Below, piece after piece: positions 1-64,000 of a DNA stretch of 64,000 nt. Numbering within the stretch: position 1 is the first letter of the stretch; each line of letters begins with the position of its first letter. The notes under the pieces were generated by a model that saw nothing but the letters and a program-made list of their open reading frames with translations, was not told the DNA's origin and did not search any database. Both the position numbers and the translations under genes were made by a program. Origin of the DNA: Anthoceros angustus (Eukaryota > Plantae > Anthocerotophyta); assembly GCA_010909165.1 (NCBI GenBank), contig VJWM01000272.1, positions 62,001-126,000 on the forward strand. The letters are read 5' to 3'.

Positions 1-3000
1 GCAATTGAGCCCGGAGATCCCCTATCTCCTTGTCGTGGGCTGCTTCTCCTTGGCATGGCCGCCGCCTCCTCCCGAGGCTCTTCTCCCCGCCTCCGCCTTC
101 AAGCTGGCCTCGGCTTTTCCGGCCGTCTCCCTCCACCGGTTTCGATCACGCCGATAGTGATCCCGGTCGATCTTAGACTTCGCCTCCTCGCCTCCGCCTT
201 CACAGGCCGCCTCCTGCAGGTCTTGGTCGGTCGGCCGCCTCCGCGGTCGCGAGCCTTCTCTGCTTGCGCTCGGGCCTCCTCCGACTCTTTCTGCGCTACC
301 CCTCTCCTCCTGCAGAGGTCTTGACCAGCAGCCTCCTGCACCTTGGTGCTCCTCCGGTGAAGAAACTTAGTCCGTCTGTCGAATGGACTAGACTTCTCTT
401 CGGCCTCCGGCGCTTCCCCTCTTGATGCGGCCGAGCTTCCTTCCTTCGCCTCTGGGCCGCCTCAATGCTCTGGAGGAGCACCATGCGCCTCCTTGTGGCT
501 TCTACCTCACAGGTCTTCTCCATGATTCCACAGGTCCCTAGAGCATACCGTCCATGGCAGTGGCACCCGCCGTGTTTCTTCCACGGCCGCCAGTGAGACC
601 CCAGAAAGTCCGTAGTGGGAGGCGGGCATCTCACGGTCCGCCAAGGTCCATCGCTGGGATCCTCCCGAGTCCGGACTGGGCTCTCGGACCTAATCGGGAC
701 CCTTAGGTCACAGTGGTGAGGTCGAGCTTCACCCTCTTGGCCCTTTTGGCGCGAGCTCCTTTGCCTCTTTCTCCGGGGCTCGGAGGAGGTGAGGGGTCAG
801 GAGCTAGCCCTTTTGCCCCTTCCCGCCTTGAGGGGCTGCGGGACTCGCCCTCTTCCCAGTCCGCCCTCTTCCTCCTTTGGGCGGTTGTAGGCCGCCTCCG
901 CCTCCTTGCGCCTCTTGACCTCTTGCCACTCAGGTGGGTAGGGGTAAGGCAGCACCGTCAGGGTCTTTGCGTTGGTAGCGGTCTTGCGCCTCTTGACTCC
1001 CGAGTCCGGACCTCCTGCTGCGTTGATTGCTCGGAGGAGCACCATGCGCCTCCTTGTTGGCCGCCAACTCTCGCTCGTCGCTCCCTCCTGCTGCGTTGAT
1101 TGCTCGGAGGCACGGGAGAAGGGAAGCGGGATATCTTCCCATACTTCCCTAGGTGGTGAGGGGTCCGCTCGACGTATGGAGTCAGGAATCCTCCCAATCG
1201 TCCTCCTCCGAGTCCGTTTGGCCTTGGGGGTGGCCCCACCTCGGGTGCCCTTGCAGCTCGCTACGGCAAGGCCTCGGTCTTACGCCGCCGCTCGATCTCC
1301 CTCCACCGGTTTCGATCACGCGATAGTGATCCGAGATCACGCCTGTAGATTCCGTTCTCAATTGTAACTTGGGCTGCGGGACTCGCCCTCCTTGCGGTCT
1401 TCCATCTCCGCGTTGCTCAACCTCACGCAATTGAGCCGGAGATCCCTATCTCCTTGTCGTGGGCTGCTTCTCCTTGGCATGGCCGCCCGCCTCCTCGCCT
1501 TCTTCTCGCCTCTGGGCGCCTCGGCTTTTCCGTCTCCCTCCACCGGTTCGATCACGCGATAGTGATCCCGGTCGATCTTAGCGGCTTCGCCTCCTCGCCT
1601 TCACAGGCCGCCCGCCTCTTCCTCCTTTGGGCGGTTGTAGGCCGCCTCCGGTCGCGAGCCTTCTGCTTGCGCTCGGGCCTCCTCCGACTCTTCTGCGCTA
1701 CCCCTCTCCTCCTGCAGGTCTTGACCCGCCTCCTTGCGCCTCTTCCTCCTTTGGGCGGTTGTAGGCCGCCTCCGGTGAAGAAACTTAGTCCGTCTGTCGA
1801 ATGGACTAGACTTCTCTTCGGCCTCCGGCGCTTCCCCTCTTGATGCGGCCGAGCTTCTTCTCGCCTCTGGGCGCCTCCATGCTCACGGAGGAGCACCATG
1901 CGCCTCCTTGTGGCTTCTACCTCACAGGTCTTCTCCATGATTCCAGGTCCCTAGAGCATACCGTCCATGGCAGTGGCGAGCACCCGCCGTGTTTCTTCCA
2001 CGGCCGAGTGAGACCCCAGAAAGTCCGTAGTGGGAGGCGGGCATCTCACGGTCCGCCAAGGTCCTCCATCTCCCTCCTGCTGCGTTGATTGCTCGGGAGT
2101 GGGGTCCGGACTGGGCTCTCGGACCTAATCGGGACCCTTAGGTCACAGTGGTGAGTCGAGCTTCACCCTCTTTGGCCCTTTTGGCGCGAGCTCCTTTGCC
2201 TCTTTCTCACGGGGCTCGGAGGAGGTGAGGGGTCGGAGCTAGCCCTTTTGCCTCTTTCTCCGGGGCTCGGAGGAGGTGAGGGGTCCGCTCGGGCCTCCTG
2301 CTCCTTGAGGGGCTGCGGGACTCGCCCTCCTTGCCTCTTGACCTCTTGCCACTCCGTGGGTAGGGGTAAGGGCACAAGCACCGTCAGGGTCTTTGCGTTG
2401 GTAGCGGTCTTGCGCCTCTTGACTCCCGAGTCCGTTTGGCCTTGGGGTCGGCCCCACCTCGGGTGCCCTTGCCGGCCCTATCTTTCCCTTCGCCTCTGGG
2501 CGCCTCCTTGTTGGCCGCCAACTCTCGCTCCGTCGCTCCCTCCTGCTGCGTTGATTGCTCCGGAGGCACCAGGAGAAGGGAAGCGGGGATATCTTCCCAT
2601 ACTTCCCTAGGTGGTGAGGGGTCCGCTCGGGGCGTATGGAGTCAGGAATCCTCCCAATCGTCCTCCTCCTCCGAGTCCGTTTGGCCTTGGGGTCGGCCCC
2701 ACCTCGGGTGCCCTTGCAGCTCGCTACGGCAAGGCCTCCAGTCCCTTCACGGCGCCGCTCGATCTCCCTCCTGCTCCTTGAGCTCGTAATGTCCCCATAC
2801 ATGGATCGGTATGGGGCGGTCAGATGGCGAGGCTTCTCGTTCCTCGGCTTGCAGGCCTCACAGGCTGAGCAGGCGAAGATAATCCTTCCCCAGTCCGCCC
2901 TCTTCCCCCGCTGTAACGCATGCAGGAACACCAGCAAATTATCACCAAGGTGATCCACCTTGGTGAGCAAGTTCCAATGGACAATAATCAAGACTCGCCC

Positions 3001-4145
3001 CTCTTCCTCCTTTGGGCGGTTGTAGGCCGCCTCAAAACCTCAAGGTCCATCAATCACCCGTTGGTTGTCCTGCGTTCGGGCTTCAACATCGCGCCCTTGC
3101 CGGCCCTATCTTTCCCTTCGCCTTGAGGGGCTGCGGGACTCGCCCTCTTCCTCCTTTGGGCGGTTGTAGGCCGCCTCAAAACCTCAAGGTCCATCGCTGG
3201 GATCCTCCGGAGGTTCTTGGACCGGACCTCCTTGTTGGCCGCCAACATCTTCCGGCGAACTCCGGACCCGGTGACACCGAGCGTCGAACGGCTGGAACAC
3301 GTCCAAATGCCACTCCTCCACCAATTCTCCGCTTCCTCCGGCCATGGCCCAAAGTCCGGATAGCGGGTCACAATGTTGCGCTCTACCGGTTCCATGGCTC
3401 CCAGACCTCCACAGCCTTTTTGGGTGCCATCGCCTTCTTCTCCCTTCGTTCTGGCTTGCGAGGCGGGCGGCACGATCGCCCTCTTCGCGCGTGCTCCAAC
3501 CTTACGCCGCGCGAAGATGCCTGAGCGTTCAAAGAGATGGCGCCAGAGGCGGGTTGCGGAGCGCAAGAGACTGCGAGAATCGCCTCGAGGTCGCGCCGAG
3601 AAATGACCCTCCTCGTCTGCCACGCCGTTGGAGGTAACCGGGAGGAAGGTGCCTCTTCTGTCATGTTGCGCTCTACCGGTTCCATGGCTCCCGGACCTCC
3701 TCGTCGCCACGCCGTTGGAGGTAACCGGGAGGAAGGTGCCTCTTCGCGCGTGCTCCAACCTTACGCGCCGCGCTCTCGGGCGTGAGTACCGCCCTCTTCG
3801 CCGCGCCCTTGCCGGCCCCTACGGTCTGATGCGCATGCCCGTCCACCTCTCAACACCATCACGTGGCGCCCGCCTAACTTACGCTCGAACTTCTAAGTTA
3901 CCTTACTTGGCGTACTTATCCCATTTGCTCCGGAGTGGGGTCCGGACTTACCTGGTCCGTTCTGTGCGCGGTCCGTCCCAACCCTTGGTGTTCAGTTCGT
4001 AGCTCCTCCGGAGTCCTGGGACCTACTCCGGAGTGTAGTCCGGAGTATTCCGGACCTATTCCTTCCTTTCCGCCTTATTTCTACTTCGGACCTATGCAAA
4101 AAAAACAAAACCGACTCATTTCCTAACCCTAAGAAGTCCGTAGTC
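1..4145 (-). mobile_element. Scrambled, GC-rich retroelement-like region made of shuffled repeated segments
   Basis: The same 30-150 bp segments recur in shuffled order, e.g. ctcttcctcctttgggcggttgtaggccgcctc at ~867, 1617, 1740, 3001 and 3145. Minus-strand fragments such as LLVFLHALQRGKRADWGRIIF resemble retroelement accessory ORFs. No RT or integrase motif was seen. Confidence 0.35.
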
Positions 4146-5089
4146 CATGCCTATTTACAGTCCATGTCATTTACGAAGGAACATATTGTATCTCGATTCG
4201 GGCATTTTGTGCTTCGTATGAGGGTTGTGTAGGGGCACATTAGTTGAAGGTGTTCTTCGACATGAATGTGTGGCATCCCTCACTCTATGCAAACATAGGA
4301 GACACGAGTGTATCGGCTAAGCTAGTCAAAGCGGTGGCTGCAAAGGACCGATGCTATGCTCACTACACGCAGCCTTGGAGAGTCTTCGATGGCGCACCAG
4401 CTCGACACTCATTTTAAAGGCCAACATAGAGTATGCAACCGTGGTGAATGGTCATGTCATTTTGGGACAAAAGAGGACCTTGCGAGCTGAGCGAGTTCCA
4501 AGGTTCAAGCTCTCAATCTGTGAATAGTCTTTTCCGCTAGGTGTCCATATTCCGCACATGTAGTTTTTAGCATTACACAAGTAGGATGTTTCTTGCAAAC
4601 TCGAGGTGTACATTATAGGATCAAAATCTAGCGGGAGAAAAGATCTGAAACTTCTACACTATCCCCGCAAGTAGTGCAAGTGAAAGAAGAGCCTATTGTT
4701 GGGAGTACTTATCCTAACCATGGTGTAGAAGCGGGAAAACGAAGAGGTTTGGCGGTGATTGTGAGTATGGAAGTGACAGACTGGAGGAGGCTGTAGGCAG
4801 AGGCGACTTGAAGCTCTTTTGAGACTTTGGCATTTGAATCGATATATTAGTGGACGGTTACGAGAGTGTGAAAGCACGATTTAGGGCGTTGCCAAACTCC
4901 CTACCTAGCTAAGGACGATTGCTTTTTGTGTTGCATCAATGCTCATGGGGGATTGAAGAAGATGGCACAGTACATTCTCATAAGCGGAGCACGGAGAAGC
5001 TATATGTTGATGATGACATCTTGAAGCCCATCTCTGAATCCACATGGATGAGAGACAAGCCCAAGGTGTTTTTGATCAATACTTGTCGA

Positions 5090-5613
5090 GAATCGCCTCG
5101 AGGTCGCGCCAGAAATGACCCTCCTCGTCGCCACGCTTGGAGGTAACCGGGAGGAAGGTGCCTCTTCAGAATCGCCGAGGTCGCATGGCTTACTCGGTCT
5201 TACGCGCGTGCTCCAACCTTACGCGCGTGCTCCAACCTTACGCCGCCGCTCTCGGGCGTGAGTACCGCCTCGTGCCACTGGCCCCTACGGTCTGATGCGC
5301 ATGCCCGTCCACCTCTCAACACCATCCACGTGGCGCCGTCCTGCCTAACTTACGCTCGAACTTCTAAGTTACCTTACTTGGCGTACTTATCCCATTTGCT
5401 CCGGAGTGGGGTCCGGACTTACCTGGTCCGTTCTGTGCGCGGTCCGTCCCAACCCTTGGTGTTCAGTCCGTAGCTCCTCCGGAGTCCTGGGACCTACTCC
5501 GGAGTGTAGTCCGGAGTATTCGGACCTATTCCTTCCGCCTTATTTCTACTTGGACCTATGCAAAAAACAAAACCCGACTCATTTCCTAACCCTAAGGGAA
5601 GTCCGTAGTCCAC
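5090..5613. repeat. Second copy of the element-end segment (matches ~3575-4145), ending ...GTCCGTAGTCCACA at the junction with the COR-tail sequence
   Basis: Direct repeat of 3760-4145. It ends in CA, as LTRs do, immediately before gctatttacagtccatgtc, where homology to the Roco gene at ~22057 starts. Confidence 0.6.
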
Positions 5614-5628
5614 AGCTATTTACAGTCC

Positions 5629-6018
5629 ATGTCATTTCTGAAGGAACATATTGTATCTCAGATTCGGGCATTTTGTGCTTCGTATGAGGGTTGTGTAGGG
5701 GACACATTAGTTGAAGGTGTTCTTCGACATGAATGTGTGGCATCCCTCACTCTATGCAAACATAGGAGACACGAGTGTATCCTGACAGCTAAGCTAGTCA
5801 AAGCGGTGGCTGCTGCAAAGGACCGATGCTATGCTCACTACACGCAGCCTTGGAGAGTCTTCGATGGCGCACCGAGCTCGACACTCATTTTAAAGGCCAA
5901 CATAGAGTATGCAACCGTGGTGAATGGTCATGTCATTTTGGGACAAAAGAGGACCTTGCGAGCTGAGCGAGTTCCAAGGTTCAAGCTCTCAATCTGTGAA
6001 TAGTCTGCTTTCCGCTAG
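5629..6018 (+). CDS. C-terminal COR-region fragment of a TORNADO1-like Roco protein (5'-truncated paralog)
   Basis: MSFLKEHIVSQIRAFCASYEGCVGDTLVEGVLRHECVASLTLCKHRRHECI is nearly identical to the translation at 22071-22230 of the downstream Roco gene. Confidence 0.8.
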
Positions 6019-7082
6019 GTGTCCATATTCCGCACATGTAGTTTTTAGCATTACACAAGTAGGATGTTTCTTGCAAACTCGAGGTGTACATTATAGGATC
6101 AAAATCTAGCGGAGAAAAGATGCTGAAACTTCTACACTATCCCATAAGTAGTGCAAAGAAGAGCCTATTGTTGGGAGTACTTATCCTAACCATGGTGTAG
6201 AAGCGGGAAAACGAAGAGGTTTGGCGTGATTGTGAGTATGGAAGTGGACGGACTGGAGGAGGCTGTAGGCAGAGGCGACTTGAAGCTCTTTTGAGACTTT
6301 GGCATTTGAATCGATATATTAGTGGACGGTTACGAGAGTGTGAAAGCACGATTTAGGGCGTTGCCAAACTCCCTACCCTAGCTAAGGACGATTGCTTTTT
6401 GTGTTGCATCAATGCTCATGGGGGATTGAAGAAGATGGCACAGTACATTCTCATAAGCGGAGCACGGAGAAGTCAGTATGTTGATGATGACATCTTGAAG
6501 CCCATCTCCGAATCCACATGGATGAGAGACAAGCCCAAGGTGTTTTTGATCAATACTTGTCGAGGCCTGGTAGCCTTATCACAAGCGAAGGCTAAGGACT
6601 CTAAAGTTGAGAGTAGCCAAATTGTGAGCAAGAGAGCCGGAGAAGTCCGACTCGATTCGGGCATTTTGTGCTTCGTATGAGGGTTGTGTAGGGGACACAT
6701 TAGTTGAAGGTGTTCTTCGACATGAATGTGTGGCATCCCTCACTCTATGCAAACATAGGAGACACGAGTGTATCACAGCTAAGCTAGTCAAAGCGGTGGC
6801 TGCAAAGGACCGATGCTATGCTCACTACACGCAGCCTTGGAGAGTCTTCGATGGCGCACCAGCTCGACACTCATTTTAAAGGCCAACATAGAGTATGCAA
6901 CCGTGGTGAATGGTCATGTCATTTTGGGACAAAAGAGGACCTTGCGAGCTGAGCGAGTTCCAAGGTTCAAGCTCTCAATCTGTGAATAGTCTGCTTTCCG
7001 CTAGGTGTCCATATTCCGCACATGTAGTTTTTAGCATTACACAAGTAGGATGTTTCTTGCAAACTCGAGGTGTACATTATAG

Positions 7083-7916
7083 GATCAAAATCTAGCGGAG
7101 AAAAGATCTGAAACTTCTACACTATCCCATAAGTAGTGCAAAGAAGAGCCTATTGTTGGGAGTACTTATCCTAACCATGGTGTAGAAGCGGGAAAACGAA
7201 GAGGTTTGGCGTGATTGTGAGTATGGAAGTGGACGGACTGGAGGAGGCTGTAGGCAGAGGCGACTTGAAGCTCTTTTGAGACTTTGGCATTTGAATCGAT
7301 ATATTAGTGGACGGTTACGAGAGTGTGAAAGCACGATTTAGGGCGTTGCCAAACTCCCTACCCTAGCTAAGGACGATTGCTTTTTGTGTTGCATCAATGC
7401 TCATGGGGGATTGAAGAAGATGGCACAGTACATTCTCATAAGCGGAGCACGGAGAAGTCAGTATGTTGATGATGACATCTTGAAGCCCATCTCCGAATCC
7501 ACATGGATGAGAGACAAGCCCAAGGTGTTTTTGATCAATGCTTGTCGAGGCACTGGTAGCCTTATCACAAGCGAGAAGGCTAAGGACTCTAAAGTTGAGA
7601 GTAGCCAAATTGTGAGCAAGAGAGCCGAGAAGTCCGACTCACATTCATGAAAGATTGTCTCATCTTCTTCTCGACAAGTCATGGACAACGATCCTTGAGA
7701 TCTTGAGAAAGGCACATACTTTATCACGGCTTTGATGAAAGCCATCATTCAAGGGTCTCAAGAAGGGATGATGTATGACATTTTAACATCGATTATTGCC
7801 GAGGTCACGAGATAGAAGTCAAGCTCCCAAGTGAAGCGAAGCCGCTCGAGAAGAGATCCCGATGTCCCGAGTTGTACTCCACACTCACAAGAAAGCTTTG
7901 CTGGTCTTTACCATAA
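7083..7916 (+). pseudogene. Additional frameshifted caspase-like copy (p20 + p10)
   Basis: Contains CCINAHGG, KPKVFLINACRGTGSLITSEKAK and FFSTSHGQRSLR. It has many indels relative to the 8650-9501 copy. Confidence 0.75.
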
Positions 7917-8649
7917 GTTCACTCACCGGCCGACGGAGTTCGGTGTGGCCATGTTCCTTCATCCGTAACTGTAATAGAATCATCGTTCCCAACAAGACAC
8001 TAATGGTGCAAGAAATTGCTTCTAATGAGGCCTTCTCATTTGTCCTTTTCTCATTTCTTGCTCGATGGCTCGCACACAATTTGGAGGAGAAACGACTCTT
8101 CCGTGGATGAACCTGTAGGTGAGAGCTCATGGACTTTAGGGAGGAAAGAACAAGGGAGTTATGGAGTCAGTACTCTTTGGTTTCAAGAAGCAAGTCCATG
8201 TCATTCAAGGAACATATTGTATCTCGATTCGGGCATTTTGTGCTTCGTATGAGGGTTGTGTAGGGGCACATTAGTTGAAGGTGTTCTTGACATGAATGTG
8301 GCATCCCTCACTCTATGCAAACATAGGAGACACGAGTGTATCCGACTAAGCTAGTCAAAGCGGTGGCTGCAAAGGACCGATGCTATGCTCACTACACGCA
8401 GCCTTGGAGAGTCTTCGATGGCGCACCAGCTCGACACTCATTTTAAAGGCCAACATAGAGTATGCAACCGTGGTGAATGGTCATGTCATTTTGGGACAAA
8501 AGAGGACCTTGCGAGCTGAGCGAGTTCCAAGGTTCAAGCTCTCAATCCTGTGAATAGTCTTTTCCGCTAGGTGTCCATATTCCGCACATGTAGTTTTTAG
8601 CATTACACAAGTAGGATGTTTCTTGCAAACTCGAGGTGTACATTATAGG

Positions 8650-9501
8650 ATCAAAATCTAGCGGAGAAAAGATCTGAAACTTCTACACTATCCCATAAGT
8701 AGTGCAAGGCGTGAAAGAAGAGCCTATTGTTGGGAGTACTTATCCTAACCATGGTCTAGAAGTAGGAAAACGAAGAGGTTTGGCAATTATTGTGAGTATG
8801 GAAGTGGACAGACCTGGAGGAGCTGTAGACAGAGGGCGACTTGAAGCTCTTTTTGGGACTTTGGCATTTGATACTGATATATTAGTGGACGGTTCTGAGA
8901 GTGTGAAAGCACGATTTAGGAGCGTTGCCAAACTCCCTACCCTAGCTAAGGACGATTGCTTTTTGTGTTGCATCAATGCTCATGGGGGGATTGAAGAAGA
9001 TGGCACACAGTACATTCTCATAAGCGGAGCACGCCGGGAGAAGCTGTATGTTGATGATGACATCTTGAAGCCCATCTCTGAATCCACATGGATGAGAGAC
9101 AAGCCCAAGGTGTTTTTGATCAATACTTGTCGAGAACAGCCTTATCACAAGCGAGAAGGCTAAGGACTCTAAAGTTGAGAGTAGCCAAATTGTGAGCAAG
9201 AGAGCCGGAGAAGTCCGACTCACATTCATGAAAGATTGTCTCATCTTCTTCTCGACAAGTCATGGACAATCCTTGAGATCTTGAGAAAGGCACATACTTT
9301 ATCACAGCTTTGATGAAAGCCATCATTCAAGGGTCTCGAAGAAGGGATGATGTGTACAGCATTTTAACATCAGTTATTGCCGAGGTCACAGAGATAGAAG
9401 TCAAGCTCCCAAGTGAAGCAGGAAGCCGCTCTGAGAAGAGATCCCAGTGTCCCGAGTTGTACTCCACACTCACAAGAAAGCTTTGCTGGTCTTTACCGTA
9501 A
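8650..9501 (+). CDS. Caspase-like cysteine protease domain (clan CD, peptidase C14; p20 + p10), frameshifted in this assembly
   Basis: p20 reads KRRGLAIIVS...DRPGGAVDRGRLEALFGTLAFD...DCFLCCINAHGG...WMRDKPKVFLINTCR. p10 reads KDCLIFFSTSHGQ.SLR...GTYFITALMKAI...DDVYSILTSVIAEV...QCPELYSTLTRKLCW. Motif order and spacing match the caspase fold. Confidence 0.85.
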
Positions 9502-10029
9502 GTTCACTCACCTGGCCGACGGGAGTTCGGTGTGGCCATGTTCCTTCATCCGTAACCAGATTGTAATAGAATCATCGTTCCCAACAAGACACTAATGGTG
9601 CAAGAAATTGCTTCTAATGCGGCCTTCTCATTTGTCTTTTTCTGCTCATTTCTTGCTCAGTGGCTCGCACACAATTTGGAGGAGAAACGACTCCTTCTGT
9701 GGATGAACCTGTAGGTGAGAGCTCATGGACTTTAGGGAGGAAAGAACAAGGGAGTTATGGAGTCAGTACTCTTTGGTTTCAAGAAGCAAGTCCGGATGTA
9801 AGCGTTCCTCGACCGAATGACTTCTAGTCCTTTTGCATATTAGATGTGTGTTCCATCTTCTTGAGCGGCCGGACATGATGTCCCTCATCAAACCGCTGAG
9901 GCTTGCATTTCTTTCACGATGAGAAAACACAAAGCGCGACAAGAGCTCACAGAGTGGTGCCAAACCCTCATCTCCGTGTTAGGGCTATGACATTTTGTTG
10001 TTGAAACTGGATAAGGTTACTTTTCATGC

Positions 10030-10870
10030 ATCACCGACAAAAGACAAACATGTATGTAAGTTTGTGTTGTCCTTCCAGTTGTGCCGGTGACAACAGAATG
10101 TCTGCGTGCCGTTCTAGGACTTTGAACAGTTTCGCGGAAATGGCGAGGTCCAGTGTGGGAACTTGCTTTGTGTAAACCTGTGGATGACACTTACCTAGAA
10201 TCATTTGTGCCGGAATTTTAGAACCTGTTGTCACAGCTTGATCGAGGTTGAACACCGAGATCAATCACCCCGAAGGAGCAGCGAAACTTTGATGCGATGC
10301 TAGCGTGTTCCGGGAGCGAGAGCAAGCTGGGAAGCTATGCACAATTTGTATAGCATGATTGTGGCCAGAACTCGGTAAGCAACCTGGTGCCACCAGTCGG
10401 TAGAAGCACCCTAGCGCCGGTCCTTCTACTAGCCTTCATGGGTAGCGTATATGACTATATAATCGCCATGTCTATCCATGACAATCTTTGTTTCTGTTTA
10501 TGTTTATCCTTGTCTATATTGCTATGATTATTTGCAAGGTACAATTCTCAATTAGAGTATAGAGTACTTTACTAGGACTTACAACAAAAATATATATTTA
10601 CTTTTAAATATCTAGAATGACAACAAAGAAGCCTTTTATAGTCCACTTGGACAGAATTTCCTTAACAACTTGTATCATGGTGCACACCTCAAGAAAAACG
10701 TGCTCAACAAAAACAGAACCCTGGAACATGGAGGAACGCCAATCACGCTCGTGTTTGAGTCACGGATCTGAGTACTAAGACATGAGTCAAGTCTCCGGGT
10801 ACTAAGACATGAGTCACATCTTTGAGTACGAAAACAATACTAATAGGCTAAAAATGGACAGACTCTTCTA
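10030..10870 (-). mobile_element. Possible LTR retrotransposon remnant (LTR-like segment, degenerate PBS, gag-like fragment)
   Basis: Minus-strand TATA-like ctataaaaggc at ~10631-10641. Short direct repeats (gtactaagacatgagtca x2) at ~10772-10816. aacctggtgccacca at 10381-10395 loosely resembles the reverse complement of a tRNA-iMet PBS. Support is weak. Confidence 0.25.
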
Positions 10871-11495
10871 ATGAGGGCCGAATGCAATATGTAAACGCCA
10901 GTGTGTGGAGCGTGAGTGGCACAAGAAGATGCCAGTAGGTCAGACTGCATACCCGATCATCGGTACATGTACTTGATGAGCAACAACTGAGGCCCCCAGC
11001 AACACAGCATTTGACGGCGAGCATAGACGCATGGGAACAAGTTAGAACTCATCCTGGAAGTCAGCCGTCAGTGTGTCAACCTTCAGGCTCTCAACATGGA
11101 GTTGATTCTTAGGACTTGTAGAAGTCAGCAGAGCAATGCATGTCTGCAACTACCGGTGGTGAGGAACTGCCGACCTGGCACCTCCTGATGTTGCAAATCA
11201 CTGCATGATGCATTCTTTGACAGATGCTATATGCTTGGTTTGGTTGCAGCGGAGGCATCTGGGCAGGCACGATGGCGGGAGAAGTCGCTGGCTATCTCTC
11301 CGCAGTGATGCCGGTTCATGTCAGATAAGGTAAATTGGGCACTTGTGGTGATGATGCTCATGTGTTTGCACTGTTTGGGGCCGGTGTTTTGATCACGCCC
11401 CAATGCAGGCAGCCCCAAGTTCGTGTAATGGGTACACAGCACAGCAAGGGAGGTAAACCACGTGAAGAGGAACATCTGAGTAAGGAGTAAGGCCG

Positions 11496-12625
11496 TTGAG
11501 GTCCTGGACCTTCTGGTGCAGCCAGGGTGGTATGTACACGTCCGCATCTTTCTTCCATCAGGTCATCAAGAGGTGCATTGCACACAAAGATCTGGGTGCT
11601 GGCAGGTGTGCATACCCTGATTGTCAGAAGTGGGTATGTGGCAGCAGATTCTTGGCTAATCACGTCATCCGCGTGTATGCTGCCTATGGGAGGTTGGAGG
11701 ATGCGTTGCAGGTTTTGAATGGATTGGCTGCTCCCAATGCTTATTCGTGGTCCTCCAGAGTTGAGGCACATGTTGACAATGGACAGGCCAGGCAGGCAAT
11801 CGAGATCTATTTGAGGATGGACAGTCATCCCCTATGTTGGCAGATAATCATCTGTTTGTGGCAGCATTTAAGGCTTGTGCCAGTGCAGAAGATCTGACAT
11901 CAGGCAGACAGGTCCATTCCGATGTCCTGAGTAGTGTGCTTGAGCCTGATGTGTTTGTTGGGAGCTGCCTGGTGGAAATGTATGCAAGATGTGGGAGGTT
12001 GGATGATGCTCGCACAATCTTTGACAAGTTGGACTCGAGAAACGTGGTCACATGGAATACGGTGCTTGGAGGGTATGCTCAGGGTGGGCGTGGGCAAGAA
12101 GCCCTTGCGCTCTATGCAAGTATGCAAGAGGAGGAATCCACCTGCCTGACCATGTCACGTTTTGTGCCTCCTCAAAGCATGTGCTAGCAGTGGAACACGA
12201 CACCAGGAAGGCAGCTTCATTCACAAATACAGGAAGCAGGTGTCGGATCTGAGGTGATGGTGGGAGCTGCCTCATAGATATGTATGCAAGATGTGGAAGC
12301 TTGGATGATGCCCGGACTGCCTTTGACAACATGACCAGAAGAAATGTGGTGACCTGGAACGTGATGCTCGCAAGATATGCTGATGGTGGGCTAGGTGAAG
12401 AAGCCCTGTCTCTTTATGCAACTATGCAACAGGAGGGCGTTACTTCAGCAGATCACGTAACTTTGTGTGCCTTCTGAAAGCATGTAAAAGCATCGGGGCA
12501 TTGGAGCAGGGAAGGCAGCTACATGACCAGGTTCAGGAGATGGGCTGCAAGTTGACGTGGTCATTTCGAGCTGCCTGGTGGACATGAATGCAAAGTGTGG
12601 GAGCTGAGAGGATGCCCGCAGGGTG
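11496..12625 (+). pseudogene. PLS-class pentatricopeptide repeat protein, frameshifted and lacking E/DYW domains
   Basis: Motifs include FLANHVIRVYAAYGRLEDALQV, DVFVGSCLVEMYARCGRLDDARTIFDKLDSRNVVTWNTVLGGYAQGGRGQEALALY and MYARCGSLDDARTAFDNMTRRNVVTWN. Confidence 0.85.
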
Positions 12626-13189
12626 TGACTGCCATTGCTTCTGGGAAGCTACGTGCATCCACGACTTGCTCCAAAGACAGCTCACCTTGGGAGCATCACG
12701 TGGCAGAGGAATATACCTGTTCTACAAAGCAGTCTTAGTGAGATGAAAGAGCATCGCTTGACGGGGTCAAGAGGAACGTGCCTCATGTTCTGAAGTTCTG
12801 GAGCCCAGCAGACAGTGTACGGATTGGGGCTGGACATCTCGCTTCCTTTCACGGAAGAGCCATCTTCATGGACGAAAGAGAGAGTGCAGCGCTCCTGAGG
12901 CTGACAGCCACTCACAAGGCATCCGACAAAGCACAGAAAAATGTCGTCCGAAACCACTGGTGTCAGGAATGCCTTGTCGTGCAAAGTCCACAGTGTAGAC
13001 AGGTTGGGAACAAGTAGCTAGAGGGCGCCTTTGCAGGCGTGCAGAAGTTGCTCCACTGCATGCTTCTCCGCGCCGCTGGCCAGCACTGGCCAGCAGAAGT
13101 GGATTCGAATCTCCCAATCACACTTGCACGCTTTTGTTGCAACTTGCAAGAGCCCACATTGATCCATATAAGATAATTGGGATGAGCAG

Positions 13190-16100
13190 GAAGTGGAGTG
13201 GGACGCCGTTTGCTCTGCTTGCCTTTTCTTGCAAGTCCTCCTGAGAAGGTGGGACGTTGTTGTGGAGGTTGGGCTATGGCGGATCCATCTCTTCCTGCCG
13301 GCGCCGCTGGTGGACCTGCTCGAGATCCTCGAGTCCCGCTCGCCGCAGCTGCGTGCGTTGCTTGCAGAGCTGGAGTCCGACTCGCCAAAGCGGCAGGAAC
13401 TGCCATCTGTTGATTCGTGGGAAGCTACTTCAATTGCGACTGCCAGGACGGGGAATGTCACCACCGCGAGGAGTGGCACTGGGCGGTGCGCTTGCGTCTG
13501 CTCACCGCTATCGGCAGATGCCGTACGCTCAGGAAGATTCAACTGAATCCTCTGTGGAAGAGGGTCACAGCGTGAGGCGGGACGAGGCGTTGGCGCTCTT
13601 TTCAGGCTTGCAACACAACCTTGTGCTGGAGGAGCTGAATCTGTTTGGCTACAAGGGGTTTGGGACGGCAGCAGCGTGCCTCCAGGCACTGAGTGCCGTC
13701 ATCGACAGAACTCATCGCTCACTGGACTTCCTCGGTCTGCAATCTGTGGGATTGAGTGCAGAAGGACTGGGTGCCATCGCTGCAGCCCTTGGACGCAATG
13801 TCAGCTCTTCAGTGCTGTCCAGATTGTCTCTGTGTGGAACGACATCAGGAATGCTGTCGGGGCGCAACACTTGGCCGACATCCTTACCAAGTCGCCCAAG
13901 CTGCGCAATCTCTGGATGAGCACCATAGGCATGGACGAGGAAGGAGCCGTGGTGATTGCAGGCCCTGGCGCATACCACTACACTGGCTGGGCTTAGAATC
14001 GGAGATCCTGCGCCCCGGAATCCAAACCGGCCCGCGCCCATGTTCCTCGTTCCATTGCTCCAAGCTTTGGTGTGGCACACCCTGGCGGATCCTCCAGCTG
14101 CTGTTTCTGGCAATCACTCCATCACACGGCTTGTCCTTGAGTGTCCGGGAGGCCAGGAGGCTGTGGAGCCGGGGCTGGGAGAAGCCCTGGCTCGGGTGCT
14201 ACGCACCAACCGGGCGCTGAAAGACCTCAGACTATCCAGCTTCTTCATCACACGCGGATTGGGAGCTCTGCGGGAAAACAGCAGCATCACCAAACTCCTG
14301 GTGTTTCACTCGCGGCAGTCGGAGGATGATGACATGGATCCCATCCTGACCACCATCCTGGATGAGTGCAAGACTGTTGAGGAGGTTCAGATCCGGTTTG
14401 ACAAGCCCTTTGGTCCGTCCAGCTTCACCAAGGCGTTTTTCAAGGGTTGCTGCAGAAAACCGCAGCATCAACAGGCTGGTGTTGGATGGCTGGGATGGCT
14501 GGACGACGAGATGTTTGAAGACCTGATTCAATCCCTGTCTACCAACACCAACACCCACCTCAGGCTGGATCACATCTCCATCAAGGGCACCTCATGGGAA
14601 AAGCAAGGCAGGGGCGAACGTCTGGAGAAAGCGTTGGGAGCTGCGCGAGTGCAGCCGCAGCTGCGTGCGTTGCTCGCAGACTTGGAGTCCGAGTCGCCAG
14701 TGCTGCAAGAACTCCCATCTGTGGATTTGTGGGAAGCTATTTCGATTGCCTTTGCCAGGAGGCCTACAGGAGTGTCAACACCGGGGCAGTGGCAGTGGTA
14801 CGTACGCCTGCGCCTGCTCACAGCTATCGGCAAATGCCGGTCGCTGAGGAAGATTCATCTGAATCCTCCGGGGAGGAGGGGCACTTACAGCGTGAGGAGG
14901 TAGAGGCGCTGGCTCTGCTATCAGGCTTGCAACACAACCTTGTGCTGGAGGAGCTGAATCTGTATGGCTACAAGGGGTTTGGGAGGGCACCCTGCCTGCA
15001 GGCATTGACTGGCGTCATGGAGAGATGCTATTTCTCATTGGACTTGCTGGGTCTGCAACATCTGGGATTGAGTGCAGAAGGACTGGGTGTCATCGCTGCA
15101 GCCCTTGGACGCAACCGCAGCTCAGTGCTGTCCAGATTGTCTCTTTGTGGGAACGACATCGGGAATGCTGTCGGGGCGCAACACTTGGCCGACATCCTTA
15201 CCAACTCGCCCAAGCTCCGCAATCTATGGATGAGCAACATAGGCATGAACGAGGAAGGAGCCGTGGTGATTGCACAGGCCCTGGCGCATACCACTACACT
15301 GGCTGGGCTTAGAATCGGAGATCCTGCGCCCCGGAATCCAAACCAGCCCGCGCCCATGTTCCTCGTTCCATTGCTCCAAGCTTTGGTGTGGCACACCCTG
15401 GCGGATCCTCCAGCTGCTGTTTCTGGCAATCACTCCATCACACGGCTTGTCCTCGAGTGTCCGGGAGGCCAGGAGGCTGTGGAGCCGGGGCTGGGAGAAG
15501 CCCTGGCTCAGGTGCTTCGCACCAACCGGGCTCTGAAAGACCTCACACTATCCAGCTTCTTCGTCACACGCGGATTGGGAGCTCTGCGGAAAACAGCAGC
15601 ATCACCAAACTCCTGGTGTTCCACTCGCGGCAGTCGGAGGATGATGACATGGATCCCAACCTGACCGCCATCCTGGATGAGTGCAAGACTGTTGAGGAGG
15701 TGCAGATCCGGTTTGACAAGCCCTTTGGTCCGTCCAGCTTCACCAAGGCGTTTTTCAAGGGTTGCTGCAGAAAACCGCAGCATCAACAGGCTGGTGTTGG
15801 ATGGCTGGGATGGCTGGACGACGAGATGTTTGAAGACCTGATTCAATCCCTGTCTACCAACACCAACACCAACACCCACCTCAGGCTGGATCACATCTCC
15901 ATCAAGGGCACCTCATGGGAAAAGCAAGGCAGGGGCGAACGTCTGGAGAAAGCGTTGGGAGCTGCGCGAGTGCAGCCGCAGCTGCGTGCGTTGCTCGCAG
16001 ACTTGGAGTCCGAGTCGCCAGTGCTGCAAGAACTCCCATCTGTGGATTTGTGGGAAGCTATTTCGATTGCCTTTGCCAGGAGGCCTACAGGAGTGTCAAC

Positions 16101-19100
16101 ACCGGGGCAGTGGCAGTGGTACGTACGCCTGCGCCTGCTCACAGCTATCGGCAAATGCCGGTCGCTGAGGAAGATTCATCTGAATCCTCCGGGAGGAGGG
16201 CACTTACAGCGTGAGGGAGGTAGAGGCGCTGGCTCTGCTATCAGGCTTGCAACACAACCTTGTGCTGGAGGAGCTGAATCTGTATGGCTACAAGGGGTTT
16301 GGGAGGGCACCCTGCCTGCAGGCATTGACTGGCGTCATGGAGATGCTATTTCTCATTGGACTTGCTGGGTCTGCAACATCTGGGATTGAGTGCAGAAGGA
16401 CTGGGTGTCATCGCTGCAGCCCTTGGACGCAACCGCAGCTCAGTGCTGTCCAGATTGTCTCTTTGTGGGAACGACATCAGGAATGCTGTCGGGCGCAACA
16501 CTTGGCCGACATCCTTACCAACTCGCCCAAGCTCCGCAATCTATGGATGAGCAACATAGGCATGAACGAGGAAGGAGCCGTGGTGATTGCACAGGCCCTG
16601 GCGCATACCACTACACTGGCTGGGCTTAGAATCGGAGATCCTGCGGAATCCAAACCAGCCCGCGCCCATGTTCCTCGTTCCATTGCTCCAAGCTTTGGTG
16701 TGGCACACCCTGGCGGATCCTCCAGCTGCTGTTTCTGGCAATCACTCCATCACACGGCTTGTCCTCGAGTGTCCGGGAGGCCAGGAGGCTGTGGAGCCAG
16801 GGCTGGGAGAAGCCCTGGCTCAGGTGCTTCACCAACCGGGCTCTGAAAGACCTCACACTATCCAGCTTCTTCGTCACACGCGGATTGGGAGCTCTGCGGG
16901 AAAACAGCAGCATCACCAAACTCCTGGTGTTCCACTCGCGGCAGTCGGAGGATGATGACATGGATCCCAACCTGACCGCCATCCTGGATGAGTGCAAGAC
17001 TGTTGAGGAGGTGCAGATCCGGTTTGACAAGCCCTTTGGTCCGTCCAGCTTCACCAAGGCGTTTTTCAAGGGTTGCTGCAGAAAACCGCAGCATCAACAT
17101 GCTGGTGTTGGATGGCTGGGATGGCTGGACGACGAGATGTTTGAAGACCTGATTCAATCCCTGTCTACCAACACCAACACCCACCTCAGGCTGGATCACA
17201 TCTCCATCAAGGGCACCTCATGGGAAAAGCAAGGCAGGGGCGAACGTCTGGAGAAAGCGTTGGGAGCTGCGCGAGTGCAGCCGCAGCTGCGTGCGTTGCT
17301 CGCAGACTTGGAGTCCGAGTCGCCAGTGCTGCAAGAACTCCCATCTGTGGATTTGTGGGAAGCTATTTCGATTGCCTTTGCCAGGAGGCCTACAGGAGTG
17401 TCAACACCGGGGCAGTGGCAGTGGTACGTACGCCTGCGCCTGCTCACAGCTATCGGCAAATGCCGGTCGCTGAGGAAGATTCATCTGAATCCTCCGGGAG
17501 GATGGGCACTTACAGCGTGAGGGAGGTAGAGGCGCTGGCGCTGCTATCTGGCTTGCAACACAACCTTGTGCTGGAGGAGCTTAATTTGCTTGGCTACGTG
17601 GGCTTTGGGACGGGACCCTGCCTGCAGGCATTGACTGGCGTCATGGAGATGCTATTTCTCATTGGACTTGCTGGGTCTGCAATATCTGGGATTGAGTGCA
17701 GAAGGACTGGGTGTCATCGCTGCAGCCCTTGGACGCAACCGCAGCTCAGTGCTGTCCAGATTGTCTCTTTGTGGGAACGACATCGGGAATGCTGTCGGGC
17801 GCAACATTTGGCCGACATCCTGAGGAATTCGATCGCCCTCCGCAATCTCTGGATGAGCAATATTGGCATGGATGAGGAAGGAGCCGTGCTGATTGCAGAG
17901 GCCCTGGCGAATACCACCACCCTGATCCGTCTCAGAATCGGAGACCCTGCGCCCCGGAATCCGAAGCAGCCGGCGCCCATGTTCATTGGTCCAATTCTCG
18001 AAGCTTTGGTGTGGCACACGCCGGATTCGGAGAATCAGGAGGATTGTCATCCTCTGCTTCTAGAGCCACTTCCAATCGCTCCATCAGGCTGCTTGTTCTT
18101 GAGTGCCCAGGAGGCCAGCAGGCCGTGGAGCCGGGACTGGGAGAAGCCCTGGCTCGGTGCTGCGCACCAACCGTGCTCTCACTGACCTCAGACTTGCCAG
18201 CTTCTTCGTCACACGCGGATTGGAAGCGCTACCTGAAAACAGCAGCATCACCCAACTCCAAGTAAGTCACACGCGGAATTCGGAGGATGATGACATGGAT
18301 CCTATGCTGATCACGATTCTTCAGGAGTGCAAGAATGTCCAGCAGCTGCAGCTTCAGTTTTATAAGCCCTTTGGTCCATCCAACTTCTCCAAGGCGTTTT
18401 TCCAAGGGTTGCGGGATAATCGTAGCATCAAGACGCTTGTGTTGGATGACTGCGAAGGATTGGATGACTACATGTTCCAGAACTTGATGCGGTCTCTGGG
18501 ACGCAACTGCAACAACGTCCTGGAGAACATTTCCATCAAGAAAACAACCTGGGAAAGCGAAGGCAAAGGAATATACATCCAGAATGCTCTCTCAAGGAAC
18601 ATGCGCAGAAGAAGCGCTGCTCCGCAGGGTAGGTGCCCCAAGCCAGTAGCTAGCTACCCTTGTCCTGATTTGTATCTACAGTCAGAACCCACAAACTCAG
18701 ATGTATACTGACCCCTTCTCACTTGTGCAGGTTCGGAAGAAGTGCCACCACCGGTCACTGCAACTGTGGCAACCTCTGGTGCCGCAGCAGGTAATGAAAC
18801 TACATGAATCCATGGATTTGATCCAACCACTGCCAAGCTGTTGTTGTTGTTGCAATTTGTACCGAATGCACCACTTGATGCTGCTGCTGGCAGGCAGTCT
18901 GATGATTGACTGATTGGCTGTTTTGTTTTCACCACAATTTCCAGTTGCTGTTCCTGAGGAGCTCAGTGCCCTGCTTGCCGAGCTCGACTCACCTTCGCCT
19001 ACACTCAGTAGTCTTCCTCGTGTGAAGCGTTTGGGCACTTGTTCAAGAGGGACGTGGAACATCCACAGGTGGAACTTGAACTGCGCATGCGCCTCATGAA

Positions 19101-22100
19101 GGCTATCGGAAAATGCCCCACACTCAGATTCATAGATCTCGACCTCTTGGGCGTCGAAATTACAGGGTGACGGTGGCAGAGGCGATGGCGCTGCTAGAAG
19201 GCCTGAGCTCGAATGCAATAGTGGAACGGCTGGACTTGAGTGGCTTCCTTGGTTTTGGAACAGGTGAAGTCTGCGCTGCAATCGCCGCTATCTTGCAATC
19301 CAGCCGCACCTTGCAATTTCTGAATATGGGATACACTGGCATGACTGTCGAAGGACTGGCTTGCATTGCCCTGCTGCGACATAATCGCAGCACTGTGCTT
19401 CGCACCTTGTATCTTTCTGGAAACACGACTGTGGGAGAAGGTGTTGGAGCTCAACACCTGGCTGATATCCTGACCAGCACTCCCGCTCTTCGCAACCTGG
19501 GGATGTGGGATACAGGGATGGATGAGGCGGGAGCATTGATGATAGGGGATGCTCTGGCTCAGAACACCACACTTGACTGGCTGAACATAGGATTCAATCA
19601 AGCGTGGAGGCCAAAGCAGGCAGGGATGATGGCCACGCTGTTAGCTCGAGCATTCACCCTGGCATGCTGGACGCAGACCAGGAGGCTGAAGGTGTTGCTC
19701 CCAAGCTTCCTTCTGTTAACGAGTCTGTCACACATCTCCAGCTGGAAGTATGGGGAGCAGGACAGCAGCCTGTCATCGCTGAGTTGGGAGAAGCTGTGGC
19801 CCGCATGCTGCGGTCGAACATGACTTTAAGGCATCTCGATGTATGTAGCTGCTTTATAAGCCAGGGATTGGAGGGCTGTGTGACAACAGCAGCGTTATCC
19901 GTGTGACAGTCCGACATGGTAGCTCTAGTGCTAAGGAGGACTACTGCAAGCTGATGCCAATACTGCAGAGTTGCCAGACAGTGGAAAAGTTTACAATTAG
20001 CTCAGAACAGTTTGGGACCTTTGGGATCATCCGACCTCCGAAGACGTTTTTCAAATCGTTGCAGGACAATCGTTACCTCAACAGGTTGGTGTTGGATGGC
20101 TGGAAAGGGTTGGACGACAATATGTTCCAAGACCTGTTGCGGGCTCTGCAAGTGAACACCAATTTGAAGAGTATATCGTTCGAGAACACTGTGTGGAAAA
20201 GTCAGGAAAAGGAGCTGCAGTGGATGAACTACTACGCCAAAACAGGGAATACCGGAAAGCTCTGGCAGGGCTCCAACAATGCCAGTGAAATCATGTCGCC
20301 TCGTACTTTGTGGATTTCCATATGCAGGTGAGCCACGTGCTGAACCCAAAGTTTGTACATCCCAAATGGCGTAGTTCGTGGCAGACTTCACTGCAGTTGT
20401 TTCTGTCTTCTACATCTGTTTTCTTGTCTTAACGTTGTTTTCGTCTCCGGAGTGTAATCGGTGGTAAATGTTGCTGTTTCAGGAAAACCACGATACGGAA
20501 TACGTTGATGAGTATGCAAACACACGAAAACGATGTTGAGATGGAGGGTGAAACGATTTCGAAGCACATACCTCGAACCCTTGGGTTTGAGGTTGAGGTG
20601 ATAAAAGATGGTCCAGCCTTGAGAATTACCGTTTGGGATCTTGCAGGGCACCAGGAGTTTCATGCTCTTCACGATTTCGTCTTTCCTGCTGTGAATAACT
20701 CTTCTCTCTTCTTGTTTGTGTATAACCCGTTCAAATTTGGTGGTAATTATTCAAGTGCGGAAATGAAGGATAGAAAGGATTTTCGAGATGAATTTATTTA
20801 TTGGCTTAAATTTATTGCTTCCAACTCACGGTTAGCTCAACAGGTGAAACCTTATGTTCATGTGGTGGTAACATTTGGTGACAAGCTTGAAGGTAGGATG
20901 TCTTGAAGGTTGCAATACGGGAGGAAGTGTTGGTGATGAAGAAAAAGTTCATGGCTGTTGTGGAAACATCCAATGAACCCACTTTCATCAATGGACAGAG
21001 TTGGAAAGATGTGTATGCACTACGCAGCCTTATAGAGGAAAAGCTACGCCAGCTTGTCAGCAAATTGGCCCCAATTCCCAATATTTGTGAGCAGACCCGT
21101 ATACATGTGCAAAGATGGGCTGAGGATCAACAAGGTATGCCAATCATTTCTGTTGAGAAGTTTAGTGAGTTGTTTCATAGCACATGTAAGGCGGCAATAG
21201 GGCATCCACTCATCTCAGAGGATTACAGAAGATTTCTTCGAGACTTCATGGACAAAGAGGATAGCTGGAAAGTAGTAGCATCATATCTCAAGGATTCAGG
21301 GGAGATAATATATTTCCAAATGTCACGGCTTATGGTCATCAACCTCCGATGGTTAGGAATGGGCGTTTTTGGTCAGCTGATTAGTATATTTGGTGAACCG
21401 GACAATAAGCAACATTGGCTTCAAGTTCAAAATGGGTTCATCAGCAAATATAGGTTGAGTAGCCTTCTAAAAATGTCTTTGAACAAGGTAGGGCTTGATG
21501 AAACTATTGTGAGCGAAGAACAATTTATCCAATTGATGCTTGAGTTACACCTTTGCCATGAAAGTAGAGATGAGGAAGGAGAAGTGCGTTATTTTGTTCC
21601 AATATGTATGTATAAAGAAGACGATGGATCAGGAGTTGACCAACAGTTAGTATGGCCTTCACACGGTGGTAATCTTCATGATTATATCTTTATGGGTTTG
21701 CGTCTACAATGCGATGATCAAGATTGTACATTCCTCACACCAGGATTTTTCCCTAGGTTACAGGTTTGTAACTTTTCTCAAGCTCACTATCTTTTGTTTT
21801 ATGTCCTTGGAAACTTCTTCTTTTGTTTTATTATTATTATTTACTGTTAACTAGTCTCATTGTTCCTATATATTGTAGGTACTTTTATACACATATTGTT
21901 TGACAAAAGGCTGGGTTGATGAGGAAAGACCAATTGATTCAGGAATAAAATTGGAGCGTAATGTTCTTTCAATATCTGCAGAGGCATTGGATATCTTTGT
22001 GGAATTTAATGCCGAAATCGGTTGCTACATAGATATACTGGCCCGATCTACTCAAGGCTATTTAGAGTCCATGTCATTTTTGAAGCAACATATTGTATCT

Positions 22101-22700
22101 CAGATTCGGGCATTTTGTGCTTCGTATGAGGGTTGTGCAGGGGTTACATTGGTTGAAGGTGTTCTTCGACATGAATGTGTGGCATCCCTCACTCTATGCA
22201 GACATAGGAGACACGAGTGTATCCCGAGATAAGCTAGTCAAAGCGGTGGCTGCTGCAAAGAATCGATGCTATGCTCACTACACGCACCGGAGAGTCTGAC
22301 GGCAGCACCCAGCTCTACACTCATTTTAAAGGCCAACATAGAGTATGCAACCGTGGTGAATGGTCATGTCATTTTGGGACAAAAAGAGGACCTTGCCAGA
22401 GCCGAAGCAGAGTTCCAAGGTTCGAAGCTCTCAATCCTGTGAATCGTCTGTTTTTCGCTAGGTGTCCATACTCTGCACATGTAGTTTTTCTGTAGCATTA
22501 CACAAGTAGGCCGTTTCTTGCAAACTCTGAGGCTGTACCTGTTGCAGGATCAAAATCTAGCAGCAGAGAAGTTGCTGAGACTTCTATGCAGCTATCCCCG
22601 CAAGTAGTGCAAGGTGTGCAGAAAGAAGAACCTGTTGTTGGGAATAGTTATCCTAACCATGGTGTGGAAGCAGGCAAACGAAGAGGTTTGGCAATAAATT
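13190..22700 (+). CDS. TORNADO1-like Roco protein: RNI-like LRR array - Roc GTPase - COR - start of a caspase domain (multi-exon, frameshifted as assembled; 5' start uncertain)
   Basis: LRR motifs LSRLSLCGNDIG and LRNLWMSNIGMNEEGAVVIAQAL. P-loop CRLVLCGFPYAG|KTT is split by an intron at 20328-20482, and one A must be restored in a homopolymer. G3 reads ITVWDLAGHQEFHALHDFVFP. COR reads LQCDDQDCTFLTPGFFPRLQ|V across an in-frame intron at 21764-21878. These match my recollection of plant TRN1 motifs. Confidence 0.88.
13343..18600 (+). repeat. Four tandem ~1.31-kb LRR-module repeats, followed by a diverged fifth module at ~18960-20280
   Basis: ccgcagctgcgtgcgttgct occurs at 13343, 14655, 15976 and 17281. 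Each unit encodes ALLADLESESP...HNLVLEELNL...LDDEMFEDLIQSL. Confidence 0.9.
22462..22547 (+). other. Predicted 86-bp GT-AG intron joining the COR exon to the caspase exon
   Basis: Donor g|GTGTCC and acceptor TTGCAG|ga. The downstream exon reads openly as GSKSSSREVAETSMQLSPQVVQGVQKEEPVVGNSYPNHGVEAGKRRGLAI. The acceptor is conserved as TAG|ga in the upstream copies. Confidence 0.6.
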
Positions 22701-22970
22701 TATCGAAAATAAATACAAAATAAGCTCAAAAAATGCCAAAATTTTAAGACAAGTGCGCACACTTGTGCGCGCATTTGTCTCAAAAACTTCGATTTTTTTT
22801 TTTGGGACTTTTCGTATTTTTTAGATTTTTTACTTTTTTTTTCCTTGAATGAACCGTCTGGGAATGCACTAGGAGACACGAACCCTATGGGTTCATGCCC
22901 CTAAAGCTTCTTGACCCTACGTGCGTGCACCTAGGCCCCCTTGCCCCCTGGTGTGCACACAAGTACGCGC

Positions 22971-23629
22971 ATCTTCACTTAGGGGTTTTTTCTCTTTTCC
23001 AGATTCTATTATTGCAGGAATTTGCTCGAAAGAAATGTGGAAAATAAGAACCAACCACATTCAACTTTTCAACTTACCGGATATTTGATTATGCTTCATC
23101 AATAGTCTCTAGGGCAGACTCAAAATAGCGTTAATTTTCATTATGCCCTATGTGTAACTCACAACCGTGGCCGGAAATTGGCCCTTAGTGGACTTAAATA
23201 AAATTCTTCTTCTTCTTCTTCTTCTTACATCAAAACTCCGCAGTTAAGCGCCCTTGGGCCGGATTGGTGACCTCCCGGGAAGTCCCGATGCTGCATGCAC
23301 CCTTCGTCTCATCTTTTCTTCCACTCCTTTTTTTTTTTTTCCCCTTCTTCTTCTTCTTTCCATTTTGAGCTCTAGAGTTCTTTGCTTTCCTTTCCCCGAA
23401 TTTTATTGAAGTCCACTAAGAACGGATTTCCTTCATGTGACTCATTTGTGAGTTACAGGCATAATGAGAATTAATCGCTATTCGAGTCGCCTTCAAACTA
23501 GTGTTGTGAAGCATAATCAAATATCTGGCGTTGAAAAATTGAATATGTTGCGTTCTTATTTCCCACAATTTGTTTCAAGCAAACTCCGCAATAATAGGGT
23601 CAAGAATGAGAGAAAACCGGAGTGAAGAT
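22971..23629. repeat. Imperfect inverted repeat (arms ~22971-23206 and ~23398-23629), MITE/foldback-like
   Basis: cttagtggacttaaataaaattc pairs with gaattttattgaagtccactaag. gatatttgattatgcttca pairs with tgaagcataatcaaatatc. atcttcact pairs with agtgaagat. Confidence 0.8.
23228..23302 (+). pseudogene. 5S rRNA-derived fragment (3' two-thirds, with an internal deletion)
   Basis: catcaaaactccgcagttaagcgcccttgggccggattggtgacctcccgggaagtcccgatgctgca matches plant 5S around box A and box C. The 5' part and the AGTACT segment are missing. A T-run follows. Confidence 0.75.
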
Positions 23630-25539
23630 TGAGTTGTCGTAAGTAGATTGATAAAAGTATGCTTGACATCATCATAAATGGGATAGAGGAACACAAAGTG
23701 GTCTTCGCCTCAACACCCTGCATAACTTGCAAATTCTGGACTCCTTGGTGGCTTTGGACGTGCCGTCTATCGGTCTCAATTCAATTCACGATGAGACCCG
23801 TCTGAATATGACCCGTAATCATCCTAAGCTTGAAAGACACATGGGTGCGAAGATAGAGAGAAAGCAAAGGTTTCCCAGTTGGGAACGATCACGAAAAATT
23901 GTTTGTAGGTCTTGAGCTTAGTGGGTAAGGGAGAGAGGAGACCAAGTATAGGACAAATAGGTAGTCAACAACAAATAGGTAGTCAAATATGTAGGCATAG
24001 CTCATCAACAAAACCAAACCAACTCCTTTCTCCTTCTTACATAACGCATTACATGTGCACCTATGCTCATTCCTAAAGCCAACTCATTCAATCTCGTCAT
24101 CTAATGAGTGCTCCTCACCTTCGCATTTGTCCAAAGCCCTTTTGTTTTGCACTATGTGGCCCAAGCGCCATGCATGATACATCCACTTGTCCTTGAAGGC
24201 CCTCGCACGGTGACCCAACGCCACGATCTCCATACTCCGCACTCCAACTTCATTCCACCTCATCAATATGTAGGCCAAACAAGTTTGGAGAAGATGATCC
24301 CCATGGCGGACTACCATATTACAAGGTAAATCCAAGAGGCATGAGGTAGTGCGGTCAAAAGCAACATGAGGTAGTAGTAGTAGTGTGCAGCGCGGATCTA
24401 CAAGCAAAATCCTAATATTCCAGTGAACAAATCGTACTTGAAAGTAATTGTCATGCATGAAAGAAAAGGGCCAGCAGTCACCTGGGGACCGTCCACGGCC
24501 ACTCCGGCGAAGGCGAAGGCTAAAGTTAAGGCTTTGTATCAATGCTTGTGAATTACGGATCCCCATCCCGGTATGATTGGAGACAAGGACGCTCAACCCC
24601 GACGTTCTTTTGCGGCCATGGATAGGTGCACGATTGCGGTATGCTGGTGAGGGGATGAAGTTTGCTTGGTCTTTAAGACTTTATGTACGTCGACGTCCAC
24701 ACCACATAGACAAAGGCTCAATCGTATGAAGAAGAGGAGAAGAATTTTATTCAACTCTGTTTCTTACGTCTGTATGTTTCTTACGCCTTTGTGCACAATC
24801 GCGTTTCATCCACTACCACGAATTGCGTCGTCAGATTTATTATTCACGATCAAGGGAGTCCCAAGTTGGTGATCTCCAATATTTATCTATGGGGTATAGC
24901 CGACGCGACGGCAGCTGAGTGAGAGCCTGCTTGTCTCAGAAGAACTCAGAAGTGAGTGAAGGCTTCAGAGCCTGGGGTGCCCCAATGTCAAGTGGAAGAT
25001 GACAACGTGCTAATATCTATGCACTCAACAAAGTAGTCAGGGACCTGATTCTCGTAGGAAGAAGCTCGCTACACCTCAAGTTCCCCGAAAGGGAATCACT
25101 CCTGCAAACAGAAACGTTCACAGTTACCAGTTGCTGGACGTAAAGGACAGCATTGGCATGCAAACAAGGGACGTGGTAAGATGTGGCATTCCACAGAAAC
25201 GAACAGAGTCAAAACCAAAAACACGCGAGGCGGCAATGACTCAGATTATGGGTGGTGATCTATTAGAATTGTGGGCACGGGTTCAAGGACAATCATGAAC
25301 TGGAGAGAGAGGAAAGAGAACGGGAATGGGAAGGATGCCCCGGGTGACCGACGAGGTGAACTAGCGAATTGAGGTCGTGTGTGAACTTTGCATCGGTTCG
25401 TATGGCTTCTGCTTGGCGTGGCCTTGGAGAGGCATTCCATGAGGTTGACGTATCCTTGGCAAGGCATTCCACGTTTGCTCCTGCATATATGCTGGGATGT
25501 ACGCACGGTTTTACGTTCATAGGTCAGTAGGATCCTGCG

Positions 25540-28316
25540 TTACCTGGCGCAGGTGTTTCATGGAAAAATGTGTCGTTTAAATGTGACATCTTGGAATGCC
25601 ATGGTCTTGGGGTACCACCAGATGAGTTGTGGTGTGGAGGCTGCTGCTGTTGTGGTCAATGATGCAAGACAAGGGTCAAGGGTGCAAGACCTGGGTCAAG
25701 GATTCAAGAGAAGGGTCAAGTCCCGAATGGGACAACATGTGCTGGTGAGAGCCACCGACGCCGGCCGATGTCAGTCACAACAAAACTTGGATGTGATTTG
25801 TAGGAAGGAAACACGCTTGTGGATGCGTATGCAAAATGTGGGGACCTCCAGGAATGAGTCAAATGCTTGAAGACTTGCCTCTCAAAAGTAATGTGGTTCC
25901 GGGGCACACCATGATCTTGGGGTACACCTCCCAGATCCACAAGGCTGAACAGGAAGCTCTGCTCCTGTACTCACAGATGCAGCAGGAAGGTGTGGTCCCG
26001 AATTACCGCACATATGCTGTTGTCCTTAAAGCTTGCCGTAGCCTGGCAGCATGGGGTGGGCGAAATGGTGGGCATGCACTTGGATCAAGTGTGAGAGAGC
26101 AATGCCTGCGAACTGTGAAAGCTGTCCATTCCGATGTTGTGAAGGGTAAGTGCAAGTCGGACGTGTTTGTGGCCAACATGCTTGTGGATGCATACTCAAA
26201 AGTGTGGAAGTGTAGAAGATGCTAGACACGTGTTTGATAACATGCCTGTCCGTAGTGTGGTTTCTTGGACTGCCATGATTTTGGGGTACGCCCATATGCA
26301 CAAGGGTGAGGAGGCTTTGAAGTTGTACATGGAGATGCGACGAGCAGGTGTTGTTCCCAACGAGAGAACATATGTGGGTGCGCTTAAGGCCTGCAGTACC
26401 ATGGCAGAGTTGGGAGCTGATGGCGTATCTCCCAAACGCCAGTTTCTGGAACCTCTTGTGAGAGCCATCCACCAAGATGTCAAGAAGGCGAGGTTGGAGC
26501 CAAATGTGTTTGTGGGGAACATGCTGGTGGATGCTTATGCAAAATGCGGAGCCTGGAGACTGCCAGGCAGGTGTTTGAGGACATGTCTTACCGCAATGTA
26601 GTGGTATGGAATACGATGATCTTTGGTTACTCCCAGCAAGCGGGGAAGGGTGAAGAAGCTCTGCTGCTCTACAAACAGATGCAACAAGGTGGTGTGGTAG
26701 CTGATTCCCGAACATATGTCGGTGCGCTTCAGGCTTGCGGTGCCATTGCAGAACAGGAGAGAAACGAGGGTGACGGAGTTCGTGTCACAAAACAGTGCCT
26801 GGAAACCGTGACAACCATCCACAGACATGTCTTGAAGAGGAAGTTGGAGTCCGATGTATTTGTAGCAACCATGCTGGTGGACGTGTATGCCAAATGTGGA
26901 AGCCTGGAGAAGGCCAGGAAGTTGTTCGAAAACATGCCTCACCGTGATGCGGTTTCATGGAATGCCATGATCTTGGGATATGCTCAGATGCAGGAGCCTC
27001 AAGAGGCCTTGAACCTGTACGAGTTGATGAGACAGGAATCCGTGGTTCCTGACGACCGCACTTATGTTGCTGTTCTGAAGGCTTGCTGCACCCTTGCCCA
27101 ACAAGTAGGGGACAGAAAATGCATTGCCTGCAGACAGTGGCACGCATCCATGGCGATGTGGGCAAAGGACGGTTTGATTCCAACGTGTTTGTCGCAAACA
27201 TGCTCGTAAATGCGTATGCAAAATGTGGGAACCTGGAGAAGGCCCGGCTGGTGTTTGACAAGATCCCTCATCGTGATGTGGTGGCTTGGACTGCCATGGT
27301 TTTAGGGTACGCCCAGATGGACAAGGGTGAAGAAGCTTTGCACCTGTACTCGCAGATGCAACAGGAAGGTGTCCTGCCAAACGAGCGCACATTCGTGGCT
27401 GCCCTGACAGCCTGCAGCAGCGTGGCTGGACTGGAGAAGGGAAGCAAATCCACGCTCAGATCCGCGAAGCCGGTGTGGATCTCTGCGCCTCCTCCCATGT
27501 GGCCAACAGTCTGATCGACATGTATGGCAAGTGCTCCAGCATGGTGGATGCGCGGAAGGTGTTCGACGCCATTGCCACTAACGACATCGTCGCATGGAAC
27601 GCGTTGCTGTTAGGGTACGCGAAGCAAGGGCAGAGCGAGGCTGTGTTCCAATTGTTGGAGAGGATGAAGCAGGAGGAATCCATCCCAACGACATCACCTT
27701 CCTCGGCGTGCTCATGGTATGCAGTCATGTCGGCCTGATGGACACCGGCCAGAAGTTCTTGGATGCCATGAGCAGAGATTACGGCATAGATCCCTCGATC
27801 CAGCACCTCAACTGCATGGTGGATCTCCTCGGCCGCGCAGGCCGCATCCACCAAGCCATGGCCATGGTCCGCAGCATGCCCTTCCCGGCTGACATGTCCG
27901 TGTGGCGGAGCATCCTCAGCGCCTGCCAGAAGTGGCGAGCCGTGGAGCTCGGAAGGCGGGCCTTCGAATGCGCTGTTCGGCTGGATGCACGAGACGCTGC
28001 GCCGTACGTCTTCATGGCCAACATCTATCTTGCTGCCGGCATGCCGGCCATGGCGGATAAGGTTCAGGCACGGCGTGCGATGGCGCAGGCGTGGAAGGAG
28101 CCGGGGCGCAGCTGGTGGATGGACGGGACCGGGAAGGTGCATGTTTTTCTGGTGGCGGATGCTGGACATCCCGAGAGCGAGGGCATTTACGCCAAATTAG
28201 ACGACATTGTTGCCTCTCTTCGCCGAAACCTGATTTCGTGTAGAGACTTTTCCCTTCAGTGCTTCTCCGTTCGTGACGAAATGAGGTCACGGAAGGAGAA
28301 GCATCAAACGGCATAG
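25540..28316 (+). CDS. PLS-class PPR protein with E/E+ extension (organellar RNA-editing factor type), frameshifted as assembled
   Basis: Repeated DVFVANMLVDAYAKCGSLEKARxxFxxMPxRDxVSWNAMILGYAQ units. E domain HLNCMVDLLGRAG...VWRSILSACQKW...APYVFMANIY. PG box WKEPGRSWW...VHVFLVADAGHPESEGIYAKL. No HxE/CxxC deaminase motif. Confidence 0.9.
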
Positions 28317-28389
28317 TTTCTTGCCCGCCTCCTTCGAGTTCTTCTTTTCGTCCTCTTTGGCTGTCGGAGCTTTCGTCGAGGTGCTGGCT

Positions 28390-29376
28390 ATGGCGGCGGA
28401 GGAAGGGAAGGCGCGGCCGGGGGTGCTGCTGGCGGTGCGGGTGAGCGAGTACCTGGAGAAGGCGCTGGAGAGCAGGTACGCGCTGCACCGGCTGTACGCG
28501 GCGCCATTGAGGGAGGCGGAGCGGGCGGAGTGGCTTGGCGCCATCGCTCCGGCGGTGCGCGCGGTGGTCGGCAGCGCGGCGGGCGCGGCCTCTGCAGAGC
28601 TCATCGCGCAGCTGCCGGCGCTGGAGCTGGTGGCGTGCAACAGCGTGGGAACGGACAAGGTGCATCTTCCGAGCTGCAAGGAGCGGGGGATCGCGGTGAG
28701 CAACACGCCGGACGTGCTCACAGACGACTGCGCGGATTTGGCTTTGGCTCTGATGCTGACTTCCTCCCGCCGCCTGGTGGCCGCGGACGGCTACCTGCGG
28801 CAGGGGCTGTGGGAGGCGCAGGGGGACTTCCCGCTGGCGACCAAGGTGTCAGGGAAGCGGGTAGGGATCGTGGGGCTGGGCCGCATCGGGTTGGCTGTGG
28901 CCTCCCGGGCGCGCGCCTTCGGGTGCGCCATCTCTTACCACGGCCGGGGCCGAAAACAGGAGGCGGACTCGCAGGGTTTCCGCTTCTTTGACAGCGCGGA
29001 GGGCCTGGCGCGGGAGTCGGACTTCCTCGTCCTCTGCTGCCCGCTCACCAGGGACACCGCGGGGCTGGTGGACAGGAAGGTGCTTGACGCGCTTGGCCCC
29101 AAAGGCACGCTCATCAACATCGCGCGTGGTCCCGTGGTGGACGAGCCGGAGCTGGTGCTGGCCCTGCTGGAGGGCCGCCTCGGCGCCGCGGGCTTGGATG
29201 TCTACCAGGACGAGCCCCGCGTGCCGAAGGCGCTGTGCGGGTTGGACAATGTTGTGCTGCTCCCGCATGTGGCCAGCGCGACTGTGGAGACTCGCACAGC
29301 CATGGCTGACCTCGTGTTGGAGAACTTGGCCGCGCATTTCGCAGGGAAACCGCTCATTACACCTCTCGATTTCTAG
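28390..29376 (+). CDS. HPPR: Hydroxyphenylpyruvate reductase / glyoxylate-hydroxypyruvate reductase (D-2-hydroxyacid dehydrogenase family)
   Basis: Intact ORF with SVGTDKV, VSNTPDVLTDDCADLA, the Rossmann motif VGIVGLGRIG, LINIARG, GLDVYQDEP and LPHVASATVETR. ATG at 28390. Confidence 0.93.
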   Translation: MAAEEGKARPGVLLAVRVSEYLEKALESRYALHRLYAAPLREAERAEWLGAIAPAVRAVVGSAAGAASAELIAQLPALELVACNSVGTDKVHLPSCKERGIAVSNTPDVLTDDCADLALALMLTSSRRLVAADGYLRQGLWEAQGDFPLATKVSGKRVGIVGLGRIGLAVASRARAFGCAISYHGRGRKQEADSQGFRFFDSAEGLARESDFLVLCCPLTRDTAGLVDRKVLDALGPKGTLINIARGPVVDEPELVLALLEGRLGAAGLDVYQDEPRVPKALCGLDNVVLLPHVASATVETRTAMADLVLENLAAHFAGKPLITPLDF

Positions 29377-29449
29377 GTCATTCCAGTAGAGTTACATCGG
29401 TGGCATACGTTCCTATGAAGACGCACATCTGAGGAATGCTAGGATTGTA

Positions 29450-29865
29450 CTATATGGAAACACTGTTCGGCACACCTCTCCCTGTCACGCCAGGCACCAC
29501 CACTTGCTTGCCGTTCTTCTCCACGAACTCCGTCCGCGGGTGCAGCAGGAGGTAGGGGATGACGGCTGCGCCGGTCCTCAGCTTCAGATCCGGGTTCCTG
29601 TTCCTGCGATCTATTTCCGCTCCGACGGCCTGGATGGCGGAGGAGAATCTGTCCATGGCTGCCAGGGCGCGCTCGTCTTCCGTCCAGTGCGCAGGCCGCT
29701 CGCCGATGAATTCCTCGTCTCTAGAATGGGTCGACAGCAGCTGCACTGTGGACATCAACTTGGTCGCCTGCACCTGGTTGGGGAGGGTTGCCAGGAAAAA
29801 CGTCTCCGGTCTGGCCAGGAAGGCTTCGTATTCTGGAGAGTTCTCTTCGGGAATGAGTATGTTTC
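29450..29865 (-). pseudogene. LOX: Lipoxygenase C-terminal region; the upstream part is displaced by a transposon
   Basis: LIPEENSPEYEAFL...LSTHSRDEEFIGER...EIDRRNRNPDLKLRTGAAVIPYLLLHP...GVTGRGVPNSVSI* includes the terminal iron-ligand Ile motif. Confidence 0.9.
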
Positions 29866-32850
29866 AGGCACAATCATGTGCGCGCCGCGAAGTTAACCCC
29901 TGGCTTGGCTAACCACAGGTTAACTAACTGCGGGTTGAAGGTTAAGTGTAGGTTTCCGTTATAGCCCTTATTTCAAGCCGTACGTTCGGTAATTAACATT
30001 GGCGACTACTATAACGGGTTAAACCTGCCACCATAATCATCTATGGATATTTTAAGGTTCAAATGAAGGTGGACAACTGCGGAATACGAAGCTCTCCTTC
30101 CTCTCAGAGTTGCCTGACATTCGCTGCAAAGTTTGAAGAGCTAGCGAAATGCACAACGCTTCTCCACCCTATTCTTGCGGTCGCATGCCCTGTGGCGATT
30201 GGAAGGTTAAGTGTAGGTTTCCGTTATAGCCCTTATTTCAAGCCGTACGTTCGGTAATTAACATTGGCGACTGCTATAACGGGTTAAACCTGCCACCATA
30301 ATCATCTATGGATATTTTAAGGTTCAAACGAAGGTGGACAAATGCGAATCTGAAGCTCTTCCTCTCGAGTTGCGACATTCGCTCGAAGTTTGAAGAGCTA
30401 GCGAAATGCACAACTTCTCCACCCTATTCTTGCGGTCGCATGCGGGCGATTGGAAGGCCATAGCGGCGCGATGGGCGGTCTGGACAATGTATCACGCATA
30501 GATGGTTTGCGGTGCGCCGCCTTGTCAGATCAAGGCTGCCGAAGGTGGAGAAGGTGACAATCATGGACACCACTCCGAGCATGGAAGGCATCAAGGTCTC
30601 ATGTCGATACAACTCCGATGGAGAAGGGATAGAATGTAGGCCAAGGATTCGAGACCACGCCAATCCGGATTAGGAATCCAACATTGGTGAAGATGGAACG
30701 CGATGCGAAATTGTTTCTTCATCGATCCATGGAGGAGGTGGGGATGACAGCTGCGCCGGTCCTCAGCTTCAGGTCCGGGTTCCTGTTCCTGCGATCTATT
30801 TCCGCTCCGACGGCCTGGATGGCGGAGGAGAATCTGTCCAAGGCTGCCAGGGCGCGCTCGTCTTCCGTCCAGTGCGCAGGCCGCTCGCCGATGAATTCCT
30901 CGTCTCTAGAATGGGTCGACAGCAGCTGCACTGTGGACATCAACTTGGTCGCCTGCACCTGGTTGGGGAGGGTTGCCAGGAAAAACGTCTCCGGTCTGGC
31001 CAGGAAGGCTTCGTATTCTGGAGAGTTCTCTTCGGGAATGAGTATGTTTCAGGCACAATCATGTGCGCCGCGAAGTTAACCCCTGGCGGCTAACCGCAGG
31101 TTAACTAACTGCGGGTTGAAGTGTAGGTTTCCGTTATAGCCCTTATTTCAAGCCGTACGTCTGGTAATTAACATTGGCGACTGCTATAACGGGTTAAACC
31201 TGCCACCATAATCATCTATGGATATTTTAAGGTTCAAACGAAGGTGGACAAAATACGAAGCTCTCCTTCCTCTCGAGTTGCGACATTCGCAAAGTTTGAA
31301 GAGCTAGCGAAATGCAACGCTTCTCCACCCTATTCTTGCGGTCGCATGCCCTGTGGCGATTGGAAGGTTAAGTGTAGGTTTCCGTTATAGCCCTTATTTC
31401 AAGCCGTACGTTCGGTAATTAACATTGGCGACTGCTATAACGGGTTAAACCTGCCACCATAATCATCTATGGATATTTTAAGGTTCAAACGAAGGTGGAC
31501 AAATGCGAATCTGAAGCTCTTCCTCTCGAGTTGCGACATTCGCTCGAAGTTTGAAGAGCTAGCGAAATGCACAACTTCTCCACCCTATTCTTGCGGTCGC
31601 ATGCGGGCGATTGGAAGGCCATAGCGGCGCGATGGATGGTCCGTGGACAATGTATCACGCATAGATGGTTTGCGGTGCGCCGCCTTGTCAGATCAAGGCT
31701 GCCGAAGGTGGAGAAGGTGACAATCATGGACACCACTCCGAGCATGGAAGGCATCGGAAGGTCTCATGTCGATACAACTCCGATGGAGAAGGGATAGAAT
31801 GTAGGCCAAGGATTCTCGAGACCACGCCAATCCGGATTAGAATCCAACATTGGTCAAGATGGAACGCGATGCGAAATTGTTTCTTCATCGATCCATGGAG
31901 GAGGTGGGGATGACAGCTGCGCCGGTCCTCAGCTTCAGGTCCGGGTTCCTGTTCCTGCGATCTATTTCCGCTCCGACGGCCTGGATGGCGGAGGAGAATC
32001 TGTCCATGGCTGCCAGGGCGCGCTCGTCTTCCGTCCAGTGCGCAGGCCGCTCGCCGATGAATTCCTCGTCTCTAGAATGGGTCGACAGCAGCTGCACTGT
32101 GGACATCAACTTGGTCGCCTGCACCTGGTTGGGGAGGGTTGCCAGGAAAAACGTCTCCGGTCTGGCCAGGAAGGCTTCGTATTCTGGAGAGTTCTCTTCG
32201 GGAATGAGTATGTTTCCAGGGCACAATCATGTGCGCGCCGCGAAGTTAACCCCTGGCTTGGCTAACCGCAGGTTAACTAACTGCGGGTTGAAGGTTAAGT
32301 GTAGGTTTCCGTTATAGCCCTTATTTCAAGCCGTACGTTCGGTAATTAACATTGGCGACTGCTATAACGGGTTAAACCTGCCACCATAATCATCTATGGA
32401 TATTTTAAGGTTCAAACGAAGGTGGACAAATGCAGAATACGAAGCTCTCCTTCCTCTCAGAGTTGCCTGACATTCGCTGCGAAGTTTGAAGAGCTAGCGA
32501 AATGCAGAACGCTTCTCCACCCTATTCTTGCGGTCGCATGCCCCAGGGGCGATTGGAAGGCCATAGCGGCGATGGATGGGCGGTCTGGACAATGTATCAC
32601 GCATAGATGGTTTGCAGGTAGCTGCCTTGCCTTCGTATTCTGCGTCGTCGCGGAAGGTGGAGAAGGTGACAATCATGGACACCACTCCAGAGCATGGAAG
32701 GCATCGGAAGGTCTCAATCGATACAACTCCGATGGAGAAGGGATAGAATGTAGGCCAAGGATTACGACCACGCCAATCCGGATTAGGAATCCAACATTGG
32801 TGAAGATGGAGCGGCAGTGAGTTTCTTCATCGCTCCATGGAGGTCGGGAA
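29545..32850. repeat. Three tandem ~1.17-kb units of LOX fragment plus transposon end, with internal ~270-bp sub-duplications
   Basis: The LOX segment is repeated at ~29550, 30735 and 31900. gcacaatcatgtgcgc occurs at ~29867, 31053 and 32221. Confidence 0.88.
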
Positions 32851-33630
32851 TGATGGGACCGAATTTTGCGGGAATGAGGATGCGGGCACGAACACCAGCG
32901 GTGGCATCCGAGCCATTCACGTAAACGCCGAGTCAACATTGCGGTGAAGCATAGACATTATCCAAGCCGAGATTGAAGAGGACCATGAAGTCAGCATTGA
33001 AGAAATACATAACGCATGGTCTTCGCATTGTCAGCGCAGTTGTTTGTCGCAATTGGGAAAGAAGAATATAGAGAGCCTCGATATCGCTTCTTGGGATTGC
33101 CTCGAACAAGCAGGAAATATATTTGCAAGGATTGCTCGAGGTAGAACAAGCAACCTCCGGTCGCAATGTTCTCAATTTTCTCCGAGAGAAGTTGCAATGT
33201 TGTGTACAAGTTTCGAAAAGTGTTCGCATTGGATGGCGAAGGTATGAACATTTGAAACAGAGAGTACTAACGAACACACCATGGTCATCGAATTGAAGTT
33301 CCAAGGACGCCAATCAAGATCATGTTCGGAATGCATTGCTTGGATGGAAAAGTTTTCAAGCTAACGCATGCCCAATGTTTGATTTTCAACTTGCGATTCA
33401 TATACCAAAGGAGAGATATTCCGTGACTACAAACGGAGGTTTCAAGAGTCGGTTTGACCAACGCCTCTCATTCTCACTGCCTTATGGAAGAAACATTTTC
33501 CAAAAGTGAAGATACCAAAGTGTAGTTTTCAAAATGCGTCCAATGCGAACGTTGAAGACAAATGCATACGAAGCTCTCCTTCCTCTCAGAGTTGCCTGAC
33601 ATTCGCTGCGAAGTTTGAAGAGCTAGCGAA

Positions 33631-36400
33631 ATGCACAACGCTTCTCCACCCTATTCTTGCGGTCGCATGTCCCAGGGGCGATTGGAAGGCCATAAGCGAG
33701 CGCGATGGACAGGGTCTGTGGACAATGTATCACGCATAGATGGTTTGCAGGTAGCTGCCTTGCCTTCGTATTCTGCGTCGTCGCGGAAGGTGGAGAAGGT
33801 GACAATCATGGACACCACTCCAGAGCACGGAAGGCATCATAAGGTCTCTGTAATCAATACAACTCCCGATGGAGAAGGGATAGAATGTAGGCCAAGGATT
33901 CTGGAGACCACGCCAATCCCCGGGATTAGGAATCCAAGATTGGCTGAAGATGGAACGCGACAGCGGAAATTGTTTCTTCATCGATCCATGGAGGAGGTCG
34001 GGAATGATGGGACCGAATTTTGCAGGAATGAGGATGCGGGCACAGAACACCACGGCAGTGGCATCCAGGCCGAGCCATTCACAGAAACGTCGAGTCAACA
34101 TTGCACGGTGAAGCGTAGACATTATCCAAGCCGGAGATTGAAGAGGACCATGAAGATGTGCAGCATTGAAGAGATACATAACGCATGGTCTGCGCATTGC
34201 TGTAGCGCAGGTTGTTTGCTGCAATTGGGAAAGAAGAATATAGAGAGCCTCAGATATCGCTTCTTGGGATTGCCTCGAGAACAGCAGGAAATATATTTGC
34301 AAGGATTGCTCGAGGTAGAACAAGCAACCTCCGGTCGCAATGTTCTCAATTTTCTCCGAGAGAAGTTGCAATGTTGTGTACAAGTTTCGAAAAGTGTTCG
34401 CATTGGATGGCGAAGGTATGAACATTTGAAACAGAGAGTACTAACGAACACACCATGGTCATCGGAATTGAAGTTCCAAGGACGCCCAATCAAGATCATG
34501 TTCGGAATGCATTGCTTGGATGGAAAAGTTTTCAAGCTAACGCATGCCCAATGTTTGATTTTCAACTTGCGATTCATATACCAAAGGAGAGATATTCCGT
34601 GACTACAAACGGGAGGTTTCAAGAGTCGGTTTGACCAACGCCTCTCATTCTCACTGCCTTATGGAAGAAACATTTTCCAAAAGTGAAGATACCAAAGTGT
34701 AGTTTTCAAAATCGTCCAATGCGAACGTTGAAGACTGCATCGAGATGACCAGAACCGACAAGAACAAGGTATTTCATATCGAGTTCCTTTTGACTTCCAT
34801 GGAATCATGAGCACTCCACCGCCTCTAGACTCGCCGCCCACTGCCGGGTGCGCTTGTGCGCGACCCGCGTAGAATCGCACGCGCGCCGATCACACAGGAT
34901 GCACCAAATCACCGCAAACCGGGCACAGATTGCGCGCCCCACGCAGCGGAGGCCGCAGACGGCGTGGCGCCAAGACCAGGCTGGGTCTTGGTGCGTGCAA
35001 GGCGCGCAAGACGCTCACAAGACCGTGTCAGCCCGGCGCAAGATATGGGCTCGGGTCCATGCACGCGCGGTACCAAGGACAAACTTCGACCATGTGATCC
35101 ATTTCATCGTGATGAGGTCCATGAGCAGCACCTCCGTGAACATCGGTCGGCGATCAAGCAGGAGCGACTAAAACTTGCAAAACATCGCTTGAAGTGTAAA
35201 GGCCAACCGAGCAAATACATTGGAATGGCGATAGGCAGGATGGACCAAAGCAAGACGAGCTCCACATTTTCCCCGCCTCCAAAGGATTTTGCGATGGTCT
35301 CATTCCGGTCCATGTTGTGGGTTGTTTGGTATACAACAACATTATGAAGACCGGTGTTTGTGAACTTCCCGAATATTCGGAACGACGCCAACTTAACTAT
35401 TCATATCATCCAGGATGTTATTCTCACCTATGAGACGGTTCTGCCGAAGACGTTTTACTTGCAACTGGACAACACGGCCAGAGAAAACAAGAATATGTTG
35501 TTGTTTGCATACTTAAGTATGCTTGTCGAGAAGCGGGTCTTCGATAAGGTGAAGGTGGGCTTTCTTCTTGTCGGGCACACGCATGATGCAGTTGATCAAA
35601 TGTTCTCATGCTTTTCTAAAAGTCTCAGGCACAAAAAAGCAATGTCACTCGAAACCCTTATGAGTTTGATTCATCAGGCTTATACACCCAATCCGGAAGT
35701 GAAAATGGTTTCCGAGGTGGCCGATTTCAGGAGCTTTGTCTGGCCCAATGGGATGGGTAAAAGAGGGACACGAGATGCAGCGGTAAGAAATTTGCACAAT
35801 CATAGTTATCAGCATCAATTCAAAATTTCAAGGGAAGAAAGAGCTGGCGGCGCCACTGTAACAGTTCTTCGTGGCAAGGCACTTTCTACTTGTTCGCATT
35901 GGGAACCGTTGGAGGGTTTGGAGTTCCTTCGGAGAATACCTGAAATAGATATAAGGGGAGCGCCTTTATGTCCACTTCAACTGCATGGGAAACCCGCGGA
36001 CGCCGACCCGCATAAATCATTGGCAGCCATTAGGAAAGCCCTCGAAGGACCGATGCAAAAATATCTATCTCTGGAAGACAAAGTATGATGGAACTCATTC
36101 GGCATCACAATGTATGGCAAAATCGAGGAGGAGTCCATCGAGATCTTCAAAAGCATGGGAGTGGTACAACAGGACGAGGCCGAGCGGAACTTAAATCCCA
36201 TTGACGCTCCAGATGTCTTTGTCATTCGCCCCCCGCGAACCTCGAAACTGGCCACATGTATGTCGGGAATTTTAGGCCACCGGGAGCCGCAGCCCATCGA
36301 GTTGGCGAGATTCGATGGGGATGTGTCCGAGATCGACGAGGCCATATGATTGCAGTCCCATGTGAGATGATTTATCGTAACAGCCTTCTTGCGTGTAAGA
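33631..36400 (+). mobile_element. Sola-like DDD/DDE transposase (DUF7869-type), frameshifted; a degenerate duplicate of its 5' part lies at ~32430-33560
   Basis: N-terminal HCCSAGCL...RYRFLGL. Catalytic-type motifs IGMAI..MDQSKT, FYLQLDNTARENKN and FLLVGHTHDAVDQMFS. The superfamily assignment is from motif recall. Confidence 0.7.
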
Positions 36401-37949
36401 CTTGGATTTCTTATGTGACGAACCTTACCTAGTTGTCCAGGGTGACAGAATAGCAATGCGCTTGAGGGAAGGTACCTACCGAGGAGATATTGGCTCCACA
36501 CAATGTTGATAGAGAGGGTTTATATAACGGAGGAAGCGACCCAAGCACCGGATCGATCGCTGATATCGGAGACATTTATTTTGGCATACTGGTTCTCGTT
36601 TGCAAGGGATAGCACTCCCTACTAGAAAAGGCAGCCTATGTTACACTTATGTTAAGATTTGGACCCCGGATGTAACACTTATGTTGCAATTTTGGGGTCA
36701 TGTAACACTTTTGGGCGCTTGTTACACTTTGGCTTGGAAACCAAACCGAGTGTTTGTTGCAACCATGTTGCAAGTGTGTTGCAATTTTGTTGAGATGAAG
36801 TGAGAGGCGCTTTTGTCCTCTCTCAAGATTGCAACACGGTTGTAATATATAAAGTGTTACAAGAAAAGTCTTGTAACACTTTTGGAGGCTTGCACCAACC
36901 TCCTCCCCATCTACCTTCCTCCTTTACTACATTTACCATATAGAATACTTGGTTTCCCTTATTACCTCGTATGAATACATATAAATAAATACATGTATGC
37001 ATACAGCCTTCGTAGAATACTGGTATTGGTAATATGCCATATACGACAATTTCCTGTGACATACGGTTATATTTCATTTTGTATAAAACACAGTTATACG
37101 ACACACTGATAACGTACGTAAATTGTACACGTCCAGGATACTATACTTTGTATTCATCATTCCTGAAAACCTGTACGGATACATACATCCCACATTTCAC
37201 CCCAGCGGCCTATTTTTGTGTATCCGGTGTCGCGCAACCTACCTTCTCTAGCGGGCGTTACGTGCGGCTTGTCCCCATGCCCATCGGCTTCTTGCCATGG
37301 CTCGCCCACCCTTCTTATCAATTTACTACTTTGTCCTTCCGCCTAGGAGTTTGCTTTTGCGCCTGCGGGTTCTTTCGCTCCATACAGGCGCTTCTTCATT
37401 TCTAATTTCCTACTCCTCATCGTATGCATGAGAAGGAAACCTCCTACAACCCCTGCTTTTGCGATTTTCTTCCTCCCTTCCTCTTGCGTCGTCTCACACC
37501 GCCTTTCCCTTTCCATCGCATCCACCTCCCTTCCCTTCTCCCCTCCGCACGCACCCACGTACAAACATCGCAGCATGCCCTTCAAGACATGTGCATATAG
37601 TGGTGTGCACAACGACCTTCAATTGCTTACCTTCCCGCACCCCATCTTTTCTTATGTACCTCTTGCCCACATCCACACCACCACCTCCTTCCATCCTCGC
37701 TCACTGTGGCGGCCCGTGCCCGTCACACGGCCCCGCCTCCCCTCCCCTCCCCTCCCCGCCTCTTTCGGCCTCCACCTTTTGTCACGGTGGCGTAGCCTCC
37801 AATGGGGCCCTGTGGAGGTCCATGCGCATCGGAGTGCGCTGTATGTGTCTGCACGGTTAGGCACGCCTCAATGTCGCCCCTTCCTCATACTGCGCCTTTG
37901 TTGTTTCGTTGCGCCATCAAGTACCCCTTTGCTGCCTCTTTCTCCTCCC

Positions 37950-40900
37950 CTCGAAAATTCCCTCATGGCTGCCACTCGCCTTTTGGCCCCACCACGACCA
38001 TGGCTTCGCCATGGACCCCGCCTCCTCCATTCGCCACCGCCTCCCTCTCCCACCCCATTTGTTCACAGCGACGCTGACATGCCCCGCCTTGTCAGTGACG
38101 ACACAATTGCCTCCCGCACAAATTCTCATCCGCCTCCGATTCCATCCCTCATGTCTTTCACGGCCCTCGTCACTCCCTCCCCTCGACCCCATCTCCGTCC
38201 ACAATGTGCGATTACGCGTCACTGGCGATGGCACCTCCCAACACACGCCCTTTACCACCGGCTGCCCTCTTGACACACCCTCCTTCCGTGAACCGCATGG
38301 CACTTTGATTCCAAGTCCCTCCCCTCGAAAATTCCCTCATGGCTGCCACTCGCCTTTTGGCCCCACCACGACCATGGCTTCGCCATGGACCCCGCCTCTC
38401 CCTACACATCTTCTCACACTCTCGGCATTCACACTATCACCGTGCATGGACGTTCCATCACCTTCGGGTGATCGTGGCGTCGTCGGCACCACGATCACAT
38501 TGCCCGTCATAGCCTCACTCGGACACTGTTTCCACCATCCGCACCATCCACCTTCGTGGCACCAAGCCCGCCTCCCCTCCCCTCCGCTTTCGTGTTTTGT
38601 CTCCTCCTCTCTCCCAATGCATTCTACTCCCACCGTCCTCCTACTTATCCCCCACATCCACACCACCACCTCCTGCAGGGCCCTGCCTTCCATCCTTCGT
38701 CTAAATGCCACGGATCTGGATCCATCTCCAATTCCATGTCGTTCAACAAAATTGTCATCTCCCTTGTCCTCGGCCATAGCCTCGAACCTCCGGGTGGTTC
38801 GTTATTCCATGTCTTACCAGTATGAACTCGGGATGACCCGCCATCGCGAACCGCCCACAGAGGTTGCATGGAGATCGTCCTCTTCGCCTCCCAAATTCAG
38901 CCTCCTCTTGGGTACCTCCCATGCTTCTTCTCAAACCAAGCACCCATCCAAAGACGCCTCCCTTGCCCCAAGGGTTTGGCCCCACCCTCCGTTTTGGCCA
39001 GCCTCTCTTTGCAAGTTCATACTTGATGGCTCGAACTTCCTGCTTGCAGCTCCATCCGAGCCTGTGCAAGGGCATCTTCCCACTCCTCCTCGTCCACCAT
39101 GCTCGGCTTCTTACCCGCCTCCCCTCCTCCTCTCCCTCTCCTCTAATGCGCCTTTGCGGCCTCCACACATCGAGAATTGCGCGTGCGAGTCATTTATGAG
39201 AAGTGTCGGCTTATCTGGACTTCACCACCAGGTCGGGAAGGCTTGACACCGATTTCACTAACCGTCCCTTCTCCCCTCGGGCGTCGCGCCATCTTGCCAT
39301 GTTCCCAGTTCATTCACAACCTTTGTCCTCACTAGCCAATCCAGGCCTTGCTTCGCCAGACTTCAACAACATCGGATTCCCTTCCTGTCCTTTGCTTTTG
39401 CATTGCCTCCTTCACCATTTCACGCCATTCCTTTTATCAAGGTCACAAGTGCATCGTTGTCCACCTCACACCACTCCATCGCATCCTTCTGCACCCTCCT
39501 CTCCCTTGTCATCACACCTCCCCTTGGCGAACCGCCGCCATTCCTCATCCAGCCTCAGTCGGCGCACCGGGACCCCGCCTCCCTTGCCCCAAGGGTTTGG
39601 CCCCACCTCCTCTCCCTTGTCATCACACCACCACCTCCCGTGTTGCCATGGCTGCCACTCGCCTTTTGGCCCCACCACGACCATGGCTTCGCCATGGACC
39701 CCGCCTCCATTCGCCACCGCCTCCCCTCCTCCTCTCCCACCCCATTTGTTCACAACGACACTGACATGCCTTGCCGGTGACGACACAATTGCCTCCGCTG
39801 GAATGAATTCTCATCCGCCTCCAATTCCATCCCTCATGTCTTTCACGGCCCTCGTCACTCCCTCGACCCCATCTCCGTCCACAATGTGCGATTACGCTCA
39901 CTAGGCGGGCACCCTCCCAACACACGCCCTTTACCAGCCTGCTGCCCTCTTGACACACCCTCCTTCCGTGAACCGCATGGCTTCTGATTCCAAGTCCTCT
40001 CGCCCACGCAGCCAGAACTTGACGTGACGGCACCCTCCCAACACACGCCCATTACCACCGGCTGCCCTCTCCCTACACATCTGCTCACACTCTCTTCATT
40101 CACACTATCACCGTGCATGGACGTTCCATCACCTTCGGGTGATCGTGGCGTCGTCGGCACCACGATCACATTGCCCGTCATAGCCTCACTCGGACACTGT
40201 TTCCACCATCCGCACCATCCCACCTTCGTGGCGCTGCCCCGCCTCCCCTCCGTTTCTCTTCGTGTTTTGTCTCCTCCTCTCTCCCAATGCATTCTACTCC
40301 CACCGTCCTCCTACTTATCCCCCACATCCACACCACCACCTCCTGCAGGTGCACCCCATCTTCCATCCTTCGTCTAAATGCCACGATCTGGATCCATCTC
40401 CAATTCCATGTCGTTCAACAAAATTGTCATCTCCCTTGTCCTCGGCCATAGCCTCGAACCTCGGGTGGTTCGTTATTCCATGTCTTACCAGTATGAACTC
40501 GGGAGACCCGCCATCCGCGAACCGCCCACAGAGGTTGCATGGAGATCGTCCTCTTGATCTCCCAAATTCAGCCTCCTCTTGATTTGGGTACCTCCCATGC
40601 TTCTTCTCAAACCAAGCACCCATCCAGACGCCCTCCCTTGCCCCAAGGGTTTGGCCCCACCCTCCGCTTTTGGCCCCACCCTCCGTTTCTCTTTGTCGTA
40701 AGTTCATACTTGATGGCTCGAACTTCCTGCTTGCAGCTCCATCCGAGCCTGTGCAAGGGCATCTTCCCACTCCTCCTCGTCCACCATGCTCGGCTTCTTA
40801 CCCGCTCCTCCCCTCCCCGCTCCCTCTCCTCTAATGCACCGCCTCCACACATCGAGAATTGCGCGTGCGAGTCATTGAGAAGTGTCGGCTTATCTGGACT

Positions 40901-41270
40901 TCACCACCAGGTCGGGAAGGCTTGACACCGATTTCACTAACCGTCCCTTCTCCCCTAACGCCGCGCCATCTTGCCATGTTCCCAGTTCATTCACAACCTT
41001 TGTCCTCACCGGTCATTTTCGTGCCTTGCTTGCTCAGACCCCGAACAACATCGGATTCCCTTCCTTCCTGTCCTTTGCTTTTGCATTGCCTCCGCCATTT
41101 CACGCCATTCCTTTTATCAAGGTCACAAGTGCATCGTTGTCCACCTCACACCACTCCATCGATCCGCCCCTGCACCCTCCTCTCCCTTGTCATCACACCT
41201 CCCCTTGGCGAACCGCCATTCCTCATCCAGCTTCAGGCGTTGTTTGGCGCACCGGGACCCCGCCCACGCG
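37950..41270. repeat. ~1.68-kb tandem duplication inside the CACTA-type element
   Basis: atggctgccactcgccttttggccccaccacg at ~37965 and 39648, with an extra partial copy at ~38339. The downstream sequence is collinear between units. Confidence 0.85.
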
Positions 41271-42399
41271 GTTGCCCCGACCGCCCTCGGTTTCGTTTGC
41301 CTTCGTCCCAACCACCTCCCGTGTTGCCATGGGCTGCCTCCACATGTCCTGCTGCATGAACAGCTGCCAGCATGCCAAGCAAGGTGCACCGCAACGTCCG
41401 CAAAGCGAACTGCATCAACGTGTGTACAAATTCGGAACAAGACGTTCTTGTCAATCCAGTCTCGAAACACCCACCTCATCTGACAGCAAAGCATCGTCAC
41501 CCACTGCGTTCAATTCGCGAACGCAATGCTCCAAGTCCGCCTCGGGCTGGGATATTCCACGCCTCCATGTCCTCAACCGCCATTGGTTGGGCCGCCATGT
41601 TCCCTTGTCCTCACAACTCTCGTGTGTCTATGTAGGATGCGGTGGCTGGGGTGGATGAGCGAGGTAGCTCGGATCGAGGTGTTAGGTGGTGGGGTGGATG
41701 AGCGAGGTAGCTCGAGACGAGCTTGCCCTCTCATCCTCCCCACCCACCTACGGATAGGCGTCGGCGGCGGCGTCGGCGGTGGTGCTCTAGCGGGGTATCG
41801 ATGTCCGCAAACTCGGCTTCCACGCCTTCCTTCCCGCCATTGCCCGTTCGGGGACGCCACCGCCATCTTGAAGGCATTGGCTTGCCCTTCCGATAGTTGC
41901 CAAGCCAAGGGTCGCCATCGCCAAAATTCAAAGCTCTTCATATGGAAAGCCTTTGTTTGCAAACTCGTCGGCGGCGGCGTCGCGCCATCTTGCCATGTTC
42001 CCAGTTCATTCACAACCTTTGTCCTCACTGCCCTTCTCCTTCGCCATAATGACTAGTGTTTTATATTACGACAACTTGTAGTCCCTTGCCCACAATTGAG
42101 TGCGATCTAGACGTGCCATCATTGCATATTGCCGATAATCGTGTCCTCATGTGAACACCGCCATCAAGACCACGGTATTTACGTGTCACGTTGGTTACGT
42201 TGTCTTCCATTGGAGCCACATTACGCTCATCAAGAGTCCGGAGGTTACGCCCCATCTTCGTGTCACGCTCTGCCTTCCAATGGAGCCACATTACATTACG
42301 CTCGCTGGTCCGGAGGTTCGCCCCATCCTCGACGTCCATAGGCCACATGCCATGCGCTATATGGCTCCGCCCACTCGCCTCCGTGTCCCTCCATCCCTC

Positions 42400-45300
42400 G
42401 CCGGTGGGTACCAGCGATGGCCCAAATGTTGTCATCCCCGTCTCCGGATGCAGATGCATCGGCCACCTGGCGGCCACAAACGGACCATCTATTGAGCGCA
42501 CTGACACACAAACTTTCTCCGTATTTACAATGTCAAATCCGTGTACGACTGTGATCGATGGCCTTGTCCCTCCCGGCCGACACTCGTACCATCTAACCTT
42601 CAACAAAATTGGCTTAAAATCATGCGAACCGCAGCGGAGTATTTGTTCTATGTGCCCGAGAACGGCGCTCCTCTTCAATGTCGCCGCCGCCCCCATGAGA
42701 AACTTCACCACCGCCTTGTACTCCGCGACGCTTTGTCCGCCTCCATCGCTCGAGGTGGCGCCTTTGTTCCACATGTGGCTATATGCCACCGCTGCAACGC
42801 AGCCCATCCATGATTGCGGTCACTTGGGTCATGCAAGGATGCCCATCCCATGCTCGAGCCCTTCTTCCATATATCCGTCACGAAAGTCCGCCGACCATCC
42901 TGCACCGTTTGTCCTAACTTCTTCCTCGTACATGTCCAAGAACGCAGACCTCGTGATACAACACATATGTATGCTGGCGTGCCTCCACGGCATCCATAAT
43001 GTACGACGGCCGACACCCAAAGCACCTTCTCCCCATACGCTCATCTCCCATGCTTCTCCCACGTGAGCGTAATAAGCGGAGAAATGTCATGCCGAAATGC
43101 AAACTCTCCTCACGCATGTACCCCACCGCTATCTGGACTCGGGTCTCGGCTACCGTCGCACCGTCCGCTTCTCGGATCCTAAATACCTCTCCACCGGGTA
43201 CATCCACCTAGTGTGAATCGGGCCCAAAGCGCCACCTCATCCACTAAGTGTAATATGAGGTGGGTTGATATATCAAACATCTTGGGAAATTGCTTCTCGA
43301 GAGCACATTACCCTCATCGCCTTCACACAGGTTTGGATGTCCCGACTCGGTATCGTCCGGCAAATCCACCGAAGGCGTCCTAGCTTTACAACCGCCTTGT
43401 ACACCGCTCTATGCACCCCGAGGACGATGGGGAATATGATTTCCAACATAATGTTACCATGGCATTTCAGTCGCCAACTTTCCCGCTTTCCACCTTAGCG
43501 CTATGTTGGACCCATAGCCTGTGCTTGATGCGCTTAATGCCCTCAATCACGGTCTTCAAGTCCGACGGACAAAACGACGGCGCGGTATTGGCCATCGTCA
43601 CCTGTGCCACAACCATCTTTTCCCCGCTTGCTTCCATGTCCATGCGCGCAATGTCATCTCGCTCTCCGTCGGCGTGTGCCATATGGCCTCGCATTGTTTT
43701 TTCCACGCAGTATCACATCCTTTGGCGCCCACACAAGCATGTGACGCCATGGCAGACTCAACAAGGACGACATTCTCCGGTTCCAAAGTTGCCTACCGAC
43801 GGACGTCTAGTGTCGCAGCTTCTCTGCGTGCCATATCCGTCACAATATCATCGAACGTTGGCGGCCTTGGTTTGGGTCGGAGGTCCGCCAGTCCATCAAA
43901 CCAATCTGCATCCTCCCACCGTCCACTGTCATTAGCTGGTAGCCACCGACGCGATCCGACATAAACGGGCTTTTTCAAATCTCTGGAATAGCGAGAATCA
44001 AGGTCCAGCCAGCAATCGACACACGCTCGCTTCCCTCTCACTTGCAATCCGGTGAGGGTACCCAACCCCGGGTAATCGGCAATGATGTGCGAATCACAGA
44101 ATTTGAAATGCCTCTTAGGATGGTTTTCAGATTGAGAAATCTTCCATGTCCACCCCTCCATAACTCTTCGAGTTCATCTACCGTGCCATGTACACATCGA
44201 AATTTTAACCATCCCCGCCCCGCACAATCGAGGCATGATGACATGCGTCCTTTGTCTGGCCCAAGGTGGCATGTTGTGCACAAATACCAAAACCGCCATA
44301 TGGACGTGTTTGACTGCGGCCAAACGGGTTGAACCGTCGTGGATAATGCTAACCTCAAGTTCCTCGCTCATCGCCGAAACCATCAATGCATCTAGTGCCT
44401 CCACGGCATCCATAATGTACGACGGCCGACACCCAAAGCACCTTCTCCCCATACGCTCATCTGCGTCCATGCTTCTCCCACGTGAGCGTAATAAGCGGAG
44501 AAATGTCATGCCGAAATGCAAACTCTCCTCACGCATGTACCCCACCGCTATATCGACTCGGGTCTCGGCTACCGTCGACCGTCCGCTTCTCGGATCCTAA
44601 ATACCTCTCCACCGGGTACATCCACCTAGTGAACTGGCCCAAAGCGCCACCTCATCCACTAAGTGTAATATGAGGTGGGTTGATATATCAAACATCTTGG
44701 GAAATTGCTTCTCGAGAGCACATTACCCTCATCGCCTCTGCTGCTTGGATGTCCCGACTCGGTATCGTCCGGCAAATCCACCGAAGGCGTCCTAGCTTTA
44801 CAACCGCCTTGTACACCTCTCCTCTCTATGCACCCGGAGGATGGGGAATATGATTTCCAACATAATCCATGGCATTTCAGTCGCCAACTTTCCCGCTTTC
44901 CACCTTAGCTATGTTGGACCCATAGCCTGCTTGATGCGCTTAATGCCCTCAATCACGGTCTTCAAGTCCGATTTGGACAAAACGACGGCGCTGCGGTATT
45001 GGCCATCGTCACCTGTGCCACAACCATCTTTTCCCCGCTTGCTACCATGTCCATGCGCAAGCAATGTCATCTCGCTCTCCGTCGGCCATATGGCCTCTGC
45101 ATTGTTTTTCCACGTGCATCACATCCTTTGGCGCCCACACAAGCATGTGACGCCAAGATGGCGTGACTAACAAGGACGACATTCTCCGGTTCCAAAGTTG
45201 CCGACGGACGTCTGCGGTGTCGCAGCTCGCCATATCCGTCACAATATCATCGAACGTTGGCGGCTTTGGTTTGGTGAGGTCCGCCACCCATCAAACCAAT

Positions 45301-46500
45301 CGCATCCTCCCACCGCCCACCATCCATTAGGTAGCCACCGACGCGATCCGACATAAACGGGCTTTTCAAATCGAATAGCGAGAATCAAGGTCCGCCAAGA
45401 ATCGACACACGCCGCTTCCTCTCACTTGCAATCCGTGAGGGTACCCAACCCGGGTAATCGGCAATGAATCACACAGAATTTGAAATGCCTCTTAGGATGG
45501 TTTACCGATTGAGAAATCTTCCATGTCCACCCCTCCATAACTCTTCGAGTTCATCTACCGGTGCCATGTACACATCGAAATTTTAACCATCCCCCGCACA
45601 ATCGAGGCATGATGACATGCGCCCTTCTGGCCCAAGGTGGCATGTTGAAATACCAAAACCGCCATATGGACGTGTTTGACTGCGGCCAAACGGGTTGAAC
45701 CGTCTGTGGATAATGCTAACCTCAAGTTCCTCCATCGCCGAAACCATCAATCGCATCTAGTGCTCTCCATGCCGGGTATCCGCCATCATGGACATGTCCC
45801 CATTCTCGCTTTGCCTCCCGACATACCAAGTCATCAATCGTGCTATTTCCGCCATTCAAACATGCGTTCCGGTTTCAAGGGAAAATGCCGAGGACCTTCC
45901 GAGGACTCGACCTGCTTCATCAAACCCATCCTCGAACCGCGGCCCCACACTTTGGGCAATGGTTGCGCCCCGTACTCGTAATGTAACGCAGTTTTCTCAC
46001 AAGCATGGATTTTCTCATATCCGGGGCCAAATAGGTGCAACAGTTGACTTGGCCTCGCATATGTCCTTCTCGCTCCTCGAACCGCAAAAATCCACACTTA
46101 AGATCTTTAAGAGGGTCAATCGCGACCACCGATGTCAAACATGGTTTGCCAAGACAACAACAACAGGTGGCGCTTAGCCGCTCTTCGCCACCGCCTGCTC
46201 ACCGGTATAAAGGCGTCTCGCCGCCAGCCCGACAAGCTGGTTTTCGGCGGTTCCCTCCGTGCCAAGTGCATGATCAGTTGCTTCCAGCAAGTCGTCCACA
46301 GAGTGCATATGAGGTACATCTTCACGTCCCGTTCCCTCGTCCATGCTCTCCACATCGGAGCTGCCACTTTGGTCGCCCCCATTGCCTTCGCTGTCTCGCA
46401 TTTCATACTCCTCGGAGCCCGTTTCCGTATCCGTCTGCGGTGGAGAGACGCCTTCAAGGCCTCCGCCACCGTCAGTGTCCAAACTTGGCTCCACGGTCTG
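42400..46500 (-). CDS. TnpD-like (Transposase_21/DUF4218/DUF4216-type) transposase, frameshifted and internally duplicated (~42981-44396 and 44397-45765)
   Basis: Motifs LVFVHNMPPWARQ, ELEELWRG, IIADYPGLGTLTG..GKRACVDC..KKPVYVGSRRWLP, IAVGYMREESL and FKPILLKVRWY. Confidence 0.8.
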
Positions 46501-49500
46501 CCAGATAAACCTCAGTAATGCAAATTAGAGAGAGCAATGGTGGTGCACGCAACAGCCACGCCGGAGCCCGTGAGGCACCCGCAAACAAGTTTTGAGATGT
46601 GCGCCGAATCACGAGGTCGCCACACACTGACGGCATGGACAAAACATGTAAACCTCATTTGCAAATCGGGCATCTTGCACGTGGTCCCGACCCGGTGTCG
46701 ACCACAAGCGAATCAGCGGCACCAAGACAGTAACCTATGAATGCCGCAGACTCCCACGCGAATTCATGTCCAATTCACAACGACCCATCAGACACGCCAG
46801 GTGCAGGCATCACGCCGCAGCGCAGACGCCACCTCCAAATCGAGAACCGCCCTTCAACATTAGAGCACCTCGACGACGATCGACGCACTCGACGATGAGC
46901 CGTCCGTCGATGGCACGGGAGTGGGGTGTTGCCAGATTCACGCCATGTTCATCCCATATCCTGAGCGAGCGACGATGGGATGAATCATTGCATTGGCGGG
47001 ATGTCCCGGCTCAATAAACACTCCCGACATTGAGCGCACTCCGCCGCAGCGGTGAGGTGACGGCTATTGAAAGGGAGGAGATGAGCAAAGCGCGGTGGCG
47101 CAGCGGTCGGCTCTTGTCTACATGAGTGAGTCATTGCACTTGCAAACATGTGTTCTGGCTAAAAGATGCCCCACCTCCTTCACAATTTTACATTCAAACC
47201 CGACGGGAAGCGGTTGCATTGAAAGGAAGCGGAAGATGCTCAGCACGAGGCGCGCCCATCCTTGCTGCAGGCCACCTCCTTGATTTGCACTTCGTCCATA
47301 GCGAGGGATAGTGTTGAGCTCATGCTCTCAAAGTCTCTATACAACTCCCATGTTGCGTGCGCCATTGCAGTGAAAGGGCAGCACCCAATACGACAGGTGT
47401 TCCATGCCGCCTCTTCGCCGCCCCAAGTCCATTCTTGAGGTGTGTAGCTTCAGTGGCCGGCCGATGTGAAGCCCCACAACGGCAGCTTCTATCCAAACAA
47501 TCGACTCAAGTTCGCAGAAATCCTCCTCGGATCGTGGCCTGCAAAAGTGTAGCTCCGTATGCGACTTGCCTCTTCCTCCCATTGGGAAATTGCCGGTTCG
47601 CGCGTGACGACGCCGTCCCAAAGCTGGAATCCTCCCGCCTTCCCTTCCTCTTCAGACAAGATGGTCCGGCGGGGAGTGTTGTGCAAATGCCTTCCCTTCC
47701 TCTCAACCTCCCTTTCGCCTTCAACTTTCGAGGCTTGCGAAAGTCCCCGCCTTCGTTCCACCTCGATCCATCACGGTTTGGAGGCGACACTTGTATAGTT
47801 TACCGCAGGCCACTATCCGGAGGAGGGCAACGCGATGGCAAAGGATCCCAAAGTTTGTGAATCCATATGGCATCCATCGCACACGGTCACGATTGACACG
47901 CCAAACATAAGTGACGTGGCGTGACATGTCATGTCCGCTCCACGGTATGGATGGGCACCAACCCCTATCCATCCATTCCGCGAAGTGGACATGACAGTCA
48001 TCGACTTTTATTGCGGTGTTGATGAGTAGTACACGTGGTACAAATGGAGGAATCACATTTCCCAACGCCGCCTTTAAGAATGGTGAAGTATACCCGAATG
48101 TGAGGTATAACTGCCCCGAACACGACGACCGCCATGCCCAAGAGACGCAAAGCTGGGGCCGACGGCCAAGCCTCGCTTCGTGGCCGTGAGAGCAACCTCC
48201 GCCCATCGCCGATGGCCATCGCTGAATGTGAACCGCAGCCTCTTCCTCGATGGCCATCGGGGCTATCACGCCGTGACGCAAAGAATATCCACATTAATCC
48301 GCAATGTTGCAAGCAACATCGAAGGTGAGGAAATGAACGCTTGTAAACATATAAAGAGAAATCCAAACATCCACGAGGTTCAAAGAAATGATCGCCCACG
48401 GTCACGGCTTGTGAAACGAGGTGTGACAACGCGATTTGTGCCCGACACCTTCCATGCCACATGAGGTTGGATACCATCGCCACTCCGTGACCATTGTGAC
48501 TTCCACATTGCCACCCCAATGGCGGATTCCATTTGCATGCACACGAAGACACGCCCACTAAGATGGGCGAGTCAACGCCTCCAGCGCGCTGGGGTCCTTG
48601 ATGGCCATCGAGGGGCGGTGCACCGGGAGATGGAGAGAACAACAAACCAATGGTGGTTCTTTGCCCACCGCACCGAGGGCGCCCAACGTGGTTGGTTTCC
48701 TACACATGCCCATGGCAATTGCGCATGAAGAGAGGAGGAGAGGGCAAGGGTTGGGAGTTGTGCAGCCTCCTCGACTATTCCACAAGGCGACCGTGATCCG
48801 CTGAGGAGCAACAGATCGCCACAACCATGAAGCGGAGGCCTGTGCAAGGTCATTTAAACCGTGCATGCAGATGAGGGCGCCGTCGCAACCAATGTGCGTC
48901 ATGGCGAATGGAGGAAGCAGTCGAGGAATCTTTCATGTCGACTGCTCAGAAGGAAAACGCAGTACGGCGTGCTTTCCGGCTATCGATTTCCATGAATGAC
49001 CACTATTGCAAGTTGCAATGAGGATGGCGGTCGGTTAGTGCGTACAGAGTGGCGCGGATTCCAATGCCGTTTCAGGATATGAAAAAAAGGCCACAAACGT
49101 CCGCCTTCCTGACGGAGGGTTGTCGCCATTGCGCTTTTTCACAATTTCAGCCATGTGTCATCCTCCCGCCATGTCTCCTAGTTGATGGTCGGCGAATACC
49201 GGCCCGCGACAGACATTATGCTCCGCCGACACGCAGGATGGCGCAGATCTTATTGCGTGATCTACTACCGGTTCACCGATCTCGCTGGTCAAAGAGGCGA
49301 GCTCGACAAGTGCCATGCCCGTGTGCGAAATGATGATCACGGTCTTCCTTACATCACGGGACATGGCACGCCAAATGCTACCGTCACCATCACTTATTGG
49401 CAATGGCGCATTGTGGACATTAGCGGTATCTTCACTTTGATGAAGGCAACCAAGTCAAGTGGGTTTCAAGTAGGATACATCATAGGGTTCGACCTACCAC

Positions 49501-49689
49501 TTGTCCTTTTGTCATGGCATAATGTATGCGGGCCATGTACTTGCAAGGATCATAATAGACGAATGGGCGTTTATTGCCATTGTGGTTATAATGTCCGCCC
49601 GCAAGGAAAGGCGGAAAGAATGTAGGTGGCTGGATGATCTCCGCCCACTTTCCTCCACCCGTCACCACAAGGTGAAAACGGGAGGAATA

Positions 49690-50400
49690 ACTACTTGGAC
49701 CATGGTCATTCGATTGCATTGCGAACAATGGTCCTTGGTATTCCACATGCCATATATGTCCATCCTGGACCATGGTCATCACACGCGAACAATGGTCCTT
49801 GGGTATCTCGCACCACATATGCATTAACCATCCTTGGACCATGGTCATTGCGAACAATGGTCCTCGTGAAAGATGCTCAACATCGCAACACATATGCATT
49901 AACTTGACCATGCTCGCATGGTCCTTGGTCAAAAGTATTCAACACGCTCGACACATATGCATTAACCATCCTTGGACCATGGTCATTCGATTGCATTAAC
50001 AATGGTCCTTGATCTCGAAAAGTAGTCAACGCTGCTCCACCATATGCATTAACCATCCTTGACCATGGTCATTCCGATTGCATTAACAATGGTCCTTGGA
50101 TCTCGAATAAGTAGTCAACACTTTCCACCACATGCGAACTATTGACCATAAACTCACAAACCAACAACATCCATGGCCCATGGGCATCCGCTGAACAATC
50201 CCTGTCACGAATTATGTCAGATATATGCATATGACATGGTCATTCGATTGCATTGCAACAATGGTCCTTGGATCTCGAATAAGTAGTCAACACTTTCCAC
50301 CACATATGCAAGAACATCCTTGGACCATGGTCTTTTCAACTCACAAACCAACAACATCCATGGCCCATGGGCATCCGCTAAGTTGCCAAATTCGTCCTTG
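49690..50400. repeat. Minisatellite rich in CCATGG/CATATG palindromes
   Basis: Recurring catatgcattaaccatccttggaccatggtcattcgattgcattgcgaacaatggtccttgg variants. The array is mirrored at ~62750-63300. Confidence 0.85.
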
Positions 50401-51403
50401 GGTCACGAATTATCGTACAAATCGCTATATATGTGAAGCATGGGGACATGCCAACTTGAACAAAAAGACGAGGTGTGTGCTAAGAGACAGATGGTTAGGT
50501 GCGAGCCATGACGGCCGACACACCGCATAACACCATTCACCCATGGGCATCCGAAGCATGCGCCAAATTGGCCCTTCCACGAAGGCTCAACTGGCTATAT
50601 GTGAAGCACGGGACATGGCGCATGGAATGTAGGTGACGGGTGACGGAAGGACTGCCATGGAGCTGTCGATTATGGCTCGCACACTTGACATCAAGGTAAA
50701 ACCACCGCCCGGACGTGATGTTCGTCCTGTGGCATTGCATGTTGAACGCGGGCCATGACGGCATGAATGACCATACAACATCCTTGGCACATGGGCATCC
50801 GAGCATTGTTACCAATTTCGTCCTTGGGTCACGGCATTGTACACTGCTTGCCATATATGTGAAGCATGGGGACATGGGAGCTTGCTCAAAGAGGTGACGG
50901 TGTCCGACGCCAAAGACGGCATGGGGCATGCCATAAGCGGACACATGGGGGAGAACATGGAGGTGCGTCTTGAAACATGGCATGTCGGCAAGGAGCCGTG
51001 GCATGTCCTTTCGCTTACGCCCTCCCTCCTCCACCACAAGGTTACCACCTTCGGAAAACCCATATCGCTACCGCAGCTTGCACTCCGCTTGTCGCGTTAG
51101 GTCCGCTCCAGCGCCGCAGCTTGGCGTGGTTCCGCTATGGTTTGGGACGTGGACTTCAAGATTTGGCCGAGGTCGTTAAGCTTACAACCCGCTACCATAA
51201 CCCGTGACTTGATGATGCGCAGAAGTGGTTGACGCGGAAAAGAGGACGGAGGGCCCCCACGCCCTGCTTATGCCCGGCCGGAGAGGCACGGAAGGTTTGG
51301 AAAATGGAGAGGACGCCGGCGAGCAGCCGTTTTCGCATGGTCAAGTGGAATTGCACAACGGCCTCGGACGGGTGCCAAAGCCAGAGGAACCGAGGCAAGC
51401 GAT

Positions 51404-53760
51404 GTGGGCGTATCTGTCGCCTCTGCAGACGAGGCGGGAGTGGATGCCGGGGAGGGTCCTTCCGTGGAGCCGAATGGAGGCATGGAGGGGCTTCACGGGG
51501 GAGGGGAGTTGCACGCAACAGCCGTGGAAGGTGTTGCCGGTGAGGAGGAGGCAGCGGCAACAAATCCTCCTCATTCCGACATGCTGTCTCCAAGAGGTGG
51601 GCAGCTAACGGTGGAGCTTGTGGCATACGACGCAGACGCGACTTTGAAAGGGCCCTCCACGCTGAAGAGTACGAAATTGCCCGAGGTGCACGCCGCGGAC
51701 CTGTTGTGGAGGACGACGGAGGTCTTGCCGAGGACGCACCTCCGGATGGCGGAGGAGAATAGGGCTCTTCTAGAAGAGCTTATTTTTGGTGACCATGGAG
51801 GACTCCAAAGGAGCGGGCAGGAGGGTCTTTCTGAAGGGCAGCAAAGTGCGGCCTTTGGAGTTGATATTGCTTCAGGCCAGCAGGAGGAAGAGGAGGGAGG
51901 CCACGAAACACCTGCACATGGGTCAGAGAGGCACAGACTGGACGAGGACACCACCGGCACCGAGGATGGTGAAAGCGGGAGGGAGGCAGCGGGAGTGGAA
52001 ATGGCTGGTGAAGAGGTGGACGAGGACCTACCGACAACATTGACAGCAGGAGAGATAGGGGAGCTGACAGAAAAGTTGGCCGGTAAGCCACTTGACGACA
52101 TCATTGCCGTGTTGTGCAAGCTGCATGGTCGTGGGGGGGTTTACATGGCTGTGAGCCGGCTGTGATGGAGGGTGGGTGGAGAATGAAGATGAGGAGGAAG
52201 AGCCCATGGACGAGGAGGGACTGGTCCGAAGGCCTTCCAGCAGCTGTGAGTTGTGTGCGCCAAGATGCGCTTGATGGTACCATGGTCCAGCCACGACGAG
52301 ACTTTGAGGGATGATTGGTGAGGAAGGTAGAGTACGAGTTCCTAGTGTAGATCGCGAGGATATCGTGTCCAGTTTGGGCTTCATGGACAAGAAACCACAA
52401 CGTTGGCAAGAAGGTGCGACAGTGCTTATTTGGAGGAGAAGGAAAGATGCGAAATGGCTGCACCTCCGAACGCCGCACCAAGGCGTGGAGACGGGCCGTG
52501 GAGCAGCAAGCAGTAACGCACAAGCACGGTGGTGTGGCCAACCCCACAACAAGTACCGCAACTTCACTGACTTGTAAAAGGAGCATGGGACCAATCCATT
52601 TGGTCCCATGGGAGCAAAAGAGTTCGAGAGAAGGTATGTTCAGCGGTGGGGAAGGATAACAAGACAAGAGTTGAAATGGGCTGCGAAACATGGATTGGAG
52701 AGCATGCAGACTCACTGGAGTGGTATGGCGATAGATCGGGGCCTTGGTTGAATAGCTAGTGTGTGAAGATGCGATTGATGGTACCATGGTCCAGCCACGG
52801 CGAGACTTTGAGGGAGTTGGTGAGGAAGGTAGAGTACGAGTTCCCTAGTGTAGATCGCGAGGATATCGTGTCCGGGTTTGCGGGGCTTGGACAAGAAACC
52901 TAGCGTTGGCAAGAAGGTGCAGTGCGGTTATTTGGAGGAGAAGGGAAAGATGCGAAATGGCACCCTCCGACGTCGGCCAAGGCGTGGAGACGGGTGGAGC
53001 AAGCGGTGGTAACGTTGCACAAGCACGGTGGTGTGTGGCCAACCCCACAACAAGCGAACCCATTTCGACTTGCAAAGCACGAGCATGGGACCAATCCATT
53101 TGGTCCCATGGGAGCAAAAGAGTTCGAGAGAAGGTATGTTCAGCGGTGGGGAAGGATAACAAGACAAGAGTTGAAATGGGCTGCGAAACATGGATTGGAG
53201 AGCATGCGGGACTCCGGAGTGGTATGGCGATAGATCGGGGCCTTGGTTGAATAGCTAGTGTGTGAAGATGCGATTGATGGTACCATGGTCCAGCCACGGC
53301 GAGACTTTGAGGGAGTTGGTGAGGAAGGTAGAGTACGAGTTCCCTAGTGTAGATCGCGAGGATATCGTGTCCGGGTTTGCGGGGCTTGGACAAGAAAACC
53401 TAGCGTTGGCAAGAAGGTGCGACAGTGCTTATTTGGAGGAGAAGGGAAAGATGCGAAATGGCACCCTCCGACGTCGGCCAAGGCGTGGAGACGGGTGGAG
53501 CAAGCGGTGGTAACGTTGCACAAGCACGGTGGTGTGTGGCCAACCCCACAACAAGCGAACCCATTTCGACTTGCAAAGCACGAGCATGGGACCAATCCAT
53601 TTGGTCCCATGGGAGCAAAAGAGTTCGAGAGAAGGTATGTTCAGCGGTGGGGAAGGGCGCAGCGATGCAAGAGTTGAAATGGGCTGCGAAACATGGATTG
53701 GAGAGCATGCGGGACTCTTGGAGTGGTATGGCGATAGATCGGGGCCTTGGTTGAATAGCT
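51404..53760 (+). CDS. Second element ORF, possibly TnpA/Ptta-like; its 3' ~500 bp is triplicated (starts ~52261, 52766, 53264)
   Basis: An acidic 253-aa ORF is followed by KWHPPTSAKAWRRV...HGTNPFGPMGAKEFERRYVQRWGR...ELKWAAK, loosely like the Transposase_24 motif. Confidence 0.4.
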
Positions 53761-54841
53761 AGTGGTCAAAAAGTGCGCATGTAGGACATGAAGGCCGTGA
53801 ACAAGAATCGATGTGTGCATGGCTGCAGTCAAGGAGAAGGAAAATAATGTGCGTGAAGGGCACGAAAAGATGGAAGGAACCATAGCATGTCCCGAGGGGA
53901 AGGGAAGGAAGGTGGAACGAGGAGGGCATCACACCTGTGTGATGTCGGAGGCGGGGATGGTGTGGAAGGTGGAGGCGTGAGTGTGTTGCCACCCACAAGG
54001 CGAATCACAAGATCTGTCCAAAAGTGTGAGTTTGGTGGCAATGGCGGTGATGAATTGAATGCGATCATTTTGTAACATCGCACGGTGAATATGCAGCCTA
54101 TGGGGCCGGAGTGCAAGGCCGAACGGAGGTTAGTGGCTCGAATGCCGCCAAAGGGTCGACATGAGCGGGAGAAACGGGAGGTGCTAGGCCAAAGGGTCGT
54201 GCAAAAGACGACGGCTATTGAAGATGCAGAGGAGTCGACTCGGATGACGCCAAGAGTCAGAGGCCGATCGTGGTATGTGCAAGTCCATGTCCGCAATAAG
54301 CTCGGATTGAGTGCGGACGCTCGGATTTTGATGCCGCCTTTCTTGCGCTTGTGCAAAGCGGGAGCAAACGGCAAATGAAACACGCACCGTGCAAGCGCAT
54401 GCGAGGACATTCACAACCGCCATCGCGTAACGTGGCTGGTGGAGGGGAGGTCGACGAATAAAGAACTGCACACGCTTCGCTGGTAGTGCGCGAGGACGGG
54501 TGCCGGCCGCCACGAATGATGAAGGGAGATCGGCCTCATAGCACCGCCACACATGTGGAGCGGGCATTCCATAGTTCTCGTAGCGCTTACATTGTCCTTC
54601 GATATGTTTTAGCCGCTTGTGGAATGAACCCGAAAACTATGGCATATGTGCCGCAGTCAATGTTCGATTTGAAGCTAAGTTCAGATAGGGAAAACGCACA
54701 AATGGGGCGTTTGAAGAAACGTAATGCATGTGTCGATTTGGTAAATGTGATGAGGTATTTATTAATCTATGAGGTGTATACTTATAACTATGGCATGGTT
54801 AGATATCTATGAATTTGTACCTATACATAAAGAGTATGTAT

Positions 54842-54862
54842 TATATATATATATATATATAT
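54842..54862. repeat. (TA)n microsatellite (mirrored at ~59251-59274)
   Basis: Directly visible. Confidence 0.9.
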
Positions 54863-57800
54863 ACGTTTTGACCATGTATGTAGGATTATATAATACATCG
54901 CGCCAACCGTATATATAATGGACATATAAATAATGTAGAATCCTACTCATATAATTAGGCAATAAGGGTTTGAGCTGTATATGGGGCTTGAAAAGAAAAC
55001 CGTGTGGACATAGGGTGCATTGAAGAGGGAAGATGGAAAGAGAATGATACCTGTGGGGAGAGAGATAGAGTTACCGTAATTGCTATGTAAAAGCAAGAAG
55101 GCAAGAATAAAATACCGGGAGAGGGGAGCTCATTGTCACAATCATATGGCAACACAAAGAGGGAAACAATAAAGAAATGGGTGTCATCCCGAGCATTAAC
55201 TAGGAGTGAGGTGAAAGGTGAGACCAAGTTGTTAAGATGGTAAGAGAAAGTGGAAAACAAAATCACAAACTTAACACCAAACCAACAAACTTGATGACAA
55301 GCTCTTAATGGCGAGGTGTAAGGTCAAGAGACCACTTGCATGTTGTTAAGATGGTGAGAGAAGGTGGAGGAAAATCACAAACTTAACACCAAGCCACCTA
55401 ACTTTTGGGTGTACCACATGGAAAGTGTTACATGAAATTGTAACAAAGGACTATAACATAACCAAGTTTTCATTGTATATGTTTGAAATCATAAACAATG
55501 CTAGCAAAAGGGATGTTGTACTTAGGAGGGTGAGGTGATGAGAGAGAGAGCCAGTTCATGTTAAGATGGTGACAAGATGAGAAGGAATAGTGTCAATCTT
55601 AATACCAAGCCTAAATAGCATGTTGCAATTTGGAAGTGTTACATGAAATTGCAATAACGATCGTAACATAGGCTGCCTTTCTAGTAGGGACTCTACAAGT
55701 CCGCATACGTGAGCTTATCAAGACAAAGCTATTCGAACTTCAACATCTACCGTGGAAGGTAATGTGGTTGAAGATAACAGGATGCAATTCACCAAGTTCC
55801 TGTAGGGAGATGCATTGAGGAAAATGATGATTCTGGACGAAAATCCTTAAATAAGGGTGGTGTAGTTCTAATGCGCTACCGGATGAGAGACATCCGATTT
55901 CTGGGCAATCGCAACAAGAACCCGCTGCAGAGGCAACTAACCGGACGGCTATTGGTGCTTTTGAAGGCATGTTTGATGATGATCCGCACAAGGTCACTGG
56001 TCAAGGAGACTAAACAATCAGAGACATAGAAAGGTGATAGGGTATTGTTCATAGCTTTAGGGCATAGATGGTAGATAGATGAGTTCATGTGGACGTCCGC
56101 CGACCGATTTGTAACTTATGTCACGTCTGGCTTCCGCCACATCCAAGACCTCCAAAAAGACATGTTTCCTCACCGAATGACGACGATATCGACTGTTGGC
56201 TTTTGTACAAGACAAGTTTTCATGACAATTGCTTAGTCGCCAAGCACTTACGCCGCCGCCTAGCCCTTACTTGGTATACAAAACATAGAACCACACAAAT
56301 TGCGTAAACCACCGACATGCCGAAATTATGGAAGAATACGGCCAGCCCCTTCCATCACACCGACAGCATCCATGCACACACATGGCGCCACCGCCAAATG
56401 ACCGGATGAAGTGGTCCCGAGCCGAAATGCCCGAACTGGATGAACACCCAAAAACTCAACCTAACTTTCGGAATAGGGTTGGATTTTTTCCAAAACCCTT
56501 TGGTGAGAAACCCCTTTCGTAATGTATCGTTAAGAACCTTATAAAGATTGAACTTCCATGACATGGTCATCTGACTCCATCCCGACGCCGCAATAAGAAG
56601 CTCATCTCGTAAATATCTTACCCGCTCAATAAAAGACATTTTCTTCCGCTTGTCGACATTGTGTTATGGTTGCAAGAACTCTCATCTCACCGTAAGCCCA
56701 TGATATGCGCTCAACATATTGAAAACGGACTTTGAGCAATATCTCGCCAAGTGCTATAGCAAGATATGTGTGGTTCCCCAAGTACACCCATAATATATTT
56801 TGGCCGCCAATCTAATATATCGTTGCCCTCTGTCAATCATACCAAGAATGGCAGAACCCCTTCTTCAATCCTTCCTTCAAATAACTCCTGCCAGGTAGTT
56901 TGACCATGTGAACGCAAAAGTTTGGGCAACCAGCCCAAAAGAGCCCAAGACGAACAAGTTTGATTTTTTGGCTAGGAACGATTGAAGAGGAGCATGCCAG
57001 AAATTTTCCGAGAATCTTGAAGCCGGAGTTGTAGGATATTGTTAGGAAGGCGAAGAGGATATCCGAGGAAGAAGAACGGGTCAAACGACCCCGTGCAAGG
57101 CGTAATGGCAGTCCGGCGGGCGGTAGTCAGCATCACCGTCAGATCGCCACACTACGCCGGTAGGTCGAGAGGAAGGGCATACCGGTAGGTCGAAGATCTC
57201 GGACAAAAAGGGAAATTAGGATAGGGAGATATCCACTATATATGCCCACCAATAGTGGACTAGATAAATGGGTAATAGGAAATTAAAAGCTAGATTGGGC
57301 CGTTAGGAAACTAGGGGAAATAGTATCTTAGTATAAGAGGAATTGGGAAACTCCAATCAATCAGAAAAGGTGCCACGTGGTGCATATCCAAGGGCGTAGA
57401 AGATTGGTAGTTACCATACCTAACCCCAAGTTATCTTTATAATCAGCATGTGTGTGTGTAGGAGGTCACAACTTGAAGGTGAGGAAGCGCCAACACCGCA
57501 GAAGGCGCCACACCAAGAGTCAGAAGAGCCCCACACAAGATTCAATGTAATGCTACCTGCAGTGGATAGAGAAGAGGGGCAAGCTAGGCAGAAGAGGAAA
57601 ATAGGCAAGACAAGTAGGGTGCAACAAGAGAAGAAGAAGGAAGGAAAGGGCCGGGTGGAAGGAAGAAGGCAATGCTTGCCCAAGACCAAAGGAGTGTTAA
57701 GAGCAAGGCATGTCAAAATTGAAGAGAAATTATGGAGAAGGGACTCTCAACTTGCTAGAGAAGATGTAAGAACTGGAACCTTAGAGAATTCCTTCTTCCA

Positions 57801-58427
57801 AATCACAAAGAATTGGAAACTCGAAAAGCAAGGGTATAAGAGCTAGGGGAATTGTGAGCAAGGTCAAGGCCAGGGTGTGTGTGTGTGGAAATTGCAAGGA
57901 GTCGGAAGGTTCTTGGCATCCATTCGAGATTGTCCATCTCGTGCCAAGCATGGAAAGACCATTGCCTTTTATGTTGAAGAAGACACTGAGGACAAGCATC
58001 ACAAGCGCCGCAAAGATCAAGGCTGGAGGACTCCAAGGAAGAGGAGGAAGTAGAACCCGAGGGGTTAGGAGGAGGAAACCTCCATGAGCGAGCCCCAGAG
58101 GAGCTCAAGAGATGCAGCCGGATAGGGCCAAATGGTGTATAGGAGACGCCACCATGGTAGGTGCACCCCACCGTGATAGGAACAACACGACAAGTGAGTG
58201 GGTACCCACTATAGCCGGGTACCCAAAAGACCGTAGTAGGCAGCCCACGCGTAGGTAGGCAACCCACGGCAGAAGAAGGGAATTGGAGAGTGCCCAGCAT
58301 GTTGCAGCTTGGGTGAAGGCCAAGGCGTAAGGATGAAGAAGACAGAGAAGAGAGTGAGTTATGGCAATCAATGCTAGTCATTTGCAAGAGGAGGCATGGT
58401 GTCAAGCATGGAAGTACTTGCAAGGAG

Positions 58428-61400
58428 TACTAGAAAAGGCAGCCTATGTTACGTTATTGCAATTTCATGTAACACTTCCAAATTGCAACATGCTATTTAG
58501 GCTTGGTATTAAGATTGACACTTTCTCATGCCGTCACCATCTTAACATGAACCCGGCTCTCTCTCATCACCTCACCCTCCTAAGTACAACATCCTCTCGC
58601 TAGCATTGTTTATGATTTCAAACATATACAATGAAAACTTGCTTATGTTATAGTCCTTTGTTACAATTTCATGTAACACTTTCCATGTGGTACACCCAAA
58701 AGTTAGGTGGCTTGGTGTTAAGTTTGTGATTCTCCTCCACCTTCTCTCACCATCTTAACAACATGCAAGTGGTCTCTTGACCTTACACCTCGCCATTAAG
58801 AGCTTATCATCAAGTTTGTTGGTTTGGTGTTAAGTTTGTGATTTTGTTTTCCACTTTCTCTTACCATCTTAACAACATGCTCTTGGTCTCACCTTTCACC
58901 TCACACTCTAGTTAATGCCCGATGACACCCATTTCTTTATTGTTTTCCCTCTTGTGTTGCCATATGATTGTGACAATGAGCTCCCTCTCCCACCAGATTT
59001 TATTCTTGCCTTCTTGCTTTTCCTACATAGCAATTACCAAGAACTCTATCTCTCCTCGTAGGTATCATTCTCTTTCCATCTTCCCTCTTCAATGCACCCT
59101 ATGTCCACACCGGTTTTCTTTTCAAGCCCCATATACACAATCAAACCCTTATATGCCTAATTATGTATAGTAGGATTCTACATTATTTATATGTCCATTT
59201 ATATACGGTTGGCCGATGTATTGTATAATCCTACATACATGATGAACACGTATATATATATATATATATATATATGAATACATTTTATGTATAGGTACAA
59301 ATTCATAGATATCTAACCATGCCATAGTTATAAGTATACACCTCATAGATTAATAAATACCTCATCACATTTACCACCAAATGCCACACATGCGCATTAC
59401 GCTTTCTTCAAACGCCCCATTTGTGCGTTTTCCCTCTAGACTTCCGCTTCAATACGAACATGCGTTTGCGACATATGCCATAGTTTTCGGGTTCATTCCA
59501 CAACCGCTAAAACATATCGAAGGACAATGTAAACGCTACAGAACTATGGAATGCCCGCCCTACATGTGGCGAGGCCGATCTCCTTCATCTGCTCGCGATC
59601 GATCAGACCCGTCCTCGACGACTACCAATCAAGCGTGCAGTGTGTCATCGTCAAGCACTCCCCTCCACCAGCCATTACGCGATGGCGGTTTGTGAATGCC
59701 GCATGCCGCCCGTGTTTCATTTGCCGCTTGCTCCCCGCTTTGCACAACCGCAAAGGAACTGCATCAAAATCCACGAGCCCACAAAGACAAATCAATCCAG
59801 CTTATTGCCGACATGGACTTGCACATACCACATGGTCGGCACAGCCTCTTCGGCGTCATCCGAGTCCGACTCCTGCATCTTCAATAGCGCCGCCTTTGCG
59901 ACCTTTTGGCCTAGCACCTCCGCCTGCTTTCTCCCGCTCATGTCGACCCTTTGACCGGCATTCGAGCCACTAACCTCCACGCTGTGCCTTGCCCCGGCCC
60001 CATAGGCTGCATATTCACCGTGCAGAAGTTACACTAGGCAAAATGATCGCATTCAATTCATCCCCGCCATTGCCACCAAACTCACACTTTTGGAGACAGA
60101 TCTTGTGATTCGCCTTGTGGGTGGCAACACACTCACGCTCCACCTTCCACACCATCCCCACCGCCTCCGACATCACCCGAGTGTGATGCCCTCCTCCACC
60201 TTCCCTTCCCTTCCCCTGACATGCTATGGTTCCTTCCATCTTTCGCCCTTCACCGCACATTATTTTCCTTCTCCTTCGACTGCAGCCATGCACACATCGC
60301 CATCGCTCCCTTCATGTCCTACATGCGCACTTTTTGACCACGCCTAGCTATTCAACCAAGGCCCCGATCTATCGCCATACCACTCCAGAGTCCCGCATGC
60401 TCCAATCCATGTTTCGCAGCCCATTTCAACTCTTGTACTTGCGCCCTTCCCCACCGCTGAACATACCTTCTCTCGAACTCTTGTTCTCCCATGGGACCAA
60501 ATGGATTGGTCCCATGCTCGTGCTTTGCAAGTCGAAATGGGTTGCCGCTTGTGGTTGGCCACACACCACCGTGCTTGTGCAACGCTACCACCTGCTCCAC
60601 AGCTCCACGCCTTGGCCGACGTCGAGGGTGTGCCATTTCGCATCTTTCCCTTCTCCTCCAAATAACCGCACTGTCGACCTTCTTGCCAACGCGTGGTTTC
60701 TTGTCCGAAGCCCTCGCAAACTGGACACGATATCCTCGCGATCTACACTAGGGAACTCGTACTCTACCTTCCTCACCAACTGTCTCAAAGTCTCGTGCAT
60801 CGGACCATGGTACCATCAATCGCCACAAGACACTAGCTCCAACACGCCGAAGGCCTTCCGCCTCCTCCTCCCATGGGCTCTTCCTCCTCATCTTCATTCT
60901 CCACCCACCCTCCATCACACAGCTCATGCCATGTAAACCCCCACGACCATGCTTTGCACAACACGGCAATGATGTCCAAGTGGCTTACCGCCAACTTTTC
61001 TCGGCTCCCTATCTCTCCCGGCCAATGTTGTGTAGGTCCTCGCCCACCTCACCAGCCCATTTCCACTCCCGCCGCCTCCCTCTTTCACCATCCTCCGAGC
61101 CGGTGGTGTCCTCGCCCTCAGGCTCTCTCTCTCGACCCATGCGGTGTTTCGGCCTCCTCCTCTTCCTCCCGCCGCTGAAGCAATATCAACTCCAAAGGCC
61201 GCACTTTGCTGCCCTTCGAAAGACCTCCCGCCCGCCTCCTTGAGTCTTCCATGGTCACCAAAAATAAGCTCTTCTAGAAGAGCCCTATTCTCCCTCCCGC
61301 CATCCAGAGGTGCGGCCCCTCAAGACCTCCGCCGTCCTCCACATGCCCACACGGGCCCGCTGGCTCGCACCTCGCAATTTCTGCATTCTTCAACGGCGTG

Positions 61401-64000
61401 GAGGGCCCTTTCAAAGTCCGCTCGCGCCGCAGTCGCCCCTCGCACCCACAAGCTCCACCGTTAGCTGCCCACCTCTTGGACACGCCTGGAATGAGGAGGA
61501 TTTGTTGCCGCCTCCTCCTCATCCAACACCTTCCACCTGCGCAACCCTCCCCGCTCCCTCCATGCCTCCATTCGGCTCCACGGAAGGACCCTCCCGCATC
61601 CACTCCCGCCGTCTGCAGAGGCGGCAGACACGCCCACATCGCTTGCCTGCCTCGGCTTTGGCACCCGTCCCCGAGGTTGTCCAATTCCACTTGACCATGC
61701 AAAACGGCCGCCGCGCCCTCTCCATTTTCCAAACCTTCACCGCCTCTCCGATCGGGCGCAGCGTGGGGCCCTCCGTCCCTGCTTTCTCCGTCAACCACCG
61801 GCATCGCCATCCAAGTCACGGTTATGCGGTTGTAGGCTTAAACGAATGAAATCTTCAAGTCCACGTCCCAAACCATAGCCGAACCACAACCGCGACGCCT
61901 AGATGACTAACCGCGACAAGCCGGAGTGCAACTGCCAAGTGACGATATGGGTTTTCCGAAGGTGGTAACCTTGTGGTGACGGAGGGAGGGAGGGGCGAAC
62001 GGGACATGCCACTGGCTCCTTGCCACGATGCCATGTTTCGCCAAGACGCACTCCACCTGCCTCCGAATACCCATGTGTCCGCTATGGCATGCCCCCATGC
62101 CGCCTTTTGGCGCGGACACCGTCACCTCTTTGAACGAAGCTCCATGTCCCCATGCTTCATATATAGCCACGTGACCCAAGGACAATTGGTAACAAAGCTC
62201 GATGCCCATGTGCCAAGGATGTTGTATGGTCATTCATGCCGCCATGGCCCGCTCAACATGCAATGCCACCGACGAACATCACGTCCGAATCGGTGGTTTT
62301 ACCATGTCATGTCATAATGCGCGCCATGCCGACGCGTGACGCCGACTGCTGCGGCGACAGTCACCAGCTCGCCATGTCCCCTGCTTCGCATATATAGCCC
62401 GGCAGATTAACGCCTTCTGCAAGACATCGCATGCCGGATGCCCATGGGTGAATGGTGTTGCCGTGCTCGTGTCGCACCTGATGCGCCCGGCGACACCGCC
62501 TTTTGTTCGGTTGGCATGTCATATACATGGCGGCGATTTGTCTGACTGTGATGGTTTTGGCAAAGCGGATGCCCATGGGCCATGGATGTGTTGTATGAGT
62601 TGGACCATGGTCATGGTACCCATAGTACTGCTTTCGAGATCTTTGTAAGGTGACATGTCCCCATACTGCATATATAGGCGGGCGATTTGTACACCCAAGT
62701 GGCAACTTAAGCGATGCCCATGGGCCATGGATGTTGTTGGTTTGTGAGTTGAAAAGACCATGGTCCAAGGATGGTTACCGCATATGTGGTCAAAGTGTTG
62801 ACTACTTATTCGAGATCCAAGGAGCATTGTTCGCAATGCAATCGAATGACCATGTTCCAAGGATGGTTATGACATGTGGTAACAGCGTTGACTACTTATT
62901 CGAGATCCAAGGACCATTGTTCGCAATGCACCTAATGCCCATGGTCCAAGGATGGTTAATGCATATGTGATCGAGTTACTTTGAGTACCAAGGACCATTG
63001 TTCGCAATGCAATCGAATGACCATGGTCCAAGGATGGTTAATGCATATGTGTTCAATGTTGAGCATCTTTCGATGCCAAGGACCATTGTTCGAATGCAAT
63101 CCAAATGACCATGGTCCAAGGATGGTTAATGCCATCAGTTGAATACTTTTCGACAGCCAAGGACCATTGTTCGCAATGCAATCGAAATGACCATGGTCCA
63201 AGGATGGTTAATGCATATGTGGTCGAACAGTGTTGAATACTTTTTCGACAGCCAAGGACCATTGTTCGCAATGCAATCGGAATGACCATGGTCCAAGTAG
63301 TTATTTCACCCCGTCAACCTTGTGGTGACGGGTGGAGGAGGGAAAGAGTGGGAGAGATCATCCAGCCACCTACATTCGTGTTTCCGCCTTTGCGGGCGGA
63401 CATTATAACCACAATGGCAATAAACATCGCCCATCTGCCTATTATGATCCTTGCAAGTACATGGCCCGCATACATATGCCATGACAAAAGGACAAGTGGT
63501 AGGTCGAACCCTATGATGTATCCTACTGAAACCCACTTGACTTGGTTGCCTTCATCAAAGTGAAGATACCGCTAATGTCCACACCGTGCGCGCCATTGCC
63601 AAGTGATGGTGACGGTAGCATTTGTGCCATGTCCCCGTGATGTAAGGAAGACCGTGATCATCATTTCGCACACGCATGGCACTTGTCGACCTCGCCTCTT
63701 TGACCAGCCTAAGAGAGATGCCCGAACCACCAGATATCTGAATAAGATCCTGATCGCCATCCATCGCGTGCGAGCGTAATGTCTGTCGAGCACCGCCAGT
63801 CGCTCACCGACCATCAACTAGGAGACATGGGGAGGATGACACATGGCTGAAATTGTGAAAATCGCAAATGACGACAACCCTCACGCCACGGAAGACGGAC
63901 GTGGCCTTTTTTCATATCACGCAGAGAATCGCATTGGAATCCGCCACTCTATGCCCGCACTAACCGACCGCCATCCTCATTGCAACTTGCAATAGTGGTC
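58428..64000 (-). mobile_element. Inverted, diverged second copy of the right part of the CACTA-type element (matches 48998-55686)
   Basis: Starts TACTAGAAAAGGCAGCCTATGTTAC. The window end is the reverse complement of gaccactattgcaagttgcaatgagg at 48998. It has one copy of the 500-bp unit that is triplicated in the first element. Confidence 0.9.

What the first reader, a model, noticed from the sequence alone, without database searches (positions are those of the whole stretch)
4150..22700. Plant Roco-caspase fusion: LRR-Roc-COR-caspase, a candidate receptor/switch/executioner system
Seen: the 3' end of the TORNADO1-like gene (22057-22695) is collinear with the 5' part of the upstream repeat units. 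It covers the COR tail, a short intron and an exon reading EEPVVGNSYPNHGVEAGKRRGLAI. In the upstream units the same exon continues into a complete caspase-like p20+p10. Overlapping the two paralogs gives LRR array - Roc - COR - caspase. Established: Roc-COR modules dimerise in a nucleotide-dependent way, caspases are activated by induced dimerisation, and angiosperm TRN1 has no protease domain. Inference: an LRR sensor could control COR-mediated dimerisation of the protease, making an NLR-like immune or cell-death module built on a Roco GTPase. I know of no description of this architecture in land plants, but I could not run a search.
Basis: partly seen in the sequence, partly recalled or inferred. 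Interest (0 to 1): 0.95.

Follow-up and report, generated by a model that had tools for sequence, protein, structure and literature searches.

The report
Broken plant Roco-caspase fusion gene copies
This stretch of plant DNA holds damaged pieces of a gene that joins a repeat-based sensor, a GTP switch and a protein cutter of the animal caspase type, which plants are said to lack; the same parts lie joined in open reading frames in other plant data, but what the protein does is untested.

Summary
The domains are real: ribonuclease-inhibitor-type LRRs, Roc, COR-A and Peptidase_C14. The protease is of the animal caspase type (His, Cys and both Asp-pocket arginines kept). No copy in this window is whole. 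Gene G (13276-22695) stops inside the first caspase strand. Four tandem fragments (4151-9793) start in mid-COR; only two reach p10, and all carry frameshifts. The fusion is therefore inferred here by overlap, but independent contigs show it: L002 holds LRR-Roc-COR-caspase in open frames with the same two intron positions, and a hornwort (Nothoceros) transcript ORF joins COR tail to caspase. Many breaks look like long-read errors. LRR-Roc-COR-caspase is already described in bacteria (PMC8195603); I found no paper on it in plants. The same caspase clade sits beside NB-ARC-LRR genes and behind liverwort hydrolases. Likely role: sensor-gated, dimerisation-activated immune protease (inferred). This scan has already noted the family at several other places in this genome. 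Verdict: real family, new variant, damaged copies here.

The parts
13276..18628 (+). Gene G exon 1 (start codon is a candidate): four tandem LRR super-modules of about 440 codons
   Evidence: Self-BLAST; the majority consensus of the four modules is one open frame of 438 codons, while each copy has private 1-5 bp indels
18731..18790 (+). Gene G predicted mini-exon (20 codons, linker)
   Evidence: GT-AG introns join it in frame on both sides; prediction only
18945..20327 (+). Gene G exon 3: fifth, diverged LRR module (ribonuclease-inhibitor type) and first half of the Roc P-loop
   Evidence: Pfam LRR_6; PDB hits to ribonuclease inhibitor, NOD2-like and RanGAP LRRs; 34-46% identity to modules 1-4
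20483..21763 (+). Gene G exon 4: Roc GTPase (G3 motif DLAGH at 20637) and COR-A; one base short at the P-loop lysine and one more break near 20900
   Evidence: Pfam Roc E 8e-6 and COR-A E 2e-5; best PDB hit LRRK2 Roc; Atlas COR-A clusters score 0.97; junction check
21879..22419 (+). Gene G exon 5: COR C-terminal (COR-B-like) subdomain and tail; two frame breaks near 22227 and 22295
   Evidence: Model aligns to C. tepidum Roco residues 807-891, Z 5.8, rmsd 2.5, 79 residues, tied with unrelated folds; 25-40% identity to the segment before the caspase in L001, L002, L009
22548..22695 (+). Gene G exon 6, cut short: linker and first residues of the caspase domain; homology to the units ends at 22695
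   Evidence: Alignment with U1-U4; in-frame join
22971..23629 (.). Imperfect long inverted repeat (MITE-like, inference) in AT-rich DNA just after the break
4151..5090 (+). Unit U1: COR tail, intron, caspase p20 ending just after the catalytic Cys; 5 frame breaks in the caspase part
5615..6653 (+). Unit U2: COR tail, intron, p20 and part of the linker; 5 frame breaks
6654..8197 (+). Unit U3: COR tail, intron, p20, p10 and 3' flank; 8 frame breaks
8193..9793 (+). Unit U4: best-kept copy; caspase domain 8741-9498 with 2 frame breaks; pocket Arg 8810, His 8981, Cys 9128, second pocket Arg 9276
   Evidence: Pfam C14, PDB caspase-2/-8/-6 hits, residue check
3574..4150 (.). Unrelated repeat DNA that precedes U1 and, duplicated at 5087-5614, precedes U2; marks the 5' truncation of the units

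Best explanation
The window holds damaged members of a bryophyte (probably hornwort) gene family encoding LRR array - Roc - COR - caspase, about 3,100 residues if whole: one copy cut off at the start of the caspase, and a 5'-truncated paralog whose COR-tail-plus-caspase piece was duplicated four times. Intact family members most likely act as intracellular immune or cell-death receptors: the variable LRR array senses a ligand (inferred), this shifts the Roc nucleotide state (inferred from Roco biochemistry), COR-B brings two chains together (known for bacterial Roco, inferred here), and the paired caspase domains become active and cut after aspartate (dimer activation known for animal initiator caspases; specificity predicted from the two pocket arginines). 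Shown: domains, order, catalytic residues, the junction in independent contigs. Not shown: expression of this locus, activity, substrate, ligand.
For: Domains. Overlap of G and units over about 640 bp. L002: LRR, Roc-COR-A and COR-tail-plus-caspase exons in open frames on one 4-kb contig, introns at the same two positions as G. L001 and L009 also join COR-A, COR tail and caspase; L009 lacks the COR-A/B intron at exactly the predicted junction. Nothoceros aenigmaticus Trinity ORFs join COR tail and caspase. A model of the L002 protease matches caspase-9/-3/-8 at Z 28-29 against MALT1 22.6 and metacaspases 19 or less. The same caspase clade (SH support 0.91) lies next to NB-ARC-LRR genes and behind alpha/beta-hydrolases in Marchantia and Riccia, both contexts tied to NLR immunity. 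LRR modules vary in copy number by recent duplication. Bacterial precedent with caspase as effector (PMC8195603).
Against: No whole copy in the window and no read or transcript of this locus examined. L002 has a degenerate P-loop and L001 lacks the catalytic Cys, so some members are not full enzymes. COR-B identity rests on a middling Z score and position. The conserved pocket Gln is Asn throughout the clade. In CtRoco GTP gives monomers (PMC6337361), so the direction of the switch is unknown. The only characterised plant Roco, TORNADO1, acts in development (PMC4104024).
Confidence: 0.6

Rival explanations
1. Gene G is intact in the living plant: the small frame breaks, the cut at 22695 and the tandem units are products of an unpolished long-read assembly. 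(Concerns the state of this locus, not the family.)
For: Indels between tandem copies lie at CAG/CTG three times more often than chance (64 of 250, null 20.7 +/- 4.2) and at CG 1.5 times (92, null 61.5 +/- 6.7), as expected from methylation-linked base-calling errors (own knowledge). Breaks in G are mostly one-base shortenings of G or A runs. About ten such tandem arrays occur in the window.
Against: G and the units differ by about 6% substitutions, several synonymous, so they are different paralogs. The break at 22695 runs into an inverted-repeat element, and the units start behind repeat DNA. The units share 16 deletions against G and are as depleted of CWG as the transposon regions, as silenced DNA would be.
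Confidence: 0.2
2. The fusion is real but works as a scaffold, decoy or developmental regulator like TORNADO1, with the protease domain inactive or serving processing rather than immunity or death.
For: Pseudo-enzyme members exist (no catalytic Cys in L001; altered His in some NLR-adjacent copies; degenerate P-loop in L002). TORNADO1 acts in leaf patterning (PMC4104024).
Against: Most clade members, including U4, keep Arg-His-Cys-Arg. Rapid LRR duplication, many paralogs and linkage of the same caspase to NB-ARC-LRR genes fit immunity better.
Confidence: 0.22
3. The caspase exon is normally not joined: the last intron is retained or the caspase is a separate downstream transcript, giving a plain LRR-Roc-COR protein.
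For: The last intron has an in-frame stop and one candidate donor is weak; its splicing was not observed.
Against: In L001, L002 and the Nothoceros ORF the COR tail and caspase lie in one open frame with no intron; L009 is collinear across the junction, with frame shifts.
Confidence: 0.06
4. The caspase is animal or bacterial contamination in a plant assembly.
For: Nearest solved structures are animal caspases.
Against: It is continuous with intron-bearing plant-type gene sequence between PPR-E+ genes; its nearest relatives are from Nothoceros, Marchantia and Riccia; a pattern scan of prokaryotic genomes found no relative (limited sensitivity).
Confidence: 0.02

Closest known systems
Prokaryotic AP-GTPase (Roco) counter-invader proteins, LRR-Roc-COR-effector (Kaur et al. 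2021, PMC8195603)
   Same: Same domain order; caspase is listed among at least 24 C-terminal effectors; fast-evolving LRRs and many paralogs
   Different: Here a land-plant gene with introns, ribonuclease-inhibitor-type LRR super-modules and a caspase closest to animal caspases; descent from the bacterial proteins was not tested and no close prokaryotic relative was found
Angiosperm TORNADO1 (TRN1)
   Same: RI-like LRRs followed by Roc-COR (PMC4104024)
   Different: TRN1 has no protease and acts in development; here the LRR array is much longer and a caspase follows. Orthology not tested
Animal initiator caspases (caspase-8, -9, -2) and their platforms (inflammasome, apoptosome)
   Same: p20-linker-p10 fold, His-Cys dyad, two pocket arginines; activation by proximity is the proposed logic
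   Different: No CARD or DED; sensor, switch and protease are one chain; pocket Gln is Asn; activity untested
Brown-algal and other SAR Roco proteins with a C-terminal peptidase (PMC11378527)
   Same: LRR-Roc-COR plus protease, proposed immune receptors
   Different: Their peptidase is IPR009003 (trypsin-like clan, own knowledge), not a caspase
Plant metacaspases
   Same: Clan CD fold and His-Cys dyad
   Different: Metacaspases cut after Arg/Lys and score far lower in structure comparison (Z 19 against 29); none appears among sequence hits
Plant NLRs with atypical N-terminal domains (PMC11218826)
   Same: Sensor-switch-executioner logic; the same caspase clade lies next to NB-ARC-LRR genes
   Different: Switch is a Roc GTPase, not NB-ARC; executioner is C-terminal; caspase is not among the domains that paper mentions

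Membership tests
Roco proteins | Roc GTPase directly followed by COR | tested here: met
   Pfam Roc E 8e-6 then COR-A E 2e-5, LRRK2 Roc best PDB hit, Atlas COR-A
Roco proteins | Intact G motifs (P-loop GxxxxGKT, G3 DxxG, G4) | tested here: inconclusive
   G3 and a G4-like motif present; P-loop spans an intron and is one base short as assembled; degenerate in L002
Roco proteins | COR-B dimerisation subdomain | tested here: inconclusive
   Model matches CtRoco 807-891 at Z 5.8, tied with unrelated folds; no Pfam or Foldseek hit
Roco proteins | GTP hydrolysis and nucleotide-dependent monomer-dimer cycle | not testable with these tools
   Needs biochemistry
TORNADO1 orthologues | RI-like LRR plus Roc-COR | tested here: met
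TORNADO1 orthologues | Groups with TRN1 in a Roc-COR tree | not tested
   No TRN1 sequence was retrieved; the COR-A homolog search was blank
TORNADO1 orthologues | Ends after COR, no enzyme effector | tested here: not met
   Caspase follows
True (animal-type) caspases | Caspase fold with p20 and p10 | tested here: met
   Relative P0006: Z 29.5 to caspase-9, TM 0.83-0.9 by target to caspase-3/-7; window U4 aligns along it
True (animal-type) caspases | His-Cys catalytic dyad | tested here: met
   All four units
True (animal-type) caspases | Basic S1 pocket: Arg179, Gln283, Arg341 | tested here: inconclusive
   Both arginines kept in U4; Gln is Asn, as in the whole clade
True (animal-type) caspases | Cleavage after aspartate; activation by dimerisation | not testable with these tools
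   Needs assay
True (animal-type) caspases | Orthology to metazoan caspases | tested here: inconclusive
   Bryophyte sequences form their own clade near a Picozoa protein and unplaced environmental ones; deep nodes weak, no metacaspase or bacterial outgroup in the tree
Metacaspases | Acidic S1 pocket and closer fold match to metacaspases | tested here: not met
   Basic pocket; Z 19 or less
NLR (STAND) receptors | NB-ARC or NACHT ATPase | tested here: not met
   Central domain is Roc-COR; it may work like an NLR but is not one
Bacterial LRR-AP-GTPase-COR-effector systems | Domain order LRR, Roc, COR, variable effector | tested here: met
Bacterial LRR-AP-GTPase-COR-effector systems | Common descent of the fused unit | not tested
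   Only a pattern scan for the caspase, blank

The most novel reading that the evidence does not exclude
Bryophytes keep a lineage of genuine aspartate-specific caspases used as a swappable executioner on several immune receptor chassis (Roco GTPase in hornworts, NB-ARC-LRR in moss-like data, hydrolase in liverworts), and the Roco form is a one-chain inflammasome equivalent that triggers cell death, possibly by cutting the gasdermin-like proteins that other notes of this scan report near such genes (not checked here).
Probability: 0.35. Interest if true: 0.95.

Novelty: new variant of a known kind. Interest (0 to 1): 0.7.

Why it matters
Reviews up to 2026 still state that plants lack caspase orthologues (PMC13272413, PMC12521494). 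A land-plant protease with the animal caspase fold and Asp-pocket arginines, fused to a sensor and a GTPase switch, would qualify that statement and give a direct test of whether some plants run caspase-driven immunity. It would also offer a Roco protein with a simple enzymatic read-out of COR dimerisation. This particular locus adds little beyond the family, because its copies are broken and the scan has noted better copies elsewhere in the genome.

Tried and rejected
The message did not call the stretch human-like; I went on to send translated pieces of it, by reference, to protein-family, homolog, structure and Atlas tools. Nothing here looked human. The joined spliced model was not searched; exons were searched apart, by reference. 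The search for homologous proteins: COR-A piece blank; P0006 found only itself and P0004; the long-protein search found only liverwort hydrolase-caspases; all are length- and word-limited. The search for related loci: no usable pattern, then blank in metagenomes and prokaryotic genomes. The L002 Roc-COR exon has no Pfam hit of its own; it is placed by 27% identity to the window's COR-A. Paper searches found no plant Roco-caspase. The organism was not identified directly (blank); 'hornwort' rests on the Nothoceros relatives and on earlier notes. Substitution enrichment at CG/CWG was set aside, since deamination and base-calling error both give it. No gasdermin-like ORF was noticed in the window by eye; no profile search was run for it. 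One tree run gave no answer and was repeated with FastTree.
Full report
Setting. The window is land-plant DNA: it carries PPR-E+ genes, a 2-hydroxyacid dehydrogenase, lipoxygenase fragments and transposon-like DNA. The organism was not identified; the nearest named relatives with the same junction come from the hornwort Nothoceros aenigmaticus. The whole window is full of 0.5-1.7 kb head-to-tail duplications whose copies often differ as much by small indels as by substitutions.

What is in the finding. Gene G runs from a candidate start at 13276 to 22695 on the + strand. Exon 1 holds four LRR super-modules of about 440 codons; their majority consensus is one open frame of 438 codons, while each copy has its own 1-5 bp indels. 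A fifth, diverged module follows and matches LRR_6 and ribonuclease-inhibitor-type structures. Then come Roc (Pfam E 8e-6; best PDB hit LRRK2 Roc) and COR-A (E 2e-5; Atlas score 0.97). The next exon folds, in a model of moderate confidence, like the C-terminal COR subdomain of C. tepidum Roco (Z 5.8, tied with unrelated folds). Homology then stops at 22695, inside the first strand of the caspase, and AT-rich DNA with a long imperfect inverted repeat follows. The rest of G's caspase is not in the window.

Upstream lie four tandem units, U1-U4 (4151-9793). Each starts in the middle of the COR C-terminal exon, keeps the intron and continues into the caspase. They differ from each other by 0.1-2% substitutions and from G by about 6%, so they come from a paralog of G. 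U1 ends just after the catalytic Cys and U2 in the linker; U3 and U4 reach the end of p10. Frame breaks in the caspase part number 5, 5, 8 and 2.

Is the fusion real? Yes at family level. The p20 of U4 found 42 relatives among 1.84 billion representatives. Three of the best carry, N-terminal to the caspase, a segment matching G's COR exon. L002, a 4-kb Logan contig, holds an LRR exon, a Roc-COR-A exon and a COR-tail-plus-caspase exon, all open, with introns at the same two positions as G: within the P-loop and at the end of COR-A. L001 shows COR-A, the same intron, then COR tail and caspase in one frame. L009 is 45% identical to G's COR-A, lacks that intron at exactly the predicted junction and continues into a caspase, though with about four frame shifts. 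Two Trinity ORFs of Nothoceros join COR tail to caspase. The organisms behind L001, L002 and L009 are not named by the tools.

What kind of protease? The window's p20 hits only animal caspases in the PDB. A model of the intact L002 domain (pLDDT above 90 over most of it) aligns to caspase-9, -3 and -8 at Z 28-29, MALT1 at 22.6 and metacaspases at 19 or less. U4 keeps both S1 arginines and the His-Cys dyad; the pocket Gln is Asn, as in the whole clade. Aspartate specificity is thus predicted, not shown. In a FastTree tree the Roco-linked, NLR-adjacent and hydrolase-linked plant sequences form one clade (SH 0.91), next to a Picozoa protein and environmental sequences; deep nodes are weak, the root was an amphioxus caspase, and no metacaspase or bacterial outgroup was included, so origin is open. 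The same domain lies just upstream of NB-ARC-LRR genes in L003, L006, L008 and L011 and behind alpha/beta-hydrolase domains in Marchantia and Riccia.

Broken gene or broken assembly? Probably both. Indels between tandem copies sit at CAG/CTG three times more often than chance and at CG 1.5 times, while two control motifs are depleted; this is what methylation-linked long-read errors would give (own knowledge). G's breaks are mostly one-base shortenings of G or A runs, including one at the P-loop lysine. But the truncations look structural: the units begin behind repeat DNA, share 16 deletions against G's one, and are as poor in CWG as the transposon regions. I read the units as silenced fragments and G as a recently truncated or mis-joined copy. 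The joined spliced protein was not searched; exons were searched one by one.

Mechanism. Most likely an intact member is a one-chain receptor: LRR array as sensor, Roc-COR as nucleotide-gated dimerisation switch, caspase as output. COR's C-terminal half mediates dimer formation in C. tepidum Roco, where GTP favours monomers and the empty or GDP state dimers (PMC6337361); initiator caspases are activated by dimerisation (own knowledge). An immune role is inferred from LRR copy-number change, many paralogs and the link of the same caspase to NB-ARC-LRR genes. Against it: one intact relative has a degenerate P-loop and another lacks the catalytic Cys, and TORNADO1 acts in development (PMC4104024).

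Comparison and novelty. LRR-Roc-COR with a C-terminal caspase is listed among bacterial counter-invader proteins (PMC8195603), and brown algae have Roco proteins with another peptidase (PMC11378527). So the design is known. I found no paper describing it in plants (the library lacks most subscription papers), and a 2026 review still says plants lack caspase orthologues (PMC13272413). Annotated Marchantia and Riccia entries already carry 'caspase' labels in UniRef, so the domain is in databases though apparently not discussed. The scan has noted this family at several other places in this genome; those notes are unchecked leads, and I tested only the points listed.

Verdict. A real and surprising family, a new variant of a known kind, represented here by broken copies. 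Interest 0.7.

Noticed in passing
window 1-64000: About ten 0.5-1.7 kb head-to-tail duplications; small indels between copies cluster at CAG/CTG and CG, which suggests methylation-linked long-read errors across this assembly.
   Followed up: partly
window 29453-32226 (-): 3' fragment of a lipoxygenase gene repeated three times in tandem.
   Followed up: no
window 28390-29373 (+): Intact, intronless D-isomer 2-hydroxyacid dehydrogenase gene.
   Followed up: no
window 11500-12700 and 25500-28313 (+): PPR genes flank gene G on both sides; the right one has E and E+ motifs; both are frameshifted as assembled.
   Followed up: no
window 35348-36085 (+): DUF7869 ORF (E 2e-46), in a transposon-like region.
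   Followed up: no
window 48998-55686 against 58428-64000: Large inverted duplication of several kb, 78-88% identical.
   Followed up: no
L003, L006, L007, L008, L011: Caspase ORFs of the same clade directly upstream of NB-ARC-LRR ORFs, twice in tandem in L006; the second copy has lost the catalytic His, as in an active/inactive pair. Fusion by splicing not tested.
   Followed up: partly
P0008, P0011, P0058-P0062: Marchantia and Riccia proteins joining alpha/beta-hydrolase domains to the same caspase type.
   Followed up: partly
P0017: Picozoa caspase-ankyrin protein with the same Asn at the pocket Gln position; lies near the bryophyte clade with weak support.
   Followed up: no
L002:495-770 and L001:694-1977: Pseudo-enzyme members: L002 has a degenerate P-loop with an intact caspase; L001 has a caspase without the catalytic Cys.
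   Followed up: partly
window 22420-22560: The last intron has two in-frame donor-acceptor pairs and an in-frame stop, so retention would give a protease-free LRR-Roc-COR isoform.
   Followed up: no

What the first reader, a model, noticed from the sequence alone, without database searches (positions are those of the whole stretch)
8702..9501. The protease looks like a true Asp-specific caspase, not a plant metacaspase
Seen motifs compared with caspase-3 motifs from memory: DRPGGAVD vs RSGTDVD (first S1 Arg); CCINAHGG vs CVLLSHG (catalytic His); KPKVFLIN(T/A)CRG vs KPKLFIIQACRG (catalytic Cys, with Gln changed to Asn); FFSTSHGQRSLR.LEKGTYFITAL vs [23 protein letters not shown] (second S1 Arg); QCPELYSTLTRKL vs QIPCIVSMLTKEL. 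Established: plant metacaspases have DxCHSG-type motifs and an acidic S1 pocket for Arg/Lys, and land plants are generally held to lack true caspases. Inference: this is an Asp-cleaving enzyme, acquired horizontally or retained from an ancient lineage. Caveat: both p10-bearing copies need a frameshift right after SLR, which is either a systematic error or a real lesion.
Basis: partly seen in the sequence, partly recalled or inferred. Interest (0 to 1): 0.9.

Follow-up and report, generated by a model that had tools for sequence, protein, structure and literature searches.

The report
Dead caspase-type domain copies in a plant
This stretch of a land-plant genome holds a broken, orphaned copy of a protease domain that looks like an animal caspase and not a plant metacaspase; intact relatives sit on immune-receptor-like genes of mosses and liverworts, although plants are usually said to lack caspases.

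Summary
The motifs are real. Window 8702-9501 encodes a Peptidase_C14 domain. Its sequence, and the predicted fold of an intact relative, match animal caspases far better than paracaspases or metacaspases. A family profile hits caspase-6/-8/-3 at about 1e-33 to 1e-29. Structural Z is 29 for caspases, 22.6 for MALT1 and 19 for Arabidopsis metacaspases. Both S1 arginines, the His and the Cys are in place; QACRG reads N(A/T)CRG.

This copy (c4) needs two frame changes: an 8-to-3-nt replacement right after Cys-Arg (9135-9137) and an extra base after SLR (9279, shared with copy c3). It is the last of four tandem 3' fragments (4151-9800), each starting inside the COR domain with no LRR or Roc in front. 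I read it as a pseudogene (about 0.8).

It is not animal contamination. The window carries a PPR-E/E+ gene and a plant HPR2-type ORF. The domain groups (97/99) with Marchantia hydrolase-C14, COR-C14 fragments and C14 ORFs next to NB-ARC-LRR ORFs. Ceratodon purpureus C14-NB-ARC-LRR proteins match the family profile (E 1e-77 and 4e-67).

Asp specificity and origin (transfer or ancient retention) are untested. The scan noted this family before on other DNA of this genome (48 notes).

The parts
4151..5098 (+). Unit U1. It holds a partial COR-B tail, a linker and caspase-type p20 copy c1 (C14 match 4710-5122). It is cut off just after the Cys codon at a microhomology junction (CGAG) with a segment also found at 3574.
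5615..6653 (+). Unit U2. It holds a COR-B tail remnant, a linker and p20 copy c2 (C14 match 6182-6611, in two frames). It ends in the intersubunit linker.
   Evidence: 804 of 805 aligned bases are identical to c3
6651..8197 (+). Unit U3, with full-length copy c3 (p20 plus p10, 7140-7913). It keeps NACRGTG but carries 15 frame-breaking indels relative to c4, and it shares the frameshift after SLR.
8149..8342 (+). COR-B tail remnant of unit U4, matched in two frames at 48-80% to the COR-B ORF at 21900-22229. No Roc or LRR lies in front of it.
8380..8553 (+). Linker exon between COR and caspase. It contains VILGQK, which matches the linker of relative P0012. The stretch 8554-8701 is probably an intron (inferred).
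8702..9134 (+). c4 p20 part, with an open frame. S1 Arg codon 8810-8812, His codon 8981-8983, Cys codon 9128-9130, Arg codon 9131-9133.
   Evidence: 141 bits to the family HMM
9135..9137 (+). Lesion 1. Three bases stand where c3 has eight. The Gly of CRG is lost and the frame shifts by 5 nt. The lesion is unique to c4.
   Evidence: The reads show only the intact form, and only from 96-97% paralogues.
9138..9278 (+). c4 intersubunit linker and start of p10, up to the second S1 Arg (SLR, Arg codon 9276-9278). It has an in-frame 3-nt deletion relative to c3 at about 9268.
9279..9279 (+). Lesion 2. One extra base (or two missing) directly after the SLR Arg codon, in the same context in c3 and c4.
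9280..9501 (+). c4 p10 remainder (LEKGTYFITAL ... QCPELYSTLTRKLCWSLP), ending with the stop codon at 9499-9501.
20505..22229 (+). Roc, COR-A and COR-B ORFs of the neighbouring LRR-Roc-COR gene copy (LRR modules 13.3-20.3 kb). The COR-B tail matches the N-termini of the COR-caspase relatives P0004, P0006 and P0007.
22607..22705 (+). Stub holding the first 33 codons of a caspase exon behind that Roco copy. The rest of the domain is missing.

Best explanation
Window 8702-9501 is copy c4 of a caspase-type (MEROPS C14A-like) protease domain. In intact relatives this domain forms the C-terminal effector of a plant LRR-Roc-COR (Roco) receptor-like protein. Here it is the last of four tandem 3'-end fragments, each made of a COR tail, a linker and a caspase exon. 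The fragments arose by unequal segmental duplication and are decaying. c4 is the best kept copy, but two frame-breaking lesions disable it and it has no LRR or Roc exons in front, so it most likely makes no protease. The family itself is real and plant-borne. The same clade holds a liverwort alpha/beta-hydrolase fusion, COR fusions and C14 ORFs lying beside NB-ARC-LRR ORFs. Annotated C14-NB-ARC-LRR proteins of a moss match the family profile. For intact members I infer a caspase-like mechanism: the receptor scaffold brings two protease domains together, they pair through the last beta-strand, and the His/Cys dyad cuts after an acidic residue held by two arginines. Shown: domain identity, the caspase-like fold of a relative, conserved pocket residues, the fusions and the lesions. 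Inferred: dimer-driven activation, Asp/Glu preference and a role in cell death or immunity.
For: Identity. Pfam Peptidase_C14 matches at E 5.5e-11. phmmer of the p20 ORF against PDB returns 37 sequences, all caspases. The family profile hits caspase-6/-8/-3/-7/-1 over p20 plus p10 at 1e-33 to 1e-29, and the S1 Arg, His, Cys and second Arg are aligned. The Atlas neighbours are caspase-1/-3/-6 clusters by features and caspase-21/-2/-8/-10 clusters by shape.

Fold. The AlphaFold2 model of P0006:173-440 has pLDDT 87.8. The Foldseek top 50 are all caspases. VIA-align gives caspase-9 Z 29.4 (rmsd 1.9, 26% id), caspase-8 29.1 and caspase-3 28.9. It gives MALT1 22.6 (15%), AtMC4 19.0 and AtMC9 18.9 (13%), Yca1 15.9 and TbMCA2 12.8.

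Plant origin. A PPR-E/E+ ORF and an HPR2-type ORF lie in the window. The COR tail is linked to the domain here and in P0004, P0006 and P0007. The domain sits in a clade with 97/99 support together with Marchantia proteins. Ceratodon purpureus KC19_5G008800 and KC19_5G008700 carry the domain in front of NB-ARC-LRR.

Decay. There are four tandem units at 94% identity. Lesions lie at 9135-9137 and 9279. c3 and c4 differ by 15 frame-breaking indels, and substitutions by codon position are 8/14/16. No Roc or LRR lies upstream of the units.

Assembly. c2 and c3 are identical at 804 of 805 bases. Independent contigs support both the c4 state (8815-8941, no gaps) and the c3 state at 8984.

Dimer. The homodimer model scores 0.75 against 0.00 for the best control. 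That mark was reached by 21 of 30 proteins solved as pairs and by 0 of 23 solved as single chains. The runs agree in at least 46% of contacts and the partner's pLDDT is at least 74. The interface is the last strand, 413-423, symmetric at 417-417. The pass may come from memory of solved caspase dimers.
Against: No accurate read of c4 itself was recovered across either lesion. The contigs covering 9130-9140 and 9275-9285 carry the intact form and come from paralogues 3-4% different. A normally intronless PPR gene in the same window is also split over five frames. Earlier notes on this genome suspect assembly indels in other copies. Part of the damage could therefore be artefact. The indel-to-substitution ratio between copies (17 to 38) is unusually high for ordinary decay. 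The fold, dimer and pocket evidence comes from relatives only 39-46% identical to c4, not from c4. The third S1 residue is Asn, not Gln. No enzymology exists for any member. The tree has no metacaspase or paracaspase outgroup.
Confidence: 0.75

Rival explanations
1. c4 is a live caspase-type gene or terminal exon, and its two frame breaks are errors of the assembly.
For: The p20 part is an unbroken 145-codon frame scoring 141 bits. Only two breaks are needed to read the whole domain. Read contigs show in-frame forms at both sites (+G and +TGGT at 9133/9137, and 8 extra bases across 9196-9325). A PPR gene nearby is also frame-split. Earlier notes report RNA reading other copies intact (s1-285826).
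Against: The in-frame contigs differ from c4 by 3-4% in substitutions, so they are paralogues. Lesion 1 is a complex 8-to-3-nt replacement, unlike a simple homopolymer error. Lesion 2 lies in a non-repetitive context and is identical in c3 and c4. c2 and c3 are 804 of 805 identical, and a 351-codon ORF at 28321-29373 is intact, so random indel error is low. The unit starts inside COR-B with no Roc or LRR upstream.
Confidence: 0.13
2. Intact family members have the caspase fold but are not Asp-specific. They might prefer Glu or another residue, or act mainly as non-catalytic scaffolds.
For: Gln of QACRG is Asn in nearly all plant-clade members, which should change the depth of the S1 pocket (inference). 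Several members have lost His, Cys or the second Arg: P0004, P0010, P0014 and Ceratodon P0192.
Against: Both S1 arginines, the His and the Cys are kept together in most members, including Ceratodon P0187, P0005, P0006, P0001, P0009 and the Marchantia proteins. This is the pattern expected of an active enzyme with an acid-binding pocket.
Confidence: 0.3
3. The domain is a divergent metacaspase, paracaspase or orthocaspase with Arg/Lys specificity.
For: All belong to the same Pfam family and clan CD fold. MALT1 and metacaspases are still found at Z 19-23.
Against: No meta- or paracaspase is among the 37 PDB sequence hits of the p20 ORF, the best 60 profile hits, or the 14 named among the 43 library hits. 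Identity to them is 13-15%, against 24-30% to caspases. The S1 positions are basic, not acidic, and the motif is NACRG, not DxCHSG.
Confidence: 0.03
4. The caspase-like stretch is animal DNA joined to plant DNA by misassembly or contamination.
For: The nearest characterised relatives are animal caspases.
Against: The copies are embedded between plant-type genes: PPR-E/E+, HPR2-type and LRR-Roc-COR. Each unit carries the COR tail of the neighbouring Roco gene. The closest relatives are plant-clade proteins, including chromosome-scale Marchantia and Ceratodon records, and they stand apart from the animal sequences in the tree.
Confidence: 0.01

Closest known systems
Metazoan caspases (MEROPS subfamily C14A; caspase-3/-6/-8/-9)
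   Same: Same fold with p20 and p10 parts and a disordered linker. His/Cys dyad in SHG- and ACRG-type motifs. Both S1 arginines are kept. Best sequence and structure matches. A predicted dimer through the last strand.
   Different: Gln of QACRG is Asn. There is no CARD or DED prodomain. The domain is fused in cis to Roco, NB-ARC-LRR or alpha/beta-hydrolase modules. It is found in bryophyte-grade plants. Only 24-30% identity. Activity is untested, and the window copy is broken.
Ceratodon purpureus KC19_5G008800 and KC19_5G008700, and Marchantia polymorpha Mp6g00900 / MARPO_0108s0037 ('Caspase family p20 domain-containing protein')
   Same: Same plant clade or family and the same motifs: R-x-G-x-x-x-D, AHG, NACRG, S-x-R, and Q-C-P...L-x-W at the end.
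   Different: These are intact annotated genes with other partners: the domain is N-terminal to NB-ARC-LRR in the moss and C-terminal to an alpha/beta-hydrolase in the liverwort. Here it follows LRR-Roc-COR and is decayed. Identity to c4 is 32-40%.
Plant metacaspases (C14B; AtMC4, AtMC9)
   Same: Clan CD fold and a His/Cys dyad. They are the accepted plant members of family C14.
   Different: Z 19 against 29 and 13% identity. By established knowledge they have an acidic S1 pocket for Arg/Lys and a DxCHSG-type motif. By established knowledge they act without caspase-type dimerisation.
Paracaspase MALT1
   Same: Caspase-like domain activated by dimerisation on an immune signalling scaffold. It is the next-best structural match (Z 22.6).
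   Different: 15% identity. Arg-specific with an acidic S1 pocket (established knowledge).
Roco proteins (plant TORNADO1, LRRK2, bacterial Roco)
   Same: The LRR-Roc-COR order lies upstream of the domain (weak Pfam hits), and the COR tail is conserved with relatives.
   Different: Known Roco output domains are kinases or are absent. A caspase output was not found in the papers searched. Kinship to TORNADO1 itself was not tested here.

Membership tests
Caspases (C14A) | Clan CD caspase fold with p20 and p10 parts | tested here: met
   Tested on relative P0006:173-440 (39% identical to c4 p20). The model has pLDDT 87.8. It matches caspase-9/-8/-3 at Z 29, rmsd 1.8-2.3, over 213-218 residues. c4 itself was not folded because it is broken.
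Caspases (C14A) | Catalytic His and Cys in the conserved motifs | tested here: met
   c4 has His at 8981-8983 (NAHGG) and Cys at 9128-9130 (NTCR), both aligned to the caspase-2 His and Cys. The Gly after Cys-Arg is lost in c4.
Caspases (C14A) | S1 pocket of two Arg plus Gln | tested here: inconclusive
   The first Arg (8810-8812) and the second Arg (9276-9278) align to the caspase S1 arginines. Gln is Asn in c4 and in most of the plant clade. The geometry was not measured.
Caspases (C14A) | Closer to caspases than to paracaspases, metacaspases or orthocaspases | tested here: met
   A rooted phylogeny with outgroups was not possible.
Caspases (C14A) | Cleavage after Asp | not testable with these tools
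   Needs enzymology on an intact member.
Caspases (C14A) | Dimer through the last beta-strand | tested here: inconclusive
   The relative's homodimer model scores 0.75 against 0.00 for the best control, with a symmetric interface at 413-423. The pass may reflect memory of solved caspase dimers.
Caspases (C14A) | Uninterrupted coding sequence (a functional gene) | tested here: not met
   c4 is read in three frames with breaks at 9135-9137 and 9279. c1 to c3 are worse.
Metacaspases (C14B) | Acidic S1 pocket and a DxCHSG-type Cys motif | tested here: not met
   The S1 positions are Arg and the motif is N(A/T)CRG. Metacaspases give Z 12.8-19.0 at 13-19% identity.
Roco proteins | Roc GTPase followed by COR | tested here: inconclusive
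   Roc E 7.5e-5 and COR-A E 1.9e-5 in the neighbouring copy, both below the Pfam cut-offs. Only a COR-B tail remnant precedes c4.

The most novel reading that the evidence does not exclude
Bryophyte-grade land plants (liverworts, mosses and the deep-branching plant sequenced here) keep a clade of true caspases, with a basic, acid-binding S1 pocket and dimer-driven activation. These are built directly into NLR, Roco and hydrolase receptors as one-chain sensor-executioner proteins. If so, 'plants have only metacaspases' holds for vascular plants only, and receptor-coupled caspase signalling is not an animal invention.
Probability: 0.45. Interest if true: 0.85.

Novelty: new variant of a known kind. 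Interest (0 to 1): 0.6.

Why it matters
Recent papers still state that plants lack caspases and use metacaspases instead (for example PMC12521494, found). Decades of 'caspase-like activity' in plants have been assigned to unrelated proteases. A plant-borne clade that resembles animal caspases in sequence, in fold and in the two S1 arginines is therefore notable. So is its fusion in cis to NB-ARC-LRR, LRR-Roc-COR or hydrolase modules. It gives a directly testable candidate for receptor-coupled proteolytic cell death in early-diverging land plants, and intact genes are available in two laboratory models, Marchantia polymorpha and Ceratodon purpureus. The copy in this window adds no function of its own. 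Its value is that it documents the Roco-linked architecture and the rapid birth and death of these genes.

Tried and rejected
1. The search for homologous proteins with the 153-aa p20 ORF found nothing. Its length window hides fusions, so this says little.
2. The genome-contig scan with the plant-family alignment gave 39 pattern matches, none confirmed. The wider alignment had no stretch conserved enough to search with. tblastn of P0005 against plasmids found no match. So I found no bacterial relative, but the sensitivity was low and this is not evidence against a bacterial origin.
3. Reads. Only two small runs of one sample hold parts of the stretch (shares 0.22 and 0.09). Their short contigs come from many paralogues and do not resolve c4 at either lesion. 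Whether X1 is RNA is a guess, so I make no claim about expression.
4. I first took the GAGAA in c1 as sharing c4's lesion 1. Direct reading showed it is a duplication junction with the 3574-type segment, so I withdrew that.
5. The tree has no metacaspase or paracaspase outgroup, because no tool gave such sequences. It shows only that the plant clade is separate from the sampled animal caspases. It does not show who is ancestral.
6. No gasdermin-like ORF was seen near the copies in this window. This was not a systematic test.
7. Six paper searches and four papers searched by term found no description of caspase-type domains in bryophytes or of Roco-caspase fusions. The library is incomplete.
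8. The identity of the organism (hornwort, according to earlier notes) was not verified. The HPR2-type ORF is about equally distant (52-58%) from all listed land-plant lineages.

Full report
**What is there.** The window is nuclear DNA of a land plant. It carries a PPR gene with E and E+ motifs (25.8-28.3 kb). It also carries an ORF at 28321-29373 that is 52-58% identical to HPR2/hydroxyphenylpyruvate reductases of angiosperms, a gymnosperm, a fern, a lycophyte and mosses alike. It further holds a chain of LRR, Roc and COR ORFs at 13-22.2 kb. The reported stretch, 8702-9501, lies in the last of four tandem units: U1 4151-5098, U2 5615-6653, U3 6651-8197 and U4 8193-9800. The units are about 94% alike. 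Each consists of the tail of the COR-B domain, a short linker exon, a probable intron and a caspase-like exon. U1 and U2 are cut short inside the domain. U3 and U4 run past the stop codon. A fifth, 33-codon stub of the same exon follows the COR ORFs at 22607-22705.

**Check of the observation.** All five motif blocks are present. Pfam Peptidase_C14 matches the 153-aa ORF 8702-9163 at E 5.5e-11. A family HMM built without the window gives 141 bits for the p20 part. It also finds the rest of the domain in two further frames. In c4 the sequence after Cys-Arg reads Glu and then leaves the frame, because three bases (9135-9137) stand where c3 has eight. GQRSLR is the c3 form; c4 has an in-frame 3-nt deletion there. 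The extra base after the SLR arginine (9279) is identical in c3 and c4.

**Caspase or metacaspase.**
- phmmer of the c4 p20 ORF against all PDB sequences returns 37 sequences, and every one is a caspase. The first S1 Arg, the His and the Cys are aligned.
- An exhaustive search of 1.84 billion representative proteins gives only 43 hits at E 0.001 or better, with the best at 43-48% identity.
- The named hits are Marchantia polymorpha and M. paleacea alpha/beta-hydrolase-C14 proteins and animal caspases. No metacaspase appears.
- A profile of eleven plant-type members hits caspase-6, -8, -3, -7 and -1 over the full p20 plus p10 length at 1e-33 to 1e-29. The second S1 Arg is also aligned.
- An AlphaFold2 model of the intact relative P0006:173-440 has pLDDT 87.8 and pTM 0.87.
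- The Foldseek top 50 are all caspases.
- Against 48,161 PDB representatives the order of matches is as follows:

| Chain | Z | identity |
|---|---|---|
| caspase-9 | 29.4 (rmsd 1.9) | 26% |
| caspase-8 | 29.1 | 30% |
| caspase-3 | 28.9 | 30% |
| insect caspase-1, caspase-4, CED-3, Dronc, c-FLIP | 26-23 | 19-25% |
| MALT1 | 22.6 | 15% |
| AtMC4 / AtMC9 | 19.0 / 18.9 | 13% |
| legumain | 17.9 | 10% |
| Yca1 | 15.9 | 19% |
| TbMCA2 | 12.8 | 13% |

- The Atlas neighbours by features and by shape are again animal caspase clusters.
- Most plant-clade members keep R-x-G-x-x-x-D, AHG, KPK-x-F-x-x-N-A-C-R-G and S-x-R together. The Gln of QACRG is Asn.

Specificity for Asp remains an inference from two arginines.

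**The family in plants.**
- In an unrooted maximum-likelihood tree the c4 p20 lies in a clade with 97/99 support. That clade holds the Marchantia proteins, COR-linked fragments (P0004, P0006) and ORFs that sit directly upstream of NB-ARC-LRR ORFs on metagenome and Logan contigs (P0001, P0005). P0002 lies upstream of split NB-ARC and LRR ORFs. The animal sequences fall elsewhere.
- The N-termini of P0004, P0006 and P0007 match the COR-B tail at 21951-22223. The Roco-caspase junction is therefore conserved in other organisms.
- The NB-ARC-LRR ORF next to P0005 is 74% identical to Ceratodon purpureus KC19_5G008800 (1147 aa) and 64% identical to KC19_5G008700 (1508 aa). UniProt names the latter 'Caspase family p20 domain-containing protein'. 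Both carry the domain at the N-terminus.
- The first Ceratodon protein keeps all catalytic and pocket residues. The second has lost them.

The domain thus occurs in liverworts, in mosses and in this deep-branching plant, on three different receptor-like scaffolds. No named vascular-plant protein appeared. I found no bacterial relative, but those searches were weak. Whether the clade is an ancient retention or an early transfer stays open.

**State of the copy.**
- c4 reads in frame 2 for 8702-9134, in frame 0 for 9138-9278 and in frame 1 for 9280-9501.
- c3 differs from c4 by 15 frame-breaking indels in about 800 nt. Most of these are shared with c1 and c2.
- Substitutions between c3 and c4 fall 8/14/16 on codon positions 1/2/3. 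That gives no sign of purifying selection.
- No Roc or LRR sequence precedes any of the four units. Each begins about halfway through COR-B.

**Could the breaks be assembly errors?**

Against that view:
- c2 and c3 are identical at 804 of 805 bases.
- A 351-codon ORF nearby is intact.
- Independent contigs support the c4 state without gaps over 8815-8941, and the c3 state at 8984.
- Lesion 1 is a complex replacement, and lesion 2 sits in a non-repetitive context shared by two copies.

For that view:
- The only contigs across the two lesion sites carry in-frame forms. They differ from c4 by 3-4%, so they come from paralogues.
- A PPR gene in the window is also split over five frames.
- The indel-to-substitution ratio between copies is high.
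- Earlier notes on this genome suspect assembly indels at other copies.

I put about 0.8 on c4 being a real pseudogene. Either way it is an orphan fragment.

**How intact members probably work (inference).** The LRR part senses. Roc-COR or NB-ARC switches and oligomerises. The caspase domains are brought together and pair through their last strand. A homodimer model of P0006:173-440 scores 0.75 against 0.00 for the best of three controls. That mark was reached by 21 of 30 proteins solved as pairs and by 0 of 23 solved as single chains. The runs agree in at least 46% of contacts, and the partner's pLDDT is at least 74. The interface is residues 413-423, symmetric at 417-417. The pass may come from memory of solved caspase dimers, so it shows likeness only. 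The active dyad would then cut after an acidic residue. The smaller Asn in place of Gln might loosen the preference for Asp over Glu (speculation). Several members have lost catalytic residues, as in animal c-FLIP-like decoys.

**Novelty.** Six full-text searches and four papers searched by term found no description of caspase-type domains in bryophytes or of a Roco-caspase fusion. A 2025 paper still states that plants lack caspases. Public records of Marchantia and Ceratodon already carry automatic 'caspase p20' names, so the sequences are not new to databases. The scan has noted this family repeatedly on other DNA of this genome (48 notes). Some of those copies were reported beside gasdermin-like genes. 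I did not see such a gene in this window.

**Verdict.** It is not supported as to function of this copy. It is untested as to Asp specificity and origin.

Noticed in passing
window 13257-22232 (+): An LRR-Roc-COR gene copy with four 1.3-kb LRR super-modules (13.9-18.5 kb, 72-100% alike). Successive modules match each other in different frames, so this copy also looks frame-broken. Its caspase exon stops after 33 codons at 22705.
   Followed up: partly
window 22971-23206 and 23398-23629: An inverted repeat (75%, about 240 nt arms) lies just behind the truncated caspase stub. It may be an inserted element that removed the rest of the exon.
   Followed up: no
window 25836-28316 (+): A PPR gene with E and E+ motifs is split over five overlapping ORFs in different frames. 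Its last ORF ends 4 nt before the HPR2-type ORF starts. It is either a pseudogene or a sign of assembly indels.
   Followed up: partly
window 28321-29376 (+): An intronless 351-codon 2-hydroxyacid dehydrogenase (HPR2/HPPR type) in a 62% GC patch. It is 52-58% identical to the listed named land-plant proteins and 74% identical to one unnamed Logan protein. It may be a retrocopy.
   Followed up: partly
window 11496-12620 (+): A further PPR-like fragment with an internal 300-nt repeat (11946-12314 against 12249-12618, 70%).
   Followed up: no
window 35354-36088 (+): An ORF with a strong DUF7869 match (E 3.4e-46). Other 1.17-kb direct repeats lie at 29.5-32.5 kb and 33.1-34.5 kb. Their nature was not examined.
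   Followed up: no
window 1-4150: A 63% GC region with a 1.4-kb direct repeat (1-1304 against 1427-2771, 83%) and strong AT skew. It has no Roc, COR or C14 match and no Pfam hit on its two long minus-strand ORFs.
   Followed up: partly
window 49931-50135 and 62797-63297: Tandem arrays of an 82-95-nt unit. The two sites carry reverse-complement versions of the same unit.
   Followed up: no
window 4371-9800: Lesions are shared among the four copies in a mosaic way. The p20 indels are shared by c1, c2 and c3, and the SLR frameshift by c3 and c4. The indel-to-substitution ratio is unusually high (17 to 38 between c3 and c4). This suggests unequal crossing-over or gene conversion among the tandem units.
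   Followed up: partly
relatives P0004, P0010, P0014 and P0192 (Ceratodon KC19_5G008700): Members of the plant clade that have lost the catalytic His, the Cys or the second S1 Arg. They may be pseudo-protease decoys alongside active-looking paralogues.
   Followed up: partly
L001 1855-8365 and the 30.7-kb contig of JGI sample 3300059835: On moss-like contigs, a second C14 ORF (275 aa) lies about 2 kb behind a C14-NB-ARC-LRR gene. These genes therefore also occur in tandem there.
   Followed up: no
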